Origin: Patescibacteria group bacterium
GTDB taxonomy: Bacteria > Patescibacteriota > Patescibacteriia > Patescibacteriales > UBA12465
Assembly (NCBI GenBank): GCA_028692765.1
Contig: JAQUWT010000004.1
Location: forward strand, 405 to 64,404
Direction of reading: 5' to 3'
Length of the DNA stretch: 64,000 nt
Part shown: positions 1 through 64,000 of the stretch, piece after piece
Layout: each line of letters opens with the position of its first letter
Position numbering within the stretch: position 1 is the first letter of the stretch
The notes under the pieces: generated by a model
What the model was told of the DNA's origin: nothing
What the model saw: only the letters and a program-made list of their open reading frames with translations
The model's database searches: none
Made by a program: the position numbers and the translations under genes

Positions 1-162
1 CTCCTTTCTAGGGAGTAATTGTCCTTCATCATCGATGAAACAAGACAATAGTCGATATTGTACCTTTGGTACAATAAATTATCGCAAGATAATACAACAA
101 TATTATTATCCTGAATCGATGCCGATTAGACTCAAAATTTTTATATTTCCAGTCAACTTTAC

Positions 163-190
163 AAAAAAACCGCCAATATGGCGGTTTTTT
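163..190. terminator. bidirectional intrinsic terminator hairpin
   Basis: aaaaaaACCGCCaatatGGCGGTttttt: GC stem flanked by an A-run and a T-run. Confidence 0.6.
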
Positions 191-221
191 GTGTAAAATA
201 ACAATAATTATATTTTATATA

Positions 222-250
222 TTGACAAAAATATAATATAATGACATAAT
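222..250 (+). promoter_or_regulatory. sigma70-like promoter for ORF 299..721
   Basis: TTGACA (222-227), 17-nt spacer, CATAAT (245-250). Confidence 0.4.
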
Positions 251-298
251 AAATAGTTAAAATAATAAATAGAACATTCACATTTAAATTAAAGTAAA

Positions 299-721
299 AT
301 GAAAGGGAAACTTCCACAAACAGCTGAAATGATTTTGGAAAGCAACGAAGACCAATGGTATTTGCTTGTTAATGGCCTTATAAACACCTTAAAAACATCG
401 GCAATAATACAAATAAGCTCCGAGCGCAAAGCAAGAATACAATTGGTAATACACACAGCCATACCGCCAGAAAGCTTAGATACATATGTAGAAAATATAG
501 TCGAAACAAGCCTTGAAAAATCAATATCAAGCGGAATTAACCGAATATCTGATTTTATCGCTAACAAACTAGAAAAAAATAAATGGATATTTGTTGGCGA
601 AATCATCGGGGAAAACAATATACCAATTGTGATTGTTTATTACCAGACAATAAATCTTTTTGTTTATTCTCAAAAATTAGCCAAAGAAAAAAATAAAAAA
701 TTTTTTCCAGGTCTTAATTAA
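299..721 (+). CDS. hypothetical protein (140 aa), AT-rich
   Basis: ORF lies between a promoter-like site and a terminator hairpin; no motif recognised. The antisense ORF 289..618 lacks such signals. Confidence 0.4.
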   Translation: MKGKLPQTAEMILESNEDQWYLLVNGLINTLKTSAIIQISSERKARIQLVIHTAIPPESLDTYVENIVETSLEKSISSGINRISDFIANKLEKNKWIFVGEIIGENNIPIVIVYYQTINLFVYSQKLAKEKNKKFFPGLN

Positions 722-733
722 ATAAGACAATAA

Positions 734-766
734 AAGAGAGCGCCTTAAAAACGCCCTCTTTTTTCT
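734..766. terminator. terminator hairpin between convergent ORF140 and trpS
   Basis: AGAGAGCG...CGCCCTCT stem (7 of 8 pairs) followed by TTTTTT. Confidence 0.5.
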
Positions 767-783
767 TTTTATCGTTTTATATT

Positions 784-1773
784 CTATCTCACGCCGATTA
801 CTTGCCTGATTTTTTCCATCTTGGCTCGGGCTAAAGCCGCGGCTTGCTGGCGCCCGCTCTCTAAAACCGCTTTAGCTTCCTCATCACTAATATTGTTAAA
901 TTTATTTTGGAAATCAATTAAAAACTTAGCAACTACTTCCGCTAAATCCTTCTTGAATTCGCCATAACCCTTCCCTTGATAGTCTTTTACCAAGCGCGGA
1001 ATCTGGCGATTTCCCAATTGAGAATAAATTGTCAGGAGATTAGCTAAGGCCGGACGATTGGCCGGGTCATAATCAATATCGGTGCCGGAATCGGTAACGG
1101 CTTTCATGATTTTCTTCTTGGCGACGGCGATATCATCAAGCAAAAAGATATAGCTATTGGCATTGCTGTCGCTTTTGGACATTTTTTTGCTCGGGTCGCT
1201 AAGGCTCATAATGCGCGCACCCTCCTTGCGCACAATCGCCTCCGGCACTACCAAAGAAGGTCCATATTCATTGTTAAACCTCTTGGCAATGTCCCGCGCC
1301 AGTTCAACGTGCTGTTTTTGGTCATCACCCACCGGCACCGCCTGCGTGTCATATAATAGGATATCGGCCGCCATCAAGACCGGGTAGGTAAAAAGGCCGA
1401 CAGAAACAGCGTCTTGCTTTTCGCCCGCTTTATCCTTAAATTGCGTCATCTTTTTCAAGTCGGCAATATAAGAACCGGAACAACCTAAAATCCACGCCAG
1501 TTCTGTATGTTCAGGCACGCTTGATTGCTGGAAGACAATCGATTTTTTCGGGTCGATGCCGGCGGCTAAATAAATCTTGGTAATCTCCAAAATTCTTTTC
1601 TTTAACTCCTCAGGTTGGTATTTGACGGTTATGGCGTGATAATCAACAATGGAAAAAATACAGCGATATTTATCTTGCATCTCCACCCACTGGCTGATGG
1701 CGCCGATATAATTGCCGATAGTCAAATTGCCGCTGGGCTGGACTCCGGAAAAAATGGTTTTAGGGCTATTCAT
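784..1773 (-). CDS. trpS: tryptophanyl-tRNA synthetase
   Basis: 329 aa; class I N-terminus FSGVQPSGNLTIGNYIG, KMSKS motif (KKMSKSD), TrpRS length and layout. Confidence 0.95.
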   Translation of the reverse strand: MNSPKTIFSGVQPSGNLTIGNYIGAISQWVEMQDKYRCIFSIVDYHAITVKYQPEELKKRILEITKIYLAAGIDPKKSIVFQQSSVPEHTELAWILGCSGSYIADLKKMTQFKDKAGEKQDAVSVGLFTYPVLMAADILLYDTQAVPVGDDQKQHVELARDIAKRFNNEYGPSLVVPEAIVRKEGARIMSLSDPSKKMSKSDSNANSYIFLLDDIAVAKKKIMKAVTDSGTDIDYDPANRPALANLLTIYSQLGNRQIPRLVKDYQGKGYGEFKKDLAEVVAKFLIDFQNKFNNISDEEAKAVLESGRQQAAALARAKMEKIRQVIGVR

Positions 1774-1799
1774 ATAGTTATAACTTATATATTGATATT

Positions 1800-3026
1800 T
1801 TACTTTAATCTCCCTTCAAAAGCAATTTCCGGAAATTCTTGAGCAACAAAATCAATATCCTTATCACCTCGTCCGGAAACATTAACAATAATGGCTTGCT
1901 CTTTGTCCAGCGTCGGCGCCAAACGATAGGCGTGCGCCAGGGCATGGGAGCTTTCCAAGGCGGGGACAATGCCTTCGCGCCGGCTAGTCTTCACAAAGGC
2001 CGCTGCCGCCTCCTTGTCATCCGCGCTCACATATTCTACCCGTCCCATTTCTTTCAGATAAGCGTGGAAGGGGCCGATACCGGGATAGTCAAGGCCGGAA
2101 GCAATTGAGTGGACCGGAGAAGGACTGCCGTCTTCTTCTTGTAAAACATAGGTCTGCATGCCGTGAATTGCGCCGGCTTTGCCTAGAGTCAAGGTAGCAG
2201 CGTGCCGACCGCTTTCTAAGCCCTTGCCACTTGGTTCAACCCCAATTAAACGAACATTTTCTTCGTCGAGAAAATCATAGAAAATTCCTAAAGCATTAGA
2301 GCCTCCACCCACACAAGCAACCAGGGCATCGGGCAAGCGATGTAATTTTTCCTGAATTTGTTGCCGCACTTCTCTGCCGATAATACTTTGAAAATAAGCG
2401 ACCATCTCCGGATAGGGATGCGGACCGACCACCGAACCGATGGCAAAAAAAGTATCCTGATATTCCTGCATATAAACACCGAAAGCACTATCAACCGCTT
2501 CTTTTAATGAGCGGCCACCGACTTTAACCGGCACCACCTTCGCTCCTAATAGCTTCATCCGCTTGACATTATCCGCTTGCTTGGCGATGTCTATTTCGCC
2601 CATATGAATTTCACAATCTAGTCCGACTACAGCCGCCGCGGTCGCTAAAGCGACGCCATGCTGGCCGGCGCCGGTTTCGGACATCACTTTCTTCTTGCCT
2701 AGGCGCTTGGCTAATAAAGCCTCACCTAAACAATGATTAATTTTATGCGCGCCGGTATGGTTTAAATCTTCACGCTTGAAATATATCTGCGCCCCTCCCA
2801 ACTCTTCGCTTAAATTCCTCGCATAATATAAAGGCGAAGGACGGCCGACAAAATCATTTAACAGACGTCGATATTCTTCTTGAAAACCAATATCATCTTT
2901 TATTTCCCGGAAAGCAATCTCGACCTCTTGCAAAGCTTTTTCTAAGAGCGGCGGCACCAAACGGCCGCCAAAGGCGCCATAATAGCCATTTTTATCGGGC
3001 AAATTCGTATATTTAACATTATCCAT
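1800..3026 (-). CDS. trpB: tryptophan synthase beta chain, stand-alone
   Basis: 408 aa; PLP-lysine motif HTGAHKIN, ETGAGQHG, GGGSNALG loop; no trpA next to it. Confidence 0.93.
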   Translation of the reverse strand: MDNVKYTNLPDKNGYYGAFGGRLVPPLLEKALQEVEIAFREIKDDIGFQEEYRRLLNDFVGRPSPLYYARNLSEELGGAQIYFKREDLNHTGAHKINHCLGEALLAKRLGKKKVMSETGAGQHGVALATAAAVVGLDCEIHMGEIDIAKQADNVKRMKLLGAKVVPVKVGGRSLKEAVDSAFGVYMQEYQDTFFAIGSVVGPHPYPEMVAYFQSIIGREVRQQIQEKLHRLPDALVACVGGGSNALGIFYDFLDEENVRLIGVEPSGKGLESGRHAATLTLGKAGAIHGMQTYVLQEEDGSPSPVHSIASGLDYPGIGPFHAYLKEMGRVEYVSADDKEAAAAFVKTSRREGIVPALESSHALAHAYRLAPTLDKEQAIIVNVSGRGDKDIDFVAQEFPEIAFEGRLK

Positions 3027-3125
3027 ATATTTATAATTTAATTAATAAAAAATCTCCGCGTCAGAAGCGGCGCCAATATTCCGAAGAACGATTATAGAAT
3101 AAATAAAATTTCATACTATGTTTAG

Positions 3126-3395
3126 GCAAACAAAAAACCCGTCTTCGCCGCCAAATAAAATATTTAGCAGAAAGGACGGGTTCTCCCGCGGTGCCACCTT
3201 TCTTGCTCGTTGTAACAACGAGCCTCTTTAGCGCCTCCGCTTCTAACAGCGACAACGCCTATCCCTTGGTTACGGAGGATGCCGGGAAACCACTAACGCA
3301 GTTTCCGTTTTCGGCCTATATAACGGCCGTATCTGCGCCCAATCCCGAGATTATCCCGGGACGCAAACTTGAACTTTAAAAGTGTGTAAAGAATT
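3126..3395 (-). promoter_or_regulatory. T-box leader (tRNA-sensing transcription attenuator) upstream of trpB-trpS
   Basis: Minus strand reads AAAGGUGGCACCGCGGGAGAACCCGUCC (T-box core GGUGGCACCGCG = reverse complement of 3187-3198). It overlaps the terminator CCCGUC(3175-3180)...GACGGG(3138-3143) plus UUUUUU(3132-3137). Confidence 0.75.
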
Positions 3396-3401
3396 AATGA
3401 C

Positions 3402-3430
3402 AATATAGCAGAAGGAAAGTTAAAAGTCAA
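3402..3430 (-). promoter_or_regulatory. promoter of the T-box leader
   Basis: minus strand TTGACT (3425-3430), 17 nt, TATATT (3402-3407). Confidence 0.55.
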
Positions 3431-3431
3431 A

Positions 3432-3460
3432 GAAAAAAGCTTGCCATCAAGACAAGCTTT
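3432..3460 (-). terminator. terminator after tRNA-Lys
   Basis: AAGCTTG...CAAGCTT stem (3437-3443 / 3453-3459) with a U-run on the minus strand (plus-strand A-run 3433-3438). Confidence 0.55.
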
Positions 3461-3484
3461 AAAAAATTTGCTCAAAGAGCAAAG

Positions 3485-3557
3485 TGAGGAGAACGGGGAT
3501 CGAACCCGCAACCAAATGATTAAAAGTCATCCGCTCTGCCGATTGAGCTATCTCCTC
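3485..3557 (-). tRNA. tRNA-Lys: tRNA-Lys (anticodon UUU)
   Basis: Cloverleaf by eye: acceptor GAGGAGA/TCTCCTC, anticodon loop CTTTTAA, T-loop TTCGATC; no encoded CCA. Confidence 0.9.
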
Positions 3558-3606
3558 TTGCAAAGAACTGCGCTTATATTATAAAAGAAAATAAATCTGT
3601 CAAGAT

Positions 3607-3635
3607 TTGACTTATCTTAGAAATATCCTTACACT
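3607..3635 (+). promoter_or_regulatory. promoter of the tRNA Pro-Ala-Pro cluster
   Basis: TTGACT (3607-3612), 17 nt, TACACT (3630-3635), 16 nt before tRNA-Pro. Confidence 0.45.
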
Positions 3636-3651
3636 ATTGCTATCGTGTTTT

Positions 3652-3725
3652 CGGGGTGTAGTATAACGGTAGTACGCATGCATGGGGTGCATGTAGCCCG
3701 GGTTCAATTCCCGGCACCCCGACCA
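3652..3725 (+). tRNA. tRNA-Pro: tRNA-Pro (anticodon GGG), CCA encoded
   Basis: acceptor CGGGGTG/CACCCCG, anticodon stem CATGC/GCATG with loop ATGGGGT, T-arm CCGGG-TTCAATT-CCCGG, terminal ACCA. Confidence 0.88.
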
Positions 3726-3796
3726 AAAAAATATAGTAAAAATGAGCCTGCCATTCTGATGGCTCATATCTGTTTCCGAACTCATTTACATCGGCA

Positions 3797-3872
3797 GGGC
3801 TTGTAGCTCATCTGGTAGAGCGCTGCATTCGCATTGCAGAGGTAAGGGGTTCGAGTCCCCTCAAGTCCACCA
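3797..3872 (+). tRNA. tRNA-Ala: tRNA-Ala (anticodon CGC), CCA encoded
   Basis: acceptor GGGCTTG/CAAGTCC with the G3:U70 Ala identity pair, anticodon loop TTCGCAT, T-loop TTCGAGT. Confidence 0.92.
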
Positions 3873-3877
3873 AACCA

Positions 3878-3949
3878 CGGGCTGTGGTATAAAGGCTATT
3901 ATACACGCTTCGGGTGCGTGTGATCCCGGTTCAATTCCGGGCAGCCCGA
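3878..3949 (+). tRNA. tRNA-Pro: tRNA-Pro (anticodon CGG)
   Basis: acceptor CGGGCTG/CAGCCCG, anticodon stem CACGC/GCGTG with loop TTCGGGT, T-arm CCCGG-TTCAATT-CCGGG; D-arm somewhat irregular. Confidence 0.8.
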
Positions 3950-3954
3950 CAAAA

Positions 3955-3983
3955 TAAAAAAACGCTCAAAAAGCGTTTTTTTA
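3955..3983 (+). terminator. terminator after the tRNA cluster
   Basis: AACGCT-caaaa-AGCGTT followed by TTTTTT. Confidence 0.65.
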
Positions 3984-4030
3984 TACATTTGCTAAAAACT
4001 TTAAATATCATTATAATACAAAAGTAAAAA

Positions 4031-5596
4031 ATGACTTGCGTTCAAGGCCTGATGGTCGTTGGATTTTTTATATTTATGATAGATTTTAAGCAAAAATTAG
4101 AAGAAAAAGACCCTGAAAGCCGCAACCTACATCAAGCCGAAGAGGAAGAAAAGTTTATTAACGATTTAAAGAAAAACCGTAAAGCTAAAAACTACTTTAT
4201 CGCCATAATCGTATTGGCTTTGATATTCTCGGGCAAAGTGATTATGTCCAGCCAAGGAGCCGGACAATGGCTAGCTAATAATACTTTCTGGGGACGGGTT
4301 ACCCATCTGACCGAAAGCGGCGACAAGGAATTAATCGGCGAAGATAATGACCGCGTCAATATTCTGCTTTTGGGAATGGGCGGAGCTAACCATGACGGCG
4401 GCTATCTGGCTGATACCATTATGCTCGTCAGCCTGCGGCCCTCCACCAAACAAGCGGCCCTGCTCTCAATCCCCCGTGATTTGACGGCGCCGACAGACAG
4501 CGGCGTCTGGCGCAAGGTTAATTCCATTAATGCTTTAGCGGAGGCCAAAGAAGAGGGCAGCGGCGGTCCGGCCATGACTAAGTCCTTAAGTTCCATACTT
4601 GGCACCAGCATCAATTACTATGTCAGCATTGACTTTGACGGCTTTGTAAATATTATCGACGAACTGGGGGGTGTGGATGTCAATATTGAAAATACCTTTG
4701 ATGACTATAGCTATCCCATTCGCGGAGAAGAAGATAATCCCGATTATTACGCCCGCTTTGAACACTTGCATTTTGACCAAGGCTGGCAGCACCTGGACGG
4801 ATCATTGGCTCTAAAATACGCCCGCAGCCGACACGCCAGCGGTCTTGAAGGTTCTGATTTTGCCCGCGCCAAAAGACAGCAATTGATTTTAGAAGCAGTA
4901 AAAACAAAGCTATTGTCGCGCAACACTTTATTAAAACCGGCGATGTTAAGCCGCATTATTTCCGAATTGAACCGCAATATCAAAACCAATCTTGATGTTT
5001 GGGCTTTAATAAAATTATGGAACGACTATAAGGATATTGACCGCAGCCAAATTAGTAACAAAGTTTTAAATGACGGCCCCGATGGCATGCTGGTCGCTAG
5101 TCGCGGCGAAGACGGTGCCTATATTCTTATACCGCAAACCGGAAATTTTAAAGTAATACAAAATTTTGTCCAAAATATATTCGGCGAAAATACCGATACT
5201 GCCGTTAAAAATAACCAAGCAGATACTAAAACTACCGCATACCTAGAGCCGGAAAACTCCACCACCAGCAATCCTATTGCCATCGGCAAAGTTCAAGGTG
5301 AAGCGAAAGTAGCGGTTCTTAACGGCACTTGGATTAGCGGATTGGCCGCGAAGACGGCTGTTAATCTACAAAACTACGGCTTTAAAGTCAACGAAACCGC
5401 CAATGCGCCCACCAGAGAATATGAAGACTCCATCATTTATGATTTAAGCTACGGTCAGAAATTACAAAATTTAGAAATACTCCAAGCCGCCGGACAGGCA
5501 ACTTTAGCCTATGACGCCCCTTCTTGGCTGGAAACATATAAAAATAGTCCTGATAAACCGGATTTTATTCTGATAATCGGCGCTAAACAACAATAA
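4031..5596 (+). CDS. LytR-CpsA-Psr (LCP) family cell-envelope phosphotransferase
   Basis: 521 aa; N-terminal TM, LCP core LLLGMGG...ADTIMLVSL...SIPRDL, C-terminal LytR_C-like region; the true start may be an internal ATG. Confidence 0.85.
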   Translation: MTCVQGLMVVGFFIFMIDFKQKLEEKDPESRNLHQAEEEEKFINDLKKNRKAKNYFIAIIVLALIFSGKVIMSSQGAGQWLANNTFWGRVTHLTESGDKELIGEDNDRVNILLLGMGGANHDGGYLADTIMLVSLRPSTKQAALLSIPRDLTAPTDSGVWRKVNSINALAEAKEEGSGGPAMTKSLSSILGTSINYYVSIDFDGFVNIIDELGGVDVNIENTFDDYSYPIRGEEDNPDYYARFEHLHFDQGWQHLDGSLALKYARSRHASGLEGSDFARAKRQQLILEAVKTKLLSRNTLLKPAMLSRIISELNRNIKTNLDVWALIKLWNDYKDIDRSQISNKVLNDGPDGMLVASRGEDGAYILIPQTGNFKVIQNFVQNIFGENTDTAVKNNQADTKTTAYLEPENSTTSNPIAIGKVQGEAKVAVLNGTWISGLAAKTAVNLQNYGFKVNETANAPTREYEDSIIYDLSYGQKLQNLEILQAAGQATLAYDAPSWLETYKNSPDKPDFILIIGAKQQ

Positions 5597-5597
5597 G

Positions 5598-6989
5598 ATG
5601 ATAGCAAAAAACGAAAAACTACCTTTAGTGGCTATTTGCGGACGCACTAACGTCGGCAAATCAACGCTTTTCAACCGTCTGATAGAAAGACGGCAAGCTT
5701 TAGTTTCCGATATTGAAGGAACCACGCGCGACTGCAATCTCGGCTTAGTCCACTGGAATCGGAAAGTTTTTCGTTTAGTCGATACGGCTGGCCTGCTTGA
5801 TGCTGGCTTTATTTCCGGCAAGAAAAAAATTGGCGGCGACATCGACTCCTTAGCCCAGCGGCAGGCTTTAGACTATCTTCAAGAAGCAAAATTGTTGTTA
5901 TTCGTAGCGGATGGCAAAGCCGGCTTGCTGACTGAAGACCGATTGCTGGCCAAGGCTCTCCGCCAAAACCCTCTCTACTCTGCTAAAACTATCCTGGTGG
6001 TCAATAAAATTGACAGCGGTAAATGGCGAGCGGAAGCGGCCTCTTTTAATAAGCTGGGGCTGGGCGAGCCCACGACGATTTCCGCCCAAACAGGCGCCGG
6101 CACCGGCGACCTTTTAGATATTGTATTGGAAAAAATAGAAGCGGCTAAAGACCTAAACGAAGAAGATGAACAAGAAATCGCCGCGAAATTATGTATTGTA
6201 GGCAAGCCTAACGTGGGCAAATCCTCATTATTAAATGCGCTTTTAGGCTATAACCGCGTTATTGTCAGCGACCAGCCACACACCACCAGGGAATCGCAAG
6301 ATACTGAGTTAATTCATAAAGATAAATTAATACGCCTCATTGATACCGCCGGCATCTCCCGCCACGGGCATAAAAGTAAGGGCTTGGAAAAAGAAGGCAT
6401 CGCCATGTCTCTGCAATCCCTGCAAAGAGCCGATATCGCGCTGTTGGTGCTAGATATCAGCGAAGAACTAACCCATCAGGACGCTAAAATGGTGGAAGAA
6501 ATTGTAGAGCGTCAAAAAAGCTTAATTATTATTGCCAATAAATGGGATAAGGTCGAAGAAAAAAATCAGAAGCATTGGCAAGAAAAAATCTTCGGCAAAC
6601 TGCCTTTCGCCGCTTGGGCGCCCTTGCTTTTTGTCTCTGCCAAAACCGGAGCTAAAGTCAATAAAATTTTAGACATTGCCCTAGAAGTAGCCGCCGCCCG
6701 CAAAACCGAAATCAGTGAAACTCAGCTTAAAAAATTCCTAAGCCGCGTCGTCAAAGTGCACTTGCCCGCTAAGGGTAAGGGACTTAAAGCCCCGCATATC
6801 TACGAAATCGCGCAAAAAAGACACAATCCGCCCTCTTTTACCGTCAGAATCGGCTCCCGAGACGACCTCCATTTTTCCTATGTACGCTTTTTGGAAAACC
6901 GGCTCCGGGAACAATATGATTTTATCGGCACCCCAGTCAGGATGAGCGTCATTAAAAACAAGAAAAAACACGGCGTTCGCGAAGCCTAA
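5598..6989 (+). CDS. der: ribosome-associated GTPase Der/EngA
   Basis: 463 aa; two tandem GTPase domains (GRTNVGKST, GKPNVGKSS) plus a KH-like C-terminus. Confidence 0.93.
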   Translation: MIAKNEKLPLVAICGRTNVGKSTLFNRLIERRQALVSDIEGTTRDCNLGLVHWNRKVFRLVDTAGLLDAGFISGKKKIGGDIDSLAQRQALDYLQEAKLLLFVADGKAGLLTEDRLLAKALRQNPLYSAKTILVVNKIDSGKWRAEAASFNKLGLGEPTTISAQTGAGTGDLLDIVLEKIEAAKDLNEEDEQEIAAKLCIVGKPNVGKSSLLNALLGYNRVIVSDQPHTTRESQDTELIHKDKLIRLIDTAGISRHGHKSKGLEKEGIAMSLQSLQRADIALLVLDISEELTHQDAKMVEEIVERQKSLIIIANKWDKVEEKNQKHWQEKIFGKLPFAAWAPLLFVSAKTGAKVNKILDIALEVAAARKTEISETQLKKFLSRVVKVHLPAKGKGLKAPHIYEIAQKRHNPPSFTVRIGSRDDLHFSYVRFLENRLREQYDFIGTPVRMSVIKNKKKHGVREA

Positions 6990-7003
6990 ACGAATAACCG
7001 CCA

Positions 7004-7624
7004 TTGGCGGTTATTTTTATTTTATCGTCATTTCAAATAAAATGCGTTATAATGAAAAAGAATAATATGAAAATAATTATCGGACTAGGAAACCCCGGAG
7101 ACAAATATGCTCTCAGCCGACACAATGCCGGCTGGCTGGCCTTGGATATGCTTGCCGGTGCCGACGGCTGGCGCGCGGAAAAAAAATTTAACGCCTTAAT
7201 CAAAGAAACGGGAGGCGATATTTATTTAAAGCCGCTGACTTTCATGAATAAGTCCGGAGAAAGCGCTTACAAATCCCTGCGCTATTATCATCTTCTGGAA
7301 AAACAATTTGGCTGCCTCACTAAAAAAAATCAAGATTTGCGCGATTGCCTCATAGTTATCCAGGATGATCTGGACCTTGATTTGGGTAAATGGAAAATCA
7401 GCGATGATTCCCGCAGCGGCGGTAATAAAGGCATACAGTCAATTATAAACCACTTAAAAACGCAACGCTTTATCCGCCTGCGCCTAGGCATAAAAAATGG
7501 AGAACTGCGCCGCCTTATCCCTCCGGAAAAATTTGTCTTGCAGAAATTCGGAGCCGAAGAAATGCCAATTTTACAAGACAGTATCAAAAACGGCTTAACG
7601 GCGCTCCAATCATATATAAAATAA
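7004..7624 (+). CDS. pth: peptidyl-tRNA hydrolase
   Basis: IIGLGNPGDKYALSRHNAGW motif; ATG at 7052 or 7067 is a more plausible start than 7004. Confidence 0.9.
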   Translation: MAVIFILSSFQIKCVIMKKNNMKIIIGLGNPGDKYALSRHNAGWLALDMLAGADGWRAEKKFNALIKETGGDIYLKPLTFMNKSGESAYKSLRYYHLLEKQFGCLTKKNQDLRDCLIVIQDDLDLDLGKWKISDDSRSGGNKGIQSIINHLKTQRFIRLRLGIKNGELRRLIPPEKFVLQKFGAEEMPILQDSIKNGLTALQSYIK

Positions 7625-7735
7625 ATAAAAAGCCCCCTTGACTGCTTATACAAAAAGCTTAGAAAGCATTCACCGCTAGGAGGAAAGCGGATAAACACTA
7701 AAAACTTTTGTACAAGCAATCAAGGGGATTTTAAC
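7622..7735 (-). ncRNA. candidate about 110-nt structured sRNA (unassigned family)
   Basis: 22-bp stem (7634-7655 with 7706-7727). Its two non-Watson-Crick positions are G-U only on the minus strand (C-A on plus). Inner hairpin loop reads UUCCUCCU; GGGGGC plus a U-run follows on the minus strand. Confidence 0.4.
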
Positions 7736-7740
7736 ATTTC

Positions 7741-7769
7741 AGCTTAAACTAAAAAAAGCTTTATGTCAA
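7741..7769 (-). promoter_or_regulatory. promoter of the candidate sRNA
   Basis: minus strand TTGACA (7764-7769), 17 nt, TAAGCT (7741-7746). Confidence 0.4.
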
Positions 7770-7942
7770 GCTATGGCGGAGAACATTTTAACTCCAAATA
7801 TCTCTGAATTAAAGATTAAACCCAACTTGACACCTCCTCAATAAATAGTACACTGAGTATATTAGTAATATAAATTGAAATTGGCGCTATCTATATTTTT
7901 AGCAGTTTTTGTCTATAAACAGCCAATAAATAATAATAAAAA

Positions 7943-10174
7943 ATGGGAAATATGAAATTAATAATCGTAGAATCACCGACAAAAGCGAAGACAATCAGCA
8001 AATTCTTAGGCAAAGATTACCGGGTGGAATCTTCTTTCGGCCATGTCCGCGATTTACCGGCCAGAGAAATGGGCATCGACATTGAAAATGGCTTCGAACC
8101 GAAATACATCACCCCGCTCAAGGCTAAAAAAACAGTTACTTCCCTTAAAACTGCGGCCAATAAAGCCGCCGCAGTTATTTTAGCGTCGGACGAAGACCGC
8201 GAAGGAGAAGCGATTGCCTGGCATCTGGCTCAAGTGCTAAAACTTGACGCCGATAAAACGGAGCGCATTGTTTTTCATGAAATTACCAAGCCGGCAATTT
8301 TAAAAGCCCTAGACGCCCCGCGGCATATTAACCACGATTTAGTCGACGCCCAACAAGCCAGGCGCATCCTGGACCGTCTTGTTGGCTATGAATTATCCCC
8401 TTTCTTATGGAAAAAAGTAGCTAAAGGATTATCTGCCGGACGGGTACAAAGTGTGGCCATCCGCCTGATTGTAGAGAGAGAAAAAGAAATTCAAGCCTTT
8501 AAATCTCAAGATTATTGGACGCTTAGCGCCCGCCTGCAAGAAGAAAAAACTAAGGAAGAATTTATCGCTAGTCTTTTCCGCTTGGACGGAAAATCTTTTG
8601 ACAAATTAGATATTAGCCAGGAAATAGCGCTAGTCACCCAAAAAGAATTGGAAAGCGCCACATTCAAAATCAGCCGCATCGAGCAGAAAAAGATAAGTAA
8701 AAATCCGGGAGCGCCATTTATCACCTCGACCCTGCAACAAGGAGCCAACCGCCATCTCGGTTTCAGCGCCAAGCAAACCATGACCGTGGCGCAAAAATTA
8801 TACGAACAAGGCTTCATCACTTACATGCGTACCGACTCTTTAAATCTTTCTCCTCAATTTTTAAACGAAGCGCATGACTATCTACAAGAGGCGCTGGGAG
8901 AAAAATATACTCTTTCTGCTCCCCGAATTTTTAAAACTAAAGGTAAAAACGCTCAAGAAGCGCATGAAGCCATCAGGCCGACAGCCGCGGCGGCGACACC
9001 GGAAAAATTGAAATCTAAACTTGACCATAACGGCTATCGCCTCTATAAGCTTATTTGGGAAAGAACTATCGCCACCCAAATGCCGGCTGCCCAACTCAGC
9101 GCCACCACGATAGATACGGAAGCTTCCTGCCATAACGGCAAGCAACACACTCTCCGCGCCAATGGCCAAATTCTGATATTTGACGGCTATTTACGAGTCT
9201 ATCCTGAAAAAACGGCCGAACAGGAACTACCGGCGCTTAAAGAAAACGACCAAGTCGCCCTCTTATCCCTAGAGACCGAACAGCATGCCACAAAAGCGCC
9301 TGCCCGCTATAGCGATGCCAGCTTAGTTAAAGATTTAGAAAAATACGGTATCGGACGGCCATCCACTTATGCGCCGACAATCAATACTATCATCATGCGC
9401 AATTATGTCATCCGCAACGAAGACAAACGCCTGCAACCGACTGATATCGCGATGGTGGTAAATGACCTGTTAGTCGAGCATTTTCCAAAAATCGTCGACT
9501 ATAATTTTACCGCCGGAATGGAAAATGATTTGGATGAAGTGGCCGAGGGCAAAAAAAAGTGGCAGCCGGTCATTTCTGAATTCTATCAAGACTTCCATCA
9601 AAATTTACAAAACAAATACGACAGCCTAAAAAAAAGCGACATTATGCCTGAAGAAAAATCTGAAGAAATATGCGATAAATGCGGAGCGCCGATGATTATT
9701 AAAACCGGACGCTACGGTAAATTTTTAGCTTGCAGCGCCTTCCCCGATTGCCGCAATATCAAAAAACTCAACGGCGCCGCCACTAAAACTGATGATCCGG
9801 CTTTGAGCGCTCTGCAAGAAAAATATCAAGGAACAGTCTGCGATAAATGCGGAGCGGAGATGAGAGTCCGTTCCGGCAAATACGGTCCGTTTCTAGCCTG
9901 CAGCGCCTATCCAAAATGTAAAAATATCAAGAATATAAATGACGGCCTCAATCAGGAAAAAGAGATTGATTGCCCAGCCTGTAAAAAAGGCAAAATCGTT
10001 AAAAAATTTAGCAAGCGAGGAGTCTTTTACGCCTGTAATAATTATCCTGATTGCAAGAACGCCTATTGGGTACAGCCGACCGGCGATAAATGCCCTGATT
10101 GCGGTTCTCTGCTCATAAAAGATAAAACCGGCCAAACTGTCTGCAGCGACAAGGGCTGCGGCTATCAGGCATAA
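7943..10174 (+). CDS. topA: DNA topoisomerase I
   Basis: 743 aa; Toprim N-terminus LIIVESPTKAKTI, type IA core, four C-terminal CxxC...CxxC zinc ribbons. Confidence 0.95.
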   Translation: MGNMKLIIVESPTKAKTISKFLGKDYRVESSFGHVRDLPAREMGIDIENGFEPKYITPLKAKKTVTSLKTAANKAAAVILASDEDREGEAIAWHLAQVLKLDADKTERIVFHEITKPAILKALDAPRHINHDLVDAQQARRILDRLVGYELSPFLWKKVAKGLSAGRVQSVAIRLIVEREKEIQAFKSQDYWTLSARLQEEKTKEEFIASLFRLDGKSFDKLDISQEIALVTQKELESATFKISRIEQKKISKNPGAPFITSTLQQGANRHLGFSAKQTMTVAQKLYEQGFITYMRTDSLNLSPQFLNEAHDYLQEALGEKYTLSAPRIFKTKGKNAQEAHEAIRPTAAAATPEKLKSKLDHNGYRLYKLIWERTIATQMPAAQLSATTIDTEASCHNGKQHTLRANGQILIFDGYLRVYPEKTAEQELPALKENDQVALLSLETEQHATKAPARYSDASLVKDLEKYGIGRPSTYAPTINTIIMRNYVIRNEDKRLQPTDIAMVVNDLLVEHFPKIVDYNFTAGMENDLDEVAEGKKKWQPVISEFYQDFHQNLQNKYDSLKKSDIMPEEKSEEICDKCGAPMIIKTGRYGKFLACSAFPDCRNIKKLNGAATKTDDPALSALQEKYQGTVCDKCGAEMRVRSGKYGPFLACSAYPKCKNIKNINDGLNQEKEIDCPACKKGKIVKKFSKRGVFYACNNYPDCKNAYWVQPTGDKCPDCGSLLIKDKTGQTVCSDKGCGYQA

Positions 10175-10196
10175 TAACTAATACCTTATTAAAAAT

Positions 10197-10556
10197 ATGG
10201 TAATGGAAAAAGAATATTTCAAAGCTGAAAAAAATTACCAAGATAATAAAAATACCAGTCTTGAACCAGATTTTCCAGAAGAAAACCAAGTAAGCAGCTC
10301 CGCGATACCAGCAAACCGAGATAGCGAAGAACTGGCAAAAATCAGAGAAAACATAGCCTCAGAAATAAAGAAGCGAAAACAAGAACAGGGGTTACATTTA
10401 AAAAAAATAATGCCGGATATAAAATTTCCTAAGCAAATAAAAACAATTTTTCGCCCCCACTTTTTTGATTCATGGCTTCATAAAAAAGATAATCATACAA
10501 TTACAAACGACCCCGCCACTGCTCACGACCACTACTACGACGACGAAGATGATTAA
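10197..10556 (+). CDS. hypothetical acidic protein (119 aa)
   Basis: ORF only; followed directly by a terminator. Confidence 0.45.
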   Translation: MVMEKEYFKAEKNYQDNKNTSLEPDFPEENQVSSSAIPANRDSEELAKIRENIASEIKKRKQEQGLHLKKIMPDIKFPKQIKTIFRPHFFDSWLHKKDNHTITNDPATAHDHYYDDEDD

Positions 10557-10588
10557 AAAAAACCGCTGTTTATCACAGCGGTTTTTTA
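10555..10588. terminator. bidirectional terminator
   Basis: AACCGCTGT-ttatc-ACAGCGGTT flanked by an A-run and a T-run. Confidence 0.7.
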
Positions 10589-10612
10589 TTATACCAAACT
10601 TTTTTCAATAAA

Positions 10613-10963
10613 TTATTTCTTTTTCTTCTTAGCTTTTACGGGGGCATCATCGTCAGCTTCGGAAGAACGGCGCTTACTCCTTTCTTTGGCAAAATCAACC
10701 CCTCTCTTTAACAGCTCTCCCAAAATCATCAGGTAAGAAGCGCTGCCGCTCACTTTTTCCTTAATTAAATCAATAAGCGCTTCGGCTTTCTCCACCCCCT
10801 GCTCAACGTGCTTGATGAGGCGAAAAATTCTCTGTGCGCTGGCAATAAAATAATACAAAGACCAGCATAAAAAGAAAGCTAAGGCGCCGGCTGAAACGGC
10901 GAGAACCCAATTTAAAATGTCGCGTGAAGTTTCAAACATAAATTTCTGCCATAAAGAAGGCAA
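10613..10963 (-). CDS. hypothetical membrane protein with Lys-rich tail (116 aa)
   Basis: One TM segment and a C-terminal KAKKKKK. AGGAGG sits just upstream of a TTG start; an in-frame ATG lies 8 codons downstream. Confidence 0.5.
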   Translation of the reverse strand: MPSLWQKFMFETSRDILNWVLAVSAGALAFFLCWSLYYFIASAQRIFRLIKHVEQGVEKAEALIDLIKEKVSGSASYLMILGELLKRGVDFAKERSKRRSSEADDDAPVKAKKKKK

Positions 10964-10991
10964 AGATCCTCCTATATGCTTGAATTAAAAA

Positions 10992-13415
10992 TTAAAAATC
11001 TCTAATTTGCGCTTCAAATTGATCATGGCAACGATTCACCAAATCAGTTTGAATGGCGTCTATTTCTACGGCAGTCAAGGTACGGTCTTCGGCTTGATAG
11101 GTCAAATGGAAAGCCCAACTTTTCTGGCCGGCCCCCAAAGCTCCGCCTTGGTAAACATCGAAGAGTTCCGCCTTTACCAATAAAGGATGGAAAGAAATAA
11201 GCGTCCTCCAAAAATCATTATATAATATTTTCTCTTCAACGACAAAAGCAACGTCGCGGACAACCGGAGGATATTTGGAAGATTCCTGATAACGATGAGC
11301 GGGTAAAGACTGAAATAGCTCTAGCATTTCTTTAAAGTTAAGCTCGACGACGACAGTCTTTAACTTTAAACCGAAGGAATTTGCCAGCTTATTATCCAAT
11401 AATCCGGCCAGGCCAAGCTCTTTGCCGGCGCAAAAAACAGCTACCGCTTGACCGGCCTGCGACCAAGCAGGCTGATTTTCTAAAGCGGAAAATTCAATTC
11501 GAGAACCCGGCCATAGTTCTGTAAATAGCAGGTTAATCAAACCCTTGATGCGATTAAAAGCGGCCGAAGAATCTTGGCTAGCGAACAGCATGGCTAAGCG
11601 CTTGCCCTGATAAGGCAAGAATTCCCCTCGATCGTCTTTCATATATTCACCGGGCAAAGGCAGAAAAATACGGCCCAATTCAAAAATTCCGAATTGACTA
11701 AAATTGAACTGATTCACGCGGACGTCTTGCCATAAGCCCGCTAAAAGAGTGGGGCGCAGGAAAACATGCTGTTCCGAAATAGGATTAGCCAGACGCAAGC
11801 AACGACTGGGGTCAAGATTGAGTTTTGATAAGACGGCTTCACTGGCAAAAGAATAATTATATACTTCATGCAAACGTCCGGCGCCGCTTAAAATATCCTG
11901 AATTTTTCTTTCCAAAGACAATTCGAGATTATCAGACAGAGGCGTTAAAGGAGAAATCGGGGCCTGCGATTTAATATTATTATAGCCGACAATCCGAGCA
12001 ACTTCTTCTAAAATATCTTCTTTGATAGAAACATCTTTAACCGCCCGCCAGCTGGGAGGGGTAACGGCTAGAATGTTTTTAGAAACTGAAACCTTAAAGC
12101 CAAGTCTCTCTAAAATGCCAATCGCTTCTTTTCTGGTGAGGCTGTGGCCCATCCTTTTCTTCAGCCAAGAAAAATCTACTTCTATGGGAGCGGGCTCCAA
12201 TTTAAAATTAATTATATCTACAGGCTGGCCGGCTAATTCCGCTTCCGGCATAATTTCCTTAATCAGCTGCCAAGCCCTCTGCCAAGCCTGTGCCGGCAAA
12301 TTAGGGTCAAGTGTTTTTTCAAAGCGCATAGAGGCGTCTGTGCGCAAATTCAAAGCTTGAGACGCTTGGCGAACGCGCACGGCGTCAAAAGAAGCCGCTT
12401 CCAAAATAATACTTTCCGTATCAGAATTAACCGCGCAGCGCTTGCCCCCCATAATGCCAGCCAAAGCTATCGGCTCAGAGCCGTCGGTAATGACAATGCT
12501 ATTTTTCGGCAGGAGCCGCTCTTTCTCATCCAGGGTTTCCAGACTCTCACCCTCTTTAGAGGAACGGATGCTAATTTTTTTCAAACCGGTAGCGTCAAAA
12601 GCATGCAGAGGCTGACCTGATTCCAACATGACATAATTAGTGATATCAACCAAGGCATTAATCGGCCTCGCTCCCACTGCCACCAAGCGTTCTTTCAGCC
12701 AGCGAGGAGATTCCATCGCTTTCACTTTATTTATCTTCACGGCAATATAGCGGAAACAAGCGGATTTATCTTCTATCTTCACCTCTAATTGGCTTTTACC
12801 GCTACCCTGTAAATCTTTAACATCCAAATCGGCAAGATAGGGGCGCAAAGAGGTTTTTAACAAGGCACTAAGTTCTCTCGCCATACCATAATGGCCCCAC
12901 AAATCACCCCGATTAGACAGCGACTTATTATCAATCTCTAAAATAATATCATTAAAATTTAAATAATCGGCGAAGGGTTGCCCCACCTTAGCCTTATCCG
13001 ATAAGACCATAATACCCTCATGGTCGGAGCCCAAACCCAGCTCATCCTCAGCGCAAATCATGCCGTATGACTTTTCCCCTCTAATTTCCGACTCCTTTAT
13101 TTCCAAGCCATTGGGCAATTTGGCGCCAATCAACGCCACGGGAACTTTTTGACCGGCGGCGACATTGGGAGCGCCGCAAACGATATCAAAAACCTCGCCT
13201 TTGACATCAACTTTGGTCAGACGTAAACGGTCGGCATTGGGATGAGGGGCGACGGATACCACTCTGCCGACGACGACTTTTTCAAAAACCGCTTTCTGCT
13301 CCCTCCAAGATTCGACCTCGACTGTATGCAAAGTCAATAGCTCGGCAATGTCAGCTGGATTAATCGCCTTAGGCAATTTGACAAAATCTTTAAGCCAATT
13401 AAGAGATAGGTACAT
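10992..13415 (-). CDS. pheT: phenylalanyl-tRNA synthetase beta subunit
   Basis: 807 aa; N-terminal tRNA-binding OB (HPNADRL), B3/4 and B5 regions; directly downstream of pheS. Confidence 0.94.
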   Translation of the reverse strand: MYLSLNWLKDFVKLPKAINPADIAELLTLHTVEVESWREQKAVFEKVVVGRVVSVAPHPNADRLRLTKVDVKGEVFDIVCGAPNVAAGQKVPVALIGAKLPNGLEIKESEIRGEKSYGMICAEDELGLGSDHEGIMVLSDKAKVGQPFADYLNFNDIILEIDNKSLSNRGDLWGHYGMARELSALLKTSLRPYLADLDVKDLQGSGKSQLEVKIEDKSACFRYIAVKINKVKAMESPRWLKERLVAVGARPINALVDITNYVMLESGQPLHAFDATGLKKISIRSSKEGESLETLDEKERLLPKNSIVITDGSEPIALAGIMGGKRCAVNSDTESIILEAASFDAVRVRQASQALNLRTDASMRFEKTLDPNLPAQAWQRAWQLIKEIMPEAELAGQPVDIINFKLEPAPIEVDFSWLKKRMGHSLTRKEAIGILERLGFKVSVSKNILAVTPPSWRAVKDVSIKEDILEEVARIVGYNNIKSQAPISPLTPLSDNLELSLERKIQDILSGAGRLHEVYNYSFASEAVLSKLNLDPSRCLRLANPISEQHVFLRPTLLAGLWQDVRVNQFNFSQFGIFELGRIFLPLPGEYMKDDRGEFLPYQGKRLAMLFASQDSSAAFNRIKGLINLLFTELWPGSRIEFSALENQPAWSQAGQAVAVFCAGKELGLAGLLDNKLANSFGLKLKTVVVELNFKEMLELFQSLPAHRYQESSKYPPVVRDVAFVVEEKILYNDFWRTLISFHPLLVKAELFDVYQGGALGAGQKSWAFHLTYQAEDRTLTAVEIDAIQTDLVNRCHDQFEAQIRDF

Positions 13416-13427
13416 ATATTAGACTAT

Positions 13428-14456
13428 TTAAAATTGCTGTAAAAATCTTAAATCTCCGGCATTAAAAAGACGAATATCATTAATGCCGTATTTAAGCATC
13501 GCCAAGCGATTAAGGCCGAGACCGAAAGCAAAGCCGGAATACTGCTCCGGGTCGACGCCTCCAGCCCGCAACACGTCGGGATGAATCAAGCCGCAACCTA
13601 AAATTTCCAGCCAGCCGGAATATTTGCACACGCGGCATCCTTGGCCTTGGCATAAAAAGCAAGTATATTCACCATTGGAGCCGGGCTCAACAAAAGGATA
13701 GAATTTAGGTCTCATCCTAAATTTTGTTTCCGGCCCGTAAAGCTTTTTTCCAACCTCCTCAAGCACGCTCTTCATCTGGGCAAAATTAATATTTTTCCCG
13801 ACCATTACTCCCTCCAACTGATAGAAAGTGTGCTCATGACGGGCGTCAGTCGCTTCGCTGCGAAAAACCCGCCCCGGCATAATAACTTTTAGGGGGGCGC
13901 CATACTTGCGCATTGCCCTCACCTGAGTATTGGAGGTCTGCGTGCGCATCGTTAAATCATATTCGCCCTGCTTATTCTTCAAATCGACATAAAAGGTATC
14001 CTGCATATCTCTGGCCGGGTGATGCGGCGGCACGTTTAAAGCTTCAAAATTATAGAATTCGCTTTCTAATTCCGGCCCGTCCATCACCATAAAACCGAGG
14101 GTGGCAAAAAATTCCTCTAGCTCCCGACGCAATAAAGTCAGAGGATGGAGGCTGCCGGCAATAATTTTCTCTCCAGGCACGGTTGGATCGGAATAAGCGG
14201 CGGATTCATCTTTTTTTTCTATTTCCGTTTTAACTTCCTCAAAACGTTCCTGCAGCTCCCGCTTGATAACATTCGCCAGTTCGCCCGCTTCCCGCCGCAC
14301 TTCCAAGCTTAAATCTTTTAATTCGCCCAAGAGACCGCTAAGCTCGCCCTTGCGCGACAAATATTTCAGTTCCAAATCCCGCAAAGCTGGCAAGTCATTA
14401 ATTTTCTGCAAACCATCTAGAAACTCGTCTCTTAGTTTTTCTAATTTATTTTTCAT
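13428..14456 (-). CDS. pheS: phenylalanyl-tRNA synthetase alpha subunit
   Basis: 342 aa; class II motifs FRSEATDARHEHTFYQLEG and GFAFGLGLNRLAML. Confidence 0.95.
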   Translation of the reverse strand: MKNKLEKLRDEFLDGLQKINDLPALRDLELKYLSRKGELSGLLGELKDLSLEVRREAGELANVIKRELQERFEEVKTEIEKKDESAAYSDPTVPGEKIIAGSLHPLTLLRRELEEFFATLGFMVMDGPELESEFYNFEALNVPPHHPARDMQDTFYVDLKNKQGEYDLTMRTQTSNTQVRAMRKYGAPLKVIMPGRVFRSEATDARHEHTFYQLEGVMVGKNINFAQMKSVLEEVGKKLYGPETKFRMRPKFYPFVEPGSNGEYTCFLCQGQGCRVCKYSGWLEILGCGLIHPDVLRAGGVDPEQYSGFAFGLGLNRLAMLKYGINDIRLFNAGDLRFLQQF

Positions 14457-14483
14457 ATATTGGCTCTACGCCATGACCGCTAT

Positions 14484-14867
14484 TTAAAGACGGCTTTTTT
14501 TATAACTGGCGACAAATAATTCTAAAATTGAAAAAATAATTAATAGTAAAATCAGATTCAACCAAGTAAAGAGATTAATGGATAATAAAAACAAAGAAAT
14601 AACTATAAATAAAGCGAAGAGGAAAGACTGCCTGAAAGCGGTGGCTACTGCATAAAATGCCAATTCCCGACGCAAAGCCACAAAACGAATGATAAAGCCG
14701 ATTAAAGCCGCGGTGCCAGAAAGTGCTAGAAATAAAGCGACATAAAATAACACAAAACCGAGCCAATTGGTGGCAGTCGGGTCGATAAAATTCAGCATCA
14801 TGGCAAAGATTCCCCAACAAATGGCAGTCATCGCCCCCATGACGATTAAATAATTTTTTAAAGTCAT
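14484..14867 (-). CDS. hypothetical integral membrane protein (127 aa, about 4 TM)
   Basis: Hydrophobic ORF packed between valS and pheS. Confidence 0.55.
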   Translation of the reverse strand: MTLKNYLIVMGAMTAICWGIFAMMLNFIDPTATNWLGFVLFYVALFLALSGTAALIGFIIRFVALRRELAFYAVATAFRQSFLFALFIVISLFLLSINLFTWLNLILLLIIFSILELFVASYKKSRL

Positions 14868-14879
14868 AATTTTTTGTTT

Positions 14880-17543
14880 TTAAGAGGCTAAAGACGCTTG
14901 AATTTTTGCCAGTTCGGTTTCATATCTTTCTAGCTTATCCTTTTCCGCCTGGACGATATTGGCGGGAGCGCGCCCGATAAATTCCTGATTTTCCAAACGT
15001 GATTTCAGGCTACCAATCAAACCAAGTAGGTTCTCTGCCTCCTTCTGCAAGCGCGCCTTTTCTTTTTCCGGATCAACCGCTCCCAACAGATAAATATCCG
15101 TATCGCCCAAAACGACTTTAATGGCTGCTTCGGTGGGAGGCGCATCGGTTTTAAGCAAAGACTCGATACCGGTTCGTAAACCTTTAATCAAAGACGCTTG
15201 CGCCAGCAATAATTCCGATTTTGGTCCGAACGCCAAAGCTTGCAATTTGCGCGCCGGCTCAACTTTATTTTCACTGCGAGCATTCCGGATAGCGACAATA
15301 ATTTCCTGTACAACTTTAAAATCATTGCCCGGTTCATCGGCCGCCCCTTCAATTTTTTCCGGCCAAGACGGCCACTGCTCCACCATTAACAGGCCTTCGT
15401 TGAAACTCTGCCAAATCGCTTCCGTAACATAAGGGATGAAAGGATGCCACATGATTAACAGATTTTTCAAGACAAAAACCAAAATCTCTTCCTTGCCTTT
15501 CTCCACTTTTGCCGCTTCCAAATACCAGTCAGCCAGCTTGTTCCAAGTGAAGTCATATAAAGCTTCGGCGGCTATGGAAAAATTAGATTCAGACAAAGCG
15601 GAATCAACGATGCTGCGGGCGGAAAATAATTCATTCAATATCCAGGAATCAGCTAAAGTTTTAGCTTCGGGCAGGACATCGAGAGGCGCGGATAAAAATC
15701 TATCGTCCAAATCGCTTAAGATAAAACGAGATATATTCCAAAGCTTATTGATAAAATTTCGTTTGGCCTCTATTTTCTCTTCGCTGTAGCGGGAATCATT
15801 GCCCGGAGTCGCTCCCATCAGCAGAGACAGACGCACCGCATCGGCTCCGTATTTGGCAATCACTTCCAAGGGATCGACGCCGTTGCCTTTCGATTTCGAC
15901 ATCTTCTTGCCGGCCTTATCCAAAATCGTGCCGTGCAAATAAACCTGGGAAAAAGGCTTTTCGCCTAAAGCAAAAAATGACATCATCACCATGCGCGACA
16001 CCCAGAGCGTCAAAATTTCATAGCCGGTTTCCAGCACTTGAGTCGGATGGAAACGCGCCAAATCGCCGCTCTTAACTCCGTTTTTAAAATTATCCGGCCA
16101 GCCGAGAGTGGAAAAAGTCCACATCCCGGAAGAAAACCAAGTATCTAAAGTATCGCCGTCTTTAATCCAGCCCTCTCCGTTTGGCGCTTCTTCGCCGACA
16201 TATATTTCTTCATCCCGATACCAGGCCGGAATGCTGTGTCCGAACCAAATTTGTCGGGAAATGCACCAATCATGCAGATTCTCCATCCAATCAAGATAAC
16301 GCTTATTAAATCTCTCCGGCAAAAACGTAATTTCGCCACCGCTGGCGGCGGCGATAGCGGCTGTTTTCAAAGATTTGCCGTTTAAACGAGATAGGGGCTT
16401 ATCCACGGCAATAAACCATTGTTTGGAAGGCAGTGGTTCAATCGGGCTATCGCAACGATAGCAGCAAGAAAGATTATTGACTATTTCTTCCTCGCCAATC
16501 ATCAAACCCTGATTACGCAAAGAGGCAACCACTTTTTCGCGGGCATCAATCGCACTCAAACCGCTAAATTTGCCGAAGCCTTCGCGGATAAGGCCATCTT
16601 CATCAATAACTTTAATTTTCGGCAATGATTGAGCTTCTGCCATCTGCCAATCAACCGCCGAATGAGCCGGAGTTACCCCCAAGGCGCCGGTGCCAAAATC
16701 CATCTCCACATTATAATCGGCAATAATCTTAATTTTTAAAGCTTGACCGCAAAAATCAAGTTGATACTCTTGGCCGATATATTGTCGATAGCGTTCATCT
16801 TTAGGATTAACGGCCACGGCAGTATCGCCTAATTTAGTTTCCGGACGAGTAGTAGAAATAGCGATAGGAAAATCGGGGCTATACTTAAAAGTGTAAAGAA
16901 AGGCTTTCTGCTCCTTATACTCCACTTCATCGTCCGCCAAAGTCGAATGGCAGCGCGGGCACCAATTAACTATCCGCTCGCCGCGATAAATCACGCCTTC
17001 TTTATACATGTCGAGAAACATCCTCTGCACCGCTTGCTGGCGGGGCTCATCCAAGGTAAAAGCCAGGCGCGACCAGTCCAAAGAAGCGCCCATCTTGCGC
17101 GTCTGGCGCAAAATTGTCGCCTGAGTCTCGGCCACGAACTTATTAACTTCTTCCAAAAAAGCTTCCCGCCCTAAATCATGCCTAGTTTTGCCGGTTTCCG
17201 AAAAAATCTTTTTTTCCACCATATTCTGGGTGGCGATAGCGGCATGGTCAGTTCCCGGAAGCCAGAGGGTGCGATAGGAATTTTGCCGGCGATAACGCAC
17301 CATCAAATCTTCAATAGCAAGCATGGCGCTATGACCAAGGTGTAATTTAGCGGTAATATTAGGAGGAGGTAGAACAATGGTATAACTGGGAGCATTAGCG
17401 GGCAAATCAAGATTATCCGGATTAAAAAAACCAGAATCTTCCCAAAGATGATAAATATCATCTTCGAATAAGGCCGGTTCGTAGGTTTTGGCTAATTCGT
17501 TTTTCATACCTTTTAAATTACCAAAAATATGCCATTGCGTCAA
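14880..17543 (-). CDS. valS: valyl-tRNA synthetase
   Basis: HIGH (LHLGHS) and KMSKS motifs, C-terminal coiled coil; ATG at 17507 (MKNELAKTYEP) is the likelier start. Confidence 0.95.
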   Translation of the reverse strand: MTQWHIFGNLKGMKNELAKTYEPALFEDDIYHLWEDSGFFNPDNLDLPANAPSYTIVLPPPNITAKLHLGHSAMLAIEDLMVRYRRQNSYRTLWLPGTDHAAIATQNMVEKKIFSETGKTRHDLGREAFLEEVNKFVAETQATILRQTRKMGASLDWSRLAFTLDEPRQQAVQRMFLDMYKEGVIYRGERIVNWCPRCHSTLADDEVEYKEQKAFLYTFKYSPDFPIAISTTRPETKLGDTAVAVNPKDERYRQYIGQEYQLDFCGQALKIKIIADYNVEMDFGTGALGVTPAHSAVDWQMAEAQSLPKIKVIDEDGLIREGFGKFSGLSAIDAREKVVASLRNQGLMIGEEEIVNNLSCCYRCDSPIEPLPSKQWFIAVDKPLSRLNGKSLKTAAIAAASGGEITFLPERFNKRYLDWMENLHDWCISRQIWFGHSIPAWYRDEEIYVGEEAPNGEGWIKDGDTLDTWFSSGMWTFSTLGWPDNFKNGVKSGDLARFHPTQVLETGYEILTLWVSRMVMMSFFALGEKPFSQVYLHGTILDKAGKKMSKSKGNGVDPLEVIAKYGADAVRLSLLMGATPGNDSRYSEEKIEAKRNFINKLWNISRFILSDLDDRFLSAPLDVLPEAKTLADSWILNELFSARSIVDSALSESNFSIAAEALYDFTWNKLADWYLEAAKVEKGKEEILVFVLKNLLIMWHPFIPYVTEAIWQSFNEGLLMVEQWPSWPEKIEGAADEPGNDFKVVQEIIVAIRNARSENKVEPARKLQALAFGPKSELLLAQASLIKGLRTGIESLLKTDAPPTEAAIKVVLGDTDIYLLGAVDPEKEKARLQKEAENLLGLIGSLKSRLENQEFIGRAPANIVQAEKDKLERYETELAKIQASLAS

Positions 17544-17586
17544 CCGTAAATTGCCTTGACTCTAGCAAAAAATAATTATATATTGA

Positions 17587-18792
17587 ATGGTCGGGCTAAT
17601 GAGAAAAACTAAGAAAAACAAGGAGATGCTTACTTTAGAGCAACAAATTTTCAAGCAGATAGACAAAGCGGAAAACATCCTGATTGTCTTTAACGCTGAC
17701 TGGAATGGCGACGCAATAGCCTCGGCCCTGGGCTTGTTTTTATACCTGAAAAAACTCGGCAAAAAAACGGAGATAGCTGCCTATTTAGCGGAGGGTGATG
17801 CGGGCGCCAATAAAGCCGCGGCCGCTTGGCGTTTTCTGCCCTCATTCGAAAAAATTCAAAGTTCTCTAAAAAACCTGCGTAAATTCATTGTCTCCTTAGA
17901 TATCAGCCAGGCTACTATTAACCAGATAAAATATACGGTCGACGGCCAGAAACTCAACTTCATTATTTCCCCGGAAAAGGGTTGGTTCAACCCCGAAGAT
18001 ATCAGCACCTCTTCCAGCGGTTTCAAGCATGATTTAGTCTTTGTTTTGGATGCCCCCGACTTTGAATCCCTGGGAGCGATTTACGACAATAATGTAGAAT
18101 TCTTCTATAAAACGACCGTCATTAATATCGACCATCAAGCGGATAATGAAGAATATGGCCAAATCAACTATCTTGACTTAAACGTCGTCTCCACCGCAGA
18201 AATGGTATATAGCCTGATAAAGCAACAATCATCGGAATCGATTGATGAGGATATCGCTACCTGCCTGCTCGCCGGTATTATTAGCAAGACCAAAAATTAT
18301 AAAAGCGCCAATCTGACGCCGCGCACCCTGCTCACAAGTTCAAAACTTATCGGACTGGGCGCTAGAAGAGAAGAAATAATTAACCAACTATACCGCTCCC
18401 GACCCTTAGCAGTCTTAAAATCTTGGGGCAAAATTTTAAATAATCTGCAGACGGAAGAACAGGGGATGATTGTTTGGTCGTGGCTGGAAGAAAAGGAAGA
18501 AGTTTCCGCCCTTGTCAGCGGACAATTGGATGTCCAAGAAATATTTGAAGAAATAAGCGCCAGCGTTACTGAGGCAAAATTTATTTTTATCGCCGGCGCC
18601 GACCCGCAATCAGAAGGTGTATTCATATTGATACAGGCCGCCAAAGGCCTATCGGCCACAGAGATGCTGCAAAATTACTCCCCGGCCGGCAATGCCCGCC
18701 TTGCCAGCGCCATCCTCCCTTTCAGCCGGGAAGAGTGGCAAAAAAAATTTATCCCCGCCCTGAAAGACAAGCTTGATAAAAACAAAATCTAA
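17587..18792 (+). CDS. DHH-family (NrnA-like) phosphoesterase homologue with degenerate metal motifs
   Basis: 401 aa; DHH/DHHA1 layout, but motif I reads NGDAIAS and motif III reads IDHQ instead of DHH. Confidence 0.7.
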   Translation: MVGLMRKTKKNKEMLTLEQQIFKQIDKAENILIVFNADWNGDAIASALGLFLYLKKLGKKTEIAAYLAEGDAGANKAAAAWRFLPSFEKIQSSLKNLRKFIVSLDISQATINQIKYTVDGQKLNFIISPEKGWFNPEDISTSSSGFKHDLVFVLDAPDFESLGAIYDNNVEFFYKTTVINIDHQADNEEYGQINYLDLNVVSTAEMVYSLIKQQSSESIDEDIATCLLAGIISKTKNYKSANLTPRTLLTSSKLIGLGARREEIINQLYRSRPLAVLKSWGKILNNLQTEEQGMIVWSWLEEKEEVSALVSGQLDVQEIFEEISASVTEAKFIFIAGADPQSEGVFILIQAAKGLSATEMLQNYSPAGNARLASAILPFSREEWQKKFIPALKDKLDKNKI

Positions 18793-18868
18793 TGATATAA
18801 AGGAGAAGCATTGATTCGAAATTAAACGATTGCCGGATTTTAATTGCGAATCCTTGAATCATAAACAC

Positions 18869-18942
18869 GCGCCTATAGCTCAGTCGGTTAGAGCACAGCT
18901 CTTATAAAGCTGGGGTCGATGGTTCAAGTCCATCTAGGCGCA
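18869..18942 (+). tRNA. tRNA-Ile: tRNA-Ile (anticodon UAU)
   Basis: acceptor GCGCCTA/TAGGCGC, anticodon stem CAGCT/AGCTG with loop CTTATAA, T-loop TTCAAGT. Confidence 0.85.
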
Positions 18943-18988
18943 CATAATATTGCCAAGTTCGCACCTATACAATATAATAAGAAAATAA

Positions 18989-19062
18989 GGGCTCGTAGCT
19001 CAGTTGGTTAGAGCGTTACGTTGACATCGTAAAGGCCACCCGTTCGAGTCGGGTCGGGCCCA
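18989..19062 (+). tRNA. tRNA-Val: tRNA-Val (anticodon GAC)
   Basis: acceptor GGGCTCG/CGGGCCC, anticodon loop TTGACAT, T-loop TTCGAGT. Confidence 0.9.
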
Positions 19063-19077
19063 CATTATTTTTCTCAT

Positions 19078-19494
19078 ATGTTAAAATTTTTTTCTGGCAA
19101 TAAACATCACCTAGTCCAGACGGAAGACGCCTCAAGCATCAGCGACTGGATGGAAAAAGAAGCCGTCTCCGAAGGGCAGCTTTCGATAGATGTTTATCAG
19201 ACTGACAGAAAAATCATTATACAATCCACCATCGCCGGCGCCAAACCGGAAGATTTAAAGGTGTCCCTCCACCATGATTTATTGACCATCCACGGAACCA
19301 GAAAACAGCCCCAAACAGTAGCCGATGAGCAATATCTCTATCGCGAATGCTACTGGGGCCCATTTTCACGCTCAATCATTTTGCCGGCCGAAGTCGACCC
19401 CCGCAAAGTGGAAGCCGATTTGGAAAATGGCGTCCTTACTGTTTCCCTACTAAAAACCAAACCGGAAAATATTGCTGTTAATTTTAAAGACTAG
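19078..19494 (+). CDS. Hsp20/alpha-crystallin small heat-shock protein
   Basis: 138 aa; alpha-crystallin domain ending ...ADLENGVLTVSLLK. Confidence 0.85.
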   Translation: MLKFFSGNKHHLVQTEDASSISDWMEKEAVSEGQLSIDVYQTDRKIIIQSTIAGAKPEDLKVSLHHDLLTIHGTRKQPQTVADEQYLYRECYWGPFSRSIILPAEVDPRKVEADLENGVLTVSLLKTKPENIAVNFKD

Positions 19495-19496
19495 CT

Positions 19497-19685
19497 ATGA
19501 ATTACGAATTGACAGTGGCGGGATTCAGCGATGACCAAATAATACTCAAAGACGACAGCAATTCCCTTATCTACTGGCCAAAAAATAAATTGCCGCAAAT
19601 ACCGGAAATAGGACAAAAAATAAATTTTTCTATCGGCGACCAAAGAGCCGACATTCTCAACGAGCTCCTGCGCACTGATAATTAG
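19497..19685 (+). CDS. small hypothetical protein (62 aa)
   Basis: ORF starting 3 nt after the hsp20 stop; no motif recognised. Confidence 0.4.
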   Translation: MNYELTVAGFSDDQIILKDDSNSLIYWPKNKLPQIPEIGQKINFSIGDQRADILNELLRTDN

Positions 19686-19695
19686 CGACGCCAAT

Positions 19696-21531
19696 ATGTC
19701 AAAAAAACACTCATCAATCATCGCCATCATCGCCGTATTGGTGGTTTTTTTATTTTTAGCGGTCTTAACGGCCAATGTCGGAAAATCCGACTCGAATTTA
19801 AGCGACAATTTGCATTTCGGCGGCTTAGATATTAGCGGCCTCGACAAGGGTCAAGCAGAAATGATAATAAAAAAAGAATACCAAGCGATGGCCGAAAAAG
19901 GCTTAACCCTCAAATATGGAGACTCGTCTCTGTCTTTGCCGGCAACATCCGTATCCTTCGATGCCGATTTATCTTATCCAAATTTTCATTATACGGATGA
20001 TAATATTAAAGCCTCTTTAAGCGCTCATACTAAGCCAGGTTTGCTGATGCGCTGGTGGCGGCAGCTATTCGGACCTAAAAACATATATATCAAACCGACT
20101 TTCGAATTAGACGAAGAAAAAATCAAAAAAACGGTTCAAGCTTCGCTGACCGATGCTTTCTATCCGGCGGTCGATGCCGCTTTTGTCTTTACAAAAAATA
20201 ACATTGAAATTACGCCGGAAAGACCAGGCAAGACCATCGACTGGAAAGCTCTGTTTGGCGATATTAGAACCAGACTGGAGATGTTCTCCACCGAACCGAT
20301 AAGCGTTAAAACCGAAACAGAATATCCAGAAATTTATGCGCGTGATTTAACCGGCCTAGAAAGCGAGGCCGGCAATCTCAGCCGCAATCCCTTGACTCTC
20401 ACCTTCCAGAATGAATCCTGGCCGGTTACTCAGGAAGAAATCGCCTCTTGGCTGTACGTGCGCAAACAAAGCGGAAAATTAAATCTCGCCTTCAGTCCTG
20501 AGAGAATCGCTAAATACCTCGAAGACAACATCGCCAATAAAATCAACATCTTGCCGCAAGACCCACGCTTTGAAATAAAAGACAATAAAGTCTCCAGCTG
20601 GCAATTAGGAAAAGACGGCTACGAACTCGACTCTGTCGCCAGCGCGACGGAAATTATCAACCAATATTTTGCTTCTTCCGAACAGAATGAGGTGCAAATT
20701 TCCTTAATCGTCAAAACTCTAGCTCCTGCCAGCGCAGAAGATTTTGATATAAAAGAGGTAATCGGCACCGGCCATTCAAATTTCGCGGGCTCTCCCGCCA
20801 ATCGCCGGCATAATATAGAAGTAGGGGCGGCCGCCGTCAACGGCATGCTCATCAAGCCGGGCGAAGAATTTTCCTTAGTCAAGACTCTGGGGGAAATAGA
20901 TGCCAGTACCGGTTATCTGCCGGAACTAGTTATTAAGGATAATAAAACTATCCCGGAGTATGGCGGCGGCCTTTGCCAAATAGGCACCACTGTTTTCCGC
21001 TCGGCTTTAGCTTCAGGCTTGCCGATTACCGCCAGACAAAACCACTCCTACCGCGTTTCCTATTACGAACCCGCAGGAACCGACGCCGCTATCTACGATC
21101 CGTGGCCCGATGTCCGCTTTGTCAACGATACCCCCAAAGCAATCTTAATCCAGTCGCGCATTGAAGGAAACGATATCTATTTCGATTTCTGGGGGACAAA
21201 AGACGGAAGAAGCGCCACCACAACCACACCGGTAGTATATAATATCGTTAAGCCGCCAGCCACTAAAATAGTAGAAAGCGACGAATTAGCGCCGGGAGAA
21301 AAAAAATGCACCGAACATGCCCATAACGGTGCCGACGCCTATTTCGATTACACCGTCATCTATCCGGAAAATGCAACGAGTACACCTCTGGAAAAAACCA
21401 GACGCTTCAATTCCCACTATGTACCCTGGCAAGAAGTCTGCCTAGTCGGAAAAACTGCTACCTCAACTCCGGAAACAGAAACAGCTTCTTCTAGCCAAAT
21501 TCTAATAGATGAGGCGCAGCTACGACGATAA
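19696..21531 (+). CDS. VanW-family protein with N-terminal TM anchor
   Basis: 611 aa; VanW core GGGLCQIGTTVFRSALASGLPITARQNHSYRVSYYEP. Confidence 0.85.
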   Translation: MSKKHSSIIAIIAVLVVFLFLAVLTANVGKSDSNLSDNLHFGGLDISGLDKGQAEMIIKKEYQAMAEKGLTLKYGDSSLSLPATSVSFDADLSYPNFHYTDDNIKASLSAHTKPGLLMRWWRQLFGPKNIYIKPTFELDEEKIKKTVQASLTDAFYPAVDAAFVFTKNNIEITPERPGKTIDWKALFGDIRTRLEMFSTEPISVKTETEYPEIYARDLTGLESEAGNLSRNPLTLTFQNESWPVTQEEIASWLYVRKQSGKLNLAFSPERIAKYLEDNIANKINILPQDPRFEIKDNKVSSWQLGKDGYELDSVASATEIINQYFASSEQNEVQISLIVKTLAPASAEDFDIKEVIGTGHSNFAGSPANRRHNIEVGAAAVNGMLIKPGEEFSLVKTLGEIDASTGYLPELVIKDNKTIPEYGGGLCQIGTTVFRSALASGLPITARQNHSYRVSYYEPAGTDAAIYDPWPDVRFVNDTPKAILIQSRIEGNDIYFDFWGTKDGRSATTTTPVVYNIVKPPATKIVESDELAPGEKKCTEHAHNGADAYFDYTVIYPENATSTPLEKTRRFNSHYVPWQEVCLVGKTATSTPETETASSSQILIDEAQLRR

Positions 21532-21556
21532 ATAATTAACAAAGAATTAAACAAAA

Positions 21557-21584
21557 GAAAAACGCGACTATTCGTCGCGTTTTA
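21557..21584. terminator. bidirectional terminator between VanW and SPFH genes
   Basis: AACGCGAC-tattc-GTCGCGTT with flanking A and T runs. Confidence 0.55.
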
Positions 21585-21600
21585 GGTATAAAAAAAATTT

Positions 21601-22617
21601 TTATCGGCTTGGTGATTGTGGTTGGAGATGCCCAGTTTCAACTGGTATCGGCCCGTAATTATTTGTAGGCACATACTTACCATCCCAACGCTCCGCTTTT
21701 ATTCTCTCAATATCCAACTGACGCAATTGAATTTCTAGGGCCATATTTTTAGCTACAGCCTCATTATATTTGCGTATTCCTTCCCCCTCCAAAGCCTTAG
21801 CCTCGGCTTCTAAACCAGCAGCTATTTTTTTACCTTCAGCTGCGGTTACTAAAGCAGTCTTTTCAGCTTCTGCATTCTTTACTTTCTTTTGAGCCTCCTG
21901 TTCGGTTATTAGCAACTCTTGCTCTTTTTGCTTTACTTGCTGAGAACGATTCATGGTCTCTTTAATCTGAGCATCAAAGTCATCAGACCAATCATAATTG
22001 GTAATTTTCAACTCCGTAACAAAAAGGGGGTAAGCGGCCATCATATTTTTAATCTGCCGCAAAGTCTGCAAGCGAATGGTGTCCTGAGACATTGGCAAAA
22101 CAAAAATATCATACTTTCCAACCTGTGCTTTAAAAGACTCAGTCATCGACTTAGACAAAATTGTTCTTAACTTTTCTTCTCCGAAGTCTTTCCACATCAA
22201 AGGAAGCTTCTCTTGGTCATAAACATAGAAGAGCGTTAACTGGGCGCCAATAGTTTGGTTGTCCTTGGTGATCGCCCCACTGCCATCAACCGGTATATCG
22301 GTCTTTATTTCTAGGGGCTGGATAGATACCGTCTTGATAGTCTGCATGATTGGCCAATTAAAATGAAGGCCCGGCTCAAGTGATTGTGAAGATATAGCTC
22401 CAAAATTAAACCTTAAACCACGGGAGTCGCTGCTAACGGTTTTCACCCCCAAAGATATAAATAACAGAACTACGCCCAAAACAAGTAATAAATTACGCGT
22501 TTTTTTGGTAGTTGGCCCAATTGGTTTTCTGTTTACTGATGCGCCAGTTACGCCTAAAACATAATAGGCCAAAACAGCTACGGCTGCTAAAAAAAATAAA
22601 ACATTTAATAAGCTCAT
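21601..22617 (-). CDS. SPFH/band-7 (prohibitin-like) membrane protein
   Basis: 338 aa; N-terminal TMs, SPFH core, C-terminal Ala/Glu/Lys coiled coil. Confidence 0.8.
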   Translation of the reverse strand: MSLLNVLFFLAAVAVLAYYVLGVTGASVNRKPIGPTTKKTRNLLLVLGVVLLFISLGVKTVSSDSRGLRFNFGAISSQSLEPGLHFNWPIMQTIKTVSIQPLEIKTDIPVDGSGAITKDNQTIGAQLTLFYVYDQEKLPLMWKDFGEEKLRTILSKSMTESFKAQVGKYDIFVLPMSQDTIRLQTLRQIKNMMAAYPLFVTELKITNYDWSDDFDAQIKETMNRSQQVKQKEQELLITEQEAQKKVKNAEAEKTALVTAAEGKKIAAGLEAEAKALEGEGIRKYNEAVAKNMALEIQLRQLDIERIKAERWDGKYVPTNNYGPIPVETGHLQPQSPSR

Positions 22618-22708
22618 GGGATTTATAATTTTTGTTAAACAACTATTAGATTATGCCACCACAGCATAACATATAAACTTATCATAACTTATATATTTTG
22701 TCAATATA

Positions 22709-22880
22709 TAAAAAAGACCGTCTCAAACGGGTAGGCAAGAAAATTTCTTCTAGGAATTACCGAGCCCACCACTAACGCCTGCTAAAAGCGACAGTGGTAG
22801 GCCCAAAAAACCCTAGCAAGAAAGTCCCCATGCTTGTCGTGCCTGACCCGTTTCAAACGGCCTTTTTGTGTTTTAAGCAA
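22709..22880 (-). ncRNA. candidate about 170-nt rod-shaped sRNA (6S-like architecture, unassigned)
   Basis: About 22-bp closing stem (22716-22738 with 22840-22862), inner helices CTAGG/CCTAG and GCCCACCACT/AGTGGTAGGC, and asymmetric internal loops. Three of four non-Watson-Crick positions are G-U only on the minus strand. A U6 run follows on the minus strand. Confidence 0.42.
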
Positions 22881-22886
22881 CCATTT

Positions 22887-22915
22887 AATATATCACTTAA
22901 AAAACACTTTGTCAA
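22887..22915 (-). promoter_or_regulatory. promoter of the candidate rod-shaped sRNA
   Basis: Minus strand TTGACA (22910-22915), 17 nt, TATATT (22887-22892). A perfect DnaA box TTATCCACA (22921-22929) lies 5 nt upstream of the -35. Confidence 0.5.
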
Positions 22916-22947
22916 TAGTGTTATCCACAGCCAAATTCAAGCCCTCC

Positions 22948-23775
22948 CTACCAAGGTTTACTAACATATAATTGGCTATTTTTAGCATAAAATAGTATAT
23001 CCCCATCTTCGTCTGTCCGCCATACTTTAATACCGCTAAGTTGCGCCCTGTGAATAAGTTTAGCATCAGGGTGGCCATAATTATTAGCTCCCACAGAAAT
23101 AATAAGAGCCCCGGGATTAACCGCTTCGATAAAATCTTCGCTATTGGCATAAGCGGAGCCATGGTGGGAGGCTTTTAAAATCTGCGCCCTTAAATCATCC
23201 GCCTCCGCTAAAAGCGCCTGCTCTCTGCGGCCGCTAGCGTCACCGGCGGCACTAAGGCTTAAGCCGGCACAATTAAAGTTAATGGCACTAGATAAATCAT
23301 TATCATCGTCACTGTCTAAAAATTCTTTGCCCGGAGGAAACAAGCAAAGGCGGCAGTCAGTTTCTAATTCCAGACACAACTTGTCTGCCGGATAGCTGAT
23401 AACAGCCCCAGACTCAGTCAAAGAAGAAAAAAGAGCGGAGCCGGCATCACCATTAATGCGAGCGGGCAGAAAAGCGCGCTTAACTTGATAGCGTCTGGCC
23501 AGCTCCGGTAAAGCAGATAAATGGTCATCATGCCCATGGCTTAAAATCAATAAATCAATAACCGGTCGGTGTCCGGAAAAATATCGACCCAAGGCGTAAA
23601 GAGTATACCAGTCCGGTCCGCCGTCAACAAGGATATTTAATCCCCCTGGAGTATGCAGCAGAAAAGAGTCACCCTGGCCGACATTAAAAAAGATTGCCTC
23701 GGCCCTAGAAGTTTTAAAACCAGACCAAGAAAACACCGCCGTAGCGGCAATAATTATAATAATAAAAAAGCGCAT
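22948..23775 (-). CDS. secreted metallo-beta-lactamase fold hydrolase (ComEC C-terminal domain-like)
   Basis: 275 aa; signal/TM N-terminus, MBL motif LILSHGHDDH. Confidence 0.8.
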   Translation of the reverse strand: MRFFIIIIIAATAVFSWSGFKTSRAEAIFFNVGQGDSFLLHTPGGLNILVDGGPDWYTLYALGRYFSGHRPVIDLLILSHGHDDHLSALPELARRYQVKRAFLPARINGDAGSALFSSLTESGAVISYPADKLCLELETDCRLCLFPPGKEFLDSDDDNDLSSAINFNCAGLSLSAAGDASGRREQALLAEADDLRAQILKASHHGSAYANSEDFIEAVNPGALIISVGANNYGHPDAKLIHRAQLSGIKVWRTDEDGDILFYAKNSQLYVSKPW

Positions 23776-23832
23776 GGAGCAATTCTAACAAATACTTGAT
23801 GGGCGGGAGATAAAAAATAAATAAACGGGATA

Positions 23833-23856
23833 CAAAAACCGCCCTTACGGGCGGCC
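23833..23856 (-). terminator. terminator of the H1-like gene
   Basis: minus strand GGCCGCCC-gtaa-GGGCGG followed by UUUUU. Confidence 0.7.
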
Positions 23857-23892
23857 TTTGTATAATTTTCAAAAATTAATAAAACCAGAGTT

Positions 23893-24081
23893 TTATTTCT
23901 TCTTTGCGACTTTCTTCACAGCCTTCTTAACAGCTTTCTTAGGAGCTGCTTTCTTAACAACTTTCTTCACAGCCTTCTTAACAGCTTTCTTAGGAGCTGC
24001 TTTCTTAACAACTTTCTTCACAGCCTTCTTAACAGCTTTCTTAGGAGCTGCTTTCTTAACAACTTTCTTTTTAGTAGCCAT
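23893..24081 (-). CDS. Lys/Ala-rich histone-H1-like / nucleoid-associated basic protein (62 aa)
   Basis: AGGAGG 9 nt upstream of ATG 24081. Protein is MATKKKVV plus three repeats of KKAAPKKAVKKAVKKVV (last copy ends VA-KKK). It has its own promoter and terminator. Confidence 0.75.
   Translation of the reverse strand: MATKKKVVKKAAPKKAVKKAVKKVVKKAAPKKAVKKAVKKVVKKAAPKKAVKKAVKKVAKKK
23909..24069. repeat. three identical 51-bp tandem repeats plus an 8-bp partial copy
   Basis: Unit ACTTTCTTCACAGCCTTCTTAACAGCTTTCTTAGGAGCTGCTTTCTTAACA at 23909, 23960 and 24011, identical base for base. Confidence 0.95.
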
Positions 24082-24175
24082 AGTTATCACCTCCTTCCTG
24101 GGAAATTTCCCATTTATTTTTTTCTAAATAAATTTAAAAAATTTTTTTAGAAATATTTTTTTACTAGTTGCTTAT

Positions 24176-24204
24176 ATTATACCGCGCGCGTAAATTTATA
24201 GCAA
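24176..24204 (-). promoter_or_regulatory. promoter of the H1-like gene
   Basis: minus strand TTGCTA (24199-24204), 17 nt, TATAAT (24176-24181). Confidence 0.5.
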
Positions 24205-24281
24205 TAGTTTTTAGCCAAAAATGAAAAAACAAAAAAGAGCCGCAGCTCTTTTTTAAAATTTATCATCAAAAAAATTTATTT

Positions 24282-25670
24282 CTAAAACTTATCTTGAAAA
24301 TATTTTTTTACCTCATCGGAATTTATTTTAATCTGCTCCATGCTATCGCGCTCGCGTATAGTCAGCTCGCCCTTTTCCAAAGTATCAAAATCAACGGTCA
24401 AACAATAGGGCGTACCGATTTCATCCTGGCGGCGATAGCGCTTGCCGATATTGCCATTATCATCAAATTCACAGCGCCAATCCAGCTTCAAGCTATTATA
24501 AATTTCCCGCGCTTTCTCCACTAATTCCGGCTTGTTCTTCAGCAAGGGGAAAACGGCAATCTTAATAGGCGCTAAGCGCGGCGGCAAGGATAAGACTATT
24601 CTGGATTCATCGCCAACCGCTTCTTCGCGATAGCTTTCCGTCATCACCGCCAAAAAAGTGCGGCCGACGCCAGCGGAAGTTTCGACCACATGAGGAATAT
24701 ATTTCTCGTTATCAACAGGATCGAGATAATTCAAATCGGCGCCTGAAGCCTGGCTGTGAACAGAAAGATCGTAATTACCTCGGGCATGCACGCCTTCTAA
24801 TTCTTTGAATCCGAAAGGAAACTGATACTCAATATCATAAGCTTCCTGCGCGTAGAAAACTAAATTTTCATGCTTATGCCATCGCAAATGCTCCTCCTTG
24901 ATTCCCAAATCAAGATAGAACTGCCAGCGCAGCTGCCGCCACTGTTCAAAATACTTCATATCATCTCCGGGCTTTACAAAATACTGCATCTCCATCTGTT
25001 CGAACTCGCGAGTACGAAAAATAAACTGGCGGGCAGTAATCTCATTACGGAAAGCTTTGCCAATTTGAGCGATACCGAAAGGAACCTTCACGCGCGCGGA
25101 ATTTAAAACATTCTTATAATTCACATAAATTCCTTGGCAAGTCTCGCCACGCAAATAAGTCGGGTCTTTCGACCAGTCGCCGGTAAAATTACCGAGATTG
25201 GACTGAACCAATAAATTAAAATTCTTGCCCGGGGTAAAATCGGAAGAGCCGCAAATAGGGCACTTGATTTTTTCTCGATTCTTTTCAAAGATACCGTTTA
25301 TTTCCTCTTCGGACATCTTTTCATCGGCAAAAATACCAGCTTCTTCCAATAAAGAGTCCAAACGTAAACGGCTGTGGCACTGGCGGCATTCAGTTAAAGG
25401 ATCGGAAAAACCTTTAACATGGCCGGAAGCTTGCCACACTTTAGGGCTCATAAAAATAGCGGCATCCAGACCGACGACATCATCGCGCAGCTGGGTCATT
25501 GCCCGCCACCATTCCTTTTTAATATTATTAGCCAACTCTACGCCATAAGGGCCGAAATCATAGACAGCCGTGAAGCCGTCATATATTTCCGAAGAGGGAA
25601 AAACGAAACCACGGCGCTTGCAAAGGGAAACAATCTGTTCCAAAGAATTATCCGTATCTTTTTTACTCAT
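24282..25670 (-). CDS. glyQS: glycyl-tRNA synthetase (dimeric class II type)
   Basis: 462 aa; RGFVFPSSEIYDG N-terminus, class II core, anticodon-binding C-terminus. Confidence 0.93.
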   Translation of the reverse strand: MSKKDTDNSLEQIVSLCKRRGFVFPSSEIYDGFTAVYDFGPYGVELANNIKKEWWRAMTQLRDDVVGLDAAIFMSPKVWQASGHVKGFSDPLTECRQCHSRLRLDSLLEEAGIFADEKMSEEEINGIFEKNREKIKCPICGSSDFTPGKNFNLLVQSNLGNFTGDWSKDPTYLRGETCQGIYVNYKNVLNSARVKVPFGIAQIGKAFRNEITARQFIFRTREFEQMEMQYFVKPGDDMKYFEQWRQLRWQFYLDLGIKEEHLRWHKHENLVFYAQEAYDIEYQFPFGFKELEGVHARGNYDLSVHSQASGADLNYLDPVDNEKYIPHVVETSAGVGRTFLAVMTESYREEAVGDESRIVLSLPPRLAPIKIAVFPLLKNKPELVEKAREIYNSLKLDWRCEFDDNGNIGKRYRRQDEIGTPYCLTVDFDTLEKGELTIRERDSMEQIKINSDEVKKYFQDKF

Positions 25671-25710
25671 ATATATTAAGGTTGATTATAATTAATCTAA
25701 AATAAAACGG

Positions 25711-27423
25711 CTACATTTCTTCCAGGTAATCAAAACCGAGCAAGGCAAAGCCATTTTCTAAAACTAAGCGGAGCGAACCTAAAAGACCAAGCCGGGCAAA
25801 GCGCAAAGCTGGCTCTGCCTTTAAAATAGCCACTTCATGGTAATAGTCATTAAAAATTTGAGAAAGTTCAAACAGATAGCGCGCCAAAATGGAAGGATCG
25901 CGCTGAAGGCCTGTTTTAGCCACTACTTCCGGAAAGCGCTGCATAGCCAAGGTCAAAGACAGCTCTCGGCGATTGGACAGCATGGAATAATCAGCGTCAG
26001 CTGGCTTTTCTTTCCTTAGGATGCTAGCTAAGCGCGCGCCCGTATATTGCAAATAGGCGGCGGTAAAGCCGTCGAAGCGTAAAGCCTCATCCACATCGAA
26101 AGTAATTACCTTATCAGCGCTGACTTTCAACATTTCGAACTTTAAGGCCGCCACCGCCAATTTTTCTGCTGCGGCCTCAGCGCGTTCAGATTCCCAATCT
26201 TGATGGCGAGAAGATACTTCTTGGCGGGCGCGGCTATAAGCTTCCTCCCAAATCTGGCTATAAGTGATGACATTGCCACTGCGCGAAGACATCATGCCGC
26301 TTTTTAAAGTGACAAAATCATAGCCGAGATGGCTAATTTTGAAAGTCTCACCGGCCAGTTCGAAAATTTTTGCCAACTGCTTAAAATACAAACCCTGGCG
26401 GATATCAACAACATAGACGGATTCATCCAAATGATAATCGTTAAATTTCAACTTAGCCAGAGCCAAATCAGCGACCGGATACAAAGCGGTGCCGTCCGAA
26501 CGGATAATAGGCAAAACACCCAGACCATATTCCTCTAAATCGGCGATAACCGCTCCCTGGCTATTTTTTAATATTCCTTTCTGTAAAAATTCCGCCACCA
26601 TTTTCAGACCGTCACCGATGACTTCGCTTTCATAAAAAATATGTTCGAACTTAACGTCGAAGCGCTGATAGATTTCAGCAAAATAAGCGATACTCCAATC
26701 CCTGGTTTCTTGCCACAACTCGTAATTTTTCCCTTGCCGGCTTTCAACTTCTTTCATTACGGCCGAAATTTCTTTCTTTATCTCTTCTTTTTCAGCGCCT
26801 CCGTCTTCCCGAGCCTCGGCTTGAGACAATAAACCGGAAGCCTCGGCATAGCATTTGCCCAAAAGCCAGCCCTTAGGAGCATCTGAATCTTTATAATTAG
26901 CGCGTTGCCATTGCCACAAGGTCTTAGCGACATGGATGCCAAAATCGTTAATATAAGAAACGGGAATCGCCTGATAGTCATTAAAGGCCAAGATTCTGTA
27001 AACCGCATCGCCAAAAAATAGATTGCGTAAATGGCCGATATGATATTCCTTATGAGTATTGGCGTTAGAATATTCCAGCATTATTCTCTGCTGTCGGCCG
27101 ACAGCCATGCGACCGAAATCATGGCCTGCTTTTTCTATGTCTGACAAAGCATCCCGATTAAACACTCCGGCTTTAAAAAAGAAATTAAGATAGGGACCGA
27201 CTGCTTGGAAAGATTGAATAGCTGCCGGCAAATCCGACTGTTCCAACAATCTAATTTTCTCTTGAGCTAAAGCGGCCGGACTCATCCCCGAACTTTTAGC
27301 TAAGGCAAACAAAGGCAGGCTTAAATCGCCTAACTCCGCGGGTATCGGATAGACGAAATCATCGGCCGAAACCGATAATAAAGAAGCTAATTTATCTTTC
27401 AAGCTGACTAAAAACATAATCAA
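25711..27423 (-). CDS. argS: arginyl-tRNA synthetase
   Basis: 570 aa; HIGH-like YHIGHLRN, MSSRSGN (KMSK-like), DALR-type C-terminus. Confidence 0.93.
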   Translation of the reverse strand: MIMFLVSLKDKLASLLSVSADDFVYPIPAELGDLSLPLFALAKSSGMSPAALAQEKIRLLEQSDLPAAIQSFQAVGPYLNFFFKAGVFNRDALSDIEKAGHDFGRMAVGRQQRIMLEYSNANTHKEYHIGHLRNLFFGDAVYRILAFNDYQAIPVSYINDFGIHVAKTLWQWQRANYKDSDAPKGWLLGKCYAEASGLLSQAEAREDGGAEKEEIKKEISAVMKEVESRQGKNYELWQETRDWSIAYFAEIYQRFDVKFEHIFYESEVIGDGLKMVAEFLQKGILKNSQGAVIADLEEYGLGVLPIIRSDGTALYPVADLALAKLKFNDYHLDESVYVVDIRQGLYFKQLAKIFELAGETFKISHLGYDFVTLKSGMMSSRSGNVITYSQIWEEAYSRARQEVSSRHQDWESERAEAAAEKLAVAALKFEMLKVSADKVITFDVDEALRFDGFTAAYLQYTGARLASILRKEKPADADYSMLSNRRELSLTLAMQRFPEVVAKTGLQRDPSILARYLFELSQIFNDYYHEVAILKAEPALRFARLGLLGSLRLVLENGFALLGFDYLEEM

Positions 27424-27427
27424 ATAA

Positions 27428-28714
27428 CTAAGAAATCTTAATAAATTGGCGCTTGCCCCGCTGGATAATTAAGCCTGGAGACACCGTAATTTCCGCCTGG
27501 CTGTCGGTGAGCGTTTTCATATTATCGGCTAAACCAATCTTGATGCCGCCCTGGTCAACAAGACGGCGCGCCTCCCCTCGGCTGGCGCATAAATTCAAGA
27601 CAAGCAACAAATCGGCAATCTTGTAGGTACCAGCGGGCACGGCTTTGCTTTCCACCTCCTCGGGCATCTCCTTATTCTGAACAGTCTTAATAAAATAATC
27701 TTGCGCGGCATCTGCTTCTTTTCGGCCATGATTAATATTGGTAATCTCCCAGGCGAGTTTCATTTTAGCATCGCGCGGATTCAGCGTGCCCGCAGACAAG
27801 CCCGCTTGGATGTCTTTTATTTCTTCCCAAGGCAAAAAAGTGCATAGCTCAAAAGCAGACGGCAAAACGCCATCAGCCCAAGACATCACTTGGCCGTACA
27901 TATTATTAGGAGTCTCATCCAACATCACGATATTTCCTTCGCTCTTGCCCATCTTTTTGCCTTCGCTGTCTGTTAGAAGCTTAAGCGTCAAAACATCCTT
28001 ATCTTTCTGTTTTAAAGCTTTAAGAAGGTCCCGGCCGCACATCATATTGAATAATTGGTCATTACCGCCGACTTCAACATCGACATCCAAGGCCACGCTA
28101 TCATAAGCTTGGGCGAGAGGATATAAAAACTCATGTAAAAATACCGGTTTTTCTTCTGCCAATCTTTTCTGAAACATATCCCGCTGAATCATCTGCTGAA
28201 CGGTAAAATTAGAAGCTAAACCGATTAAATCTTTGAAGGAAATCTTATCATGCCATTCGTTGTTATACCTCAACTCCGCCGGATTATCACCATTAAAATC
28301 AAGATAGGCGCCGGCCTGCTTTTGAAAATTAACCGCGTTTGCCATCACTTCTTCCCGGCTGAGTTGCTTGCGGGCCGCCCCCTTGTCGGTAGGATCGCCA
28401 ATCATTCCGGTAAAACTACCGATAAGAAAGATGACCTGGTGGCCGAGACGCTGGAATTGAGCCAGCTTAGCCAAAGCGATGGCATTGCCGATATGCAAAG
28501 AAGAAGCGCTGGGATCAAAGCCGCAATATAAACGCAAAACCTCGCCGCTTTTCAGTTTTTTTTCTAGATTTTCCCGATTAGGATAAACTTTTTCAACCCC
28601 CCTGTCCAAAATTTCCAAAATTGAGTCCGGACTAGTATTCACATGAGCCATAAATGCTTGGTAATAATTTATTAAATATGTTATAATGGTAGCAAACCTA
28701 GCCGAATTTTTCAA
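27428..28714 (-). CDS. tyrS: tyrosyl-tRNA synthetase
   Basis: HIGH (SLHIGN), KMSKS-like KKMGKSEGN, C-terminal S4 domain; ATG at 28651 (MAHVNTSPD) is the likelier start. Confidence 0.93.
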   Translation of the reverse strand: MKNSARFATIITYLINYYQAFMAHVNTSPDSILEILDRGVEKVYPNRENLEKKLKSGEVLRLYCGFDPSASSLHIGNAIALAKLAQFQRLGHQVIFLIGSFTGMIGDPTDKGAARKQLSREEVMANAVNFQKQAGAYLDFNGDNPAELRYNNEWHDKISFKDLIGLASNFTVQQMIQRDMFQKRLAEEKPVFLHEFLYPLAQAYDSVALDVDVEVGGNDQLFNMMCGRDLLKALKQKDKDVLTLKLLTDSEGKKMGKSEGNIVMLDETPNNMYGQVMSWADGVLPSAFELCTFLPWEEIKDIQAGLSAGTLNPRDAKMKLAWEITNINHGRKEADAAQDYFIKTVQNKEMPEEVESKAVPAGTYKIADLLLVLNLCASRGEARRLVDQGGIKIGLADNMKTLTDSQAEITVSPGLIIQRGKRQFIKIS

Positions 28715-28736
28715 TCGAAGACGGTTTTGGTTTTAA

Positions 28737-29741
28737 ATGATTATCTTAGTAAAATTAACACAATCTTTTATGTTTTCCTACCGCTTTTTTCTTAAGCAAG
28801 CTTGGAATATTACCAAGCGCTATCGCTATCTCTGGTTTTTCGGACTTTTTGCCGCTCTAACCGCCCTCGGCGGAGAATACCAGATTATCTCCCAAGGTTT
28901 AAATAACAATCCCGGAGGCAGTTTCGTCAGTGTCGGCGTCTTCATGCTCTATAATCTTTTCAACCCCAGTTTCTATGCCGGCATCGGCTCTCTAGCAGCC
29001 AGCAACCCGGCCGCTCTCTGGTCTTTGGTCACAGTTCTGCTCTTAGCCCTGGCCCTGATAATCATCATGGCGTATCTGGCAATCGTTTCTCAAGCCGCTT
29101 TAGTGGAACACAGCGCCCAGATAATATTAAACAAAAAGAAGAAAACCGGTTTAAGCATCCACGAAGGCCTTGTTTTCGGACGTAAGCATTTTTGGAACCT
29201 GCTCGGCCTTAATATCAGCGGCAATATCATTATTACTCTAAGTTTCTTAATTATCAGCCTTCCCCTTGTCTTTCTCTTGATTACAGATGCGGGCGTATTA
29301 GCTTTAGCCTACACCCTGCTGTTTGTTATTTTTGTTCCTATCTCTTTATCTATCGCTTTCATTATTAAATATGCTATCGCCGCCAGAGTCTTAGAAAATC
29401 TGAGTTTTGTCGCCGCGATGGAAAAGGGTTGGAAAATATTTCAAAATAACTGGCTGGTTAGCTTGGAAATGTCTCTGATTCTTTTCTTGATAAACTTTGC
29501 CGTCGGCATCGTGACTCTTGCCGCCATTTCACTTTTCTTCCTGCCTCTTCTATTCCTCTCCCTCCAATTATACCTGCCCCTGCTGACCGCTTTAAGCTTT
29601 ATCCTGACTCTTGCCGCCATGCTGGTAGCCGCCTCTATTCTCAACACTTTCCAGATTTCCACTTGGACGAGCCTTTATATCCACTTGCAAGAAAAGAAGG
29701 GGTTAAGCAAGCTGGAAAGAATCTTCCAGCGCAAACGCTAA
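28737..29741 (+). CDS. hypothetical polytopic membrane protein (334 aa)
   Basis: About 7 hydrophobic segments; no motif recognised. Confidence 0.55.
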   Translation: MIILVKLTQSFMFSYRFFLKQAWNITKRYRYLWFFGLFAALTALGGEYQIISQGLNNNPGGSFVSVGVFMLYNLFNPSFYAGIGSLAASNPAALWSLVTVLLLALALIIIMAYLAIVSQAALVEHSAQIILNKKKKTGLSIHEGLVFGRKHFWNLLGLNISGNIIITLSFLIISLPLVFLLITDAGVLALAYTLLFVIFVPISLSIAFIIKYAIAARVLENLSFVAAMEKGWKIFQNNWLVSLEMSLILFLINFAVGIVTLAAISLFFLPLLFLSLQLYLPLLTALSFILTLAAMLVAASILNTFQISTWTSLYIHLQEKKGLSKLERIFQRKR

Positions 29742-29766
29742 CACAAAAATTTCAATTATCTCAAGC

Positions 29767-29810
29767 AGCCGCGGCCACGGCCGCCGATTATCGGCGCACA
29801 GGCCGCGGCT
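29767..29810 (+). other. GC-rich nested palindrome / stem-loop upstream of the ATPase gene
   Basis: AGCCGCGGCC (29767-29776) pairs perfectly with GGCCGCGGCT (29801-29810); inner CGCCGA-tta-TCGGCG; no T-run follows. Confidence 0.5.
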
Positions 29811-29825
29811 ATTAAATAAGCCGCT

Positions 29826-32800
29826 ATGAGCGACATCGCCTCGATAGAAAATTTGATTGACCCAGAGGCCGCTAAAGACGAAGACAGCGTCCAGGGTAAA
29901 TTTGCTAAAAAACAGCAGGAAATCAAATTAAAAGAAATAGAAAAACAAACCGAAGAAAATGCCGCCGCTATCGGCCTGCCTTATGTTAATCTCTTCGGCT
30001 TTCCTATCAGCCCGGATGCTTTAGTTCTAATTCCGGAAGCGCGATCGCGCGAACTTAACGCGGTCTGTTTTTTCTATGACGGCAAGAATATTCGCGTCGC
30101 CTGCCTGGAGCCGAACGAAGAAATCGCTTTGGAAATTCAACGCTTGAATGAACAATATTTTGCCGATGCCAAACTATACCTGGTTTCCCAAAACAGTCTT
30201 GACCAGGCTTTTGAAGCCTATAAAGCCGTGCCGAAAATCAAAAAATATGATTCTGGAGTGGAAATAAGCGAAGAAAGCCTGGAAAAATTCAAGCAAGACA
30301 TTGCCAGTTATAAAAATTTAAACGAGAAAATCAACGAAGTCAATGTCAGCGACATTGTCACTTTGTTGCTGGCAACAGCCATTAAGGTCGGTTCCAGCGA
30401 TATTCATATAGAAGCCGAAGAAAATGGAGTCGCTATCCGTTTCCGCATCGACGGCGTTCTTCAAGAAGCGGCGGTAATTGACCGGGAAAAGTGGAAAAAA
30501 ATAGCGACTCGCATGAAAATTCTGGCAAAGGTTAAAATTAATATTTCCAATAAACCGCAAGACGGACGCTACACCATCCACCTTAAAGACGGAAAAATCG
30601 ATGTTCGCTCATCCTTCCTCCCCACCGCCTACGGCGAAAGCGTGGTTATGCGCCTGCTCAATTCCAAAGCGGTTGCCTTGGAATTTGAAGGACTCGGCAT
30701 CCGCCCGGAAATACTGGAAAAATTAAGGAACGAAATCAGCAAGCCTAACGGCCTGATTCTCACCACCGGTCCGACCGGCTCCGGTAAAACTACGACCTTA
30801 TACGCAGTTTTAAATAAGCTTAATCAACCGGGAACCAAGATAGTAACCTTAGAAGACCCGATTGAATATCAGCTAGCCGGCATCAATCAAAGCCAAGTAG
30901 ACGCCAGCAAGGGCTATACTTTTTCCGACGGCCTGCGCTCAATCCTGCGCCAAGACCCCAATGTTATTATGGTCGGCGAAATCCGCGATTTAGAAACGGC
31001 GGAAATATCCGTGCAAGCATCTCTTACCGGACATTTAGTGCTCTCCACTCTGCACACCAATGATGCCGCCGGTGTTATTCCCCGCCTCATCGACATCGGA
31101 GTAAAGCCATATTTTCTCGTCCCTTCAATTAATGCCGTTATCGGCCAACGCCTAGTCAGAAAGTTATGCCCCTATTGCCGGGAGGAACACAATCTCTCCG
31201 CGGAGGAGGAAGAAAAAGTACAAAAAATATTAGCCGTCATTTCTCCGCGCGCCAATATCAATATTCCTTCCAAATTACCGACAATCTATAAGGCCGGTGG
31301 CGGATGCGAAAAATGCAACCACCTGGGATACAAGGGGCGCATCGGTATTTATGAAATATTTACCATGGACGATAACTTAAAACAGCTGACCATTGATAAA
31401 GCACCTTCCTTTAAAATCCTCCAACAGGCCATCGAAAACGGCATGATTACCATGCTCCAAGACGGTGTCTTAAAAGCCATGGATGGTATTACTTCCTTAG
31501 AAGAAGTCTATCGCGTCATTGGTAATTTTGATTATGTCGACGAGCTTTATGATATCGTCATTTCTCAAACTATCGGCCGAGGCGTTAAGATAACAGCCGA
31601 AGAATACGCCCGCGGCCAAGCCCTCACCAAGCACGTCGGCCAAGCCATTAATCTCAGCGACATCCCTTCTAAGGAATTGATTAAAATGATTATGAGCATG
31701 GCCAGTGCCAGCGATGCCGGCGATGTCCATATTGAACCGGAAGAAAACGGAGTAGCGGTTCGTTTCCGCATTGATGGCGTCATGCACGATATTCTGGATT
31801 TGCCTAAAACCAGCTATCTGCCGATTCTTTCGGAAGTAAAAATCTTGGCCGGCTTCGCCACTAACGTCAAGCGAGCGACTTTAGACGGCCGTTTCAGCGT
31901 CTACCTGCCTGAAAAGAAATTTGATTGCCGTCTATCAATCATTTCCGGCGGTTACGGCGAAACGATTGTTATCCGCCTGCTGATTAATTCAGCCGCCTCT
32001 TTAGACTTAGAGAAATTGGGCATCACTTCTGTCGCCAAGAAAGAATTAGACAAAGCGATGACAAAAACAAAGGGCATCATCATCACCACCGGTCCGACCG
32101 GTTCCGGTAAAACCACGACTCTTTACGGTATTCTTAATAAACTCAACAAATCGGATGTTAAAATAATTACCATTGAAGACCCGATTGAATATCAGCTCCC
32201 GGGCATCATGCAAACGCAGATAGACAACGAACATGGCTACACCTTTGCGGCGGCGATGCGCTCTTTGCTCCGGCAGAACCCCAACATCATGATGATTGGC
32301 GAAATTCGCGACGAAGAAACCGCAAAAATCGCCATTGAAGCGGCAATGACCGGACACCTTGTTCTCTCCACTATCCACGCTAACAGCGCTGCCGGTGCCA
32401 TTTCACGTTTTGCCGGCTTGGGCGTGGATAAATCGTCACTGGCCAATGCCATTGAGTTTTCCATCGGCCAGCGCCTGGCCAGAAGAATCTGCCCTCATTG
32501 CAAAATTGAAGATACGCCCAGCCCGGATTTATTGGCGCAAGCTAAATCGATTTTAGCGGGCATAAAAAATAAAGATATAGAAATTCCTAAAACCCTTAAA
32601 TTCTATAAAGGCGCCGGCTGCGAACAATGTAACCACCTGGGCTATAAAGGAAGAGTCGGCTTATATGAAACCATCCCGTCTTCAAATGAAATCCGCAAGC
32701 TCATTCAAAAAGAAGAAATGACCGATTATGACATCGAGCAGGAAGCGATTAATGAAGGCACAGTCAATATATCCCAAGACGGCATCCTCAAAGCTCTAGC

Positions 32801-32840
32801 CGGAGAAACCAGCTTAGAAGAAGTTTTCCGCGTAATTTAA
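29826..32840 (+). CDS. tandem-duplicated PilB/GspE-family secretion ATPase (two complete ATPase modules in one polypeptide)
   Basis: 1004 aa; T2SSE N-terminal domain, then two modules. Each has Walker A GPTGSGKTT (aa 315-323 and 756-764), IEDPIEYQL, GEIRD, LTGHLVLSTLH/MTGHLVLSTIH and a CxxC...CxxC motif. Confidence 0.9.
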   Translation: MSDIASIENLIDPEAAKDEDSVQGKFAKKQQEIKLKEIEKQTEENAAAIGLPYVNLFGFPISPDALVLIPEARSRELNAVCFFYDGKNIRVACLEPNEEIALEIQRLNEQYFADAKLYLVSQNSLDQAFEAYKAVPKIKKYDSGVEISEESLEKFKQDIASYKNLNEKINEVNVSDIVTLLLATAIKVGSSDIHIEAEENGVAIRFRIDGVLQEAAVIDREKWKKIATRMKILAKVKINISNKPQDGRYTIHLKDGKIDVRSSFLPTAYGESVVMRLLNSKAVALEFEGLGIRPEILEKLRNEISKPNGLILTTGPTGSGKTTTLYAVLNKLNQPGTKIVTLEDPIEYQLAGINQSQVDASKGYTFSDGLRSILRQDPNVIMVGEIRDLETAEISVQASLTGHLVLSTLHTNDAAGVIPRLIDIGVKPYFLVPSINAVIGQRLVRKLCPYCREEHNLSAEEEEKVQKILAVISPRANINIPSKLPTIYKAGGGCEKCNHLGYKGRIGIYEIFTMDDNLKQLTIDKAPSFKILQQAIENGMITMLQDGVLKAMDGITSLEEVYRVIGNFDYVDELYDIVISQTIGRGVKITAEEYARGQALTKHVGQAINLSDIPSKELIKMIMSMASASDAGDVHIEPEENGVAVRFRIDGVMHDILDLPKTSYLPILSEVKILAGFATNVKRATLDGRFSVYLPEKKFDCRLSIISGGYGETIVIRLLINSAASLDLEKLGITSVAKKELDKAMTKTKGIIITTGPTGSGKTTTLYGILNKLNKSDVKIITIEDPIEYQLPGIMQTQIDNEHGYTFAAAMRSLLRQNPNIMMIGEIRDEETAKIAIEAAMTGHLVLSTIHANSAAGAISRFAGLGVDKSSLANAIEFSIGQRLARRICPHCKIEDTPSPDLLAQAKSILAGIKNKDIEIPKTLKFYKGAGCEQCNHLGYKGRVGLYETIPSSNEIRKLIQKEEMTDYDIEQEAINEGTVNISQDGILKALAGETSLEEVFRVI

Positions 32841-32897
32841 TTAATAAAACCAATTCGGGCCGATAATAAGCGCCCGGCCAAAACTTATTAGAATAAT

Positions 32898-33473
32898 ATG
32901 ATTAACGCCGCTTTTATCACTAAATTAAAAAATGACTACCGCCAACGCGAACAAGAGCGCCGACAGATAATCAGCCGCTCCAACGACGTGCTGTTCCAAG
33001 CTAAAAAAACCATCTTTGCCCTCCAGCGTGAAGAGCTGGCTCTAGCTGAAGAAAAGTTAAAAAGCATGGAGGCGGTTCTGAAAAAAATGGAAAAAGACTT
33101 CAGTCCTAACCGCATCAGAGAAGAGGGCGCTTACCATGCCGCCGCTGAAGAATATGTTGAGGCCAAGACTCTGGCGGCAATCGTATCCGGTAAAAAAATT
33201 AATGCCGTTACCGGCTTGCATCTCGGTTATGACAGCTATCTCGGCGGACTCTGCGATTTAATCGGCGAAATGGTACGCTTAGCCACTAATCGAGCCGCCA
33301 AAGGAAAATATGAAAGCGTGGCAGAACTGAAAGAAAAAGCGGAAGAGATAATGAATAGCCTGCTTGATTTTGACTTAACCGGCTATCTCCGTACCAAATA
33401 CGATCAAGCGCGCGGCCATTTACGCAAATTAGAACAAATGGCTTATGAAATCCGCTTGCGCAAAGACAAATAA
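32898..33473 (+). CDS. translin/TRAX-family protein (C3PO-like nuclease homologue)
   Basis: 191 aa, all-helical. AAEEYVEAKTL resembles TRAX QEYVEA. SYLGGLCDLIGEMVRLATN...LRTKYD...KLEQMAYEIRLR resembles TRAX DYLLGVADLTGELMR and the translin C-terminus. Confidence 0.7.
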   Translation: MINAAFITKLKNDYRQREQERRQIISRSNDVLFQAKKTIFALQREELALAEEKLKSMEAVLKKMEKDFSPNRIREEGAYHAAAEEYVEAKTLAAIVSGKKINAVTGLHLGYDSYLGGLCDLIGEMVRLATNRAAKGKYESVAELKEKAEEIMNSLLDFDLTGYLRTKYDQARGHLRKLEQMAYEIRLRKDK

Positions 33474-33973
33474 TGACTATGCTCATCGCCATCGCCGCTG
33501 ATTTGCACGACAATCTCGCTAACTGGCATAAATTCAAAGAATATTCAAAAAAGCAGGGTATTAATACCCTGCTTTTCTGCGGCGATTTATGCAACAGCCA
33601 AACTCTAAAAAAAATAAATTCCGAATGGCCGGGAAAGATATTCCTAATTGCCGGCAATCAGGAACTGTATGACCAAGACAAAGTTAATAAGCTATCAAAC
33701 ATCAATTTTTTGGGACGCTATGGAAAGGTAAAAATAAATAATTTAAATATAGGTTTGATTCATGAACCTGAATATAAAGAAAGAACCATCGGAGAAAATC
33801 AAGAACTTAATTATTTATTTTATGGGCATACTCATAAACCTTGGCTAAGCCGAGACCGCGGCGTCATAATTGCTAATCCGGGAACGCTTGGCGGGGTTTT
33901 TTATAAAGCTAGTTTTGCCGTTCTTGACACCGATACCGGCAAATTGGAGCTAAAAATTTTAGAAAATATTTAA
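33473..33973 (+). CDS. YfcE/MJ0936-type metallophosphoesterase
   Basis: 166 aa; motifs AADLHDN, CGDL, AGNQE, GHTH; the start overlaps the translin stop (TAATG). Confidence 0.8.
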   Translation: MTMLIAIAADLHDNLANWHKFKEYSKKQGINTLLFCGDLCNSQTLKKINSEWPGKIFLIAGNQELYDQDKVNKLSNINFLGRYGKVKINNLNIGLIHEPEYKERTIGENQELNYLFYGHTHKPWLSRDRGVIIANPGTLGGVFYKASFAVLDTDTGKLELKILENI

Positions 33974-33983
33974 AGTCCTAATT

Positions 33984-34015
33984 AAAAAACTCTCCTTTTA
34001 AGGAGAGCTTTTTTA
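33984..34015. terminator. bidirectional terminator
   Basis: aaaaaaCTCTCC-ttttaa-GGAGAGctttttt. Confidence 0.65.
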
Positions 34016-34036
34016 ATATAAATATAACAGCGGCAA

Positions 34037-36514
34037 TTAAAGGCAGACTTCGCGCAAATACCGGCCGGTAACGCTCTCTTGAGATTTCATAACATCAGCC
34101 GGCGTACCGGCGGCAACGATATAGCCACCTTGAGAGCCGCCTTCCGGTCCTAAATCAATAACCCAGTCAACTGATTTAATCACATCTAAATTATGCTCGA
34201 TAATCAAAACGGTATTGCCCTGGTCAACCAGCATATTTAAAACTTTAAGCAGGCGATCAATATCGGCAAAATGCAGACCGGTTGTCGGTTCATCCAAAAT
34301 ATACAGAGTGCGTCCGGTAGCACGGCGTGATAATTCCGTCGCCAATTTAATGCGCTGGGCTTCGCCGCCGGAAAAAGTAGTGGCTGATTGACCAAGATGG
34401 ATATAGCCTAATCCCACCTCTTCCAGAGTGCCTAATTTCTGGCGTAAAGCAGAGTGGTCTTTAAAAAATTCAAAAGCTTCACTCACGGTCATCTGCAAAA
34501 CTTCATGGATATTTTTGCCCTTATATTTAATGTCCAGAATTTTTTGCTGGAAACGCTGGCCATGGCAAACCTCACAGGTTAGATAGACATCATTTAAAAA
34601 TTGCATTTCCACCTTTATAGCACCATCACCCGCACAAGCTTCACAGCGGCCGCCGGCAACATTGAAAGAAAAATGGCCGGGACTTAATCGCTTTAAACGG
34701 GCCTCGGGTAATTCGGCAAACAAATCGCGGATATAAGTATAAAGACCGGTATAAGTAGCGGGATTGGAACGGGGCGTTCTTCCGATAGGGGACTGATTAA
34801 TATCTATCACTTTATCAATATTATCTAAGCCTATGATTTCTTTATGAGCGCCGACATCGACTTTAGCCCGATAGAATTTCTTATTCAAAGAATTAGCCAG
34901 GATATCGGACATTAAAGTTGACTTGCCGGAACCGGAAACGCCGGTAATAGCCACAAATTTACCCAAAGGAATCTGCACATCGATGTTTTTAAGGTTGTGT
35001 TCGCTAGCTTTAACTACAGTCAAAAATTTGCCGTTACCCGGCCGGAAGGACTCGCGCTTGGCAATAGTTTTGGCGCCGGAAAGATAGGCTCCAGTCAGTG
35101 ACTGGCGGCAATTTTTAATATCCTCTGGTTTACCGGCAAACAAAATCTTGCCGCCGTGTTCTCCGGCCCCAGGGCCAACATCAACCAGATAATCAGATGC
35201 CTGCATCATTGCGGCATCATGTTCGACGACGATAACAGTATTGCCGTTATCCCGCAAATCTTTAAGCATGGCGATTAATTTATCGTTATCCCTCTGATGC
35301 AAGCCGATTGAAGGCTCGTCTAAGATATATAAAACGCCACTAAGGGTAGAGCCGACCTGGGCGGCCAAGCGGATGCGCTGGGCTTCGCCGCCGGAAAGAC
35401 TGTTGGCTGGCCGGCTTAAGGTAAGATAGGACAAGCCAACCCTCTCTAAAAATTCTAAATTCTTAATAATTTCTTTCAAAATCGGCTGGACAACCGCCTG
35501 GCTGCCGTTCCAAGAAGGAGCTTTCAGCCATTCGGATAGCAAAGGCCGTAAAATATCAATCGTCTTATCGGAAATATCAGCAATGCCTAAATTTTTTATT
35601 TTAGCGGCTAAATATTCTGGCTTTAAACGAAAACCGCTGCAAGCCGGACATACCGCCAAGCGCATACACTTTTCAATTTCTTGTTTAACAAAGTTTGATT
35701 TTGTCTCCTCATAACGTGACAATAATTCCGCATTCAAGCCCTGCCATTGCTTATCTCCATTCAATATCGCCGCCCGCTGGCCGGCATTCATATCTTGCAA
35801 GGGGGTATCCAAAGAAAAACCATAGCGCTCCCCCAGCTTCCGCAACTCAACAAACAAAGCGCTATTGGGACTGAGATTGGCGTGAGCCAGAGGCTTGATT
35901 GCCCCCTGAAGCAGATTGAGCTTCAGACTGAAAACTAATTCCGGGTCGATTTCCGTCCTCGTCCCCAAGCCGCCGCAATGAGAGCAGGCGCCATAATTGG
36001 AATTAAAGGAAAAATTTCTCGGCTCCAATTCCGACAAAGTAAAGCTACAGGTCGGGCAAGCGTAGGCGTAATGACTCGCTTCCTGTTTTTTCTTATCCTT
36101 GCGGCCGGAACTCTTACCCGTCTTTTTCAAGCGCGTCTGGCAGTGGGGGCAATATGGCCAAGCCACCCGGGCATAGAGAAGACGCAAATAATCATAAATT
36201 TCGGTAACCGTACCGACAGTCGAGCGCGGATTGTTGCCGACGGTCCGCTGATCGATAGCAATAGCGGGAGACAAACCTTCAATCAAATCAAAATCCGGCT
36301 TATCCATTAAACCGACAAATTGGCGCGCATAAGCGGATAAAGATTCGACATAACGCCGCTGTCCCTCCGCATAAATAGTATCGAACGCTAAAGATGATTT
36401 GCCCGAACCGGATAAACCAGTGATAACAATCAATTGATTGCGAGGCAAATCAAGGTCAATATCTTTCAAATTATGGGTACGCGCTCCTTTAATTTTTATA
36501 TTATTTTCAAGCAT
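34037..36514 (-). CDS. uvrA: UvrA-like excinuclease ABC subunit A lacking the UvrB-binding domain (class II / UvrA2-like)
   Basis: 825 aa; two ABC modules ([18 protein letters not shown]; LSGGEAQR and FSGGEAQR). Only 27 aa lie between the first zinc-module Cys pairs (C122/C125...C153/C156). Confidence 0.88.
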
Positions 36515-36610
36515 GGCCGGATAAATAAATTATTTTTTGAATAGTGTCCATTATATACTTAAAAACACAAAAAAACAAGAGCAGGCCTGCGTCGCTCTCT
36601 TTAAAATGCT

Positions 36611-37648
36611 TCAAAAAAATGGAAAGAAAATCCGCAAAGCCGCCATCAGCCAACGGCGGTGCCAGGCGAGGCGCTGAGAGGAGAAGCTCATTTTGGCGGC
36701 GCCATCGCGCCACCGCTTCCAAATCCTGAGCAAATCGGCTACCGCTTGCTTTTGCTCGAAAAACACCCCTAATTCAAGATTAAAATTAAAAGATAGAATA
36801 TCTAAATTCTGTGAACCGACTAAAGCCTCTTTATCATCGATTATCATTACTTTGGCATGATTCATTTCCGGGGTCAGATAAAAAGTCACGCCCGCCGGAG
36901 CTAAGCGGGAAGCATTAGCATAATTTATTTTATTTAGAAATTTAATATCCGTATCTTGAGGAATAATTATTTCCACCAATACCCCGCGGTGTACGGCATT
37001 ATCCAAAGAAGCTAGAAGCCAGCGCGGCGGCAAAAGATATGGAGTCACTATTTTAATAGAACTCTGCGCCTCCATTAATTTACGGCGATAGTAATTATTA
37101 AGGCTATATTTTTTTTCACCTATTTCCCAAGTATCAATCACCCAGGACTTGAACTTTTTTACCAAAGGCAAACGACTGCTAGCCAACACTTTAGCATCTC
37201 TACCGCCGCAACGCTCATAAGTATAAGCAAAAGAACGTAATAATGGCTTGACAATGCGGCCGCGGAGGCGAATCTGCAAATCATGCCAATGGCGTATTTT
37301 ATCCTCGATATTTACTCCGCCGAAAAAAGCGATTTTTTCATCAATAATTACCAGCTTGCGATGAGTGCGCTTGAGCCAGCGAGAAAAAAATATAAACTCT
37401 ACTCCGGCAGTTCGTAATTCGGCCACGGACACTGATTTCAAACTGATACTGCCGTAGGCATCGGCGATAACTATCACTTTTAATCCGGCTAAAGCCTTTT
37501 CTTTCAGCTTACCCAGGAAATCATGAGTCTGGCGGGTATCATCCAAAAAAATATACATTTCGATGTAAATAGACTGCTGAGCATTCTCAATGGCGCTTAA
37601 AATCCCGTCCCAGGCTTTATTGGAAGTAGTATAAAATTTATAACGCAT
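36611..37648 (-). CDS. phospholipase D / cardiolipin-synthase-like protein
   Basis: 345 aa; two HKD motifs (HRKLVIIDEKIAFFGGVNI and HAKVMIIDDKEALVGSQNL). Confidence 0.85.
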   Translation of the reverse strand: MRYKFYTTSNKAWDGILSAIENAQQSIYIEMYIFLDDTRQTHDFLGKLKEKALAGLKVIVIADAYGSISLKSVSVAELRTAGVEFIFFSRWLKRTHRKLVIIDEKIAFFGGVNIEDKIRHWHDLQIRLRGRIVKPLLRSFAYTYERCGGRDAKVLASSRLPLVKKFKSWVIDTWEIGEKKYSLNNYYRRKLMEAQSSIKIVTPYLLPPRWLLASLDNAVHRGVLVEIIIPQDTDIKFLNKINYANASRLAPAGVTFYLTPEMNHAKVMIIDDKEALVGSQNLDILSFNFNLELGVFFEQKQAVADLLRIWKRWRDGAAKMSFSSQRLAWHRRWLMAALRIFFPFF

Positions 37649-37723
37649 AGAACCATTATACCACGGAGATTAAAAAATAGGCAGATAAAAACCAGGCTAA
37701 CAGCCTGGTTTATTGTATATACT

Positions 37724-38524
37724 TTATGACAGTAAACTCTTAATATCCGGCAGAAAACGTTTGGCCTCGCGACGCCCGATATCAATTAAGGCTTGAGCCA
37801 CCGGCGGATCAAAGTATTTCTTATACCGGTTAGTCTGAATAAAGGCCGAGGTGTCGGGATTAATAACCACATCAGCTCCCCGCAGAGAATGCTTAGATAG
37901 ATTATGGACGGCGATGCGGGTCGCCCGCAAAGCCACTGTCGGCAAATTAAACCTTTTCTCCACAAATTCATGGTGATGATAAAGATTAACGGCTATAATC
38001 TTATCCGCGCCCATCTCTTGGACGAGATTAACCGGAACCGGATTACTCAAGCCGCCATCGACCAGCAGGCGCCCTTTGCTCCTGACGGGCTCAAATACCA
38101 GGGGAACGGAGGTGCTAGCCCTAACGGCCGTTGCCAGACGTCCTTGTTCCAAAGTACACGCCTGCCCACTAACAAGATCGGTAGCGACTATCTTTAAAGG
38201 CAAGCGACAATCGGAAAAATTCTTGCGCCCCAATACTCTTTCTAAAAATATTTCAAATTTACGTCCCGAAACCAAGCCGCCGCGAAAACCCAAATCAAAC
38301 AAAGTCGGCAATTTTTCCTTGTTGTTTAAAACGATTTCTTTCTCCAATAAATCTAAATCGGAATGGATAGAAAAATAGGCGCCGACTAAAGCGCCGATAG
38401 AGGTTCCGCTAATACAATCAATAGGGATATTGTTTTCTTGAAGCACTTGGATGACGCCTATATGAGCGAAGCCGCGGAAACCGCCACTGCCAAGAGCTAA
38501 ACCGATTTTAGAACGAGAAGGCAT
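37724..38524 (-). CDS. patatin-like phospholipase
   Basis: 266 aa; GSGGFRG oxyanion loop, GTSIG nucleophile elbow, DGG catalytic Asp. Confidence 0.88.
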   Translation of the reverse strand: MPSRSKIGLALGSGGFRGFAHIGVIQVLQENNIPIDCISGTSIGALVGAYFSIHSDLDLLEKEIVLNNKEKLPTLFDLGFRGGLVSGRKFEIFLERVLGRKNFSDCRLPLKIVATDLVSGQACTLEQGRLATAVRASTSVPLVFEPVRSKGRLLVDGGLSNPVPVNLVQEMGADKIIAVNLYHHHEFVEKRFNLPTVALRATRIAVHNLSKHSLRGADVVINPDTSAFIQTNRYKKYFDPPVAQALIDIGRREAKRFLPDIKSLLS

Positions 38525-38577
38525 ATAAAATAATAATTTTTACACCCTTAGTATAGCATAACGGAGGATAAAGACCA

Positions 38578-38610
38578 TAAAAAAAGCCGCACTACATTAA
38601 TAGTGCGGCC
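38578..38610 (-). terminator. terminator of the unknown two-gene operon
   Basis: minus strand GGCCGCACTA-ttaatg-TAGTGCGGC followed by UUUUUU. Confidence 0.7.
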
Positions 38611-38630
38611 ACACATCTTTACTAAACAAA

Positions 38631-39659
38631 CTAGTATCTGACGACGAGGTAAGCGCTAGCTGTTTTATATAGCACGTCATACCTAAATTCTACAATTAAG
38701 CTTCCCCTGTCTTTTGTATTCCAGCATTTATAAGCCTCTAGCGAAGGGGCAAAACGCCATTCTCCATCTATTAATTCGCTATTAATACCAGTGGCAACAG
38801 CAAGCCAGCCATGATTGATGTTCTTGCTTATAATTAGTTCATAATTATCAACGTTCCCAACACGGCGCCCATCAATCTTTAAAGCATACGTTCCCTTGGT
38901 GCTTATAGGACTAAAGTGCTTATAAAAGAAAATGGGGACTACCATATAGCTCGTGGCCTCGATATATAAATCCTGGCAAAAGAATTTGTCGTTGATTTCA
39001 CCAAAGCCGGATTGGGTACGAAACCAGAAATTTCCGGTTTTGACGTCATAGTTGACAAAGCTAAAATTGCCAAAACGCCCAATGTTCTTAGTGCCGACAA
39101 ACCCCCAATACTGTTCATAATCGCGGCCAACTTGAACGCCAGCGGAAACAAACAAATGTTCGGGATGATAAGCCGCCCAGGCGTAAACTACTCCGCCGTT
39201 ATCCCAGGAACTATGGACAGGATGGTAACCAAGGCCATAAGCCTCAGCGGTAAACCATTTATTGGCCACCCTCATGCCAACATAATCCCAAGGAATTTGA
39301 TTTTTGCCAATCATTCTGCCAACCTCTCCCATAACCGAAAATCTATTTATCTTGGAGGTCACCCAACCGTCAAAGGCAAACTGATTATTTATTTCGTCTC
39401 CGATTTTTACGACCATGCCGCTTATCTTGGTTATTGAGTCGCTCCAAATCTTAGGGAATGTAACCCCTAAAACGTCGCTAGCGGTCGCCTTATAATCATA
39501 GCGAAAATTGGCAATTGAAGTCTGCACTTCGGTCTTTAGTACCCCTAAATGTGCAGAAGTATCGGCACTTATGGCGCTCTCTATGTTGACCGACTGGCCC
39601 ATAGCTCCGCGACTCATAATGACGAAGAAAGCGAGAAGATGTATTCCTAAATTTTTCAT
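38631..39659 (-). CDS. secreted Trp/Tyr/Gly-rich beta-strand protein of unknown function (342 aa)
   Basis: Signal peptide MKNLGIHLLAFFVIMSRGAMG-QS, alternating hydrophobic pattern throughout, C-terminus ...ASAYLVVRY. Confidence 0.6.
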   Translation of the reverse strand: MKNLGIHLLAFFVIMSRGAMGQSVNIESAISADTSAHLGVLKTEVQTSIANFRYDYKATASDVLGVTFPKIWSDSITKISGMVVKIGDEINNQFAFDGWVTSKINRFSVMGEVGRMIGKNQIPWDYVGMRVANKWFTAEAYGLGYHPVHSSWDNGGVVYAWAAYHPEHLFVSAGVQVGRDYEQYWGFVGTKNIGRFGNFSFVNYDVKTGNFWFRTQSGFGEINDKFFCQDLYIEATSYMVVPIFFYKHFSPISTKGTYALKIDGRRVGNVDNYELIISKNINHGWLAVATGINSELIDGEWRFAPSLEAYKCWNTKDRGSLIVEFRYDVLYKTASAYLVVRY

Positions 39660-39735
39660 TGTGACTAATTTTTTGATTAAACATAATTATTTACATACTA
39701 TCTATTGCCACTATAAAAAGGCAATAAAAAAATAA

Positions 39736-40881
39736 TTATAAACTCAAAGGAATTGGGTCAGGAATACTTCGAAATCCCGCCTCTAATTTGCCATTTAACA
39801 AGCGAAACAACATAAAATTGCATAATGGCAGTGATGGCATAAATTCTTGCGTTCCGGAAATAGCGCCCCCCAGAGAATAATCATCAAAACTCGTAATATT
39901 CGGATGATGCCAGCATACAGCCGAGCAAGAAAAATTAACTACATCTTGATGATAATGACCTGCGACACCAAATCGTGGCCAAAAACTCAATACCAAGGTT
40001 ACCAATATAACCGGTAGTAACGAGTGACGAATAGCCAAACCGCCAGAATCGAGTCTTAGACGATAATCACTAAATCGCAGACTACTATTGGCAAACTTAC
40101 GCACATAAGCCAACTCATCATCGGCAATAAGAGCAAAAAGATTATGCTGGCGCCGTCTAAATTCAACCTCAAACGCCAGGCGACGAGCGCTATAACGCAA
40201 CTCCCTAGACCAAACACGGCCGATAACAACTGGATAAAAGACCACGCAAATGAAGAAACTGAAAGGATTGCTTATCTTCCAACTATCCTTTTCCTGGCGC
40301 CACCAAATGACAATGAGCACTAGGGCAAGTAAAATATTTTTTAGATAAGCTCGACAAAGCCATGCTAAAAACTTGAATAGGACACCTGACCAATATCCAG
40401 GAACAGCCATCTTTTTTTCTAAGGCCAACCTTCGGTAATAAGAATCAGGATCAACAAGGCGTTCATGTTTGTCGCGTTCCAAACTAATTCTTCCCATTAA
40501 AATTTCATAATCTTTTTCCGAATCATGAGCACGATGAAATTTAATACTGCGGTCAAAGATAGAAAGTAGCTGATTAATAGTTTGGCTTGCCTCAATGACG
40601 GCAAAACGATCAAATTCATTGCGCTTTTCACGTAAACGTATATCGCTTAAGTCAGCAAAATATACTTCTGGGGTATAATTTTGTTCGCCCAAAGATTGGG
40701 CCCGCTGCAACTTTTCATGTAAATATTGCCTATCCGCTTTTCCAAAATCAGGTTTGACTGGCGGTTGAGGACCGCTATCTATCCGAGAAAAAAGAGAAAA
40801 TAAGCCAATATTATAAAGAAAAATTACAGCCAACAGCGTTTTAACGGCCGCTAGCCCAATTTTTGTTTTCATAATATTCAT
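39736..40881 (-). CDS. hypothetical membrane protein (381 aa)
   Basis: N-terminal TM, soluble charged region, then about 4 TM segments; no motif recognised. Confidence 0.55.
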   Translation of the reverse strand: MNIMKTKIGLAAVKTLLAVIFLYNIGLFSLFSRIDSGPQPPVKPDFGKADRQYLHEKLQRAQSLGEQNYTPEVYFADLSDIRLREKRNEFDRFAVIEASQTINQLLSIFDRSIKFHRAHDSEKDYEILMGRISLERDKHERLVDPDSYYRRLALEKKMAVPGYWSGVLFKFLAWLCRAYLKNILLALVLIVIWWRQEKDSWKISNPFSFFICVVFYPVVIGRVWSRELRYSARRLAFEVEFRRRQHNLFALIADDELAYVRKFANSSLRFSDYRLRLDSGGLAIRHSLLPVILVTLVLSFWPRFGVAGHYHQDVVNFSCSAVCWHHPNITSFDDYSLGGAISGTQEFMPSLPLCNFMLFRLLNGKLEAGFRSIPDPIPLSL

Positions 40882-40899
40882 TTTTTAAGGTAATAAAGA

Positions 40900-40928
40900 A
40901 TTATATCATTAATTATTAAATTTGTCAA
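40900..40928 (-). promoter_or_regulatory. perfect consensus sigma70 promoter of the unknown operon
   Basis: minus strand TTGACA (40923-40928), exactly 17 nt, TATAAT (40900-40905); the start codon lies about 12 nt after the predicted TSS. Confidence 0.6.
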
Positions 40929-41093
40929 TGATAAAAATTACAAGTAAAAACTAGCCGGGGTTGGAAGATTGTCTAAAATGATGGTTTCTGGGGAGACCGA
41001 CAATATCCTGAAAATTATGAGCATCTTCGGATCTCATTGCCTAAACCCTCCTAAAAAAGCTTCAACAAAAACTAACTTGGACAGAAGCTCAAA

Positions 41094-41128
41094 CAAAAAG
41101 AGATTCCGTAAATATGGAATCTCTTTTA
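41094..41128. terminator. terminator hairpin downstream of tRNA-Glu
   Basis: GAGATTCC-gtaaatat-GGAATCTC with flanking A and T runs. Confidence 0.55.
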
Positions 41129-41133
41129 TATTG

Positions 41134-41205
41134 TAGTCCATAGGGGAATCGAACCCCTGTTACCAGGATGAAAACCTGGTGTCCTAACCACTAGACGAAT
41201 GGACC
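41134..41205 (-). tRNA. tRNA-Glu: tRNA-Glu (anticodon UUC)
   Basis: acceptor GGTCCAT/ATGGACT, anticodon stem CCAGG/CCTGG with loop TTTTCAT, T-loop TTCGATT. Confidence 0.9.
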
Positions 41206-41348
41206 GGATAAAAAAATAGAAACTTGGTTCCTAATTTCAAAAATATTGTATAGATATTTTCCGGCTTTGTCAAATAAAAAATCATATTAGCTAAGACTTC
41301 TCTTGCCTAATATTGCCTTTATTCTAAAAAGCCTTACAATAAGAATAT

Positions 41349-42386
41349 ATGTATATTCTTGGCATTGAAAGCAGTTGCGATGAAAGCGCCGCTTCAGTCC
41401 TTAAAGCCTCCGGACAAAAAGCGGAAATTTTAAGCAATATTATCGCTTCACAAATAAACATCCACGCCCAATATGGCGGAGTCATTCCGGAAATCGCCGC
41501 CCGCGAGCATGTTTTACATATCTTGCCCACTATTGATGCCTCCCTAAAACAGGCAAAAATCACAGCAAAAGACATCAAGGCAATCGCCGTTACCCAAGGA
41601 CCGGGACTAATAACCTCTCTTATTGCCGGGGTGGAAAGCGCTAAGGCGCTATCGCTAATTTGGAAAAAACCTTTAATTCCCGTCCACCATATTATCGGGC
41701 ATATCTATGCCAACTTTATTAACCGTCATCCGACCCCTAAATTTCCTCTCTTAGCCCTAGTAGTTTCCGGCGGCCACAGCAACCTTATTTACATGAAAGA
41801 ACACTACCAATTTAAAATAATCGGAGAAACCAGAGATGATGCCGCCGGCGAAGCCTATGACAAAGCCGCTAAGATGATGAGCTTAAGTTACCCCGGCGGA
41901 CCGATTATTGCCAAATACGCCGAGGAGCATCGCCAAAGCGGTAAAAAATGCACCCTTGAACTTCCCCGTCCGATGCTTAATTCCCCTGATTTTGATTTTT
42001 CCTTTTCCGGCCTTAAAACCGCCTTGTTATATCAATTGCAAAAAGACAAAAGCTGGAAAAAACGCTTACCTGAATACTGTTTTGCCTTTGAACAAGCAAT
42101 TATTGAGACTTTAATTCATAAAACCTTAAAAGCGGCCAATAAATATCAGCCAAAAAGCATTGTTTTAGCGGGCGGAGTGGCGGCAAATAATGCTCTTAGA
42201 ACACAATTATCGGCCAGTATTAAAGATAAAATGCCGACAATTAACTTATTTTTACCGGAAAAACAATACACCACCGATAATGCCGCTATGATTGCTGCTG
42301 CCGCTTATTTTAACTATTATAAGCATAAAAATAAAGCCTTTGTAGACTATTACCGCCTGAAGGCGCGCTGTGATCTCAAAATATAA
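41349..42386 (+). CDS. tsaD: tRNA N6-adenosine threonylcarbamoyltransferase TsaD
   Basis: 345 aa; ILGIESSCDES N-terminus, metal-binding HHIIGH, Kae1/TsaD layout. Confidence 0.93.
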   Translation: MYILGIESSCDESAASVLKASGQKAEILSNIIASQINIHAQYGGVIPEIAAREHVLHILPTIDASLKQAKITAKDIKAIAVTQGPGLITSLIAGVESAKALSLIWKKPLIPVHHIIGHIYANFINRHPTPKFPLLALVVSGGHSNLIYMKEHYQFKIIGETRDDAAGEAYDKAAKMMSLSYPGGPIIAKYAEEHRQSGKKCTLELPRPMLNSPDFDFSFSGLKTALLYQLQKDKSWKKRLPEYCFAFEQAIIETLIHKTLKAANKYQPKSIVLAGGVAANNALRTQLSASIKDKMPTINLFLPEKQYTTDNAAMIAAAAYFNYYKHKNKAFVDYYRLKARCDLKI

Positions 42387-42437
42387 TAATTTGCTTTTTT
42401 AAGCGCAATCCTTTAAAATAATCACATCCCGAAATAC

Positions 42438-42511
42438 GGCTCGATGGTGAAGTGGTCCAACACTGCAGTTTGCAAAACTGCCATTCGTGGGTTCGAATCC
42501 CACTCGAGCCT
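42438..42511 (+). tRNA. tRNA-Cys: tRNA-Cys (anticodon GCA)
   Basis: acceptor GGCTCGA/TCGAGCC, anticodon loop TTGCAAA, discriminator U73. Confidence 0.9.
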
Positions 42512-42523
42512 CAAATCATAAAA

Positions 42524-42561
42524 AGCTTTAGTCTAATTAATATTGGACTAAGGCTTTTTTG
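42524..42561 (+). terminator. terminator after tRNA-Cys
   Basis: GCTTTAGTC...GACTAAGGC stem followed by TTTTTT. Confidence 0.65.
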
Positions 42562-42588
42562 TTTATCATTAAAGGACATACTAAAACT

Positions 42589-42617
42589 TGTGGATAACTT
42601 GTGTTTCCTGTGTATAA
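42589..42617. promoter_or_regulatory. two DnaA-box matches
   Basis: TGTGGATAA (42589-42597, reverse complement TTATCCACA, perfect) and TGTGTATAA (42609-42617, reverse complement TTATACACA, fits TTATNCACA). Confidence 0.4.
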
Positions 42618-42726
42618 AAATTATTTTTTAGTCTAGAAATACCTAGACTTAAAAAGAAAAAATATCATTTATTTTACCTAATATTAAATAATATATTTAA
42701 TATTGGCAGAATAAACAAGGTCAGTC

Positions 42727-42755
42727 TTGCTTTGTCCCCAGATATATGCTATAAT
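42727..42755 (+). promoter_or_regulatory. strong sigma70-like promoter of an orphan noncoding unit
   Basis: TTGCTT (42727-42732), 17 nt, TATAAT (42750-42755) preceded by TGC. Confidence 0.55.
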
Positions 42756-42761
42756 ATCAAT

Positions 42762-43127
42762 AGTTAGAAAAAGTTCTCTTCACTAATTCTTGAATATTTT
42801 TATCGGAGCTAACACGATAAAGAATAGCAAAAATTGCTTACGGAGCAGAAAAAAGTGCTAATCAAAAAGAAGAAAAAGACTTAATAGAATCTAAAAAAGA
42901 AATTTTATCAAGTTTTTATCTGAAAATTAGCAAAATCAATTAAAATAAATAATTCTGCAAAGAAATTGGTAAGAGAAAAAGCTTAAAGTTAGCAAAGCTC
43001 CAAACATAATCCTGGAAAAAGATTGGCAAAAGCCAAAAAACAATTCACCAGGATTGGAGCTCAGACGAGGCCATTATTTATTACTTTATATATTATAAAG
43101 AGGGGCCCGTTCTGGGCTCCTTTTTTA
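42762..43127 (+). ncRNA. candidate about 365-nt A-rich noncoding RNA or long leader of ychF
   Basis: No ORF of 60 aa or more on either strand. Internal hairpin AGCTCC..AATCCTGG / CCAGGATT..GGAGCT (about 42996-43063). Ends in terminator GGGGCCC-gttct-GGGCTCC plus TTTTTT (43102-43126). Confidence 0.4.
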
Positions 43128-43209
43128 TTACAAAAATTAGGTCCTATATTTGCTTTTTTGCCTTATTTCTGATAAACAAATAAGAGTTAGATAATATATT
43201 TTAGATTTT

Positions 43210-44274
43210 ATGTCTCTTTCGATTGGTATTGTCGGTTTGCCTAACGTTGGCAAATCTACCTTATTTAATATTCTCACTAAAAAAAGCGTGGAGGCGGCTA
43301 ATTACCCTTTTTGCACAATCGACCCCAATGTCGGCGTGGTAAAAGTACCAGATAAACGCTTAGATAGCTTAGCGGCTGTTTCTAAACCGGTCAAAATTAT
43401 TCCCACCGCCATTGAATTCGTGGACATCGCCGGCTTAGTGGCTGGTGCCAGCAAAGGCGAGGGTCTTGGCAACCAATTTCTTGCCCATATCCGCGAATGC
43501 GACGCTATCTGTGAAGTCATACGTAATTTTCAAGACAAAAACATTATTCATGTTAGCGGCGCCGTTAACCCGCAGGCAGATAAAGACACAATCAATCTAG
43601 AATTAATCCTGGCCGACCTCGGCAGCATCGAGAAGCGATTGGATAAAACCAGAAGAGAAAGCAAAAGCGGCAATAAAGAATTGATTGCTCAAACGGAAAT
43701 TTTAGAAAAAATATACCAGCACTTAGAAAAAGGCTTAGCCGCCCGTTCGCTTGAATTTGCCGAAGAAGAAATGCCTTTTGTAAAAACTCTTAACCTGCTT
43801 ACCATCAAGCCCATCATCTATCTGCTCAACGCCGATGATTTAGAAAATATTCCCGACATAGGAGAGCTCGACGGTGAAATTATTGCTGTAAACGTCAAAA
43901 TGGAAGAAGAAATAGCCTCCTTACCAGAGGAAGAGCAAGCCGAATATGTCCGTGAACTCGGTTTAAATCAAAGCGGCTTGGATAAATTAATCGCGGCCTC
44001 ATATAAACTCCTCGGTCTAGACACCTTCTTTACTACCGGCCCGGACGAAACTAGAGCCTGGACCATAAAACACGGCGCCAAAGCGCCGGAAGCGGCCGGA
44101 GTTATCCATACCGACTTTATTAAAGGCTTTATCCGCGCCGAAGTGATAAACTGGGAACAATTCATTAACGCCGGCAGCGAAGCCAAAGCCAGAGAACAAG
44201 GATTGATTCGCACCGAGGGAAAAGATTACATCGTGCGCGACGGCGATGTTTGTAATTTTTTGGTCAATCGCTAA
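43210..44274 (+). CDS. ychF: ribosome-binding ATPase YchF
   Basis: 354 aa; P-loop GLPNVGKSTLFN, YchF/Ola1 coiled-coil insert and TGS-like C-terminus. Confidence 0.93.
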   Translation: MSLSIGIVGLPNVGKSTLFNILTKKSVEAANYPFCTIDPNVGVVKVPDKRLDSLAAVSKPVKIIPTAIEFVDIAGLVAGASKGEGLGNQFLAHIRECDAICEVIRNFQDKNIIHVSGAVNPQADKDTINLELILADLGSIEKRLDKTRRESKSGNKELIAQTEILEKIYQHLEKGLAARSLEFAEEEMPFVKTLNLLTIKPIIYLLNADDLENIPDIGELDGEIIAVNVKMEEEIASLPEEEQAEYVRELGLNQSGLDKLIAASYKLLGLDTFFTTGPDETRAWTIKHGAKAPEAAGVIHTDFIKGFIRAEVINWEQFINAGSEAKAREQGLIRTEGKDYIVRDGDVCNFLVNR

Positions 44275-44296
44275 TTTATTTACAATTATTTCTATT

Positions 44297-44324
44297 TAAA
44301 AATCCGCCCCTATGGCGGATTTTA
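44297..44324. terminator. bidirectional terminator
   Basis: aaaaATCCGCC-cctat-GGCGGATttt. Confidence 0.65.
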
Positions 44325-44326
44325 TC

Positions 44327-44887
44327 TTAACGAGATAAAGGAATCATCGGCGGACGGCTTGGCGGCGAAGAGGGAGTACTGGGATTAAGTGTCCCCATGC
44401 CTCCGGCCAAACCGGAACCGCGACGCTCCGCTTGTGCTTGGCTAATAGATACCATCGGACGAGCTGAGGGCCGATTAAGTCCCGGAGAAGAAACGCCGCT
44501 TAAGCCGGAACGGTTAGCCAATTGCGGCTGATTGGCTAAATGCGGAGCTTCGATTTCTTGTTCATCGGCGCGATTAATCTGAGCATGAGAAACATTACCG
44601 CTATCGCCCAAATGCTTTAAAACTTTTCTGACTAATATTTTTTGTCCGGCGGTAAGATTGGCGCTCTTATTAATTTGGCTTAAAGCGCTTTGTTGCTGAG
44701 TGTATTTAAAAGCGCCCTTGGCAATCAAATGCCTAGCCTTATAGACGGCTTTATTAATCGCTTCCTGATTAGAGGATAGAGAATTCATCAGGCTGCTGCT
44801 CTTTACTGCCGTTTTCAACTTCTTTTTAAAGCCTAGCGCGCTGAATTTTTCGCCGCCCTTAGGCAACATGTCAATGGCACCGCTCAT
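44327..44887 (-). CDS. hypothetical protein with Ser/Pro-rich C-terminus (186 aa)
   Basis: ORF only, 10 nt downstream of the methyltransferase gene. Confidence 0.45.
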   Translation of the reverse strand: MSGAIDMLPKGGEKFSALGFKKKLKTAVKSSSLMNSLSSNQEAINKAVYKARHLIAKGAFKYTQQQSALSQINKSANLTAGQKILVRKVLKHLGDSGNVSHAQINRADEQEIEAPHLANQPQLANRSGLSGVSSPGLNRPSARPMVSISQAQAERRGSGLAGGMGTLNPSTPSSPPSRPPMIPLSR

Positions 44888-44897
44888 AAATTTAAAA

Positions 44898-46076
44898 TTA
44901 TTTTTCTAAGATGATTAATTCCCGCCAGACTCTTTGGCCGGCACGATGATAGATTAAAGTATCGCGATAACTTAACTTCACCCAAGGCAGATGGGAAAAC
45001 TTCTCCGGCAGAGCCTTAACTGGCTTCCATTTATCCAGAGCCGGTTTGAGAAACTCCCGACCGAAAAATACCGGCCAGACCATGACTGCCCGACCGCCAG
45101 GAGAGAGAATTTGATAGAAATTATCCAAAGCCTGGGTGTACAGAGCTTGTAATTCTGTCTTAACCGCTTCGATATTATCCAAACCGCGCTGAGGACCGAG
45201 ATAGGGCTCGGAAACAATGGTGCCGATTGTCTTGGGTTTAAAAAATTGAGCCAAACGCGTAGCATTCTTAATATGGAACTTGGGATGGATATCCAAGCCG
45301 TAAAGTTCGCGCACCCATTCTGCGTTCGCCCGACTGTCTTTGACCGCTTTTTCCGATAAATCCGTACCGATAAGCTGCCGATAGCCCATTAGCATCGCTT
45401 CTGTAATAATTGTGCCCGAGCCGCAGAACGGGTCAAGCAGGGTATCGGAAAAATTACGAGTGGCGGCACAATTAATCATCATCTGCGCCAGCTTTGGCGG
45501 CAGCATCCCGGAATGGTCATCGCGCGAAGGACGGCCGAAATCACGCCGAGACAAATCTTTATAGGGTTGAATAGCTAAAGTACGGGCAACAAACAAATCG
45601 GAACCATGGCGGAAAAATATCAATTCCGCCCCTTTGCTTAATAATTTATTCTGACCGACAACGACGCTTGATAATTCTTTATCCCTGCTTGTTACCAAAC
45701 GAGCAGAAATGCCTTTGGTTTTAAGCTCTTTTTTAATATTCAAACCAAGCTTATCAGCGGCAAAACGCCCGCCGACGCCATTATCGGATAGGCCAAATAC
45801 CAATTTCCCTTCGCCACGCGCCGCTTTTTTCACCAGAATATCGGCGCAAATCTTAGCTATCTTAGCAAAATTAGTATCAGCCGGCACAAAAGTTTCAATT
45901 TGAGCGATTTTTAAAGTTCCGCCCAGACGTTTCATTAAACTATCCGCTGCAATTTCCGCATCTTTTTTTACTAAAATACGCTCATTTTCCCAATATAAGC
46001 CCGATTCCCCCAAAACCGATGCAATTTCCGCCACCGACCAAGCCGGGTGCGTACCTAAAATAAAAATATAATCCAT
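44898..46076 (-). CDS. class I SAM-dependent methyltransferase (Trm11 / UPF0020-like, probably RNA)
   Basis: 392 aa; SAM motif I DPFCGSGTI, motif IV-like SEPYLG. Confidence 0.7.
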   Translation of the reverse strand: MDYIFILGTHPAWSVAEIASVLGESGLYWENERILVKKDAEIAADSLMKRLGGTLKIAQIETFVPADTNFAKIAKICADILVKKAARGEGKLVFGLSDNGVGGRFAADKLGLNIKKELKTKGISARLVTSRDKELSSVVVGQNKLLSKGAELIFFRHGSDLFVARTLAIQPYKDLSRRDFGRPSRDDHSGMLPPKLAQMMINCAATRNFSDTLLDPFCGSGTIITEAMLMGYRQLIGTDLSEKAVKDSRANAEWVRELYGLDIHPKFHIKNATRLAQFFKPKTIGTIVSEPYLGPQRGLDNIEAVKTELQALYTQALDNFYQILSPGGRAVMVWPVFFGREFLKPALDKWKPVKALPEKFSHLPWVKLSYRDTLIYHRAGQRVWRELIILEK

Positions 46077-46333
46077 ATATTTTAATAATGCCCTAACTCT
46101 TGCTTTTTTTCAAGCTTTATGATAAGTTAAGAACACAAAAAAATATCTACATATCTTTCCCATATTCTCGCCTCAGGGCAGAATAATTCCGTTTCTTTAA
46201 ATAATAACGGAATTAAAGGTATTCCTAAGAAGCTCAAGATTTCTGAAGAATACTTGGGTTTTTGTTTAATTAAGGCAGTTTAAAAAAATGTTAGGTCTAT
46301 CTTACATTAATTTTAAACTCATTATGCTAAATT

Positions 46334-46858
46334 ATGTCTAAAAGCAAAGCATCCGGACCGAGCCGCTACGAAATGCTCTTCATCGTAGCCAATAACTACA
46401 CCGAAGAAGAAGCAAAAACAATCGTGGCTAAAGTTGAATCCCTAGTCACTGAAAATGGCGGCAGCATCGCCTATCGCGAATTCTGGGGCAAGAAAAAATT
46501 AGCCTATGTCATCAAACAGAATCATTACGGCTACTATAGCCTCTGCGAATTCGATGCCGAACGCGAAGCTATTGCCAAGCTTGACCGCACTCTGCGCCTC
46601 TCGCACGAAGTTCTGCGCCACCAAATTATCAGCATCAAAGCGCTAAGCGATGAAGAGCGGGCAAAAATAAAAGAAAAACAGGCTCAATCCGCGGTTAAAA
46701 ACGAGAAAAAAGAAGAAAAAACCGGCAAAGAAAAAATCCAAAAAGTAGTCGCCGGCAAGAATGAAAAAGCGGAAAAAGATGAAAGTAATAAGGCGGAATT
46801 AAAAGATTTGGACGAGAAGCTGGAAGGCATCTTAAACAACGCTCAAGATCTCTTATAA
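46334..46858 (+). CDS. rpsF: 30S ribosomal protein S6 with Lys/Glu-rich C-terminal extension
   Basis: RYEMLFIV...WGKKKLAYVI...YYSLCEFDA S6 core; 174 aa. Confidence 0.9.
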   Translation: MSKSKASGPSRYEMLFIVANNYTEEEAKTIVAKVESLVTENGGSIAYREFWGKKKLAYVIKQNHYGYYSLCEFDAEREAIAKLDRTLRLSHEVLRHQIISIKALSDEERAKIKEKQAQSAVKNEKKEEKTGKEKIQKVVAGKNEKAEKDESNKAELKDLDEKLEGILNNAQDLL

Positions 46859-46908
46859 TTAAAAATTTGATTTTATAAGCGCGTTTATAAAATTAAGTTC
46901 CAAACACT

Positions 46909-47352
46909 ATGAACTTAAACAAAGCTATGATTATCGGCAATCTGACACGCGACCCGGAAGTGCGCACCACTCCCTCAGGACAGAACGTCGCCTCTTTCAG
47001 TGTCGCTACCAGTCTGACTTGGACCGATAATTCCGGCCAGCAGCAGAAGAAAACGGAATTTCATAATATTGTCGCCTGGAGAAAACTGGCGGAAATCTGC
47101 GGACAATATTTGAAAAAAGGCTCTAAGATCTATATCGAAGGCCGCCTGCAGACCACCGACTGGACCGGTAATGACGGCGTCAAAAAATACCGTACGGAAA
47201 TCGTGGCGGAGAATATGATTATGCTCGACCGTGCCGGTAATAGTGAAAATTTTGGCAGCAGCTCGGCCGCGCCCAGGCGCCAAGAAGAAGAACTGCCGAC
47301 CATCAACGCCGATGAAGAAGAAGAAATTCGCGTTGAAAATATCCCCTTCTAA
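46909..47352 (+). CDS. ssb: single-stranded DNA-binding protein
   Basis: 147 aa; OB fold [16 protein letters not shown], acidic tail ending ENIPF. Confidence 0.93.
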
Positions 47353-47381
47353 AAATTAAACCAAAGACAAAATAATCTTAT

Positions 47382-47594
47382 ATGAACAACAAGAAACACA
47401 AAGACTGCTTTTTTTGCGTCAACCAAATGGACGTCGATTACAAGGACGTCCGCACTCTGCGCCGCTTCGTCAATTTCTATATGAAAATCCTTCCCGGCGA
47501 TCGCACCGGCATCTGCGCCTGGCATCAGCGCAAATTAACGCAGGCGATTAAACGCGCCCGCGTTATGGCCTTATTAGCTCCGACTCATAAATAA
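47382..47594 (+). CDS. rpsR: 30S ribosomal protein S18
   Basis: 70 aa; CFFC...DYKDVRTLRRF...TGICAWHQRKLTQAIKRAR. Confidence 0.92.
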   Translation: MNNKKHKDCFFCVNQMDVDYKDVRTLRRFVNFYMKILPGDRTGICAWHQRKLTQAIKRARVMALLAPTHK

Positions 47595-47609
47595 TTACGC
47601 CGCGCCAAT

Positions 47610-48170
47610 ATGCTAAATTTTAATGAAATCAAAACCGGCAAAGTCATTTTGCTAAACGAAGAGCCTTACGTCATCGTCAAAACTGATCATCATAAAATGG
47701 GCCGCGGCGGCGCTGTCTTGAAAGTAAAATGCCGCAATTTGATAAATGGCAACGTTCTGGAACGCACCTATCAGGGGGCGGAAAAAGCCGAAGAAGCAGA
47801 AACAGAAAGAAAAAAAGCCAATTTCATGTATAAAGATAAGGATGAAGCTTATTTCATGGATAATGAAAGTTACGAACAATTCAATCTCCATGTTGATGAA
47901 ATCGGCGACAAGGTGCAGTTCCTAAAAGAAGGCACCGATGTCAACGTCCTATATTTCAATAACAAGCCGGTAGCCATCGATTTGCCTATTAAAATGGAAT
48001 TCAAGGTTGTTTCTGCCCCTCCCGGAGTCAAAGGAAATTCTGCCGGCAACGTCAACAAGCAGGTAGAATTGGAAACCGGTGCTATGCTCAGCGTCCCGAT
48101 GTTTATTGAAGAAGGCGACATTATCCGCTTAAACACCGATACCGGCGAATACGTGGAAAGAGCCAACTAA
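47610..48170 (+). CDS. efp: elongation factor P (Arg32-type loop)
   Basis: 186 aa; three-domain EF-P; the loop tip reads HKMGRGGA with Arg at residue 32 (codon 47703-47705). Confidence 0.92.
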   Translation: MLNFNEIKTGKVILLNEEPYVIVKTDHHKMGRGGAVLKVKCRNLINGNVLERTYQGAEKAEEAETERKKANFMYKDKDEAYFMDNESYEQFNLHVDEIGDKVQFLKEGTDVNVLYFNNKPVAIDLPIKMEFKVVSAPPGVKGNSAGNVNKQVELETGAMLSVPMFIEEGDIIRLNTDTGEYVERAN

Positions 48171-48187
48171 ATATCTAACAAGAATTT

Positions 48188-48226
48188 AAAAACGCCTTAA
48201 GAATTATAAATCTTGAGGCGTTTTTA
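48188..48226 (+). terminator. terminator after efp
   Basis: ACGCCTTAAGA...TCTTGAGGCGT stem (10 of 11 pairs) followed by TTTTT. Confidence 0.7.
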
Positions 48227-48277
48227 AAGAGAAAGAGACAATCGACAGCAAAGCGATTCGTGCTATAATCAAATTAT

Positions 48278-49648
48278 ATGGAAATATTAACCATAATTAG
48301 CTTAGGCTTATTTGCCATCATTGCCATTCTTAAGTTAGATTGGGCAATTTTCATCACTTTAGCCGCCCTGCCCGCTTATCTTCTCCGCTTTAATCTCGGT
48401 CCGATTCCCATGACCAGCCTTGAGGCAATGATTATCATCGTTTTTGCCGTTTGGTTTTTTCAAGAAAAACCCTGGCGAAGACTGAAAAAGAATGATTGGC
48501 AGAAACGGCGACAAAAATACCCCTATCATTTAGAAATTATCGGGATTTTAATCGCCGCCTGGGCCGGGCTGGCCGTTGCCGGCTTTGATAATGCCGCTTT
48601 GGGAATATTCAAGGCTTATTTTTTAGAGCCGATAATGCTTTATATCGTTATCATTAATCACGGCCAAGGCTCAAGCAGAAAATTTATCTGGCCGCTGGCT
48701 ATTTCAGCGGCTGTTGTCAGTCTCGTCGCTTTCTTCCAACAGCTTACCGGCCTATTTATCTTTAATAATTTTTGGGCCCTCGCCTCTCAGCGCCGCGTCA
48801 CTTCCGTTTTTTCCTATCCCAATGCCGTCGGCCTTTATCTGGGGCCGATTATTTTCTTGCTGGCCGGAGCTTTTGCCTCCTATCCTCGGCGCACCAATCT
48901 AATAGGCGCCGGCGAAAAGATACTGCTTCTACTGATAATCATGGCCGCTGTCATGGCGATTTTCTTTGCCAAATCAGAAGGAGCTTTAATCGGCTTGGCC
49001 GGAGGAGCGATGATTGTTGCCTTATTATACAATAGGCGTTCGCGCCAAATTGCCGCCGGCTTAATCGCAACTGGAATTATTGTCCTAACATTTTCCGCTC
49101 CCGCCTGGCAATATGCCCAAAAAAAAGCGACCTTGATGGATTTAAGCGGACAGATTCGCCGCCAGCAATGGAAAGAAACAATGCAGATGCTATCAGACGG
49201 ACGATTCATCAGCGGCGCCGGCTTAAGCAATTATCAAGAAGTGGTCAAAACATTCCACCAAGAAGGTATTTTCGTAAAAAATGATGACCCAGACTGGTAT
49301 AGAAAAGTGGTTTGGAACGACGAATACAAGAAAAAGGTTTGGCAGCCGGTGGAAATATACATGTATCCGCATAACATCTTCCTTAATTTCTGGACGGAAA
49401 TCGGCTTGCTGGGCGCTTTGCTCTTTACTTGGCTCATCGGCCGCTATCTCTATGAAGCTATCCGTCTGCAAAGCAAGCTGGACAGAACGGAAAGAATGAT
49501 GACTCTCGGTTTAATCGGGGCCATGAGCGCGCTCTGCATCCACGGCCTAGTCGACGTGCCTTATTTTAAAAACGACTTATCCGTTCTCTTCTGGCTGCTC
49601 ATCGCTATTTTGGGCATATTGAAGATAAAAAGAAAACAAAACCTATGA
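48278..49648 (+). CDS. O-antigen ligase (Wzy_C)-like polytopic membrane protein
   Basis: 456 aa, about 10-12 TM with a large loop typical of O-antigen ligase/polymerase families. Confidence 0.7.
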   Translation: MEILTIISLGLFAIIAILKLDWAIFITLAALPAYLLRFNLGPIPMTSLEAMIIIVFAVWFFQEKPWRRLKKNDWQKRRQKYPYHLEIIGILIAAWAGLAVAGFDNAALGIFKAYFLEPIMLYIVIINHGQGSSRKFIWPLAISAAVVSLVAFFQQLTGLFIFNNFWALASQRRVTSVFSYPNAVGLYLGPIIFLLAGAFASYPRRTNLIGAGEKILLLLIIMAAVMAIFFAKSEGALIGLAGGAMIVALLYNRRSRQIAAGLIATGIIVLTFSAPAWQYAQKKATLMDLSGQIRRQQWKETMQMLSDGRFISGAGLSNYQEVVKTFHQEGIFVKNDDPDWYRKVVWNDEYKKKVWQPVEIYMYPHNIFLNFWTEIGLLGALLFTWLIGRYLYEAIRLQSKLDRTERMMTLGLIGAMSALCIHGLVDVPYFKNDLSVLFWLLIAILGILKIKRKQNL

Positions 49649-50355
49649 TTTATTTGACCAAATATCTAGCTCAAGCCGGCCTTGCCAGCCGCCGCCAAGC
49701 CGAAGTTTTAATTCGCAACGGCAAAGTTACCGTTAACGGCGAACGGGCGTCTTTGGGCGATATGGTGGCAGGAGATGAAGAGGTAAGAGTGAGGGGCAAG
49801 CTGGTAAACGGGCAAATGGCGGCGGACAAAATCGTCATTGCTTTTAACAAGCCCATCGGCTATACCTGCACCAACCGCCGTTTCAGCGGTGAAGACAATA
49901 TCTTCAGCCTCTTACCGCCGCAATATAAGAATCTGATTATTGCTGGCCGCCTTGACAAAGACAGCCGCGGTTTGCTTTTATTAACTAATGACGGCGAACT
50001 GGCCAATAAGATAACACATCCTCGTTTCGGACATGACAAAAAATACTTAGTGCGTTTTGCCGGCGAAGACCGGATGGACTTAGACGAACGCAAACTCTAC
50101 GCCCGCGCTAAAGAAGGCATCCGCTCCGAAGACGGAGAAATTTTAAGTGCCAAAAGCATTCGCAAAGAAGATGATCGCTGGGCCGTCACTTTGGGCGAAG
50201 GCAAAAAAAGGCATATCCGCCGTTTGTTTGCTGGCATGGGATTAAAGGTCACCGACTTGCAGCGCGTCAGTATCGGCAATCTTGGCCTTGGCGGCTTACC
50301 GGTCGGAACTTTCCGAATCTTATCGGAAAAAGATATTAAGAAAATAATAAAATAA
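49645..50355 (+). CDS. rRNA pseudouridine synthase, RsuA/RluB family
   Basis: N-terminal S4 domain, catalytic motif GRLDKDSRGLLLLTNDG; the start overlaps the upstream stop (ATGA). Confidence 0.88.
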   Translation: MIYLTKYLAQAGLASRRQAEVLIRNGKVTVNGERASLGDMVAGDEEVRVRGKLVNGQMAADKIVIAFNKPIGYTCTNRRFSGEDNIFSLLPPQYKNLIIAGRLDKDSRGLLLLTNDGELANKITHPRFGHDKKYLVRFAGEDRMDLDERKLYARAKEGIRSEDGEILSAKSIRKEDDRWAVTLGEGKKRHIRRLFAGMGLKVTDLQRVSIGNLGLGGLPVGTFRILSEKDIKKIIK

Positions 50356-50360
50356 AATTA

Positions 50361-50447
50361 GGAGAGGTGACTGAGTGGTTGAAAGTACCGCTCTCGAAAA
50401 GCGGCAAGGGTGAAAGCCCTTCGGGAGTTCGAATCTCCCCCTCTCCG
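50361..50447 (+). tRNA. tRNA-Ser: tRNA-Ser (anticodon CGA), long variable arm
   Basis: acceptor GGAGAGG/CCTCTCC, anticodon loop CTCGAAA, 18-nt variable arm, T-loop TTCGAAT. Confidence 0.9.
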
Positions 50448-50456
50448 CAGATTACA

Positions 50457-50496
50457 AATAGCCATTCTGTGCCATTCGGCAGAAGGGCTATTTTTT
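50457..50496 (+). terminator. terminator after tRNA-Ser
   Basis: ATAGCC.TTCTG.GCC / GGCAGAAGGGCTAT imperfect stem followed by TTTTTT. Confidence 0.6.
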
Positions 50497-50609
50497 GACG
50501 GCAAGTTTATTGTTTTATAACAGCATGTTATACTCTAAATGTATAAATAAACAAAAAAATGAAAAATATCATAGAAGCTTTATAAAAACCCTTTAAACAA
50601 AATAAAACT

Positions 50610-51002
50610 ATGAAAACAATCCTAGTGGATGCGGTAGATGGAATTATCATAAAAGAAAATGATGATTTTATTGTCTTTCAAGATATGTACAATATTTTAG
50701 AATCTTTCCCTAATGAAAAAATCATCCTTACCGGTGCTAATGATGAACAGTATAAACTATTTAATCTTGATAAAGCTCCATACAAGATTTTTAGCTTGCA
50801 ACACAATCCGGAAAAAACTGACCCCAAATATTTTGAAACGATGCTAAGCCAATATAATTTAAAACAGGAAGATGTTGTTTATTTTGAGCATAATCCCGAA
50901 GCCGTCCAAAGCGCCGAGTCGGTCGGAATCAAATCATATTATTACGACCACGAGAAAAAAGATTTAAAATCGTTAGAAAAATTTCTGAAAGATAATGCCT
51001 AA
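50610..51002 (+). CDS. HAD-superfamily-like small hydrolase (130 aa), AT-rich
   Basis: N-terminal ILVDAVDG and C-terminal VYFEHNPEAVQSAESVGI resemble HAD motifs I and III/IV; weak call. Confidence 0.45.
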   Translation: MKTILVDAVDGIIIKENDDFIVFQDMYNILESFPNEKIILTGANDEQYKLFNLDKAPYKIFSLQHNPEKTDPKYFETMLSQYNLKQEDVVYFEHNPEAVQSAESVGIKSYYYDHEKKDLKSLEKFLKDNA

Positions 51003-51008
51003 AATCTT

Positions 51009-51743
51009 ATGAAACTGATTTCTTTAAATTTATGGTGCGGGATAAAATACGAAGCTCTGCAGGCCTTCTTAAATCTCCACGCCCCGGAAATTGATATTTT
51101 CTGTTTCCAGGAAGTAAGAAACGGGCAATACGATAAACCGGAAGAGAATACGGGTGAAAGGGTAAATCTTTTTGATGACTTAAAATTAATTCTGACAGAC
51201 TTTAACGGATATTTTACAGAAATGGCGACCGGCGTGGGCATCGCTTCATTCGTCAGAAAAAATATTGAAATCAAAGAGTTTAAAGCAACGCAAATTCTAA
51301 GCGGCCAAGAAACATCCCATTTAAAAATGGCGAACGGAGATAGCTATTACCCCCGCGTCGCCCACTCCATTATATTAAAAGACAAAAATCTTATTATCCA
51401 TAACTTTCATGGCATCCCCGGCGAACACAAAAAAGATACCCCGGAAAGAGAGTTGCAGACGGACAGATTATTGGAAATGACGAGCGGCAATAATCACCAA
51501 ATTATAGTTGGTGATTTCAATCTGGACTTGCACACGCAAGCAATAGAGAGATTGGGTGATAAAATGCAAAATCTAATTAAAATATTTGACGTCAAAACGA
51601 CGCGCAATGCCAACTATAGACCCTTCGAATCTATTCCTTTCGCTGATTACGCTTTCTTGTCGCCGGACATAAAAATAAACGACTTTAAGGTCTTGCCGGA
51701 TGAAGTTTCTGATCATTTGGCCCTGTTTATAGACTTTGAATAA
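51009..51743 (+). CDS. endonuclease/exonuclease/phosphatase (EEP) family protein
   Basis: 244 aa; LNLW..., FQEV, GDFNL and SDHLAL motifs. Confidence 0.8.
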   Translation: MKLISLNLWCGIKYEALQAFLNLHAPEIDIFCFQEVRNGQYDKPEENTGERVNLFDDLKLILTDFNGYFTEMATGVGIASFVRKNIEIKEFKATQILSGQETSHLKMANGDSYYPRVAHSIILKDKNLIIHNFHGIPGEHKKDTPERELQTDRLLEMTSGNNHQIIVGDFNLDLHTQAIERLGDKMQNLIKIFDVKTTRNANYRPFESIPFADYAFLSPDIKINDFKVLPDEVSDHLALFIDFE

Positions 51744-51762
51744 ATTAGCGACCTCTACACGC

Positions 51763-51791
51763 AAAAAGACGCCTAACCGGCGTCTTTTTTT
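51763..51791. terminator. bidirectional terminator
   Basis: aaaAGACGCC-taacc-GGCGTCTttttttt. Confidence 0.7.
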
Positions 51792-51810
51792 AAATTAACC
51801 AATAAAAATA

Positions 51811-53394
51811 CTATCTCTTCACGTATAAATCCAAAGGGGAAAAGCGATTGATGGAAAAAATGGCATGGCGCCAGCCATTGGCTTCCAGCCATTCCTTCAG
51901 TCCGTAATTTTCATAATCGGCATAAGCCAGCCAGATTCGCTGCGGTTGTGATTGCTTGATAATATAATTCATTTTTAAATCCAGCGCTTCGGGGGAAACT
52001 GGCCAGATGCGAGATTGAGCCTCGTTTTCCAAAAATCCTATCGTTGCCCGGCTGGCATAAGCATCACTGCGCCAATCAAGCAGCTGAGGCGGATAGAAGC
52101 CTTCGGCAGAAATATCTGGATGTAAATAATAATTTAAATTACTGCGGTCATAGGAAAAATTATCAATAACAATATCTCCCGGCAAAAAGCCGGCATTTAT
52201 CTGTTCGGCAATTACTTTTTGCGCCCTATCGGCATCAAAACTATTTTTGGCTAATAATATCCTCGCATCAAAAGTGATAAGACTGGCAGTCAAAATACTT
52301 ATGACAGCAAAAGCGGCTTTAATTTTTAAATTAGCCAAGACGCCGGCAATGATAACGGCCAATAAAATCGTTAGCCAGAAAATATGCTTCTCAAAAATGC
52401 TAACATAATTTTCTGAAGCCGGAGAAAACATGAAGATAAGCAAGGAAATAACGATTAAAAAAGATAATTCTAAAAAAACAAGCAAATACTCTTTATTCTT
52501 TTTCCGGAAAAGAAGAAAAAGAGAAACCGCCAGAGCTATTTTTGCCAAGGCCATTGCTAAAATTTCTAAAGGCGCAATTTGCCTGTTTTTTACCGTCCAA
52601 ATCATTTGATTTAAGGACGATTCCAGAAAATAAACGGCTCGATTGGGGAAAAGCGTCCGCGGCAGATTCATTAACTCGTAAGTTCCCAACGAAATTTTAT
52701 ATAACATCGCCGGCAGCCACCAATAAAATCCTAAAAATATAAAAGTAATCACCGCTAAAAATCTGATAAAGTCTTGGCGCCGCCTATCAACAATCATTTT
52801 AAACAGCCACCAGACGGACAAAGGCAATAAAATCAAGAAAAAAGAATAATGGAGATAAACACCGATGAGGGCAAATATGGAAAAATAAACTAAGCGGTGC
52901 CAATGAGGTTTGGCTAAATAGGCATTAAGCTGATACAGGCAAAGAAGTCCAAAAAAAGAAAAGATAATATAAGGACGCGCTTCGACGCTAAAAATTATTG
53001 ACATTGGCAAAATGGCGGCCAAAAAAGAGGCAAACAGAGCGGCGCGCGTGCTTTGCCACATCTGCTTTCCCAAAAAATAGGCTAGCGCGACCGTGGCCAA
53101 GCCAAAAATCAGGGACAAACTTCTGACTGCTACCTCGCTAAAACCGAATAATTTAGTCCAAGCGACCAGCAATAAATAATATAAAGGAGGGTGGACCTCA
53201 ACCGCTTGTAAATATTGGAACAATCCACTGATATTATCTTGAAAATGCCTGGCAATCTGCAAGCTTAAAATCTCGTCCCCCCAATAAGGCTGTCCAAGAA
53301 TAGGCCAGCGCAGGCAAAAGGACAAAATTAAAATCAAAGCTAACAAAAAATAATTATTGGACAATAATTTAAATATTTTCATATCTCTATACAT
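51811..53394 (-). CDS. GT39/ArnT-like (PMT_2) membrane glycosyltransferase
   Basis: 527 aa; polytopic N-terminal two thirds, soluble C-terminal domain, typical of dolichyl/undecaprenyl-phosphate-sugar transferases. Confidence 0.7.
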   Translation of the reverse strand: MYRDMKIFKLLSNNYFLLALILILSFCLRWPILGQPYWGDEILSLQIARHFQDNISGLFQYLQAVEVHPPLYYLLLVAWTKLFGFSEVAVRSLSLIFGLATVALAYFLGKQMWQSTRAALFASFLAAILPMSIIFSVEARPYIIFSFFGLLCLYQLNAYLAKPHWHRLVYFSIFALIGVYLHYSFFLILLPLSVWWLFKMIVDRRRQDFIRFLAVITFIFLGFYWWLPAMLYKISLGTYELMNLPRTLFPNRAVYFLESSLNQMIWTVKNRQIAPLEILAMALAKIALAVSLFLLFRKKNKEYLLVFLELSFLIVISLLIFMFSPASENYVSIFEKHIFWLTILLAVIIAGVLANLKIKAAFAVISILTASLITFDARILLAKNSFDADRAQKVIAEQINAGFLPGDIVIDNFSYDRSNLNYYLHPDISAEGFYPPQLLDWRSDAYASRATIGFLENEAQSRIWPVSPEALDLKMNYIIKQSQPQRIWLAYADYENYGLKEWLEANGWRHAIFSINRFSPLDLYVKR

Positions 53395-53538
53395 ATTCTA
53401 ACATTAAAACCAACTGACTGATAGGAGACGGGGTAAAATAAAAAGTAATTATCTTTAAAAAGGTGCCAAATAACTTAAACTATTTAATTAATAATAAGCC
53501 AAAAAATAAACTTATATCAAATAACTGTCAGAAAATAT

Positions 53539-53568
53539 TTGACACTTATAAAATAAAAGATATATAAT
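53539..53568 (+). promoter_or_regulatory. promoter of the TrmB-glmS unit
   Basis: TTGACA (53539-53544), 18 nt, TATAAT (53563-53568). Confidence 0.5.
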
Positions 53569-53593
53569 TAATTCTATAAAAATAAAGAACGAT

Positions 53594-54334
53594 ATGGATA
53601 TTACTATCTTAAAAAAACTTGGTCTGTCAGATAAAGAGCTGACAATATATTTAAAGCTTTTAGAAAGCGGGCCAATTTCAGTTAGGCGCTTGGCGGAAAA
53701 TACTAAACTTAACCGCGGCATAGTCTACGAAGTTATAAAAACACTCAAGGAAAAAGGCTTAGTCAGCTACTACAACGACGCTACCAAGCAGAAATTTGTA
53801 GCGGAAAACCCGGAACAGCTGCGGCACCTGGCCGATGCCGAGGCTGATAGGATAAAAACTCTACAAAATGATATCAGCTCTCTGGTTTTAGAATTAAAAT
53901 CTATCCGCGGACAAGCCGACAAGCAACCAGTCACTAAACTATATGAAGAAGACGCTGGCATCCGAACAATCCTCAATGATTTATTAGACACTTTAAAAGA
54001 CAAAGAAGAAAAGGAATATTATGTTTATTCCGCTAAAGACGCCAGCGGCGATATCGGCCGCGCTTTTCCCGGCTTTAATACGGAAAGAAAAAAACGGAAC
54101 ATCTACGTCAAGGCTATTTCTCTGGCTGAAGGAGGGGGAACACATGGACTTGATGAGCGCCGCTGGCTGGGCACAAACGACCGCTCGGCCACCTTTATCA
54201 TCATCTACGCCGGTAAATGTGCTTTTATCTCCCGCGACAAACAAGGAGCGCCGGTGGGCGTCCTGATTGAAAATCAAATGATTTATAATACGCAAAAAAC
54301 GATTTTCCTCAATCTGTGGAGGCGTTTAACCTAA
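53594..54334 (+). CDS. TrmB-family transcriptional regulator
   Basis: 246 aa; N-terminal wHTH LGLSDKELTIYLKLLESGPISVRRLAENTKLNRGIVYEVIKTLKEKGLV. Confidence 0.8.
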   Translation: MDITILKKLGLSDKELTIYLKLLESGPISVRRLAENTKLNRGIVYEVIKTLKEKGLVSYYNDATKQKFVAENPEQLRHLADAEADRIKTLQNDISSLVLELKSIRGQADKQPVTKLYEEDAGIRTILNDLLDTLKDKEEKEYYVYSAKDASGDIGRAFPGFNTERKKRNIYVKAISLAEGGGTHGLDERRWLGTNDRSATFIIIYAGKCAFISRDKQGAPVGVLIENQMIYNTQKTIFLNLWRRLT

Positions 54335-54338
54335 ACTT

Positions 54339-56177
54339 ATGTGCGGCATCGCCTCTTATATCGGCCATAGAAACGCCTATCCTCTGATTTTAGAAATGCT
54401 CAAACGTTTGGAATATCGGGGCTACGACAGCGCCGGCATTGCCCTATGCTCCCAGGGAAAAATGAAAATATATAAAGAGCAAGGAGCCATCGCCGCTTTA
54501 GCCGAGTCCTTGTCCAAACAAAAACCTAAAGGCAACCTGGGAATAGGCCATACGCGCTGGGCGACCCACGGACCGGCAACAAAAATTAACGCCCATCCCC
54601 ATTATTCTCAAAATCGAAGAATCAGCATAGTCCATAACGGCACCGTGCTGAATTATTATAAATTAAAAGAAGGGTTGGAAAAAGCCGGCTATGAATTCTA
54701 TGGAGAAACCGACACGGAGATTCTAGCCAATTACCTTGATTATTGGCAACAAAAAAATAAGGGCAAGCTGCTAAGCGCCATTATAAATACCGCCCCTCTC
54801 TTAAAAGGGCATTCGGCCTTTGTTGCTCATGACAATCAAGAACCGGATAGTCTCTACGCCTGCAATCTGGGAGGCGAATTATTTGTGGGCCGAAGCCAAG
54901 AAAGTGAATACTTTATCTGCTCCGATAAAAACGCGCTGGCCGGCTATGCGGACGAATATTTAGCCTTGGAAAATGGACAAATAGCCGTTATCCAAAAAGA
55001 TATTAATTGCTGCCTCTTAAATTCAAGTTCCGCGGAAGAACTGCCTTGCTCCTGGGAAAAACTAAAAGCCAGCGCCGAAACTTTAGAGAAAGGAAGCTAT
55101 CCCCATTTTATGCTGAAAGAAATTTTTGAACAAGAAAATGTAGTGGCAAAAACGATTGATAACTTGATAAACGATAACGGGCAAGCTTTAAATTTAAGTT
55201 TAAATAATTGGCGTCAAAAAATAGCAAAAATGCGCAAACTGGTGATAATCGCCTGCGGCACTTCTTGGCACGCTGGCCTGGTAGCAAAACATTTCTTTGC
55301 GGAATTGGCAAAGCTGCCCGTCTATTGCGAATATGCTTCCGAATTTCTCCCCGAAAGCATCGATGCGGAAGATATAATTATTGCTATATCCCAATCAGGC
55401 AGCACCGCCGATACTTTACAGGCGGTACAAGCGGCTAAAGAAAGAGGCGCCAGCGTTATCAGTATTTGCAATGTTGACGGCTCGGCTCTCACTAGAACTG
55501 CCGATGTCTCCCTGCTAACGATAGCGGGGCCGGAAATTGGAGTTGCTTCCACCAAAGCTTTTACCACCCAGCTGGCCGTTCTCTATATCCTTTCCGTCAG
55601 ATTCGGCCGCTGGCGCAATCAACTAAAGGCGAACGAGGAGAAAAAAATATGGCAGGAGATAAAAATGATACCGGGAAAAATAAAAAAGATTCTTCTTTCT
55701 GGACCGGAGATAGAAAAGCTGGCAAAAAAATATAAAGATTATCCTAATTTTCTTTTTCTTGGCCGCGGCCAAAACTTTCCCATCGCTCTGGAAGGAGCGC
55801 TTAAACTGAAAGAGGTGTCATATATTCATGCTGAAGGTTTATCGGCGGGAGAAATGAAACACGGCTCCATCGCTTTGATTGATGAACAGATGCCTTCTTT
55901 CTTTATTGCCGTTAAAGACGGGCAATATGATAAAGTCATCAATAATCTGCTGGAAATTAGCGCCCGCCAAGGACATATTATTGCCGTAACTACCGATAAA
56001 GACCAGATAATTATCGATCGCGCGGATGATATTATTCCCATTCCGGAATGTCCGCCCCTCCTCTATCCTTTTCTCACTGTCATCCCCACCCAGCTTTTTG
56101 CTTATTATGTTGCCCGAGAGCGGGGCACAAATATTGATAAACCAAGAAATCTGGCTAAAGCGGTGACAGTTGAATAA
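54339..56177 (+). CDS. glmS: glutamine--fructose-6-phosphate aminotransferase
   Basis: 612 aa; MCGI Cys nucleophile, two SIS domains, C-terminal KAVTVE. Confidence 0.95.
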   Translation: MCGIASYIGHRNAYPLILEMLKRLEYRGYDSAGIALCSQGKMKIYKEQGAIAALAESLSKQKPKGNLGIGHTRWATHGPATKINAHPHYSQNRRISIVHNGTVLNYYKLKEGLEKAGYEFYGETDTEILANYLDYWQQKNKGKLLSAIINTAPLLKGHSAFVAHDNQEPDSLYACNLGGELFVGRSQESEYFICSDKNALAGYADEYLALENGQIAVIQKDINCCLLNSSSAEELPCSWEKLKASAETLEKGSYPHFMLKEIFEQENVVAKTIDNLINDNGQALNLSLNNWRQKIAKMRKLVIIACGTSWHAGLVAKHFFAELAKLPVYCEYASEFLPESIDAEDIIIAISQSGSTADTLQAVQAAKERGASVISICNVDGSALTRTADVSLLTIAGPEIGVASTKAFTTQLAVLYILSVRFGRWRNQLKANEEKKIWQEIKMIPGKIKKILLSGPEIEKLAKKYKDYPNFLFLGRGQNFPIALEGALKLKEVSYIHAEGLSAGEMKHGSIALIDEQMPSFFIAVKDGQYDKVINNLLEISARQGHIIAVTTDKDQIIIDRADDIIPIPECPPLLYPFLTVIPTQLFAYYVARERGTNIDKPRNLAKAVTVE

Positions 56178-56182
56178 AACAC

Positions 56183-56212
56183 AAAAGGACCTCCTACTGT
56201 AGGTCCTTTCTA
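56183..56212. terminator. bidirectional terminator
   Basis: AAAGGACCT-cctactgt-AGGTCCTTT. Confidence 0.6.
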
Positions 56213-56227
56213 ATAATCAATATATAC

Positions 56228-56473
56228 TTAGCGCCTCTTTTTACGGCGATACAATTCTTTTGATTTACGGGTAATAACCAGAATAGTTAAAACAGCAATA
56301 TAGGCGGACACGACCGAACCGGGGATTTCATAATGACTGCCATAGATAAAATCTAAAATTAAAAGACAAATCACCAGCCCCGACCACATAATCACAAAGA
56401 TTTCTCCCGGATGGCTTTCTTCATGGCGGTCATACCAGCGTTCAAATTCCTTGTTGCTCACATAAATCGCCAA
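56228..56473 (-). CDS. small membrane protein (81 aa from a TTG start); possibly the 3' part of an ORF interrupted by an in-frame TAA
   Basis: Two TM segments. The same frame continues upstream to ATG 56629 apart from one TAA at 56513-56515. Confidence 0.45.
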   Translation of the reverse strand: MAIYVSNKEFERWYDRHEESHPGEIFVIMWSGLVICLLILDFIYGSHYEIPGSVVSAYIAVLTILVITRKSKELYRRKKRR

Positions 56474-56639
56474 AATGCTGATATAAATAGTGGCGACCGC
56501 ATTTAATATTGCTTAATAAATATTGCCCTGCAAAAAATCAGCGATAATAAAGGCAAAAAACAAAAAAGACCAGACATTAATTAATTGGCGCCAAAAACGA
56601 AAATCATTTTTCAATAACAGTTTTTTCATATCAACCGGC

Positions 56640-57158
56640 CTAGAGACCAAGCAGCTTTAAAATCGGAGCGGCCAGAGGATCGGCGGCCGTACCATAGACC
56701 ATTACGCCGCCCAGCAATCCGGTCATAGCGATTAATAAAGCACCGACAAGCGATAACAACCACATAATCCAATTTTGGGAGAATACTTTTTTCAAAAATA
56801 AAAATACCGAATTCAAGGGCTTGAGAAAACTCAAATATTTATTATCCAGCCAAGCGGGTTGGAAAAAGATAAATAATTCGGCAATCAGGAGGACCACGTA
56901 AACATTTACGGAAGCCCCAGCAAAACCCTCATGCATCTCCAAAATGGAACGGTTAGGACGGGCAATATGACTAGCGATTTCTCCGGTAGCGTTAGAAAGC
57001 CAAGCGCCTAAAAGACCGGCCACTAAAATAACCACTCTTGGTAAATGCCAATCAACGGTTGGTAATTTTTTAGGCCAGGGGAAAAGACGCAAAAAAGAAT
57101 AAAGTAGAAATAGAGCAATCGGAAAATGGACAAAAATCGGGTGAAGATTATAATTCAT
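56640..57158 (-). CDS. DUF2231-like membrane protein
   Basis: 172 aa; N-terminus HPIFVHFPIALFLL typical of DUF2231, 4 TM. Confidence 0.65.
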   Translation of the reverse strand: MNYNLHPIFVHFPIALFLLYSFLRLFPWPKKLPTVDWHLPRVVILVAGLLGAWLSNATGEIASHIARPNRSILEMHEGFAGASVNVYVVLLIAELFIFFQPAWLDNKYLSFLKPLNSVFLFLKKVFSQNWIMWLLSLVGALLIAMTGLLGGVMVYGTAADPLAAPILKLLGL

Positions 57159-57215
57159 ATATTTTTATAATTATATGTATATAATAACATAAGCTACTCA
57201 ATAATTACCAGATAG

Positions 57216-57245
57216 CAAAAAGTCTCCTTACAGAGACTTTTTTCT
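57216..57245. terminator. bidirectional terminator
   Basis: aaaaAGTCTC-cttaca-GAGACTtttttt. Confidence 0.65.
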
Positions 57246-57263
57246 ATCCTGAATTATTTGATA

Positions 57264-57788
57264 TTAAGCGTGGCCGAGAGTCTTTTCGCCTTCATGCCAT
57301 TCCAGAGGGCATAAGTCTCCACTCTGTACAGCCTTTAAGACGCGTAAAGTTTCCGTAACCGACCGACCAACCGAACCGGCAGACACGACAATATATTTAA
57401 TTTTTCCTTCGGGGTCGATGATAAATAAACCGCGGTCAGCCGAACCGTCATCTTCGTTTAAGACACCATAAGCTTTCGCTAAGTTCTGGGTAGTGTCGGC
57501 TAAGACCGGATATTTTACCTCCGGAAGATCTTTCTCAAACCAATTCTTATGGGACCACTCTGAATCAGTGGAAGCGGCAAGAATGTCGCAACCTAAGGCC
57601 TTGAATTCTCCTTCCTGCTTGGCAAAGCCGCGCAATTCCGTCGGGCAGACGAAAGTAAAGTCGCGCGGGTAGAAGAATAATACCAGCCAGCGGCCGGCGT
57701 AATCAGACAAGCTGATTTCCTTGAATTCACCTTGGTAATAAGCTTTTAGCCCCTTAAAATCCGGAGCGGAATAATTGATGTTAAGCAT
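57264..57788 (-). CDS. typical 2-Cys peroxiredoxin (AhpC/TSA family)
   Basis: 174 aa; peroxidatic FYPRDFTFVCPTEL, resolving Cys in GDLCPLEW. Confidence 0.9.
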   Translation of the reverse strand: MLNINYSAPDFKGLKAYYQGEFKEISLSDYAGRWLVLFFYPRDFTFVCPTELRGFAKQEGEFKALGCDILAASTDSEWSHKNWFEKDLPEVKYPVLADTTQNLAKAYGVLNEDDGSADRGLFIIDPEGKIKYIVVSAGSVGRSVTETLRVLKAVQSGDLCPLEWHEGEKTLGHA

Positions 57789-57800
57789 AATATTTATATT

Positions 57801-58256
57801 TTACAAATAATAAATAACTTGTGCCTGTTTTACGCTCTTACCTAGAACTTTATTGGGCAGAGGCAAAGCGGCGGAAACCTCTAAATCGTAGACGCGGCCG
57901 GAAGCGGTATCAACCGCATGGCTGTGAGTATCTAACTTGGCGTCATAACGAGGACTTTCTCCCGGCACAGGAATTTCGGTAATTACACCTAAATCTACAA
58001 ACTTTTTTAAGTTCTTATAAACCGTAGCTAGAGAAATATTTGGGAAATCTTCCTTAACTTGCTTATAAAGTTCTTGCACTCCCGGATGGGAACAAGAGCC
58101 GGCTAATATCCGAAAAATCGCTAACTTTTGCGGGGTAAGTGGCAATTTATACTGCCGACTTACTTTTTTAAAATTTTCCAGACGAGCCTCAAGCTCCTGC
58201 TTGCTGACCATCATAAAATAATTGATAATATTTATTAATGGATAACTATTATCCAT
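57801..58256 (-). CDS. Fur-family (PerR-like) transcriptional regulator
   Basis: wHTH region LTPQKLAIFRIL...ISLATVYKNLKKF; internal ATGs at 58214/58211 are likelier starts; the C-terminal CxxC pairs are absent. Confidence 0.75.
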   Translation of the reverse strand: MDNSYPLINIINYFMMVSKQELEARLENFKKVSRQYKLPLTPQKLAIFRILAGSCSHPGVQELYKQVKEDFPNISLATVYKNLKKFVDLGVITEIPVPGESPRYDAKLDTHSHAVDTASGRVYDLEVSAALPLPNKVLGKSVKQAQVIYYL

Positions 58257-58342
58257 AATATAGGAAAAACAAAGAAAGTCAAGCGATAGTTTGGCTTGCC
58301 AAAAATATAGCCCTTACTTATAATAAAGCTGTCAGTTACAGG

Positions 58343-58414
58343 CCTCCATAGTTTAATGGATAGAACGCAAGCTTCCGGAGCTTGTAGTAGGGGTTCGATT
58401 CCCTTTGGGGGCGC
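58343..58414 (+). tRNA. tRNA-Arg: tRNA-Arg (anticodon CCG)
   Basis: acceptor GCCTCCA/TGGGGGC, anticodon stem CAAGC/GCTTG with loop TTCCGGA, T-loop TTCGATT. Confidence 0.85.
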
Positions 58415-58504
58415 TAAGATAAGACAAAGATAAGTCTTTACAAGCTAAAATCTTTTTGCTAAGATTTTGGCTGTACCGCTAAAAGCGGTATTATATTAAT
58501 AATT

Positions 58505-58578
58505 GGATCGGTAGCTCAGTTGGTTAGAGCGCTGCCCTGTCACGGCAGAGGTCGCGGGTTCGAGTCCCGTCCGTTCCG
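58505..58578 (+). tRNA. tRNA-Asp: tRNA-Asp (anticodon GUC)
   Basis: anticodon stem CTGCC/GGCAG with loop CTGTCAC, T-arm GCGGG-TTCGAGT-CCCGT; one T-T mismatch in the acceptor stem. Confidence 0.85.
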
Positions 58579-58583
58579 CAATT

Positions 58584-58609
58584 AAAAAACACCTTTACAG
58601 GTGTTTTTA
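58584..58609 (+). terminator. terminator after tRNA-Asp
   Basis: ACACCT-ttac-AGGTGT followed by TTTTT. Confidence 0.65.
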
Positions 58610-58679
58610 TTAATGGTTAATAAATAAAATTTGCCTTTTTCAAAAAAATCAGTAAAAATAAGTCTATAAATAATTAAAA

Positions 58680-58766
58680 GGAGAGGTGCCAGAGTGGTCT
58701 AATGGAACGGTCTTGAAAACCGTCGCTGGTGAAAGCCGGCCCAGGGTTCGAATCCCTGCCTCTCCG
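58680..58766 (+). tRNA. tRNA-Ser: tRNA-Ser (anticodon UGA), long variable arm
   Basis: acceptor GGAGAGG/CCTCTCC, anticodon loop CTTGAAA, long variable arm, T-loop TTCGAAT. Confidence 0.9.
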
Positions 58767-58794
58767 CAACATCGTGCTAGCACGAGGTACTAAG

Positions 58795-58824
58795 AAATAG
58801 AGCTTATTTAGGCTCTATTTTTTG
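58795..58824 (+). terminator. terminator after tRNA-Ser
   Basis: AATAGAGC-ttatttag-GCTCTATT followed by TTTTT. Confidence 0.65.
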
Positions 58825-58842
58825 TTATATCAAAAATTAACC

Positions 58843-58871
58843 TTTACTTTTTGGCCATTTTAAGGTATATT
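58843..58871 (+). promoter_or_regulatory. promoter of the structured leader
   Basis: TTTACT (58843-58848), 17 nt, TATATT (58866-58871); the predicted TSS coincides with the first base of helix P1 (58878). Confidence 0.4.
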
Positions 58872-58877
58872 TTAAAT

Positions 58878-59030
58878 GCGAAACCATAAATAATCCTGCG
58901 AAGTACGCGCTAACTATGTTGGCCGCCTTGGCTTATTTGCATACAGGAACGGGCACTCCGACCGCATGCAAATAGGCGTCTTCGCAGACACCATTTGTGG
59001 TTTCGCAACCAGGTCGGGTGTCCGTTTTTA
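58878..59030 (+). promoter_or_regulatory. candidate riboswitch-like / attenuator leader upstream of the zinc-ribbon genes (unassigned family)
   Basis: Nested helices: P1 58878-58891/58994-59007, P2 58895-58907/58976-58987, P3 58933-58943/58965-58975. A competing 14-bp helix pairs 58949-58963 with 59012-59025 and is followed by UUUUUAUUUUU. All wobble pairs are G-U on the plus strand. Confidence 0.45.
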
Positions 59031-59043
59031 TTTTTACTAATAT

Positions 59044-59271
59044 ATGAATTTACAAGAGATAAAACAATGTCCTTTTTGTGCCGAAGCTATTAAGGCTGAA
59101 GCTATTAAATGCAAACATTGTGGGGCGGATTTGAAACATAAACCCAATGATTTTAAGTTATTAACAAAAGAAAAATCAAAAGAAGGGTTATTTTTAAAGA
59201 CGATGAATTGCGGTTGCGCAGTTATCTTTTTTATAGCCTTTTTGGTCATTACCCTGGCCATTATAAACTAA
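59044..59271 (+). CDS. zinc-ribbon protein with C-terminal TM anchor (75 aa)
   Basis: CPFCAEAIKAEAIKCKHCG zinc ribbon, hydrophobic C-terminus. Confidence 0.6.
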   Translation: MNLQEIKQCPFCAEAIKAEAIKCKHCGADLKHKPNDFKLLTKEKSKEGLFLKTMNCGCAVIFFIAFLVITLAIIN

Positions 59272-59281
59272 TTAAAATTTT

Positions 59282-60454
59282 ATGAAAAAATGTCCTTTTT
59301 GCGCAGAAGAGGTTCTTGATGAAGCTATAGTTTGCAAACATTGCAAAAGTAGTTTATTAGAAAAAGAGAAATGCTCCTCAAAAAATGAGTTAAAAAATTT
59401 TAGAATAAATCCTAACGGGAAAAATAAAAAAATGTTAAAGATTATTAAAATTATCATTTTAATAATTATTGGTATTTGGTTATGGTATTTAGCATTACCG
59501 GCATTAGCGATATGGTATATTTGGAAAAAGGGCAAATTTAATAAAAAAAAGAAATACATTTTTAGCGGTATTGTTTTAGTTCTTTCAATTGTAATTTGGT
59601 CTAGCTTGATAAAGACTTCAGAAGAAAATAACATGGTTCCAAAATTAATTATTATTGAACCACAGGATAATCAAAGTATCCAGTCTAGCAGTATAACAAT
59701 TAAAGGTAGTGTTTTCCCGAAAAAATCTAAAATAAGGCTTGGGGATTCAGTAATTGAAAAAGATTCTGATGGTAATTTTTCTTACGAAGTTGCACTTGCG
59801 GACGAAAAAAATGTTATATCTGTTATTGCGGAAAATGGGAAGAAAAATGATCAAGCATCCTTAAATATAAATCGTATTTTTACCGAGGCGGAATTAGAAC
59901 AGAGGAAGATTGATGAAGCTAGAAAAAAAGAGCAAGAAGCTATGATTGAGAATGAGGCGGCGCAGAAAAAAATTGAATCAATTGAAAAGGAAATTGATTC
60001 AATTGGTAAATTCGATAATACAAAATATCGAGGCACTCCAGAAAACTTAGCCTTTGAAGTGGCTTTATTTAAAGTATGGGCTATCGAGATACAGGAGGCA
60101 AAAAATGATAGCAACCAAGAAGTAAAAAATATTGGCCAACAACTAGAAAACAAAGTTAAACAATTGCAGATCAAAGAATTTCCCTTAATGAGAAAAGAAT
60201 ACGGGAGTTTGATTGGAAAGAAATTATGGGAAAATGATATAGATGTAAATGTTAGTGGTCAATCATATAATACTATAGAATTTATAGGCGGTATATTTGC
60301 TGCAAATAAAAATATCAAAGAAATCCATGCGACTCTGATAGAAATGCTAGAAATGTTAAGATTTGATAGAGCAAATTATAAATGGTATGAGTATGATTCC
60401 AGTTATTCTTATTTTAAGATTGAGAGTCATGCTGATAGTGATATAGTCCAATAA
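59282..60454 (+). CDS. zinc-ribbon membrane protein with Ig-like and coiled-coil extracytoplasmic region (390 aa)
   Basis: CPFCAEEVLDEAIVCKHCKS (paralogous to the upstream gene), 2-3 TM, beta-rich segment IIIEPQDNQSIQSSSITIKGSV..., Glu/Lys coiled coil. Confidence 0.65.
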   Translation: MKKCPFCAEEVLDEAIVCKHCKSSLLEKEKCSSKNELKNFRINPNGKNKKMLKIIKIIILIIIGIWLWYLALPALAIWYIWKKGKFNKKKKYIFSGIVLVLSIVIWSSLIKTSEENNMVPKLIIIEPQDNQSIQSSSITIKGSVFPKKSKIRLGDSVIEKDSDGNFSYEVALADEKNVISVIAENGKKNDQASLNINRIFTEAELEQRKIDEARKKEQEAMIENEAAQKKIESIEKEIDSIGKFDNTKYRGTPENLAFEVALFKVWAIEIQEAKNDSNQEVKNIGQQLENKVKQLQIKEFPLMRKEYGSLIGKKLWENDIDVNVSGQSYNTIEFIGGIFAANKNIKEIHATLIEMLEMLRFDRANYKWYEYDSSYSYFKIESHADSDIVQ

Positions 60455-60520
60455 CGATATAAAAATAAAATTGAATATTATTGGACGCTATCCAAAAGTG
60501 AAGATATTTTAGATATATTA

Positions 60521-61804
60521 TTATTTTATTTTTATTACTTTATTACTTAATAAAATCTTCCCATTTAAGCACATCAGCAGCTCTCGCTTCTCCTGATCAT
60601 CGCCTTCCTTTAATAAAAATTTAATATAGTTTTTAACATCGACGTCACTCACGTCGATGTTTTGATTTCTGCCAGTAGCCATCATTTGGAATTTCTTGAA
60701 TCTTTTTATCTCTCCCTCAATCTTGTCTTGAACTGGTAACTTTTTAAAATCCAATTTATTAATTTGTTTTTGTAATTGCTTAATTAAATCTTCTTCGCTG
60801 ATATATCCGCACTTACAATTTTTATCCTTTGCCTTGGTGCAACCATAATAAATATGACGGTTATAACCGCCATTTTTTAATTTCTTAAACTTTTCGGTGG
60901 CTGATATTCCTGAACCGCACAATCCGCAGGTCATAATTTTAGTAAAAGCGAATTCAATGTTTTCTCGTCTGACCAGTTGCGAGTTTTTCATTTGATCCTG
61001 AACTAAATCAAATAATTCTTTAGTTATTAATGGTTCGTGCTTTCCTTGATACCAATTGCCACTGCCTCGCGGGTATTCAAATGGGCCATAATAGAAGGTG
61101 TTTTCTAATAAACGATAGATATTGCCAAGACTTAAATGTTTTTTGCCCAGTGCCGTTCGAAAGTTTAAATCAAATCTTAACCAATTATATAGTTTTCTGC
61201 CTGACCATTTTTCATAAGCGACTTTTTCAAACATTTGTCTAATCACGTGGCCTCTATCTGGATCGATTAAGCATTGTCCTTTGTGATCAACTCGCTTTTC
61301 TTTAAAATAACCAGTTGGCGGACAAGTCGGCCATAAACCCCTTTCACATCTAGCTCTTAAGCCTCTTTTTACATTAATACCCCTATTGTCATTTTCGAGT
61401 TTTGCTTGAGAACACAAAATCATAAGCAAAAACTTTTCATTTGGTGAGTTGCTAAATGTCTGACCAAAGGTGCGAATGCTCATTAATTTTTTCTCATCCA
61501 TTAAATCAACTAGTGATCCTAAGTCGCCAGCGTTTCTTGATAATCTATCAGGAGCCCAAGTTAAAATAGCGTTAAATTTTTCTTCTGCTATATCTTTTAG
61601 TAATTCCTTAAAAATGGGACGATTGCCAGAATCTTTAGCGGATTTTGATTCTCGTCTAATATCGACGATTTCTAGATTTTCTCGTTCGGCAATTTGAAGC
61701 ATCTCTTTAACCTGAGAATCAATGGACTGAACCTGTCTTTCATCTGATTCAGTGCTTTTTCTAGCATACAGGCAATACTTTAAGGGAGCGTCTAATGGAG
61801 GCAT
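60521..61804 (-). CDS. large serine recombinase (phage integrase type)
   Basis: 427 aa; resolvase catalytic N-terminus YARKSTESDERQVQSIDSQ, recombinase domain, Cys-rich zinc ribbon CGLCGS...GCTKAKDKNCKCG. Confidence 0.88.
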   Translation of the reverse strand: MPPLDAPLKYCLYARKSTESDERQVQSIDSQVKEMLQIAERENLEIVDIRRESKSAKDSGNRPIFKELLKDIAEEKFNAILTWAPDRLSRNAGDLGSLVDLMDEKKLMSIRTFGQTFSNSPNEKFLLMILCSQAKLENDNRGINVKRGLRARCERGLWPTCPPTGYFKEKRVDHKGQCLIDPDRGHVIRQMFEKVAYEKWSGRKLYNWLRFDLNFRTALGKKHLSLGNIYRLLENTFYYGPFEYPRGSGNWYQGKHEPLITKELFDLVQDQMKNSQLVRRENIEFAFTKIMTCGLCGSGISATEKFKKLKNGGYNRHIYYGCTKAKDKNCKCGYISEEDLIKQLQKQINKLDFKKLPVQDKIEGEIKRFKKFQMMATGRNQNIDVSDVDVKNYIKFLLKEGDDQEKRELLMCLNGKILLSNKVIKIK

Positions 61805-61927
61805 ATGGTTTAATTTTAATTATTAGTTAAATCTACGCCTCCATTAATGACACACTTTTAAGCTTTTGCTAAGCAGCTAGCTGTTGGCAACTTGTCGATA
61901 ACTTCCCCTTTAATATTAAAGGAAATA

Positions 61928-63400
61928 TTACCAATATAAGGTATAAACTCTAGGTGGATTAGGGCGTTTATCCAGTAAACTGTGGGCTAAATTAACAAAA
62001 GCATCAGCCAGATCATCATGTTTTTCTACTCCAAAATGAACTATTTGTTGAATTAACTCCTCAGCTCCTTTTCTTGGAAATAGTATTTGCCCGTTTTTAA
62101 TCATATTAGCTGTCAGAACAAGTCTAGTCCGCTTATCTTGGCTTCCTGGATGCGTAGTCATGACGTTACCAATCCCCTCAACTTTTAACTGTTGAGGAAG
62201 AGCTTTTTGATAAGCGACATCTTCTACAACTAATTTAACAAGGTCATAATCTTTTTTATAACTCTCATACATAACTTTGCAAGTATCGATTGTTTCAGGG
62301 AAGTTAAGTCGTCTGTTGATTATCTTGGGTAAGATATAAATGTTATAACCTGTTTTAGTTTCAAATAGTAACCCAGGAACCATAGCTGTATAATCAGCGA
62401 CAGAACTTTGAGAGATAGCAGGATCAATACCGATTCTAACTTCAAGATGTGATTTATATCCGCCGTACATATCCATCCTTTCTGGAATCTCATCATAATA
62501 ATTAATCCATTCAGGGTAAATAGCTTGGTCATCGCTAGGAACAATATTTAACAGATATTCTTGTTGCCAAGTAATCTCATTGCCAACTTTTTTCCGCTCT
62601 GCTTCAATATCTTTATCGGTTGGGTATTTACCAGGCCACAAGCAAATACCTTTTTTATTGATTAACGGGTAGAAAAGGAAATTGCCATCAATAATTTCTT
62701 TTTCCTTTTCTTCTTTTAATCTCATAAGCAAAGAATCTTCATGTAAGAGGTTTCCCACTATAACCAGTCTTGTGTCCTTATCGCCAGCAGGGATTACTTC
62801 GCCTTTAAGCCATTGATAGGTTTTATTGCGACCATCTCTAGTTTTGGTCGAGCTGATATCTTCTACATCATCACAGATAATCAAATCTGGTCGGCTTTCA
62901 TAATGTCTAATACCTCTAATACTTTGATCAACGGAGGCGACAGTAATTCTGGCATCGGTATTTGAGAAGACAATTGACTGTGCGCCCCATTCATCGCTGT
63001 TTTCTCGAAATGGACCAAGGTCTTTTTTAAGTAAGTCGTTATCTTCTAATTCTCGACGTAAATTCATCATATGCTGTTTAGCCTGGGCTTGGGTTTGACA
63101 GAAGATAACAACAAACTTTTTCTGTTGTTTGCCAAGGATTGCCCAAATCGGATAAGCGGCTGTGATAATGGTTGATTTGCCTGAGCCTCTAAAAGCGACT
63201 ACAAATAAATTCTCTTTATGACTTGATTCAATCAGGGAAATTATGTTTTTCTGAAAATCCGCTGTTTCATATTTAACGTAATGAGCGTAATAGAAGTGAA
63301 AGAAATAAGAAAAACTTTCTCTAGTTATCGCCGTTCTTATTTTCTTGTCCTGGGTCATTTGCTCCACCATCTCTTGTGGAATCATCTTGTTTACTATCAT
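61928..63400 (-). CDS. phage terminase large subunit
   Basis: 490 aa; Walker A-like AFRGSGKST, Walker B LIICDDVED, C-terminal RNase-H-like nuclease half; an internal ATG (for example 63358) may be the true start. Confidence 0.85.
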   Translation of the reverse strand: MIVNKMIPQEMVEQMTQDKKIRTAITRESFSYFFHFYYAHYVKYETADFQKNIISLIESSHKENLFVVAFRGSGKSTIITAAYPIWAILGKQQKKFVVIFCQTQAQAKQHMMNLRRELEDNDLLKKDLGPFRENSDEWGAQSIVFSNTDARITVASVDQSIRGIRHYESRPDLIICDDVEDISSTKTRDGRNKTYQWLKGEVIPAGDKDTRLVIVGNLLHEDSLLMRLKEEKEKEIIDGNFLFYPLINKKGICLWPGKYPTDKDIEAERKKVGNEITWQQEYLLNIVPSDDQAIYPEWINYYDEIPERMDMYGGYKSHLEVRIGIDPAISQSSVADYTAMVPGLLFETKTGYNIYILPKIINRRLNFPETIDTCKVMYESYKKDYDLVKLVVEDVAYQKALPQQLKVEGIGNVMTTHPGSQDKRTRLVLTANMIKNGQILFPRKGAEELIQQIVHFGVEKHDDLADAFVNLAHSLLDKRPNPPRVYTLYW

Positions 63401-63815
63401 ATGTGTTTGTATTATTAATTATTAATTGCTCTTCAGCTGGTAATAGTTTAGCCAGTTTCAAAGCGTGTTTTACTACTTCTGCCTGCGCAGGAGTTAGCTC
63501 GTCAGTATCTTCTATTTTAGAAGTTACTTCTATCTTGTCTTTAAACCTTGGATTGCGATGTCTAAGCCAAAAGCTAATCGCCGACCAATTTTTCTCCTTT
63601 ATCATCGTTAAGAGTTGGCTTTCACTCATATCATTTACCAAAGCCTCGCCTTCAGCTAAAGCTTCATCCATCACCTTGGAAAATTCTTTATCTTCTCGTT
63701 TCCAGCGATAAACACTATTGCGAGAGATGCCTGATTTTTCACAAGCGACTAAAACAATTGGCACTTTTTTAAGCTCATCAAAGAAGGCTTCTTGTAATCG
63801 GCTTTTTTTAGACAT
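63321..63815 (-). CDS. HTH protein, probable terminase small subunit
   Basis: 164 aa; N-terminal HTH ACEKSGISRNSVYRWKRE; sits directly upstream of and overlapping the terminase large subunit. Confidence 0.6.
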   Translation of the reverse strand: MSKKSRLQEAFFDELKKVPIVLVACEKSGISRNSVYRWKREDKEFSKVMDEALAEGEALVNDMSESQLLTMIKEKNWSAISFWLRHRNPRFKDKIEVTSKIEDTDELTPAQAEVVKHALKLAKLLPAEEQLIINNTNTYDSKQDDSTRDGGANDPGQENKNGDN

Positions 63816-64000
63816 GCTCCACCACCTCCTTTCTGCCTGTTAGTTTTCGATATCTCGCTATCGCCAGATCACAGAAAACTGGCTCAAGCTCCATGGCATA
63901 TACTTTTCTTTTTAGTTGTTCGCCAGCAATTATTGTGCTGGCTGATCCTGAGAAAGAATCAAGGATAATATCACCTGGCTTGGTACAGCGCCTTAAAGCC
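63808..64000 (-). CDS. DNA methyltransferase (N4/N6 family), C-terminal fragment cut by the window edge
   Basis: Translation ...PGDIILDSFSGSASTIIAGEQLKRKVYAMELEPVFCDLAIARYRKL. The stop overlaps the next gene's start (ATGTCTAA). Confidence 0.65.
   Translation of the reverse strand, partial: ALRRCTKPGDIILDSFSGSASTIIAGEQLKRKVYAMELEPVFCDLAIARYRKLTGRKEVVEHV

What the first reader, a model, noticed from the sequence alone, without database searches (positions are those of the whole stretch)
29826..32840. Covalent tandem duplication of a PilB/GspE secretion ATPase (1004 aa)
After one T2SSE N-terminal domain the ORF contains two complete ATPase modules exactly 441 aa apart. Their Walker A motifs GPTGSGKTT are at aa 315 and 756. 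Each module has its own N2-like region (DIHIEAEENGVAIRFRIDGV / DVHIEPEENGVAVRFRIDGV), Asp box, Walker B, His box and tetracysteine motif (CPYC...CEKC / CPHC...CEQC). Even the antisense pseudo-ORFs of the two halves resemble each other. These ATPases normally act as homohexamers of single-module subunits. A fused dimer would assemble as a trimer of dimers with built-in asymmetry, or combine two specialised functions in one chain. No pilC/pilM/pilin genes flank it.
Basis: partly seen in the sequence, partly recalled or inferred. Interest (0 to 1): 0.6.

Follow-up and report, generated by a model that had tools for sequence, protein, structure and literature searches.

The report
Two-motor PilB ATPase in Patescibacteria
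A real 1004-residue gene, conserved in many Parcubacteria-type (CPR) genomes, joins two complete and apparently active PilB-type pilus-motor ATPase modules in one chain. No paper I could search describes it, and it would give a natural "tethered dimer" for testing how these normally six-identical-subunit motors work.

Summary
ORF 29826-32840 (+) is uninterrupted and encodes 1004 aa: one N-terminal N1/MshEN-type domain, then two full PilB/GspE-type modules (N2D + CTD). The Walker A motifs are 441 aa apart and the modules are 45% identical.

It is not an assembly artefact.
- The halves are only about 58% identical at the DNA level.
- The same ~1000-aa architecture occurs in more than 200 protein clusters from independent Patescibacteria assemblies (Parcubacteria group, Falkowbacteria, Moranbacteria, Paceibacterota).

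All catalytic, arginine-finger, pore-Glu and zinc-Cys residues are essentially invariant in both modules across 224 homologues. Only two positions differ consistently between the modules.

The gene is an orphan among housekeeping genes (often TsaE/DHH upstream, RuvB downstream), not part of a pilus operon. A single-module orthologue sits at the same locus in a related lineage. The fusion therefore arose by in-frame internal duplication of about aa 122-565.

My best mechanistic reading, which is inferred, is that three chains form a pseudo-hexameric PilB-like ring acting on a PilC platform encoded elsewhere. AlphaFold2 tests of module packing were inconclusive.

Databases label it only "GspE/PulE family". 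Verdict: a new variant of a known kind, of moderate to high interest.

The parts
29826..32840 (+). Whole gene: 1004-aa two-module PilB/GspE-type ATPase (stop codon 32838-32840)
   Evidence: Intact ORF. Pfam MshEN plus 2 x T2SSE. More than 200 full-length homologues of about 1000 aa.
29826..30245 (+). N-terminal domain (aa 1-140): long helix plus alpha/beta N1 (GSPII/MshEN_C-type) domain, present once only
   Evidence: Pfam PF05157 at aa 50-133, E = 8e-7. The AF2 secondary structure fits. No c-di-GMP-binding RLG...Q motif here or in 222 homologues.
30246..30350 (+). N1-N2 linker of module 1 (aa 141-175)
   Evidence: Low pLDDT at 137-146. Aligns with aa 586-616 of the inter-module segment.
30351..30695 (+). 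N2D of module 1 (aa 176-290), with R205/R207/D209, QDGR 245-248, R261 and R276
   Evidence: Residues invariant in 224 homologues. R261/R276 correspond to the phosphate-sensing R271/R286 of Geobacter PilB (offset of 10 residues inferred from the His-box numbering; paper 10.1101/082750).
30696..31520 (+). CTD (ATPase core) of module 1 (aa 291-565): Walker A 315-322, Asp box E343/E347, Walker B E385, pore Glu E390, His box H403/H410, Cys 448/451/494/497
   Evidence: Foldseek TM 0.89-0.92 to Geobacter PilB 5tsg/5tsh.
30768..30791 (+). Walker A of module 1 (GPTGSGKT, aa 315-322)
   Evidence: The Lys is conserved in 223 of 224 homologues.
31521..31673 (+). Inter-module segment (aa 566-616): conserved GNFDYVxELYDIVISQTIGRG motif plus a variable stretch. 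It is a relic of the last N1 helix and the N1-N2 linker.
   Evidence: 12 invariant positions in aa 566-589 of the 30-sequence alignment. hhalign to aa ~122-175, probability 95%. Low pLDDT at 577-584.
31674..32018 (+). N2D of module 2 (aa 617-731), with R646/R648/D650, DGR 687-689, R702 and R717
32019..32837 (+). CTD (ATPase core) of module 2 (aa 732-1004): Walker A 756-763, E784/E788, E826, pore Glu E831, H844/H851, Cys 889/892/932/935. N818 replaces the Asp found in module 1.
   Evidence: Its best PDB matches are PilF/PilB/GspE at 288-310 bits; PilT scores only about 100 bits.
32091..32114 (+). Walker A of module 2 (GPTGSGKT, aa 756-763)
   Evidence: The Lys is conserved in 224 of 224 homologues.
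28737..29741 (+). Context only: 334-aa polytopic membrane protein with no family match, directly upstream. This neighbour is conserved only in the window's own clade.
   Evidence: No Pfam or NCBIfam hit. The same neighbour lies 4 bp upstream in L001/L002, at 75% ATPase identity. It is absent from this position in more distant relatives.
17587..18792 (+). Context only: DHH-family (NrnA-like) gene. Its orthologue lies immediately upstream of the two-module ATPase in most other lineages; here it is 11 kb away.
   Evidence: Pfam DHH. 31% identity, E = 3e-53, to the DHH neighbour in L083. Synteny.

Best explanation
**Shown**
- This is a genuine, vertically conserved gene of Parcubacteria-type Patescibacteria.
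- It encodes one N1 domain followed by two complete PilB/GspE-type motor modules, each an N2D plus a RecA-like CTD with a zinc-binding tetracysteine.
- It arose by an in-frame tandem duplication of about 1.3 kb (aa ~122-565). The parent was an 'orphan' single-module PilB-like gene sitting among housekeeping genes (TsaE / DHH upstream, RuvB downstream), not inside a pilus operon.
- Both modules keep every residue needed for ATP binding, Mg coordination, hydrolysis, inter-subunit phosphate sensing and pore function. They have diverged almost neutrally, with only two consistent differences.
- In at least one lineage the modules have been partly re-homogenised by intragenic gene conversion.

**Inferred**
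- Three chains assemble into one pseudo-hexameric ring in which modules 1 and 2 alternate.
- The 50-residue inter-module segment tethers neighbouring modules. Every second joint of the 'six beads on a string' ring of N2D/CTD packing units is therefore covalent.
- All six sites hydrolyse ATP in a PilB-like cycle.
- The ring acts on a PilC-type platform encoded elsewhere to polymerise type IV pilins (pilus or competence-pilus assembly).
For: **Real and conserved**
- The ORF is intact.
- The best 120 clusters in each of two searches are all 984-1030 aa apart from two truncated entries (932 and 823 aa), at 42-94% identity. They come from NCBI, JGI, ENA and Logan assemblies named Parcubacteria group, Falkowbacteria, Moranbacteria and Patescibacteria. 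Cluster members add a Paceibacterota name.
- There are 13 full-length two-module representatives of this family at the 50% clustering level.

**PilB type**
- Module 1 scores 340-366 bits and module 2 scores 288-310 bits to PilB/PilF/GspE structures. PilT scores about 100-119 bits.
- Foldseek gives TM 0.89-0.92 to Geobacter PilB.

**Both modules look competent** (224 proteins)
- Walker A Lys is present in 223/224 (module 1) and 224/224 (module 2).
- Asp-box Glu residues, Walker B Glu, both His-box His residues, R261/R276 equivalents, R445 and T401 are conserved at about 100%. The four Cys are conserved in at least 223 of 224.
- The pore Glu is conserved at 94-96% in both modules.
- Only G369/A810 and D377/N818 differ consistently.

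**Origin**
- The inter-module segment aligns to the end of N1 plus the N1-N2 linker.
- Single-module P0139 (560 aa, 46% identical to the first half) lies behind the orthologous DHH and TsaE genes.
- The same synteny holds for two-module genes in L005 and L083-L087 (DHH upstream), L088 and L089 (TsaE upstream) and L091 (RuvB downstream).

**Quasi-equivalent modules**
- P0128 sits in the same synteny, but its modules are 73% identical. Third-position identity is 57% overall and up to 77% centrally, against a 41-43% baseline. A module-1-like sequence is therefore tolerated at position 2.

**Ring logic**
- In solved PilB, the N2D of one chain and the CTD of the next form a packing unit. Six units joined by flexible linkers make the hexamer (paper 10.1101/082750).
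- A PilC (T2SSF) gene lies about 6 kb away in two relatives.
Against: - The oligomeric state was not tested. The full-length AF2 model has pTM 0.45. The CTD1-linker-N2D2 construct has pTM 0.61 with discordant models, so no confident cis packing of the modules was obtained.
- No pilin, PilC, PilM/N/O or PilT gene occurs in the 64-kb window. None lies in the ~20 kb around most relatives, so the link to a pilus machine is by homology only.
- I could not check whole genomes for a second, conventional PilB or for PilC.
- Solved PilB hexamers are C2-symmetric. An alternating 1-2-1-2-1-2 ring can be at most C3 in sequence, so the cycle may differ from PilB's.
- The D377N change in module 2 (88% of proteins) lies next to the Walker B region. 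Its effect on catalysis is unknown.
- The 224 proteins are not independent samples; most are close to the window's clade.
Confidence: 0.55

Rival explanations
1. Double-ring hexamer. Six chains assemble so that the module-1 domains form one ring and the module-2 domains a second, stacked ring (12 ATPase sites). This is how other tandem P-loop ATPases such as KaiC, ClpB, p97 and NSF are built.
For: - Every well-known natural tandem ring ATPase stacks its two modules (established knowledge).
- The inter-module segment is about 50 residues long with low-confidence, flexible stretches. It could span between tiers.
- AF2 gave no confident side-by-side packing.
Against: - PilB-family rings are built from inter-chain N2D/CTD packing units. 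Both modules keep the arginines that sense the neighbour's nucleotide, which a single alternating ring satisfies directly.
- In a stack only one ring could face PilC at the membrane. The pore Glu is nevertheless equally conserved in both modules, and only two positions differ consistently.
- Gene conversion between the modules is tolerated. That argues against tier-specific specialisation.
Confidence: 0.2
2. One active and one regulatory module, as in F1 alpha3-beta3. A pseudo-hexamer forms, but only one module type hydrolyses ATP. The other binds nucleotide and acts as a structural or allosteric partner.
For: - Module 2 evolves faster: mean pairwise identity is 42% against 48% for module 1, and column entropy is higher in CTD-2.
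- Module 2 carries a near-fixed Asp-to-Asn change (D377/N818) in the RQDP segment before Walker B.
- The independent planctomycete-like fusion P0135 has lost the Walker A Lys in module 1. Degeneration of one module does happen in such fusions.
Against: The Walker A Lys, both Asp-box Glu residues, the catalytic Glu, both His-box His residues and the arginine fingers are invariant in both modules of the Patescibacteria family. Non-catalytic partners normally lose the catalytic Glu.
Confidence: 0.12
3. Not a pilus motor. The orphan PilB-like lineage, single- and double-module alike, has been recruited to another job in these reduced genomes, for example DNA uptake/translocation or another membrane-transport task. 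Its steady neighbours are nucleic-acid enzymes.
For: - The gene is never seen in a pilus operon.
- Recurrent neighbours are TsaE, a DHH/NrnA-like phosphoesterase, RuvB, PolA, RuvC/YebC, and in the window a translin-family protein and a UvrA-like protein.
Against: - The neighbours are core housekeeping genes whose order is generally conserved in these small genomes. The adjacency is broken in the window lineage, where DHH is 11 kb away, so no obligate operon exists.
- The residues PilB uses at its pore and subunit interfaces are retained.
- T4P genes are known to be scattered over several loci in other bacteria (PMC6668835).
- PilC lies about 6 kb away in two relatives.
Confidence: 0.1
4. Assembly or annotation artefact. 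Two adjacent paralogous genes were read as one because of a missed stop or frameshift, or a collapsed or duplicated repeat was created during assembly.
For: None found.
Against: - The frame is continuous.
- The halves are only 58% identical in DNA, too divergent for repeat mis-assembly.
- The same ~1000-aa length recurs in more than 200 clusters from four independent data sources and many samples.
- The junction itself is conserved, with 12 invariant residues in aa 566-589.
Confidence: 0.01

Closest known systems
[quoted passage not shown] Geobacter metallireducens PilB 5TSG/5TSH, Thermus PilF 5OIU/6F8L, Vibrio GspE 4KSS)
   Same: - Each module has the same N2D + CTD fold (TM about 0.9).
- Each has Walker A, Asp box, Walker B, His box, arginine fingers, pore Glu and a tetracysteine zinc site.
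- The N-terminal N1 (GSPII/MshEN-type) domain is shared.
   Different: - There are two motor modules per chain instead of one.
- Any ring must be built from half as many chains, or have two tiers.
- The gene is an orphan outside pilus/T2SS operons.
- Thermus PilF multiplies the N-terminal GSPII domains, not the ATPase.
Single-module orphan PilB-like proteins of Patescibacteria at the TsaE/DHH locus (e.g. P0139, 560 aa)
   Same: - Same genomic position.
- Same N1 + N2D + CTD order.
- 46% identity to the first half of the window protein.
   Different: They lack the second module. They represent the presumed ancestral state, or a secondary loss.
MshE-type c-di-GMP-regulated ATPases (MshEN domain, PMC5013675)
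   Same: The Pfam MshEN/T2SSE_N model matches aa 50-133.
   Different: The 53-residue c-di-GMP-binding double motif RLGxx(L/V/I)(L/V/I)xxG...LxxxLxxQ is absent, even in its relaxed form, here and in 222 homologues.
Natural tandem ring ATPases: KaiC, ClpB/Hsp104, p97/NSF (stacked double rings); F1 alpha3-beta3 and Pex1/Pex6 (alternating pseudo-hexamers). Also engineered covalently linked ClpX subunits.
   Same: Two homologous P-loop modules per functional unit. The covalent or obligate pairing creates built-in positional identity in a six-site ring.
   Different: - These belong to different ATPase families (AAA+ or F1/RecA-type, not PilT-like secretion ATPases).
- No such arrangement turned up for the PilB/PilT family in the literature I could search.
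- The comparison rests on general knowledge, not on a test run here.
CpaF, the bifunctional Tad pilus motor (PMC6920026; 10.64898/2026.02.24.707734)
   Same: It is a secretion-superfamily ATPase that departs from the one-motor-one-direction rule.
   Different: - CpaF is a single-module protein.
- The present protein shows no sign that one module is PilT- or CpaF-like. Both are PilB-type.
P0135: T2SSF-fragment + 2 x T2SSE fusion from a non-Patescibacteria contig (L090)
   Same: Two tandem T2SSE modules in one chain.
   Different: - It is an independent event: its two modules are each other's closest relatives (100/100 bootstrap).
- It has a different N-terminus, carrying a platform-protein (T2SSF) fragment.
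- Its genomic context differs (ECF sigma factor, sulfatase, MoxR/BatA).
- Module 1 has lost the Walker A Lys.

Membership tests
PilT-like secretion ATPase superfamily (Pfam T2SSE, PF00437) | Significant match to the T2SSE profile above the gathering score | tested here: met
   773 bits against a cut-off of 24.9, in two stretches.
PilT-like secretion ATPase superfamily (Pfam T2SSE, PF00437) | Walker A, Asp box, Walker B (catalytic Glu) and His box | tested here: met
   Present in both modules of the window protein. Invariant in 224 homologues.
PilB/GspE extension-ATPase subfamily | Closer to PilB/GspE/PilF than to PilT/PilU/VirB11-type members | tested here: met
   PDB phmmer: 288-366 bits to PilB/PilF/GspE against 94-119 bits to PilT, for each module. 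The NCBIfam ranking agrees.
PilB/GspE extension-ATPase subfamily | Tetracysteine zinc-binding motif in the CTD | tested here: met
   CPYC...CEKC and CPHC...CEQC. Each Cys is conserved in at least 223 of 224 homologues in both modules.
PilB/GspE extension-ATPase subfamily | NCBIfam equivalog score for PilB (TIGR02538) or GspE (TIGR02533) | tested here: inconclusive
   Whole-protein scores of 883 and 917 exceed the cut-offs of 676 and 630. They are sums over two modules, so a single module (roughly half) would fall below both.
PilB/GspE extension-ATPase subfamily | One ATPase module per chain, assembling as a homohexamer | tested here: not met
   There are two modules per chain. The oligomeric state itself cannot be tested with these tools; the AF2 runs were inconclusive.
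PilB/GspE extension-ATPase subfamily | Encoded with, or functionally tied to, PilC/GspF platform, PilM/N/O and pilins | tested here: not met
   None in the 64-kb window. A PilC gene lies about 6 kb away in two relatives only. Genome-wide presence could not be checked.
MshE-type c-di-GMP receptor ATPases | Tandem 24-residue c-di-GMP-binding motifs in the N-terminal domain | tested here: not met
   The strict and relaxed motifs from PMC5013675 are absent in the query and in 0 of 222 two-module homologues.
PilT/PilU retraction ATPases | PilT-family profile match at equivalog/subfamily level; no N1 domain and no tetracysteine | tested here: not met
   The TIGR01420 score of 332 is again a two-module sum, only just above its cut-off of 319. 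The N1 domain and the tetracysteine are present.
Stacked double-ring tandem ATPases (KaiC / type II AAA+) | Two ATPase modules per chain forming two stacked hexameric rings | not testable with these tools
   Only the tandem arrangement is shown. There is no sequence relationship beyond the P-loop, and the quaternary structure is unknown.

The most novel reading that the evidence does not exclude
The tandem protein forms a three-chain pseudo-hexamer whose sequence symmetry is C3. Every characterised PilB works as a C2-symmetric homohexamer gripping a PilC dimer. This motor would then have to run a different mechanochemical cycle, for example the alternating open/closed C3 state seen so far only in PilT crystals. 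Alternatively, it could couple to its platform in a new way. It may be the only pilus-type motor in these minimal cells, serving assembly and perhaps also retraction or DNA uptake. Either way it would be the first natural covalently asymmetric member of the PilT-like ATPase superfamily.
Probability: 0.2. Interest if true: 0.8.

Novelty: new variant of a known kind. Interest (0 to 1): 0.6.

Why it matters
**A tool for an open question.** How ATP turnover travels around PilB/PilT/GspE rings is still argued from crystal and cryo-EM snapshots of identical subunits. The open points are the direction of turnover, how many sites fire, and whether C2 or C3 states are on-pathway. A natural chain holding two distinguishable but fully equipped modules lets one mutate every second site only (E385Q versus E826Q, or the arginine fingers and pore Glu of one module). 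For other ring ATPases this had to be engineered with artificial covalent linkages.

**Relevance to Patescibacteria.** The gene is strongly conserved: at least 71% identity across more than 100 clusters at the 90% level. It sits in a housekeeping context in ultrasmall, host-dependent bacteria. In the cultivated relatives studied so far, type IV pili mediate host association. The gene is therefore likely to be important for their lifestyle.

**Evolutionary record.** The family documents a clean path: an orphan single-module gene, then an internal duplication, then divergence, then occasional intragenic gene conversion.

Tried and rejected
**Searches and tests that led nowhere**
- **Genome census.** It returned mostly ordinary PilB genes from many phyla. 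Only one of the 80 loci (L005, Moraniibacteriota) carried a two-module ORF.
- **Module packing.** AF2 of the full chain (pTM 0.45) and of a CTD1-linker-N2D2 construct (pTM 0.61, five discordant models) were both inconclusive. Model coordinates and PAE are not available.

**Ideas considered and dropped**
- **The upstream membrane protein as a PilC substitute.** Its adjacency holds only in the window's own clade, and it matches no family.
- **A functional DHH-ATPase pair, possibly linked to c-di-GMP or nanoRNA.** The adjacency is widespread but broken in the window. The N-terminal domain lacks the c-di-GMP motif.
- **Independent origins for P0127 and P0128.** Their modules are sister sequences, but both genes sit in the family's synteny. 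P0128 shows raised synonymous-site identity, so gene conversion explains it better. P0127 remains ambiguous because its third-position identity is at baseline.
- **Longer single-module relatives (700-860 aa) as decayed tandems.** Their C-terminal tails are coiled-coil or low-complexity, with no trace of a module.

**Limits of what was done**
- **Module phylogeny.** Only neighbour-joining was available and deep nodes are unresolved. The 12 main module-2 sequences group without any module 1 in 74 of 100 bootstraps. Module-1 sequences are interspersed with single-module proteins. One origin with later losses is favoured, but recurrent duplication cannot be excluded.
- **Literature.** Seven full-text searches and five papers gave no description of tandem PilB/GspE ATPases. 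Subscription-only papers are not covered.


Full report
**1.

- The window carries one uninterrupted ORF at 29826-32840 on the + strand, encoding 1004 aa.
- GPTGSGKT occurs at aa 315 and 756. CxxC pairs occur at 448/494 and 889/932.
- BLASTP of the first part against the second aligns aa 144-565 with 586-1004 at 45% identity, E = 2e-129.
- Pfam reports one MshEN/T2SSE_N domain (aa 50-133) and two T2SSE stretches, 773 bits in total.
- The resemblance between the antisense frames is real (45% identity). The module-1 antisense frame is broken by stops, so this is a by-product of the duplication.

**2. It is not an artefact**

- Codon-aligned, the two modules are 47% identical in protein, 58% in DNA and 41% at third positions. 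That is far too diverged for a collapsed or duplicated repeat.
- A search of 5.8 billion clustered proteins returned 120 best clusters at 71-94% identity. All but one truncated entry (932 aa) are 1001-1007 aa with 100% coverage. They come from NCBI, JGI, ENA and Logan assemblies.
- A profile search returned a further set at 42-70% identity. All are 984-1030 aa except one truncated 823-aa entry.
- Source names include Parcubacteria group bacterium ADurb.Bin115 (94% identical), Candidatus Falkowbacteria, Candidatus Moranbacteria, Parcubacteria GW2011_GWA2_47_8, Candidatus Paceibacterota and 'Patescibacteria group'. One GTDB representative is Candidatus Moraniibacteriota.
- An exhaustive HMMER pass over 1.84 billion 50%-identity representatives lists 13 full-length two-module representatives of this family (P0121-P0133; 978-1018 aa; 40-63% identity to the window protein by that search). 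Below them come ordinary single-module proteins of about 550 aa.
- The junction itself is conserved. Twelve positions between aa 566 and 589 are invariant in a 30-sequence alignment.

**3. Anatomy**

- aa 1-140: a long helix plus an alpha/beta N1 domain.
- aa 141-175: linker.
- aa 176-290: N2D-1.
- aa 291-565: CTD-1.
- aa 566-616: inter-module segment.
- aa 617-731: N2D-2.
- aa 732-1004: CTD-2.
- These boundaries come from the AF2 secondary structure, the HMM envelopes and the alignments.
- Profile-profile alignment matches the inter-module segment to the end of the N1 domain plus the N1-N2 linker, aa ~122-175 (hhalign probability 95%). The duplicated unit was therefore about aa 122-565. No foreign linker was added.
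- The N-terminal domain lacks the c-di-GMP-binding double motif that defines functional MshEN domains (PMC5013675). The strict and relaxed patterns are absent here and in 0 of 222 homologues.

**4. Both modules are PilB-type and look catalytically complete**

- Against all PDB sequences, module 1 scores 340-366 bits and module 2 scores 288-310 bits to PilB, PilF and GspE. PilT reaches about 94-119 bits.
- The AF2 model (mean pLDDT 77) superposes on Geobacter PilB chains with target TM 0.89-0.92.
- I aligned both modules of 224 two-module proteins to one module HMM, with these results:
  - Walker A Lys: 223/224 in module 1 and 224/224 in module 2.
  - Asp-box E343 and E347 (the Mg ligand, E357 in Geobacter PilB) and Walker B Glu E385: about 100% in both.
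  - His-box H403/H410, T401, and R261/R276 (the phosphate-sensing R271/R286 of Geobacter PilB): 100% in both. R445 is conserved in at least 223 of 224.
  - The four Cys: at least 223 of 224 in both.
  - Pore Glu (E390/E831, Geobacter E400): 94-96% in both.
- The residue roles are those given in 10.1101/082750. I inferred the correspondence to Geobacter numbering from the constant offset of 10 residues at the His box.
- Only two columns carry a consistent module-specific difference: G369 versus A810, and D377 versus N818.
- Module 2 evolves somewhat faster: mean pairwise identity is 42% against 48%, and column entropy is higher in CTD-2.
- These 224 proteins are related to one another and skewed to the window's clade. 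The counts show constraint, not independent replication.
- NCBIfam's PilB and GspE equivalog cut-offs are passed only because two modules add up.

**5. Genomic setting and origin**

- The window is a housekeeping stretch of a small genome. It carries many aminoacyl-tRNA synthetases, topoisomerase I, Der, Pth, TsaD, YchF, GlmS and 12 tRNAs.
- It contains no PilC, PilM, PilT or pilin-like gene.
- In the window's clade the neighbours are a family-less membrane protein upstream, then translin-like and metallophosphoesterase genes downstream. L001/L002 show the same order at 75% ATPase identity.
- In more distant members the recurring order is [PolA]-TsaE(-) / DHH(+) -> two-module ATPase -> (0-2 small genes) -> RuvB -> bPH protein:
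  - DHH upstream: L005, L083, L084, L085, L086, L087.
  - TsaE directly upstream: L088, L089.
  - RuvB downstream: L091.
- The window's own DHH orthologue (31% identity, E = 3e-53) lies 11 kb away, so the pairing is not obligate.
- A PilC (T2SSF) gene lies about 6 kb away on the other strand, among clpP, tig and nusA, in L083 and L086.
- The key finding is P0139. It is a single-module protein of 560 aa (MshEN + one T2SSE), 46% identical to the first half of the query. It occupies the same slot behind orthologous TsaE and DHH genes.
- The tandem gene therefore descends from an already orphan single-module PilB-like gene, by internal duplication at that locus.

**6. Evolution after the duplication**

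- In a neighbour-joining tree, the module-2 sequences of the 12 main representatives group together without any module 1 in 74 of 100 bootstraps. Module-1 sequences are interspersed with single-module proteins.
- This fits one old duplication with faster module-2 evolution and some secondary losses. The deep nodes are unresolved.
- Three proteins have modules that are each other's closest relatives: P0128 (100/100), P0127 (89/100) and P0135 (100/100).
  - P0128 and P0127 sit in the family's synteny.
  - P0128 has 73% inter-module identity. Its third-position identity is 57% overall and 72-77% centrally, against a 41-43% baseline. This indicates recent intragenic gene conversion.
  - P0127 is ambiguous.
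  - P0135 comes from a non-Patescibacteria context (ECF sigma factor, sulfatase, MoxR/BatA). It carries an N-terminal T2SSF fragment and has lost the Walker A Lys of module 1. It is an independent fusion.

**7. Mechanism**

- *Shown:* two complete PilB-type motor modules in one conserved chain, nearly equivalent at every known functional residue.
- *Inferred:*
  - Solved PilB hexamers are rings of six packing units. Each unit is made of the N2D of one chain and the CTD of the next, joined by flexible linkers.
  - Three tandem chains would give the same six-unit ring with alternating modules. Three of the joints would carry an extra covalent tether.
  - Three findings fit quasi-equivalent positions in one ring better than two specialised tiers:
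    - the arginines that read the neighbour's nucleotide are kept in both modules;
    - the pore Glu is kept in both modules;
    - gene conversion between modules is tolerated.
- Such a ring is at most C3 in sequence, whereas PilB structures are C2. The cycle may be altered.
- I could not test packing. Full-length AF2 gave pTM 0.45. A CTD1-linker-N2D2 construct gave pTM 0.61 with discordant models, about what one confident domain alone would give.
- The rivals are a stacked double ring, an active/regulatory pair, and a non-pilus function. They are listed with their evidence in the rival-explanations section.

**8. Comparison and novelty**

- Each module meets the sequence and fold criteria of the PilB/GspE subfamily. 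The protein as a whole fails the one-module-per-chain feature and the operon-context feature.
- It is not an MshE-type c-di-GMP receptor, and it is not PilT-like.
- Databases call it 'GspE/PulE family protein', 'type IV pilus assembly protein PilB' or 'General secretory pathway protein E'.
- Full-text searches turned up no mention of a tandem PilB/GspE ATPase. I also read the CPR protein-family survey, the type IV filament superfamily phylogeny, the archaeal T4P census and the Saccharibacteria T4P study.
- In cultivated Saccharibacteria, the PilB genes described are each named as one assembly ATPase and lie within pilus loci.
- I rate it a new variant of a known kind: real, widespread in one bacterial radiation, unrecognised, and useful for experiments.

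**9. Verdict**

- Observation: confirmed.
- Interpretation: supported as to what the gene is. Quaternary structure and cellular role remain open.
- Interest: 0.6.

Noticed in passing
window 58342-63400: GC drops to 33-38% at this end of the window. A tRNA-Arg/Asp/Ser cluster (58342-58767) is followed by a serine recombinase (60521-61804, -) and a terminase-large-subunit-like gene (61928-63400, -). This is probably an integrated phage or mobile element at a tRNA locus.
   Followed up: no
window 18869-18943: A tRNA-Ile with anticodon TAT. This is an uncommon bacterial way of reading AUA; the usual route is a lysidine-modified CAU tRNA.
   Followed up: no
window 32898-33473: A translin-family protein (Pfam E = 6e-19) lies directly downstream of the ATPase, followed by an overlapping metallophosphoesterase gene (33473-33973). 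The same order holds in L001/L002. Translin is mainly a eukaryotic/archaeal nucleic-acid-binding family.
   Followed up: partly
window 28737-29741: A 334-aa polytopic membrane protein with no Pfam or NCBIfam match lies directly upstream of the ATPase (4 bp upstream in L001). It is conserved in that position only within the window's clade.
   Followed up: partly
L090 8001-11144 (protein P0135): An independent fusion in a non-Patescibacteria contig. A T2SSF (platform-protein) fragment and two T2SSE modules sit in one 1047-aa chain, and module 1 has Thr in place of the Walker A Lys. It lies next to an ECF sigma/anti-sigma pair.
   Followed up: partly
proteins P0154, P0155, P0157, P0159, P0160, P0164, P0183, P0196, P0249: Single-module PilB-like relatives of 710-860 aa carry C-terminal tails of 150-300 aa that are coiled-coil or low-complexity (Lys/Glu-rich). 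The tails contain no trace of a second ATPase module.
   Followed up: partly
L089 3226-6213 (protein P0128): The two ATPase modules of this orthologue are 73% identical, with raised third-codon-position identity (up to 77% in the central part). This is evidence of recent intragenic gene conversion between the tandem modules.
   Followed up: yes
L083 3204-4427 and L086 1988-3208: A stand-alone PilC (T2SSF) gene is embedded among clpP, tig, nusA and pnp, about 6 kb from the two-module ATPase on the opposite strand. Pilus-machine genes appear to be scattered singly among housekeeping genes in these genomes.
   Followed up: no

Follow-up and report, generated by a model that had tools for sequence, protein, structure and literature searches.

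We find that positions 32898..33473 (+ strand) of the window (the whole 64-kb stretch of DNA analyzed here, from a bacterium of the candidate phyla radiation, CPR, or Patescibacteria) encode a 191-amino acid TRAX-like member of the translin superfamily, of the prokaryotic C3PO type. Its tight pairing with the phosphodiesterase gene immediately downstream is seen in a single lineage, and the two do not have the appearance of a conserved RNA-processing module. The TRAX-like protein is probably a single-gene endonuclease of the archaeal type, which would be co-transcribed with a PilB ATPase and a diesterase through a lineage-specific operon and would not be part of a conserved machine. This corrects the tempting idea that the neighboring phosphodiesterase is an obligate partner. 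The predicted fold, the residue conservation, and the gene order with its phylogenetic range were all computed in this work.

Results and Discussion

Sequence, Predicted Fold, and Predicted Catalytic Site of the TRAX-Like Protein

The first-pass annotation had proposed that this open reading frame encodes a translin/TRAX homologue, and the Pfam comparison, the PDB sequence matches, and the predicted fold agree in bearing this out. The Translin profile (PF01997) matches the 191-residue translation with E = 6.3e-19 and 69.2 bits, above the curated cut-off of 25.9, and the match is full-length, with residues 20–189 corresponding to profile positions 2–205 of 205. In a sequence search of the PDB, NeC3PO is the best match (5e-9), followed by Drosophila translin (3e-7), AfTRAX (6e-6), and human TRAX (9e-4), and the resemblance to the translin superfamily is far above chance level. 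The motifs from which the assignment had been made (AAEEYVEA, YLGGLCDLIGEMVR, and LRTKYD...KLEQMAYEIRLR) are each present in the translation. Scanning a six-frame translation of the window with a profile HMM of 127 homologues returned a single translin-family match, and no second, non-catalytic translin paralogue of the kind expected for a heteromeric C3PO of the eukaryotic type was found in these 64 kb.

The AlphaFold2 model of the protein (pLDDT 97.9) is all-alpha, with seven helices, and the top 50 listed Foldseek matches in the PDB are all translin, TRAX, or C3PO entries, with TM-scores of up to 0.90. The model superposes on NeC3PO with a TM-score of 0.84–0.87 (rmsd 2.2) and on the A. fulgidus C3PO with one of 0.80–0.85. 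Because the fit to the human TRAX chains 3pja_J/K/L (TMq 0.88–0.90, rmsd 2.2–2.8) is better than that to the human translin chains (TMq ~0.77, rmsd ~4.7), we consider the model nearer to TRAX than to translin.

The predicted catalytic residues E85, E88, D120, and E124 align with E82, E85, D117, and E121 of NeC3PO, such that the earlier placement of catalytic glutamates in AAEEYVEA is upheld, and the predicted nucleic acid contact residues S28, K36, R127, and R165 align with S26, K34, R124, and R163 of the same enzyme. Across 127 homologues of 28–46% identity, no variation is seen at K36, E85, D120, G123, E124, R127, or R165, and conservation of E88 is at least 90%; the Glu/Asp catalytic set is invariant or nearly so. 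The segments EEYVEA and CDLIGEMVR also match the four metal-binding, catalytic acidic residues of human TRAX, namely Glu123, Glu126, Asp193, and Glu197 (PMC5100593). The view that the protein is instead a non-catalytic, translin-like nucleic acid binder, to which the ability of translin proper to bind ssDNA and RNA without cutting them on the same fold lends some plausibility, can be set aside almost entirely, as all four acidic residues are kept and are (near-)invariant even in these distant homologues, and as it is the TRAX chains that superpose better on the model.

Distribution and Phylogeny

Translin-family proteins had been described in the first-pass annotation as rare and uncharacterized in bacteria, of which the second part stands and the first does not. 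A homologue search gave 1,132 clusters at 90% identity, and the named matches among the 120 listed are all bacterial MAGs, mostly from Patescibacteria; another search gave 1,133 more clusters, with names from Uhr-, Magasanik-, and Pacebacteria. Translin-family genes are therefore widespread in Patescibacteria (Falkow-, Uhr-, Magasanik-, and Pacebacteria), with more than 1,100 clusters. A search of the literature for translin in CPR bacteria turned up no relevant paper, and in the literature searched Chloroflexi is the sole bacterial phylum listed with TRAX-like nucleases (PMC5100593).

In an NJ tree, the CPR sequences form a clade of their own, and since the split between this clade and the archaeal and eukaryotic sequences is recovered in only 114/200 bootstraps (57%), we treat a distinct bacterial clade as suggestive. 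The closest relatives outside the CPR clade are DPANN Woesearchaeota. Prokaryotic TRAX-like nucleases have so far been studied just as structural models from two archaea, and the CPR clade supplies many sequences for comparison and a bacterial starting point for studying the roles of single-gene C3PO. We note that public annotation pipelines already assign the gene to the translin family, and that its architecture shows no departure from the archaeal enzymes; the practical gain is modest.

Gene Coupling and Putative Operon Layout

In this lineage, the TRAX-like gene would be the third of a putative four-gene unit that comprises a membrane protein, a tandem PilB, the TRAX-like protein, and the phosphodiesterase, and that would end at a terminator-like hairpin. 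The first gene encodes a 334-amino acid polytopic membrane protein (c3; 28737..29741, + strand), which has no Pfam or NCBIfam match even at permissive thresholds; its homologues form a 98-member cluster, and it is conserved upstream of PilB in most of the loci with enough upstream sequence. It is preceded by a promoter-like site at 28658..28687 (+ strand; TTGGTA-18-TATAAT with TG, 10/12 consensus matches), which is a match to the consensus and not a demonstration of function. The second gene (29826..32840, + strand) encodes a tandem-duplicated PilB/GspE-type ATPase of 1004 amino acids, with two T2SSE domains (Pfam T2SSE, E = 4e-233 over two stretches; TIGR02533 and TIGR02538 above their cut-offs) and an N-terminal MshEN domain, and lies directly upstream of the TRAX-like gene at a distance of 57 nt. 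The intrinsic-terminator-like hairpin (33990..34007, + strand), with a 7-bp stem that includes 4 G-C pairs and is followed by the T run CTTTTTTAAT, lies 3' of the phosphodiesterase gene and is the sole + strand terminator-like site outside coding sequence; none was found on this strand between c3 and PilB or between PilB and the TRAX-like gene.

The TRAX-like and phosphodiesterase genes had been described as closely coupled, with overlapping stop and start codons. The bases are as described, in that the stop TAA (33471–33473) shares one base with an ATG (33473–33475) in TAATG. However, 83 of 90 phosphodiesterase homologues begin at a Met aligned with Met3 of the protein in the window (ATG 33479), such that the true start may be this codon, 5 nt past the TRAX stop, giving a protein of 164 amino acids, and the overlap is not a conserved feature. 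The distance from TRAX stop to phosphodiesterase start is −4 to +5 nt in 67/90 loci, so the close coupling itself is real, with a gap of at most 5 nt here, whichever start is used.

The Downstream Phosphodiesterase

The downstream gene (33473..33973, + strand) encodes a binuclear metallophosphodiesterase of 166 amino acids and, as had been suggested, of the MJ0936/YfcE type. Both Metallophos_2 (PF12850; E = 1.5e-22, 80.7 bits, cut-off 27) and TIGR00040 yfcE (58.7 bits, cut-off 56.25) match above their cut-offs, and MJ0936 is the best match in the PDB, although with modest sequence similarity (4e-8). The metal-ligand motifs D10-x-H12, G37-D38, G61-N62, H97, and G118-H119-x-H121 are complete, and D10, H12, D38, N62, H97, H119, and H121 are each found in 109/109 homologues. 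In metallophosphoesterases of the end-healing type (CthPnkp, lambda phosphatase), the His of GNH[DE] is needed for cyclic phosphodiesterase activity and an Arg in motif II for monoesterase activity (PMC2190708). The former position (63) is Gln in the present protein and Ala, Leu, Gly, Ile, Met, or Gln, never His, in the 109 sequences, and Arg is not among the commonest residues of motif II (positions 39–43) in the same set. Judging from these residues, the protein appears to be an active, diesterase-only enzyme. MJ0936 (M. jannaschii) and YfcE (E. coli) are likewise small, single-domain, binuclear enzymes with all metal ligands and without either the GNH His or the motif II Arg; they differ in what replaces the His, for which MJ0936 has Asn and YfcE has Cys.

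Phylogenetic Range of the Gene Neighborhood

We compared neighborhoods from a metagenome scan with a 21-sequence alignment, from which the best 80 loci, all fairly close (43–66% identity), were kept; from a contig scan with the 191-residue protein as the sole query, which gave loci of one clade; and, for distant relatives, from 12 loci looked up singly. The TRAX-like and phosphodiesterase genes are adjacent in 74/74 loci with a TRAX identity of at least 58%, in 11/48 at 50–58%, and in 4/11 at 40–50%, and in 0/11 loci from other CPR lineages and Woesearchaeota. The pair thus does not recur in independent lineages, and the two-component RNA-processing module suggested in the first-pass annotation, which had itself named the absence of such recurrence as grounds for refutation, is not supported, although the close coupling in near relatives, often overlapping or at 1–5 nt, would be consistent with the two working together. 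Sister lineages have a Trp_Tyr_perm-like permease gene inserted between the pair, and there the phosphodiesterase instead accompanies Memo/AMMECR1 and inositol monophosphatase (IMPase) genes. PilB, upstream, is the neighbor that persists more widely, being adjacent to the TRAX-like gene in 76/76, 41/50, and 9/11 loci of the successive identity bands.

If the coupling does reflect function, the two enzymes could act in sequence, with the TRAX-like endonuclease producing oligonucleotides of at least 3 nt from single-stranded RNA or DNA and the co-translated diesterase degrading these to mononucleotides in the manner of a nanoRNase, so salvaging nucleotides for a bacterium whose biosynthesis is reduced. 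We regard this as rather unlikely, while recognizing that it accounts for several observations: beyond the strict adjacency in all 74 close relatives, mostly at −4 to +5 nt, the phosphodiesterase lies within 5 kb of the TRAX-like gene in 18 further loci; one Woesearchaeota locus (L155) carries a close phosphodiesterase homologue (E = 3.5e-37) 1 kb and two genes from its translin gene, on the opposite strand; the products of NeC3PO are at least 3 nt long; and both MJ0936 and YfcE cleave TMP-pNP, a nucleotide diester model substrate. Against this, adjacency falls away with distance as described above, the permease separates the genes in sister lineages where the phosphodiesterase keeps other company, and the phosphodiesterase diverges much faster than the TRAX-like protein in the same genomes (~42% vs ~60% identity). 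Furthermore, MJ0936 and YfcE have no known natural substrate.

The persistence of PilB, which occurs in both single (~567 amino acids) and tandem (1004 amino acids) forms, raises the question of whether nucleic acid imported by a PilB-driven type IV pilus or competence system is processed by the TRAX-like nuclease, either alone or together with the diesterase. The gene order is identical in a locus with only 42% TRAX identity (P0125), two Woesearchaeota loci have a T2SSE ATPase at 3–4 kb from translin, and ssDNA is among the substrates cut by NeC3PO. However, there is no PilB beside translin in six other CPR lineages, no further pilus or competence genes lie nearby (the genes annotated across positions ~21.6–46 kb of the window are housekeeping or unassigned), NeC3PO favors RNA over DNA by at least 10-fold, and vertical inheritance within one clade can explain the conserved order, and we therefore hold such a role to be improbable. 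We are similarly doubtful of its fuller form, in which c3, PilB, and the TRAX-like nuclease, joined in some of the clade by the diesterase, would make up a functional nucleic acid scavenging system of CPR bacteria: PilB-driven import through a pilus or competence machinery would be followed by cutting by a homo-oligomeric C3PO, and the MJ0936-type diesterase would then yield nucleotides. If true, this would provide both prokaryotic C3PO and the MJ0936/YfcE enzymes with a physiological role for the first time. As regards the remaining neighbors, an assignment of c3, c9, c10, and c11 as type IV pilus genes (PilM/PilT/PilC/PilD) is ruled out by their annotation as, respectively, a membrane protein, a Trp_Tyr_perm-like permease, a Memo+AMMECR1 fusion, and an inositol monophosphatase. 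A role in anti-phage defense was also considered and rejected, with no meaningful PADLOC match for the TRAX-like protein, the phosphodiesterase, or c3.

As a possible reading, the first-pass annotation had the phosphoesterase acting on the phosphate or cyclic-phosphate ends left by the TRAX nuclease; that it removes 3'-phosphate or 2',3'-cyclic-phosphate ends we consider very improbable. Metallophosphoesterases that heal such ends do exist (CthPnkp and lambda phosphatase), and the only other point in favor is the gene adjacency. NeC3PO, in contrast, uses an RNase H-like two-metal mechanism in which water attacks the phosphorus and the 3'-oxygen is the leaving group (PMC5100593), which implies 3'-OH/5'-phosphate products and no cyclic phosphate for a partner to act upon. 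In addition, MJ0936 and YfcE cleave neither 2',3'- nor 3',5'-cyclic nucleotides nor monoesters (PMC2190708), and the residues that these activities call for are missing here, with the GNH[DE] His in 0/109 homologues and no Arg among the commonest motif II residues.

Proposed Mechanism and Comparison with Known C3PO Systems

Returning to the preferred reading of a single-gene, archaeal-type C3PO endonuclease, we infer by analogy with studied enzymes how the TRAX-like protein would oligomerize, its dependence on metals, what it would cut and with which ends, and its role in the cell. The archaeal NeC3PO is an Mg/Mn-dependent nuclease on single- and double-stranded RNA and DNA, in which the role of the four acidic residues has been proven by mutation and the minimum product is 3 nt (PMC5100593). 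By extension, identical TRAX-like subunits would assemble as a hollow helical barrel, which in the N. equitans and A. fulgidus enzymes is a homo-octamer, and a few of these subunits would adopt the "TRAX" conformation, with E85, E88, D120, and E124 holding two Mg2+/Mn2+ ions. The metal-bearing subunits would cut ssRNA, and DNA less well, within the barrel cavity, where the nucleic acid would be gripped by S28, K36, R127, and R165, and the resulting short oligonucleotides would carry a 3'-OH and a 5'-phosphate. In the cell, the enzyme is likely to have a housekeeping role in which it clears or trims RNA fragments, a notion of clearance that comes from studies of eukaryotes.

The eukaryotic TRAX (PDB 3pja, 3axj), to which the model is so similar in fold, differs in sequence (19–20% identity), in requiring a separate translin with which it forms a 6:2 complex, whereas the window holds one family member, and in its RNAi context, of which there is none in bacteria. 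In many archaea, the TRAX gene is in an operon with SepRS (PMC5424206), a context that is absent here. The A. fulgidus C3PO (AfTRAX; PDB 3zc0, 3zc1) is also encoded by a single gene and itself cleaves duplex RNA; its identity to the TRAX-like protein is ~20%. NeC3PO (Nanoarchaeum equitans NEQ131; PDB 5jr9, 5jrc, 5jre) shares the single-gene organization, the length of ~190 amino acids, the seven-helix fold, and an identical catalytic tetrad and set of S/K/R/R contact residues, but is archaeal where the present protein is bacterial, has 23% identity to it, and carries R164 at the position of T166, which is adjoined here by the near-invariant K167. The C-terminal helix motif also differs, reading FDLRRKLD in NeC3PO and FDFRNGELRKK in Woesearchaeota and eukaryotes, as opposed to LTGYLRTKYDQA in the CPR clade.

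A TRAX-like Protein and Its Coupled Phosphodiesterase

Two same-strand ORFs lie exactly where the first-pass annotation had placed them, at 32898..33473 (+, 191 aa) and 33473..33973 (+, 166 aa), with the reported TAATG overlap, in which the TAA of the first and the ATG of the second have one base in common, and every motif quoted for the 191-aa protein is found in its translation. The proposed translin-family membership is borne out by a whole-length match to Pfam Translin PF01997 (E = 6.3e-19, 69 bits), far above the curated cut-off of 25.9 bits. By sequence, the nearest solved relatives in the PDB are Nanoarchaeum equitans C3PO (NeC3PO, E = 5e-9) and Archaeoglobus fulgidus TRAX (6e-6), followed by Drosophila and human translin and human TRAX (9e-4). 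We note that six NCBIfam "equivalog" models, PRK14562.1-x, named "haloacid dehalogenase superfamily protein", also match 32898-33473 (up to 1e-19, all under the model cut-offs); the models seem to be misnamed and to describe archaeal translin-family proteins.

The AlphaFold2 model, built with 127 diverse homologues, has seven helices and a mean pLDDT of 97.9, and the best 50 matches listed in a Foldseek search against the PDB are translin, TRAX and C3PO entries only. The model superposes on NeC3PO with a TM of 0.84–0.87 (rmsd 2.2 Å), on A. fulgidus C3PO with about 0.84, and on human TRAX chains 3pja_J/K/L with a TMq of 0.88–0.90 (rmsd 2.2–2.8 Å), with poorer superposition on human translin chains (TMq about 0.77, rmsd about 4.7 Å). 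Because the fit is better to TRAX than to translin chains, the protein is TRAX-like, not translin-like.

The downstream protein matches Metallophos_2 (E = 1.5e-22) and, barely over its cut-off, the YfcE family model TIGR00040, with MJ0936 as its best solved relative (4e-8), in line with the YfcE/MJ0936 type first assigned to it. Its ORF starts at a Met aligned with window Met3 (ATG 33479) in 83 of 90 homologues, so translation may not truly begin at the overlapping ATG (33473). The two genes are nonetheless closely coupled as a rule, as the first reading would have it: in most relatives, −4 to +5 nt separate the TRAX stop from the phosphodiesterase start.

Gene Order and Its Phylogenetic Range

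A promoter-like site upstream of c3, the absence of + strand terminator-like sites in either gap, c3–PilB or PilB–TRAX, and a good terminator-like hairpin after the phosphodiesterase gene (33990-34007) make a transcription unit of c3, tandem PilB, TRAX and phosphodiesterase likely. The first gene of this putative unit, c3 (28737-29741, +), encodes a polytopic membrane protein of 334 aa that matches nothing in Pfam or NCBIfam; its homologues make up a cluster of 98 members and, where a locus extends far enough upstream, mostly stand before PilB. The PilB/GspE ATPase (29826-32840, +, 1004 aa) is a head-to-tail tandem duplication with two T2SSE domains and an N-terminal MshEN, whereas sister lineages have a single form of about 567 aa, likewise directly upstream of TRAX. 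Just upstream of the unit, on the opposite strand (24282-28714, −), GlyRS-like class II, ArgRS and TyrRS genes stand in a row, with TsaD, YchF and several tRNA genes also nearby.

We called ORFs, clustered neighbours and scored adjacency by TRAX identity to the window protein in 73 loci from species-representative genomes and 80 from metagenomes. At 58% identity or more, the phosphodiesterase is directly downstream in 74/74 loci and PilB directly upstream in 76/76; the corresponding counts are 11/48 and 41/50 at 50–58%, and 4/11 and 9/11 at 40–50%. Within the 50–58% band, the phosphodiesterase is non-adjacent yet less than 5 kb away in 18 loci, and in 5 it does not occur in the downstream sequence, which spans 4 kb or more. 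A Trp_Tyr_perm-like permease parts the two genes in divergent loci, and the phosphodiesterase is there accompanied by a Memo+AMMECR1 fusion and an inositol monophosphatase. These four genes form a conserved block where TRAX is about 50% identical (metagenome loci L093, L102, L108, L112, L114, L121, L126, L128 and similar), and TRAX there marks the junction of this block with the c3-PilB block.

Eleven loci from more distant lineages (Uhr-, Magasanik- and Pacebacteria, three further CPR groups, one short contig and four Woesearchaeota) contain no adjacent phosphodiesterase (0/11). The sole homologue nearby, in L155, lies two genes off on the opposite strand, which over eleven loci is within what chance allows. 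Translin neighbours there are a P-type ATPase with glycosyltransferase, Mur ligase, DUF192, flavokinase, AspRS-like synthetases and peptidase M29. The recurrent pairing expected of a conserved module thus fails beyond one clade, and the neighbourhood is probably due to lineage-specific operon structure. The phosphodiesterase, moreover, has diverged faster within the clade than have TRAX, PilB and UvrA (about 42% versus about 60–70% identity). A two-step salvage pathway, in which a TRAX nuclease is followed by the diesterase, would suit the tight coupling but not this restricted range, and we consider it unlikely. The more lasting PilB linkage could be read as TRAX processing imported nucleic acid; given the different neighbours in the distant loci, we regard this as quite improbable.

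Active-Site Residues and Probable Function

The phosphodiesterase looks active from its sequence, as its metal ligands (D10, H12, D38, N62, H97, H119, H121) are 100% conserved among 109 homologues from related loci. Lambda phosphatase and CthPnkp have a His in their GNH[DE] motif; the phosphodiesterase of the window has Q at that position and the other homologues A/L/G/I/M/Q, never His, and motif II shows no Arg among its commonest residues. Cyclic-phosphodiesterase and monoesterase activity depend on these two residues; neither is present in MJ0936 or YfcE, which cleave simple diesters only and hydrolyse neither 2',3'-/3',5'-cyclic nucleotides nor monoesters (PMC2190708). Furthermore, the RNase H-like two-metal mechanism of NeC3PO, with the 3'-oxygen as leaving group, implies 3'-OH/5'-P products (PMC5100593). 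Together, these points argue against the suggested action on cyclic-phosphate or phosphate ends: this is an ordinary MJ0936/YfcE-type diesterase, and end healing by the coupled pair is highly improbable.

In NeC3PO, Glu82, Glu85, Asp117 and Glu121 hold two cations, as established by structure and mutagenesis, and Ser26, Lys34, Arg124 and Arg163/164 contact the substrate (PMC5100593). The catalytic residues align with E85, E88, D120 and E124 of the window protein, and Ser26, Lys34, Arg124 and Arg163 with S28, K36, R127 and R165. Across the 127 homologues, just 28–46% identical to the window protein, K36, E85, D120, G123, E124, R127 and R165 are invariant and E88 is kept in at least 90%, so that the catalytic Glu/Asp set is conserved. 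Conservation of this kind is consistent with strong purifying selection on an active enzyme rather than with a translin that only binds, and makes a non-catalytic binding protein scarcely credible.

Fold, residues, gene order and the phylogenetic range of that order are computational observations; oligomeric state, metal dependence, substrates and role we infer from the two solved archaeal enzymes. By this analogy, identical TRAX subunits would form a closed helical barrel, in which the four acidic residues of some subunits would bind two Mg2+/Mn2+ ions that cut single-stranded RNA, and DNA more weakly, within the cavity, giving short 3'-OH/5'-P oligonucleotides. In the cell the protein probably has a housekeeping role, clearing or trimming RNA fragments. 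A comparison of TRAX, the phosphodiesterase and c3 with PADLOC gave no meaningful match to anti-phage defence. Thus, TRAX/translin homology, phosphodiesterase type and close coupling survive from the first-pass annotation, and rarity, a conserved module and end processing do not.

Distribution in Bacteria and Archaea

For this lineage, the claim of rarity among bacteria is not borne out. One search retrieves 1,132 clusters at 90% identity, the 120 listed being nearly all 191 aa and named Patescibacteria, Falkowbacteria or Parcubacteria; an exhaustive search of 50%-identity representatives gives 887 families at E ≤ 1e-3 and 428 at E ≤ 1e-10. A profile of more distant "A-type" sequences adds 1,133 clusters named Uhrbacteria, Magasanikbacteria and Pacebacteria, and one of "B-type" sequences retrieves Woesearchaeota (DPANN archaea) and oomycete translins. 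The nearest genome is "Parcubacteria group bacterium ADurb.Bin115" (TRAX 97% identical). The C-terminal signature is LTGxLRxKxDQAK in CPR and FDFRNGELRKKxD in archaea and eukaryotes, and the two types split in a neighbour-joining tree with a bootstrap of only 57%.

In the published surveys consulted (PMC5100593, citing Gupta et al. 2012), Chloroflexi are the sole bacteria named with translin/TRAX, and the literature searched yielded no paper on translin in CPR. Public pipelines already give such genes the translin-family label, as the record names of cluster matches attest, and the window TRAX is a further bacterial (CPR) member of an already known TRAX/C3PO kind. What makes the locus of value is how widely the CPR clade extends and how persistently PilB and TRAX stay linked, not the proposed module.

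Archaeal TRAX genes adjoin SepRS (PMC5424206) and, in the Woesearchaeota here, AspRS-like genes, a hint of tRNA-related function. In L156 (4001-5869) and L157 (4001-6819), both Woesearchaeota, a class II AspRS-like synthetase gene immediately follows translin; in L157 and L158 (1-750), also Woesearchaeota, an archaeal T2SSE-type ATPase and several small genes lie 3–4 kb upstream. In another CPR group (L154 910-1843, L164 5001-5940), translin overlaps a downstream 120–122-aa flavokinase gene; riboflavin kinase is also present in archaeal TRAX-SepRS loci (PMC5424206).

For many species-representative MAGs that have this clearly CPR-type locus, L004, L007 and L012 among them, the record title reads "uncultured Gammaproteobacteria bacterium", while for some it is "Bacillota" or "Clostridia"; these taxon labels look unreliable. 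Finally, seven eukaryotic-looking homologues of 368–573 aa (P0175, P0206, P0213, P0234, P0250, P0253 and P0259) have two or three translin-family stretches and retain the E-E-D-E set in the C-terminal copy, and thus appear to be natural translin-TRAX fusions.

Follow-up and report, generated by a model that had tools for sequence, protein, structure and literature searches.

A conserved two-gene operon in a Patescibacteria genome encodes a predicted porin-like beta-barrel

Background

Can a bacterium from a group whose described members have a single membrane encode a porin-like barrel, and what would such a protein do there? The presence of single-chain transmembrane beta-barrels, along with BamA, is taken to mark a cell as having a second membrane (PMC10160955), and the CPR cells that have been described are monoderm (PMC8871954; 10.64898/2026.03.03.709456). 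The question is raised by a locus within a 64,000-nucleotide stretch of DNA (hereafter the window, meaning the whole of the stretch that was analysed), in which a first-pass annotation had recognised an operon of two genes, here called A and B, and had proposed that the second encodes either an outer-membrane-type beta-barrel or a secreted beta-sandwich adhesin or lectin. We know of no Omp85/BAM in CPR, so there is no known insertion route for such a barrel, and no report of a beta-barrel or porin in CPR or DPANN was found in the literature searched. All features described below lie on the minus strand, and their coordinates are those of the window.

Results and discussion

Genomic context of the operon

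Proteins A and B are identical to NCBI proteins PHG95_01685 and PHG95_01690, recorded under 'Patescibacteria group bacterium', which bears out the CPR host that had been considered. The window contains ordinary CPR housekeeping genes together with LCP (LytR_cpsA_psr), VanW and PilB-like genes, and the gene order TsaD...A-B-patatin-PLD-UvrA is common to the window and its relatives, the operon lying within this conserved CPR synteny on contigs of up to 481 kb; B is also carried by contigs of 358 and 338 kb. The GC content of the locus (0.403) falls at the 19th percentile of the window (mean 0.426, sd 0.032), so that the higher AT content noticed by eye in the first-pass annotation is not significant. 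No viral relatives were found in IMG/VR. The CPR housekeeping genes, the typical GC content, the shared synteny and the lack of viral relatives together indicate that the operon is native rather than the product of bin contamination, and the last three of these observations also led us to reject an origin as a foreign island or phage.

The tRNA-Glu (UUC) gene noted earlier as a neighbour is present at 41133..41205, as a separate upstream unit outside the operon with its own near-consensus promoter (41273-41245). On the other side, we considered whether the operon is functionally tied to the patatin and PLD genes that follow it and discarded the idea, as these genes lie beyond its terminator, the patatin protein lacks a signal peptide and the linkage is missing in two of the related loci (L001 and L005).

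Promoter, spacer and terminator of a single transcription unit

The operon is preceded by a sigma-70 consensus promoter (40900..40928), made of a -35 box TTGACA (40928-40923), a spacer of exactly 17 nt and a -10 box TATAAT (40905-40900), with a TG motif in the spacer one base 5' of the -10 box. The perfect match that had been claimed therefore stands (12 of 12 positions), and it is the single such match in the whole window. Allowing at most one mismatch brings the number of sites to six, where chance would give 0.47, and three of these additional sites are located directly upstream of tRNA genes. Among related loci, 19 of 22 regions upstream of gene A carry a TTGACA-17-TATAAT-like promoter (at least 10 of 12 positions, perfect in eight cases), and in the bacterial loci devoid of A the same consensus promoter directly precedes B. 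The retention of this promoter across bacterial loci implies, as far as can be read from sequence, that the A-B operon is highly expressed.

The description of the mRNA as almost leaderless was overstated. The first ATG of A lies 18 nt past the end of the -10 box and the second 27 nt past it; these positions, along with the fact that the second ATG is the start aligned across the family, give a leader of about 11-20 nt, and in relatives the promoter is found 45-89 nt from the start codon. No Shine-Dalgarno sequence is present in this leader. At the other end, an intrinsic terminator (38578..38610) consists of an 11-bp stem (38610..38585), six of whose pairs are GC, closing on a 4-nt loop and followed by a T7 tail; it was rightly called strong, with a folding energy of -22.5 kcal/mol (z = -5.1) that none of 200 shuffled sequences matched in stability.

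The spacer between the two genes is itself structured. An intercistronic stem-loop (39684..39738) is formed by the pairing of TAATTATTT (39738-39730) with AAATAATTA (39692-39684), an outer stem that includes the stop codon of A and encloses an inner hairpin, ATTGCC (39725-39720) with GGCAAT (39709-39704). The size of the A-B spacer is conserved across related loci (59-87 nt) and most of these spacers contain hairpins (z < -1.64 in 13 of 22). When the related spacers are compared, the outer stem positions pair in 75% of cases, as opposed to 29-54% when the stem is slid, and the covariation score exceeds that of all 500 shuffles, with for instance the pair 18-71 being GC in seven sequences, AU in four and UA in two. 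Neither the leader nor the spacer belongs to a known RNA family as judged by Rfam, which recovered only tRNA-Glu and otherwise sub-threshold chance matches. No internal promoter for B was found within the spacer, where the best match reaches 6-9 of 12 positions. Promoter, A, structured spacer, B and terminator are one transcription unit, in which the stem-loop would probably set how much A is made relative to B, acting on the processing, stability or translation of the mRNA.

Predicted fold of protein B

Gene B (38631..39659) encodes a 342-aa predicted exported protein, which, like the 381-aa product of A on the same strand, agrees with the open reading frames first reported. Its N-terminus (MKNLGIHLLAFFVIMSRGAMG, followed by QSVN) reads as a signal peptide of about 21 residues, as had been claimed: the hydrophobic core and the small residues at -1 and -3, ahead of an invariant Gln22 that would start the mature protein, are conserved in the alignment. 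The protein is rich in aromatic residues and glycine (W 3.2, Y 5.8, F 6.7 and G 9.4%) and does end in ...ASAYLVVRY, the C-terminus that had been likened to the beta-signal of outer-membrane proteins. The feature is only partly conserved: 38 of 46 close homologues have Y or F as their last residue, whereas only 20 of 58 full-length representatives of the wider family end with an aromatic residue and many end with K, R or L.

Modelled by AF2 from a 46-sequence alignment, B is confidently predicted to be a single-chain porin-like beta-barrel (pLDDT 89.4, pTM 0.79), the whole mature chain forming one barrel of about 20 hairpin-linked antiparallel strands with no soluble domain; the strand count, the closure of the barrel and its hydrophobic belt are read from the DSSP string, the Foldseek matches and the alternation of residues in the sequence. 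A Foldseek search against the PDB returned 69 matches with E < 1e-3, and every one of the best 50 is an outer-membrane beta-barrel protein or a chain of an outer-membrane complex, OccK/OprD coming first (E 3.5e-6, probability 1.0, TM up to 0.47), then porins, AlgE and ushers. None of these 50 is a beta-sandwich lectin, an adhesin or a soluble barrel, and the same structure searched against BFVD gave porin-type matches only. Of the two folds first considered for B, the barrel is thus favoured over the beta-sandwich.

The strands mostly alternate between a hydrophobic and a polar face, the invariant residues E27, E139, Q216, E274, E308 and E324 lying on the latter. Connections between strands are 2-12 residues long on both sides of the barrel, with a single long exception, residues 220-257 (38889..39002), which include a helix (229-240) between strands 14 and 15 and the motif FFYKHFSPIxTKG. 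No other stretch is as well conserved in the B family (P242, F244, S250, P251, K255 and G256 are invariant), and we infer that residues 220-257 form a plug or constriction inside the barrel.

Protein A and its association with B

Gene A (39736..40881) encodes an integral membrane protein of 381 aa, or 378 aa from the second ATG (40872), which is the start chosen by NCBI as well as the one in the family alignment. Alignments show a conserved N-terminal TM helix with a FLYNIGFFS motif, followed by a helical bundle (residues ~40-160), a hydrophobic helical hairpin (163-228), an Arg-rich segment (229-285), another TM helix (286-303) and a variable tail in which the final GFxxNPDPIPL motif is nevertheless conserved. 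Its topology, judged from the charge bias of the loops, is ambiguous. Pfam and NCBIfam scans gave no family match for A, the Pfam scan revealed no SLH or other wall-binding domain, and the protein has no long coiled coil. The AF2 model, a compact helical bundle with hydrophobic helices, is confident only at residues 40-160 (mean pLDDT 58.6), a poor result that we attribute to the shallowness of the alignment (eight sequences; a second homologue search with a 25-sequence profile added one protein among its top candidates), and Foldseek run with this model produced noise only, with no match at E < 1.

A lies directly 5' of B, in the same orientation, in 19 of 23 loci from GTDB species representatives, and the pair is found in at least three different neighbourhoods (L001, L004/L008 and L005). 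B occurs without A in the other four species loci (L015, L028, L029 and L030), and the same is true of L038 and of every one of the five archaeal-type loci, hence A is not an obligatory assembly factor. The first-pass annotation had named two outcomes that would speak against it, a fold other than a barrel belonging to a clear known family, or a lack of co-occurrence of the two genes. Neither was borne out: what we find is a predicted barrel without a Pfam or NCBIfam match and a pair that stays together in several contexts.

Distribution of the B family

The B family is small and without annotation. None of the 48 homologues of B is annotated, no Pfam family matches B at E up to 1, NCBIfam gives no match, and the family profile has no match among PDB sequences at E up to 10. 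Only 88 related clusters turned up when 1.84 billion cluster representatives were searched exhaustively. Close relatives belong to CPR (Falkowbacteria-like) genomes, and the distant relatives examined come from archaeal-looking contigs, GCA_027347435.1 and Ga0394675_001758 being among the archaeal-type ones. At least one member of the family has an ALSGQPDTT N-terminus. Of ten distant relatives scanned against Pfam, nine gave no match and the tenth, P0128, is an FMN_bind repeat protein and probably a false positive.

Comparison with known barrel systems

The best structural matches of B are the OprD/Occ proteins of Pseudomonas (4fso, 3sy9, 4fsp and 2y2x, E 3.5e-6 to 1e-4), 18-strand monomers with which the modelled B shares a single-chain barrel of similar size, a signal peptide and, as proposed for residues 220-257, an internal element that narrows the pore. 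Membership of this family was nonetheless rejected at the level of sequence by the Pfam and PDB profile searches described above, the OprD profile included, and identity in the structural alignments is 8-10%. B also differs by its ~20 predicted strands, its very short connections (all but one), its conserved upstream membrane partner and a host group with no known outer membrane or BAM. General diffusion porins of the OmpF/OmpU/Rhodobacter porin kind are likewise among the matches (6ehb, 5onu, 2por and 8prn); in these, a loop folds inward to constrict a pore with a charged lining, but they are obligate trimers of 16 strands with long external loops, whereas the long insert of B contains a helix and sits between strands 14 and 15. 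The mitochondrial proteins VDAC and Tom40 resemble the predicted B in their compactness, in the shortness of the connections at either end of the barrel and in having a helix within the lumen; VDAC, however, is eukaryotic, has 19 strands and carries its helix at the N-terminus, and it does not appear among the best 50 of the 69 Foldseek matches.

The layout of the operon finds its closest parallels in Omp-alpha/Omp-beta of Thermotoga and in SlpA/OmpM of diderm Terrabacteria, where a helical protein and a barrel are encoded together and build an abundant outer layer made mostly of protein (PMC10160955). The Thermotoga sheath consists of arrays of beta-barrels and a helical tether encoded in an operon. 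The high expression implied for A-B would match the abundance of such an outer layer. The Omp-alpha and SlpA tethers possess SLH domains and long coiled coils, both missing from A, which is a multi-pass membrane protein; a tether of this type was rejected for A given its lack of Pfam or NCBIfam matches, its compact helical model and the negative Foldseek search. Thermotoga moreover has BamA, unlike CPR as known. As the Pfam, NCBIfam, PDB and cluster searches that were run show no sequence similarity between these systems and A or B, the likeness would be one of functional analogy only.

A precedent for a Gram-negative-type envelope module in CPR is the Pam pilus of Mycosynbacter amalyticus, which uses chaperone-usher-like parts in a cell without an outer membrane (10.64898/2026.03.03.709456), membrane-anchored helpers replacing the outer-membrane machinery. 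The proteins are unrelated to A and B, and the Pam system has no transmembrane barrel.

A proposed role for B and its alternatives

Building on the anatomy and conservation of the operon, the co-occurrence of its genes and the predicted fold of B, we tentatively favour, at somewhat less than an even chance, a reading in which B is an abundant channel-forming barrel of the cell's own envelope and A its lineage-specific membrane partner; export, high expression, embedding in a membrane or lattice, channel function and the role of A are all putative in this proposal. One strongly transcribed unit would yield both proteins. B would leave the cell through Sec, its signal peptide being cut ahead of Gln22, and fold into a single-chain barrel of about 20 strands, a kind otherwise seen only in outer membranes. 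The hydrophobic face of its strands would point outward and the acidic and polar invariant face would line the lumen, into which the helix-loop 220-257 probably folds; an acidic lumen would predict selectivity for cations. B could then serve as an abundant channel component of the bacterium's own extracytoplasmic layer, which might be a sheath rich in protein, of a toga-like or S-layer-like kind, or else a layer that contains lipid and has gone unrecognised. Its partner A, in the cytoplasmic membrane, may have a role in anchoring, assembly or regulation.

A bolder extension, which we regard as possible but rather doubtful, is that B founds a family of porin-like barrels working without Omp85/BAM in a CPR clade and in DPANN-like archaea, two groups of ultrasmall prokaryotes that depend on hosts and have no classical outer membrane; the barrels would be tiles of a toga-like sheath or feeding pores set in the membrane of the partner cell, exchanged between domains. 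To our knowledge, archaea do not make single-chain transmembrane beta-barrels, and if this extension were true, neither archaea nor monoderm-type bacteria would have yielded an OMP-type barrel before. B may imply an unrecognised outer layer in some CPR or archaeal cells, a BAM-independent route of barrel assembly, or episymbionts tapping their hosts through barrels, each of which bears on the origin or loss of outer membranes and on the feeding of ultrasmall symbionts. Being small and having a clear set of homologues, B is open to direct experiment.

That B is instead a secreted weapon or feeding device, inserting as a metabolite conduit into the membrane of the cell on which the episymbiont lives, with A as an export aid or self-protection, seems unlikely. 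Cell-to-cell delivery of single-chain 20-strand barrels is not known, secreted pore-formers that are known being multi-subunit; B itself was rejected as a beta pore-forming toxin, a class in which many subunits of a soluble precursor contribute hairpins to the barrel, as one chain makes up the whole barrel in the model. The lack of a known outer membrane or BAM in the producers, going by the literature (PMC8871954; 10.64898/2026.03.03.709456), a small and patchy family (88 clusters), its sharing between CPR and archaeal-looking contigs, a pattern typical of horizontally exchanged interaction genes, and the ability of B to occur without A all fit such a device, but a housekeeping envelope component would better account for the constitutive consensus promoter and for a gene transcribed together with that of a protein of the producer's membrane, and the short loops and conserved putative internal plug resemble a regulated channel rather than a toxin.

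We also think it quite unlikely that B is embedded in no membrane and works as a binding protein, an adhesin or a sheath subunit, either soluble or associated with the wall, its hydrophobic exterior being buried in homo-oligomers or against A. The short connections on both sides would suit tight packing in a lattice, the beta-barrel trimers of Thermotoga form extended arrays supporting only small patches of lipid (PMC10160955), and the adhesin or lectin first suggested would be covered as well. Such a reading has to contend with the lack of beta-sandwiches, lectins and soluble barrels among the 50 Foldseek matches considered, with the wide lumen of a 20-strand barrel, which cannot serve as a hydrophobic core, and with the channel-like placement of invariant charged residues on the polar face.

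An outer membrane in this lineage, in which case B would simply be a new family of classical porins inserted by BAM, appears improbable. The OMP-like predicted fold, the Sec signal peptide and the aromatic C-terminus of close homologues would all be expected of such a porin, and beta-barrel proteins serve as second-membrane markers (PMC10160955), but scans of 20 large window proteins and the gene tables of related loci revealed no Omp85 domain, described CPR are monoderm (PMC8871954; 10.64898/2026.03.03.709456), the LCP enzyme in the window is typical of Gram-positive-type walls, and relatives of B lie on archaeal-looking contigs.

Finally, it is highly improbable, and largely refuted, that the finding is artefactual, whether through a diderm contig placed in the wrong bin or through a hallucinated AlphaFold model. 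The titles of 11 of 23 related species genomes as 'uncultured Gammaproteobacteria' would speak for such an error, but they are unreliable and were rejected as a labelling problem: L015 has a TsaD that shares 57% identity with the window TsaD and occupies the same position. The operon sits in conserved CPR synteny, and the B model is of high confidence from its 46-sequence alignment.

Organization and transcription of the operon

The perfect consensus promoter, two open reading frames and strong terminator described in the first-pass annotation are all present where it had placed them, and the operon that they form is real, conserved and unannotated. Reading along the minus strand, tRNA-Glu (41205-41133) and about 200 nt of non-coding DNA (40929-41132) precede the promoter (TTGACA-17-TATAAT, 40928-40900, its -10 preceded by a TG one base away), the gene for the membrane protein A (381 aa, 40881-39736), a 76-nt spacer, the gene for protein B (342 aa, 39659-38631) and a terminator with a T-run (38610-38585) folding at -22.5 kcal/mol (z = -5.1). 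The database entries PHG95_01685 and PHG95_01690, hypothetical proteins of a 'Patescibacteria group bacterium', are identical to the two products. The mRNA had been called almost leaderless; its leader is indeed short (about 11-20 nt, without a Shine-Dalgarno sequence) but is not absent. Nor is the locus distinctly AT-rich as had been thought, its GC content of 0.403 lying only at the 19th percentile among equal-sized windows.

This is the sole 12/12 promoter match within the 64 kb, where 6 sites have at most one mismatch (0.47 expected). Three of the 6 are directly upstream of tRNA genes, and such sites therefore mark strongly transcribed units in this organism. The 11/12 sigma-70 promoters at 41245-41273 (minus), 18950-18978 (plus) and 58296-58324 (plus) lie 11-40 nt 5' of tRNA-Glu, tRNA-Val and tRNA-Arg; canonical promoters clearly serve the most transcribed genes here. 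A hairpin with a T-run (AGAGATTCC...GGAATCTCTTTTTG) opens the non-coding stretch 40929-41132 (minus) and probably terminates the tRNA transcript.

Among related loci, a promoter of this type (at least 10/12) is found upstream of A in 19/22, being perfect in 8 of them. Where A is missing, it stands directly before B in four of five bacterial loci (L015, L029, L030 and L038, 11-12 of 12), the consensus being absent before B only in L028, a truncated copy. As the promoter is kept before A, or before B in the absence of A, the conserved feature appears to be strong transcription of B.

Protein B is a predicted barrel of a new family

Neither Pfam nor NCBIfam scans assigned B to a family, and PDB sequences searched with the B family profile gave no match even at E = 10. 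A word-indexed search found 48 homologues, all unnamed, and when 1.84 billion cluster representatives were searched exhaustively with an HMM, only 88 clusters were recovered (45 at <1e-30), so the family is small. The AlphaFold2 model, built on a 46-sequence alignment (pLDDT 89.4, pTM 0.79), has 20 strands of 7-16 residues each (mostly 9-12); the connections between them span 2-12 residues, with a single long, helix-containing exception (residues 220-257). The best 50 of 69 Foldseek matches to the PDB with E <1e-3 are all outer-membrane beta-barrel proteins or chains of outer-membrane complexes; matches include OccK/OprD channels, OmpU and Rhodobacter porins, AlgE, PapC/FimD, TamA and BcsC. 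The viral structure library returned phage-borne porin-type proteins only, as weak matches. OprD/Occ channels are the closest structures among these matches, although B does not belong with them by sequence. A beta pore-forming toxin was ruled out by the predicted single-chain barrel.

Strand limits and the alignment show hydrophobic and polar faces alternating in most strands, with the invariant E27, E139, Q216, E274, E308 and E324 all on the polar face. Since the polar face of a 20-strand barrel must line a water-filled lumen, the hydrophobic face would be on the outside. The long connection is the most conserved stretch family-wide (invariant P242, F244, S250, P251, K255 and G256), and we interpret it as a plug or constriction. 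An invariant Gln is the first residue after the predicted cleavage site, and strand 1 follows directly. The C-terminal aromatic residue, previously likened to a beta-signal, is present in 38/46 close homologues but in only 20/58 wider-family representatives, and so is not a firm signal. The earlier proposal of a barrel withstood both fold prediction and gene co-occurrence, and the predicted structure lends good support to B being an exported porin-like barrel, formed by a single chain and belonging to a new family. Searches of the incomplete searchable literature turned up no protein of this kind described from CPR or DPANN.

Protein A and its association with B

An HMM of A placed it directly upstream of B, on the same strand, in 19/23 GTDB species-representative loci and in at least three different neighbourhoods, bearing out the co-occurrence of the two genes. 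Their pairing is not strict, as B stands alone in five loci (L015, L028, L029, L030 and L038); in L038 its position next to TsaD is unchanged. Directly downstream of the A-less B of L015 is a 454-aa secreted protein (7158-8522, plus) consisting mostly of collagen-like GxY repeats (GPQGPIGPQGPVGPAGPQ...).

The A-B spacer is 59-87 nt long across loci and structured. The 5' arm of its outer stem covers the end of A including the stop codon region (TTAATAATT(G) in most loci, TAATTATTT in the window), the 3' arm ((C)AATTATTAA; AAATAATTA in the window) lies about 20 nt upstream of the B start, and within the stem sits a hairpin whose sequence varies. Pairing on the alignment reaches 75%, against 29-54% with the partner slid, the covariation score is above all 500 shuffles, one pair is seen as GC, AU and UA, and for 13/22 spacers the fold is significantly better than that of shuffled sequences. 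The spacers show no evident internal promoter. We infer from these sequences that the spacer may be an RNA element setting the relative output of A and B.

Protein A likewise obtained no family from Pfam and NCBIfam scans, and nothing matched its model in Foldseek; AlphaFold2 was confident for a helical bundle at residues 40-160 only. In a 25-sequence alignment, a conserved N-terminal transmembrane helix (FLYNIGFFS) leads into a soluble helical region; next come a long hairpin of hydrophobic helices, a segment rich in Arg and another transmembrane helix, and last a variable tail with a conserved GFxxNPDPIPL at its end. Loop charges favour, but do not settle, a topology with the Arg-rich segment inside and the tail outside. 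A has neither the SLH domain nor the long coiled coil of tethers of the Omp-alpha/SlpA type.

Genomic context and origin

Elsewhere the window encodes ordinary housekeeping functions of a small genome, among them many aminoacyl-tRNA synthetases, topoisomerase I, Der and UvrA. Its other genes include those for an LCP (LytR_cpsA_psr) enzyme, a VanW protein that carries a peptidoglycan-binding domain, and an ATPase of the PilB type. The gene order TsaD ... A-B-patatin-PLD-UvrA is common to the window and its relatives, and no relatives were found in IMG/VR. The operon is therefore native to a CPR lineage; it belongs to no island or phage, and its contig is not mis-binned.

Patatin-like phospholipase and PLD-type (PLDc_2 x2) genes lie 3' of the operon (36611-38524, minus), as they do in L004, L008 and L034. 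We judged them unlinked to it, as the terminator separates them from B and the pairing is missing in L001 and L005. A 1004-aa protein (29826-32840, plus) combines an MshEN domain with two stretches of T2SSE (PilB-type ATPase) and resembles a secretion or pilus ATPase fused in tandem; a homologue, also of 1004 aa and with the same domains, ends the syntenic locus L004. In 1-kb windows within 59001-61000, 42001-43000 and 1-1000, GC is markedly low (0.30-0.32; mean 0.42), and these may represent islands or AT-rich intergenic DNA; GC skew jumps at 59-60 kb.

Where B may reside

The location and assembly of B are a potentially important question. Described CPR cells are monoderm (PMC8871954; 10.64898/2026.03.03.709456), and beta-barrels with BamA are taken as markers of a second membrane (PMC10160955). 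We tentatively prefer a reading in which B would be an abundant channel-forming part of an outer layer of the cell's own envelope, and A would be its membrane partner, specific to the lineage. In descending order of plausibility, the barrel could instead be delivered into a host membrane, which we consider unlikely, or B could be a lattice or wall protein outside any lipid, which is doubtful. That B is a classical porin of an unrecognised diderm lineage is improbable. An artefact is scarcely credible.

The wider B family

Titles of related genomes name Patescibacteria, Falkowbacteria, one Saccharimonadales and eleven 'uncultured Gammaproteobacteria' from one bulk MAG submission (L014-L016, L021-L024 and L027-L030). 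The last label is unreliable and looks wrong, as synteny in these loci is CPR-type and the L015 TsaD, in the corresponding location, is 57% identical to that of the window.

Five distant loci were inspected, with members at L032:8001-9254, L033:8001-9236, L035:8001-9116, L036:8001-9038 and L037:4434-5483 (E 1e-64 to 6e-6 against the profile). Genes of archaeal type are present in four, including an Elp3 closest to the Methanocaldococcus enzyme together with TrmB and a proteasome-type ATPase, IF-5A (above the NCBIfam cut-off) and NOG1; the fifth, L037, shares the arrangement found in 4/5, in which a Ser/Thr kinase and a divergent protein (about 300 aa, AbrB/MazE-like at its N-terminus) precede the barrel. 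The sigma-70 consensus and A are both absent from all five. In three of the four loci with that arrangement a small gene lies 3' of the barrel. Ten family representatives (P0070, P0076, P0078, P0080, P0092, P0096, P0102, P0104, P0111 and P0114) lack a hydrophobic signal peptide and have instead a conserved N-terminus, xxLLxALSGQPDTTxLExK, that leads into a polar extension (about 50-85 aa).
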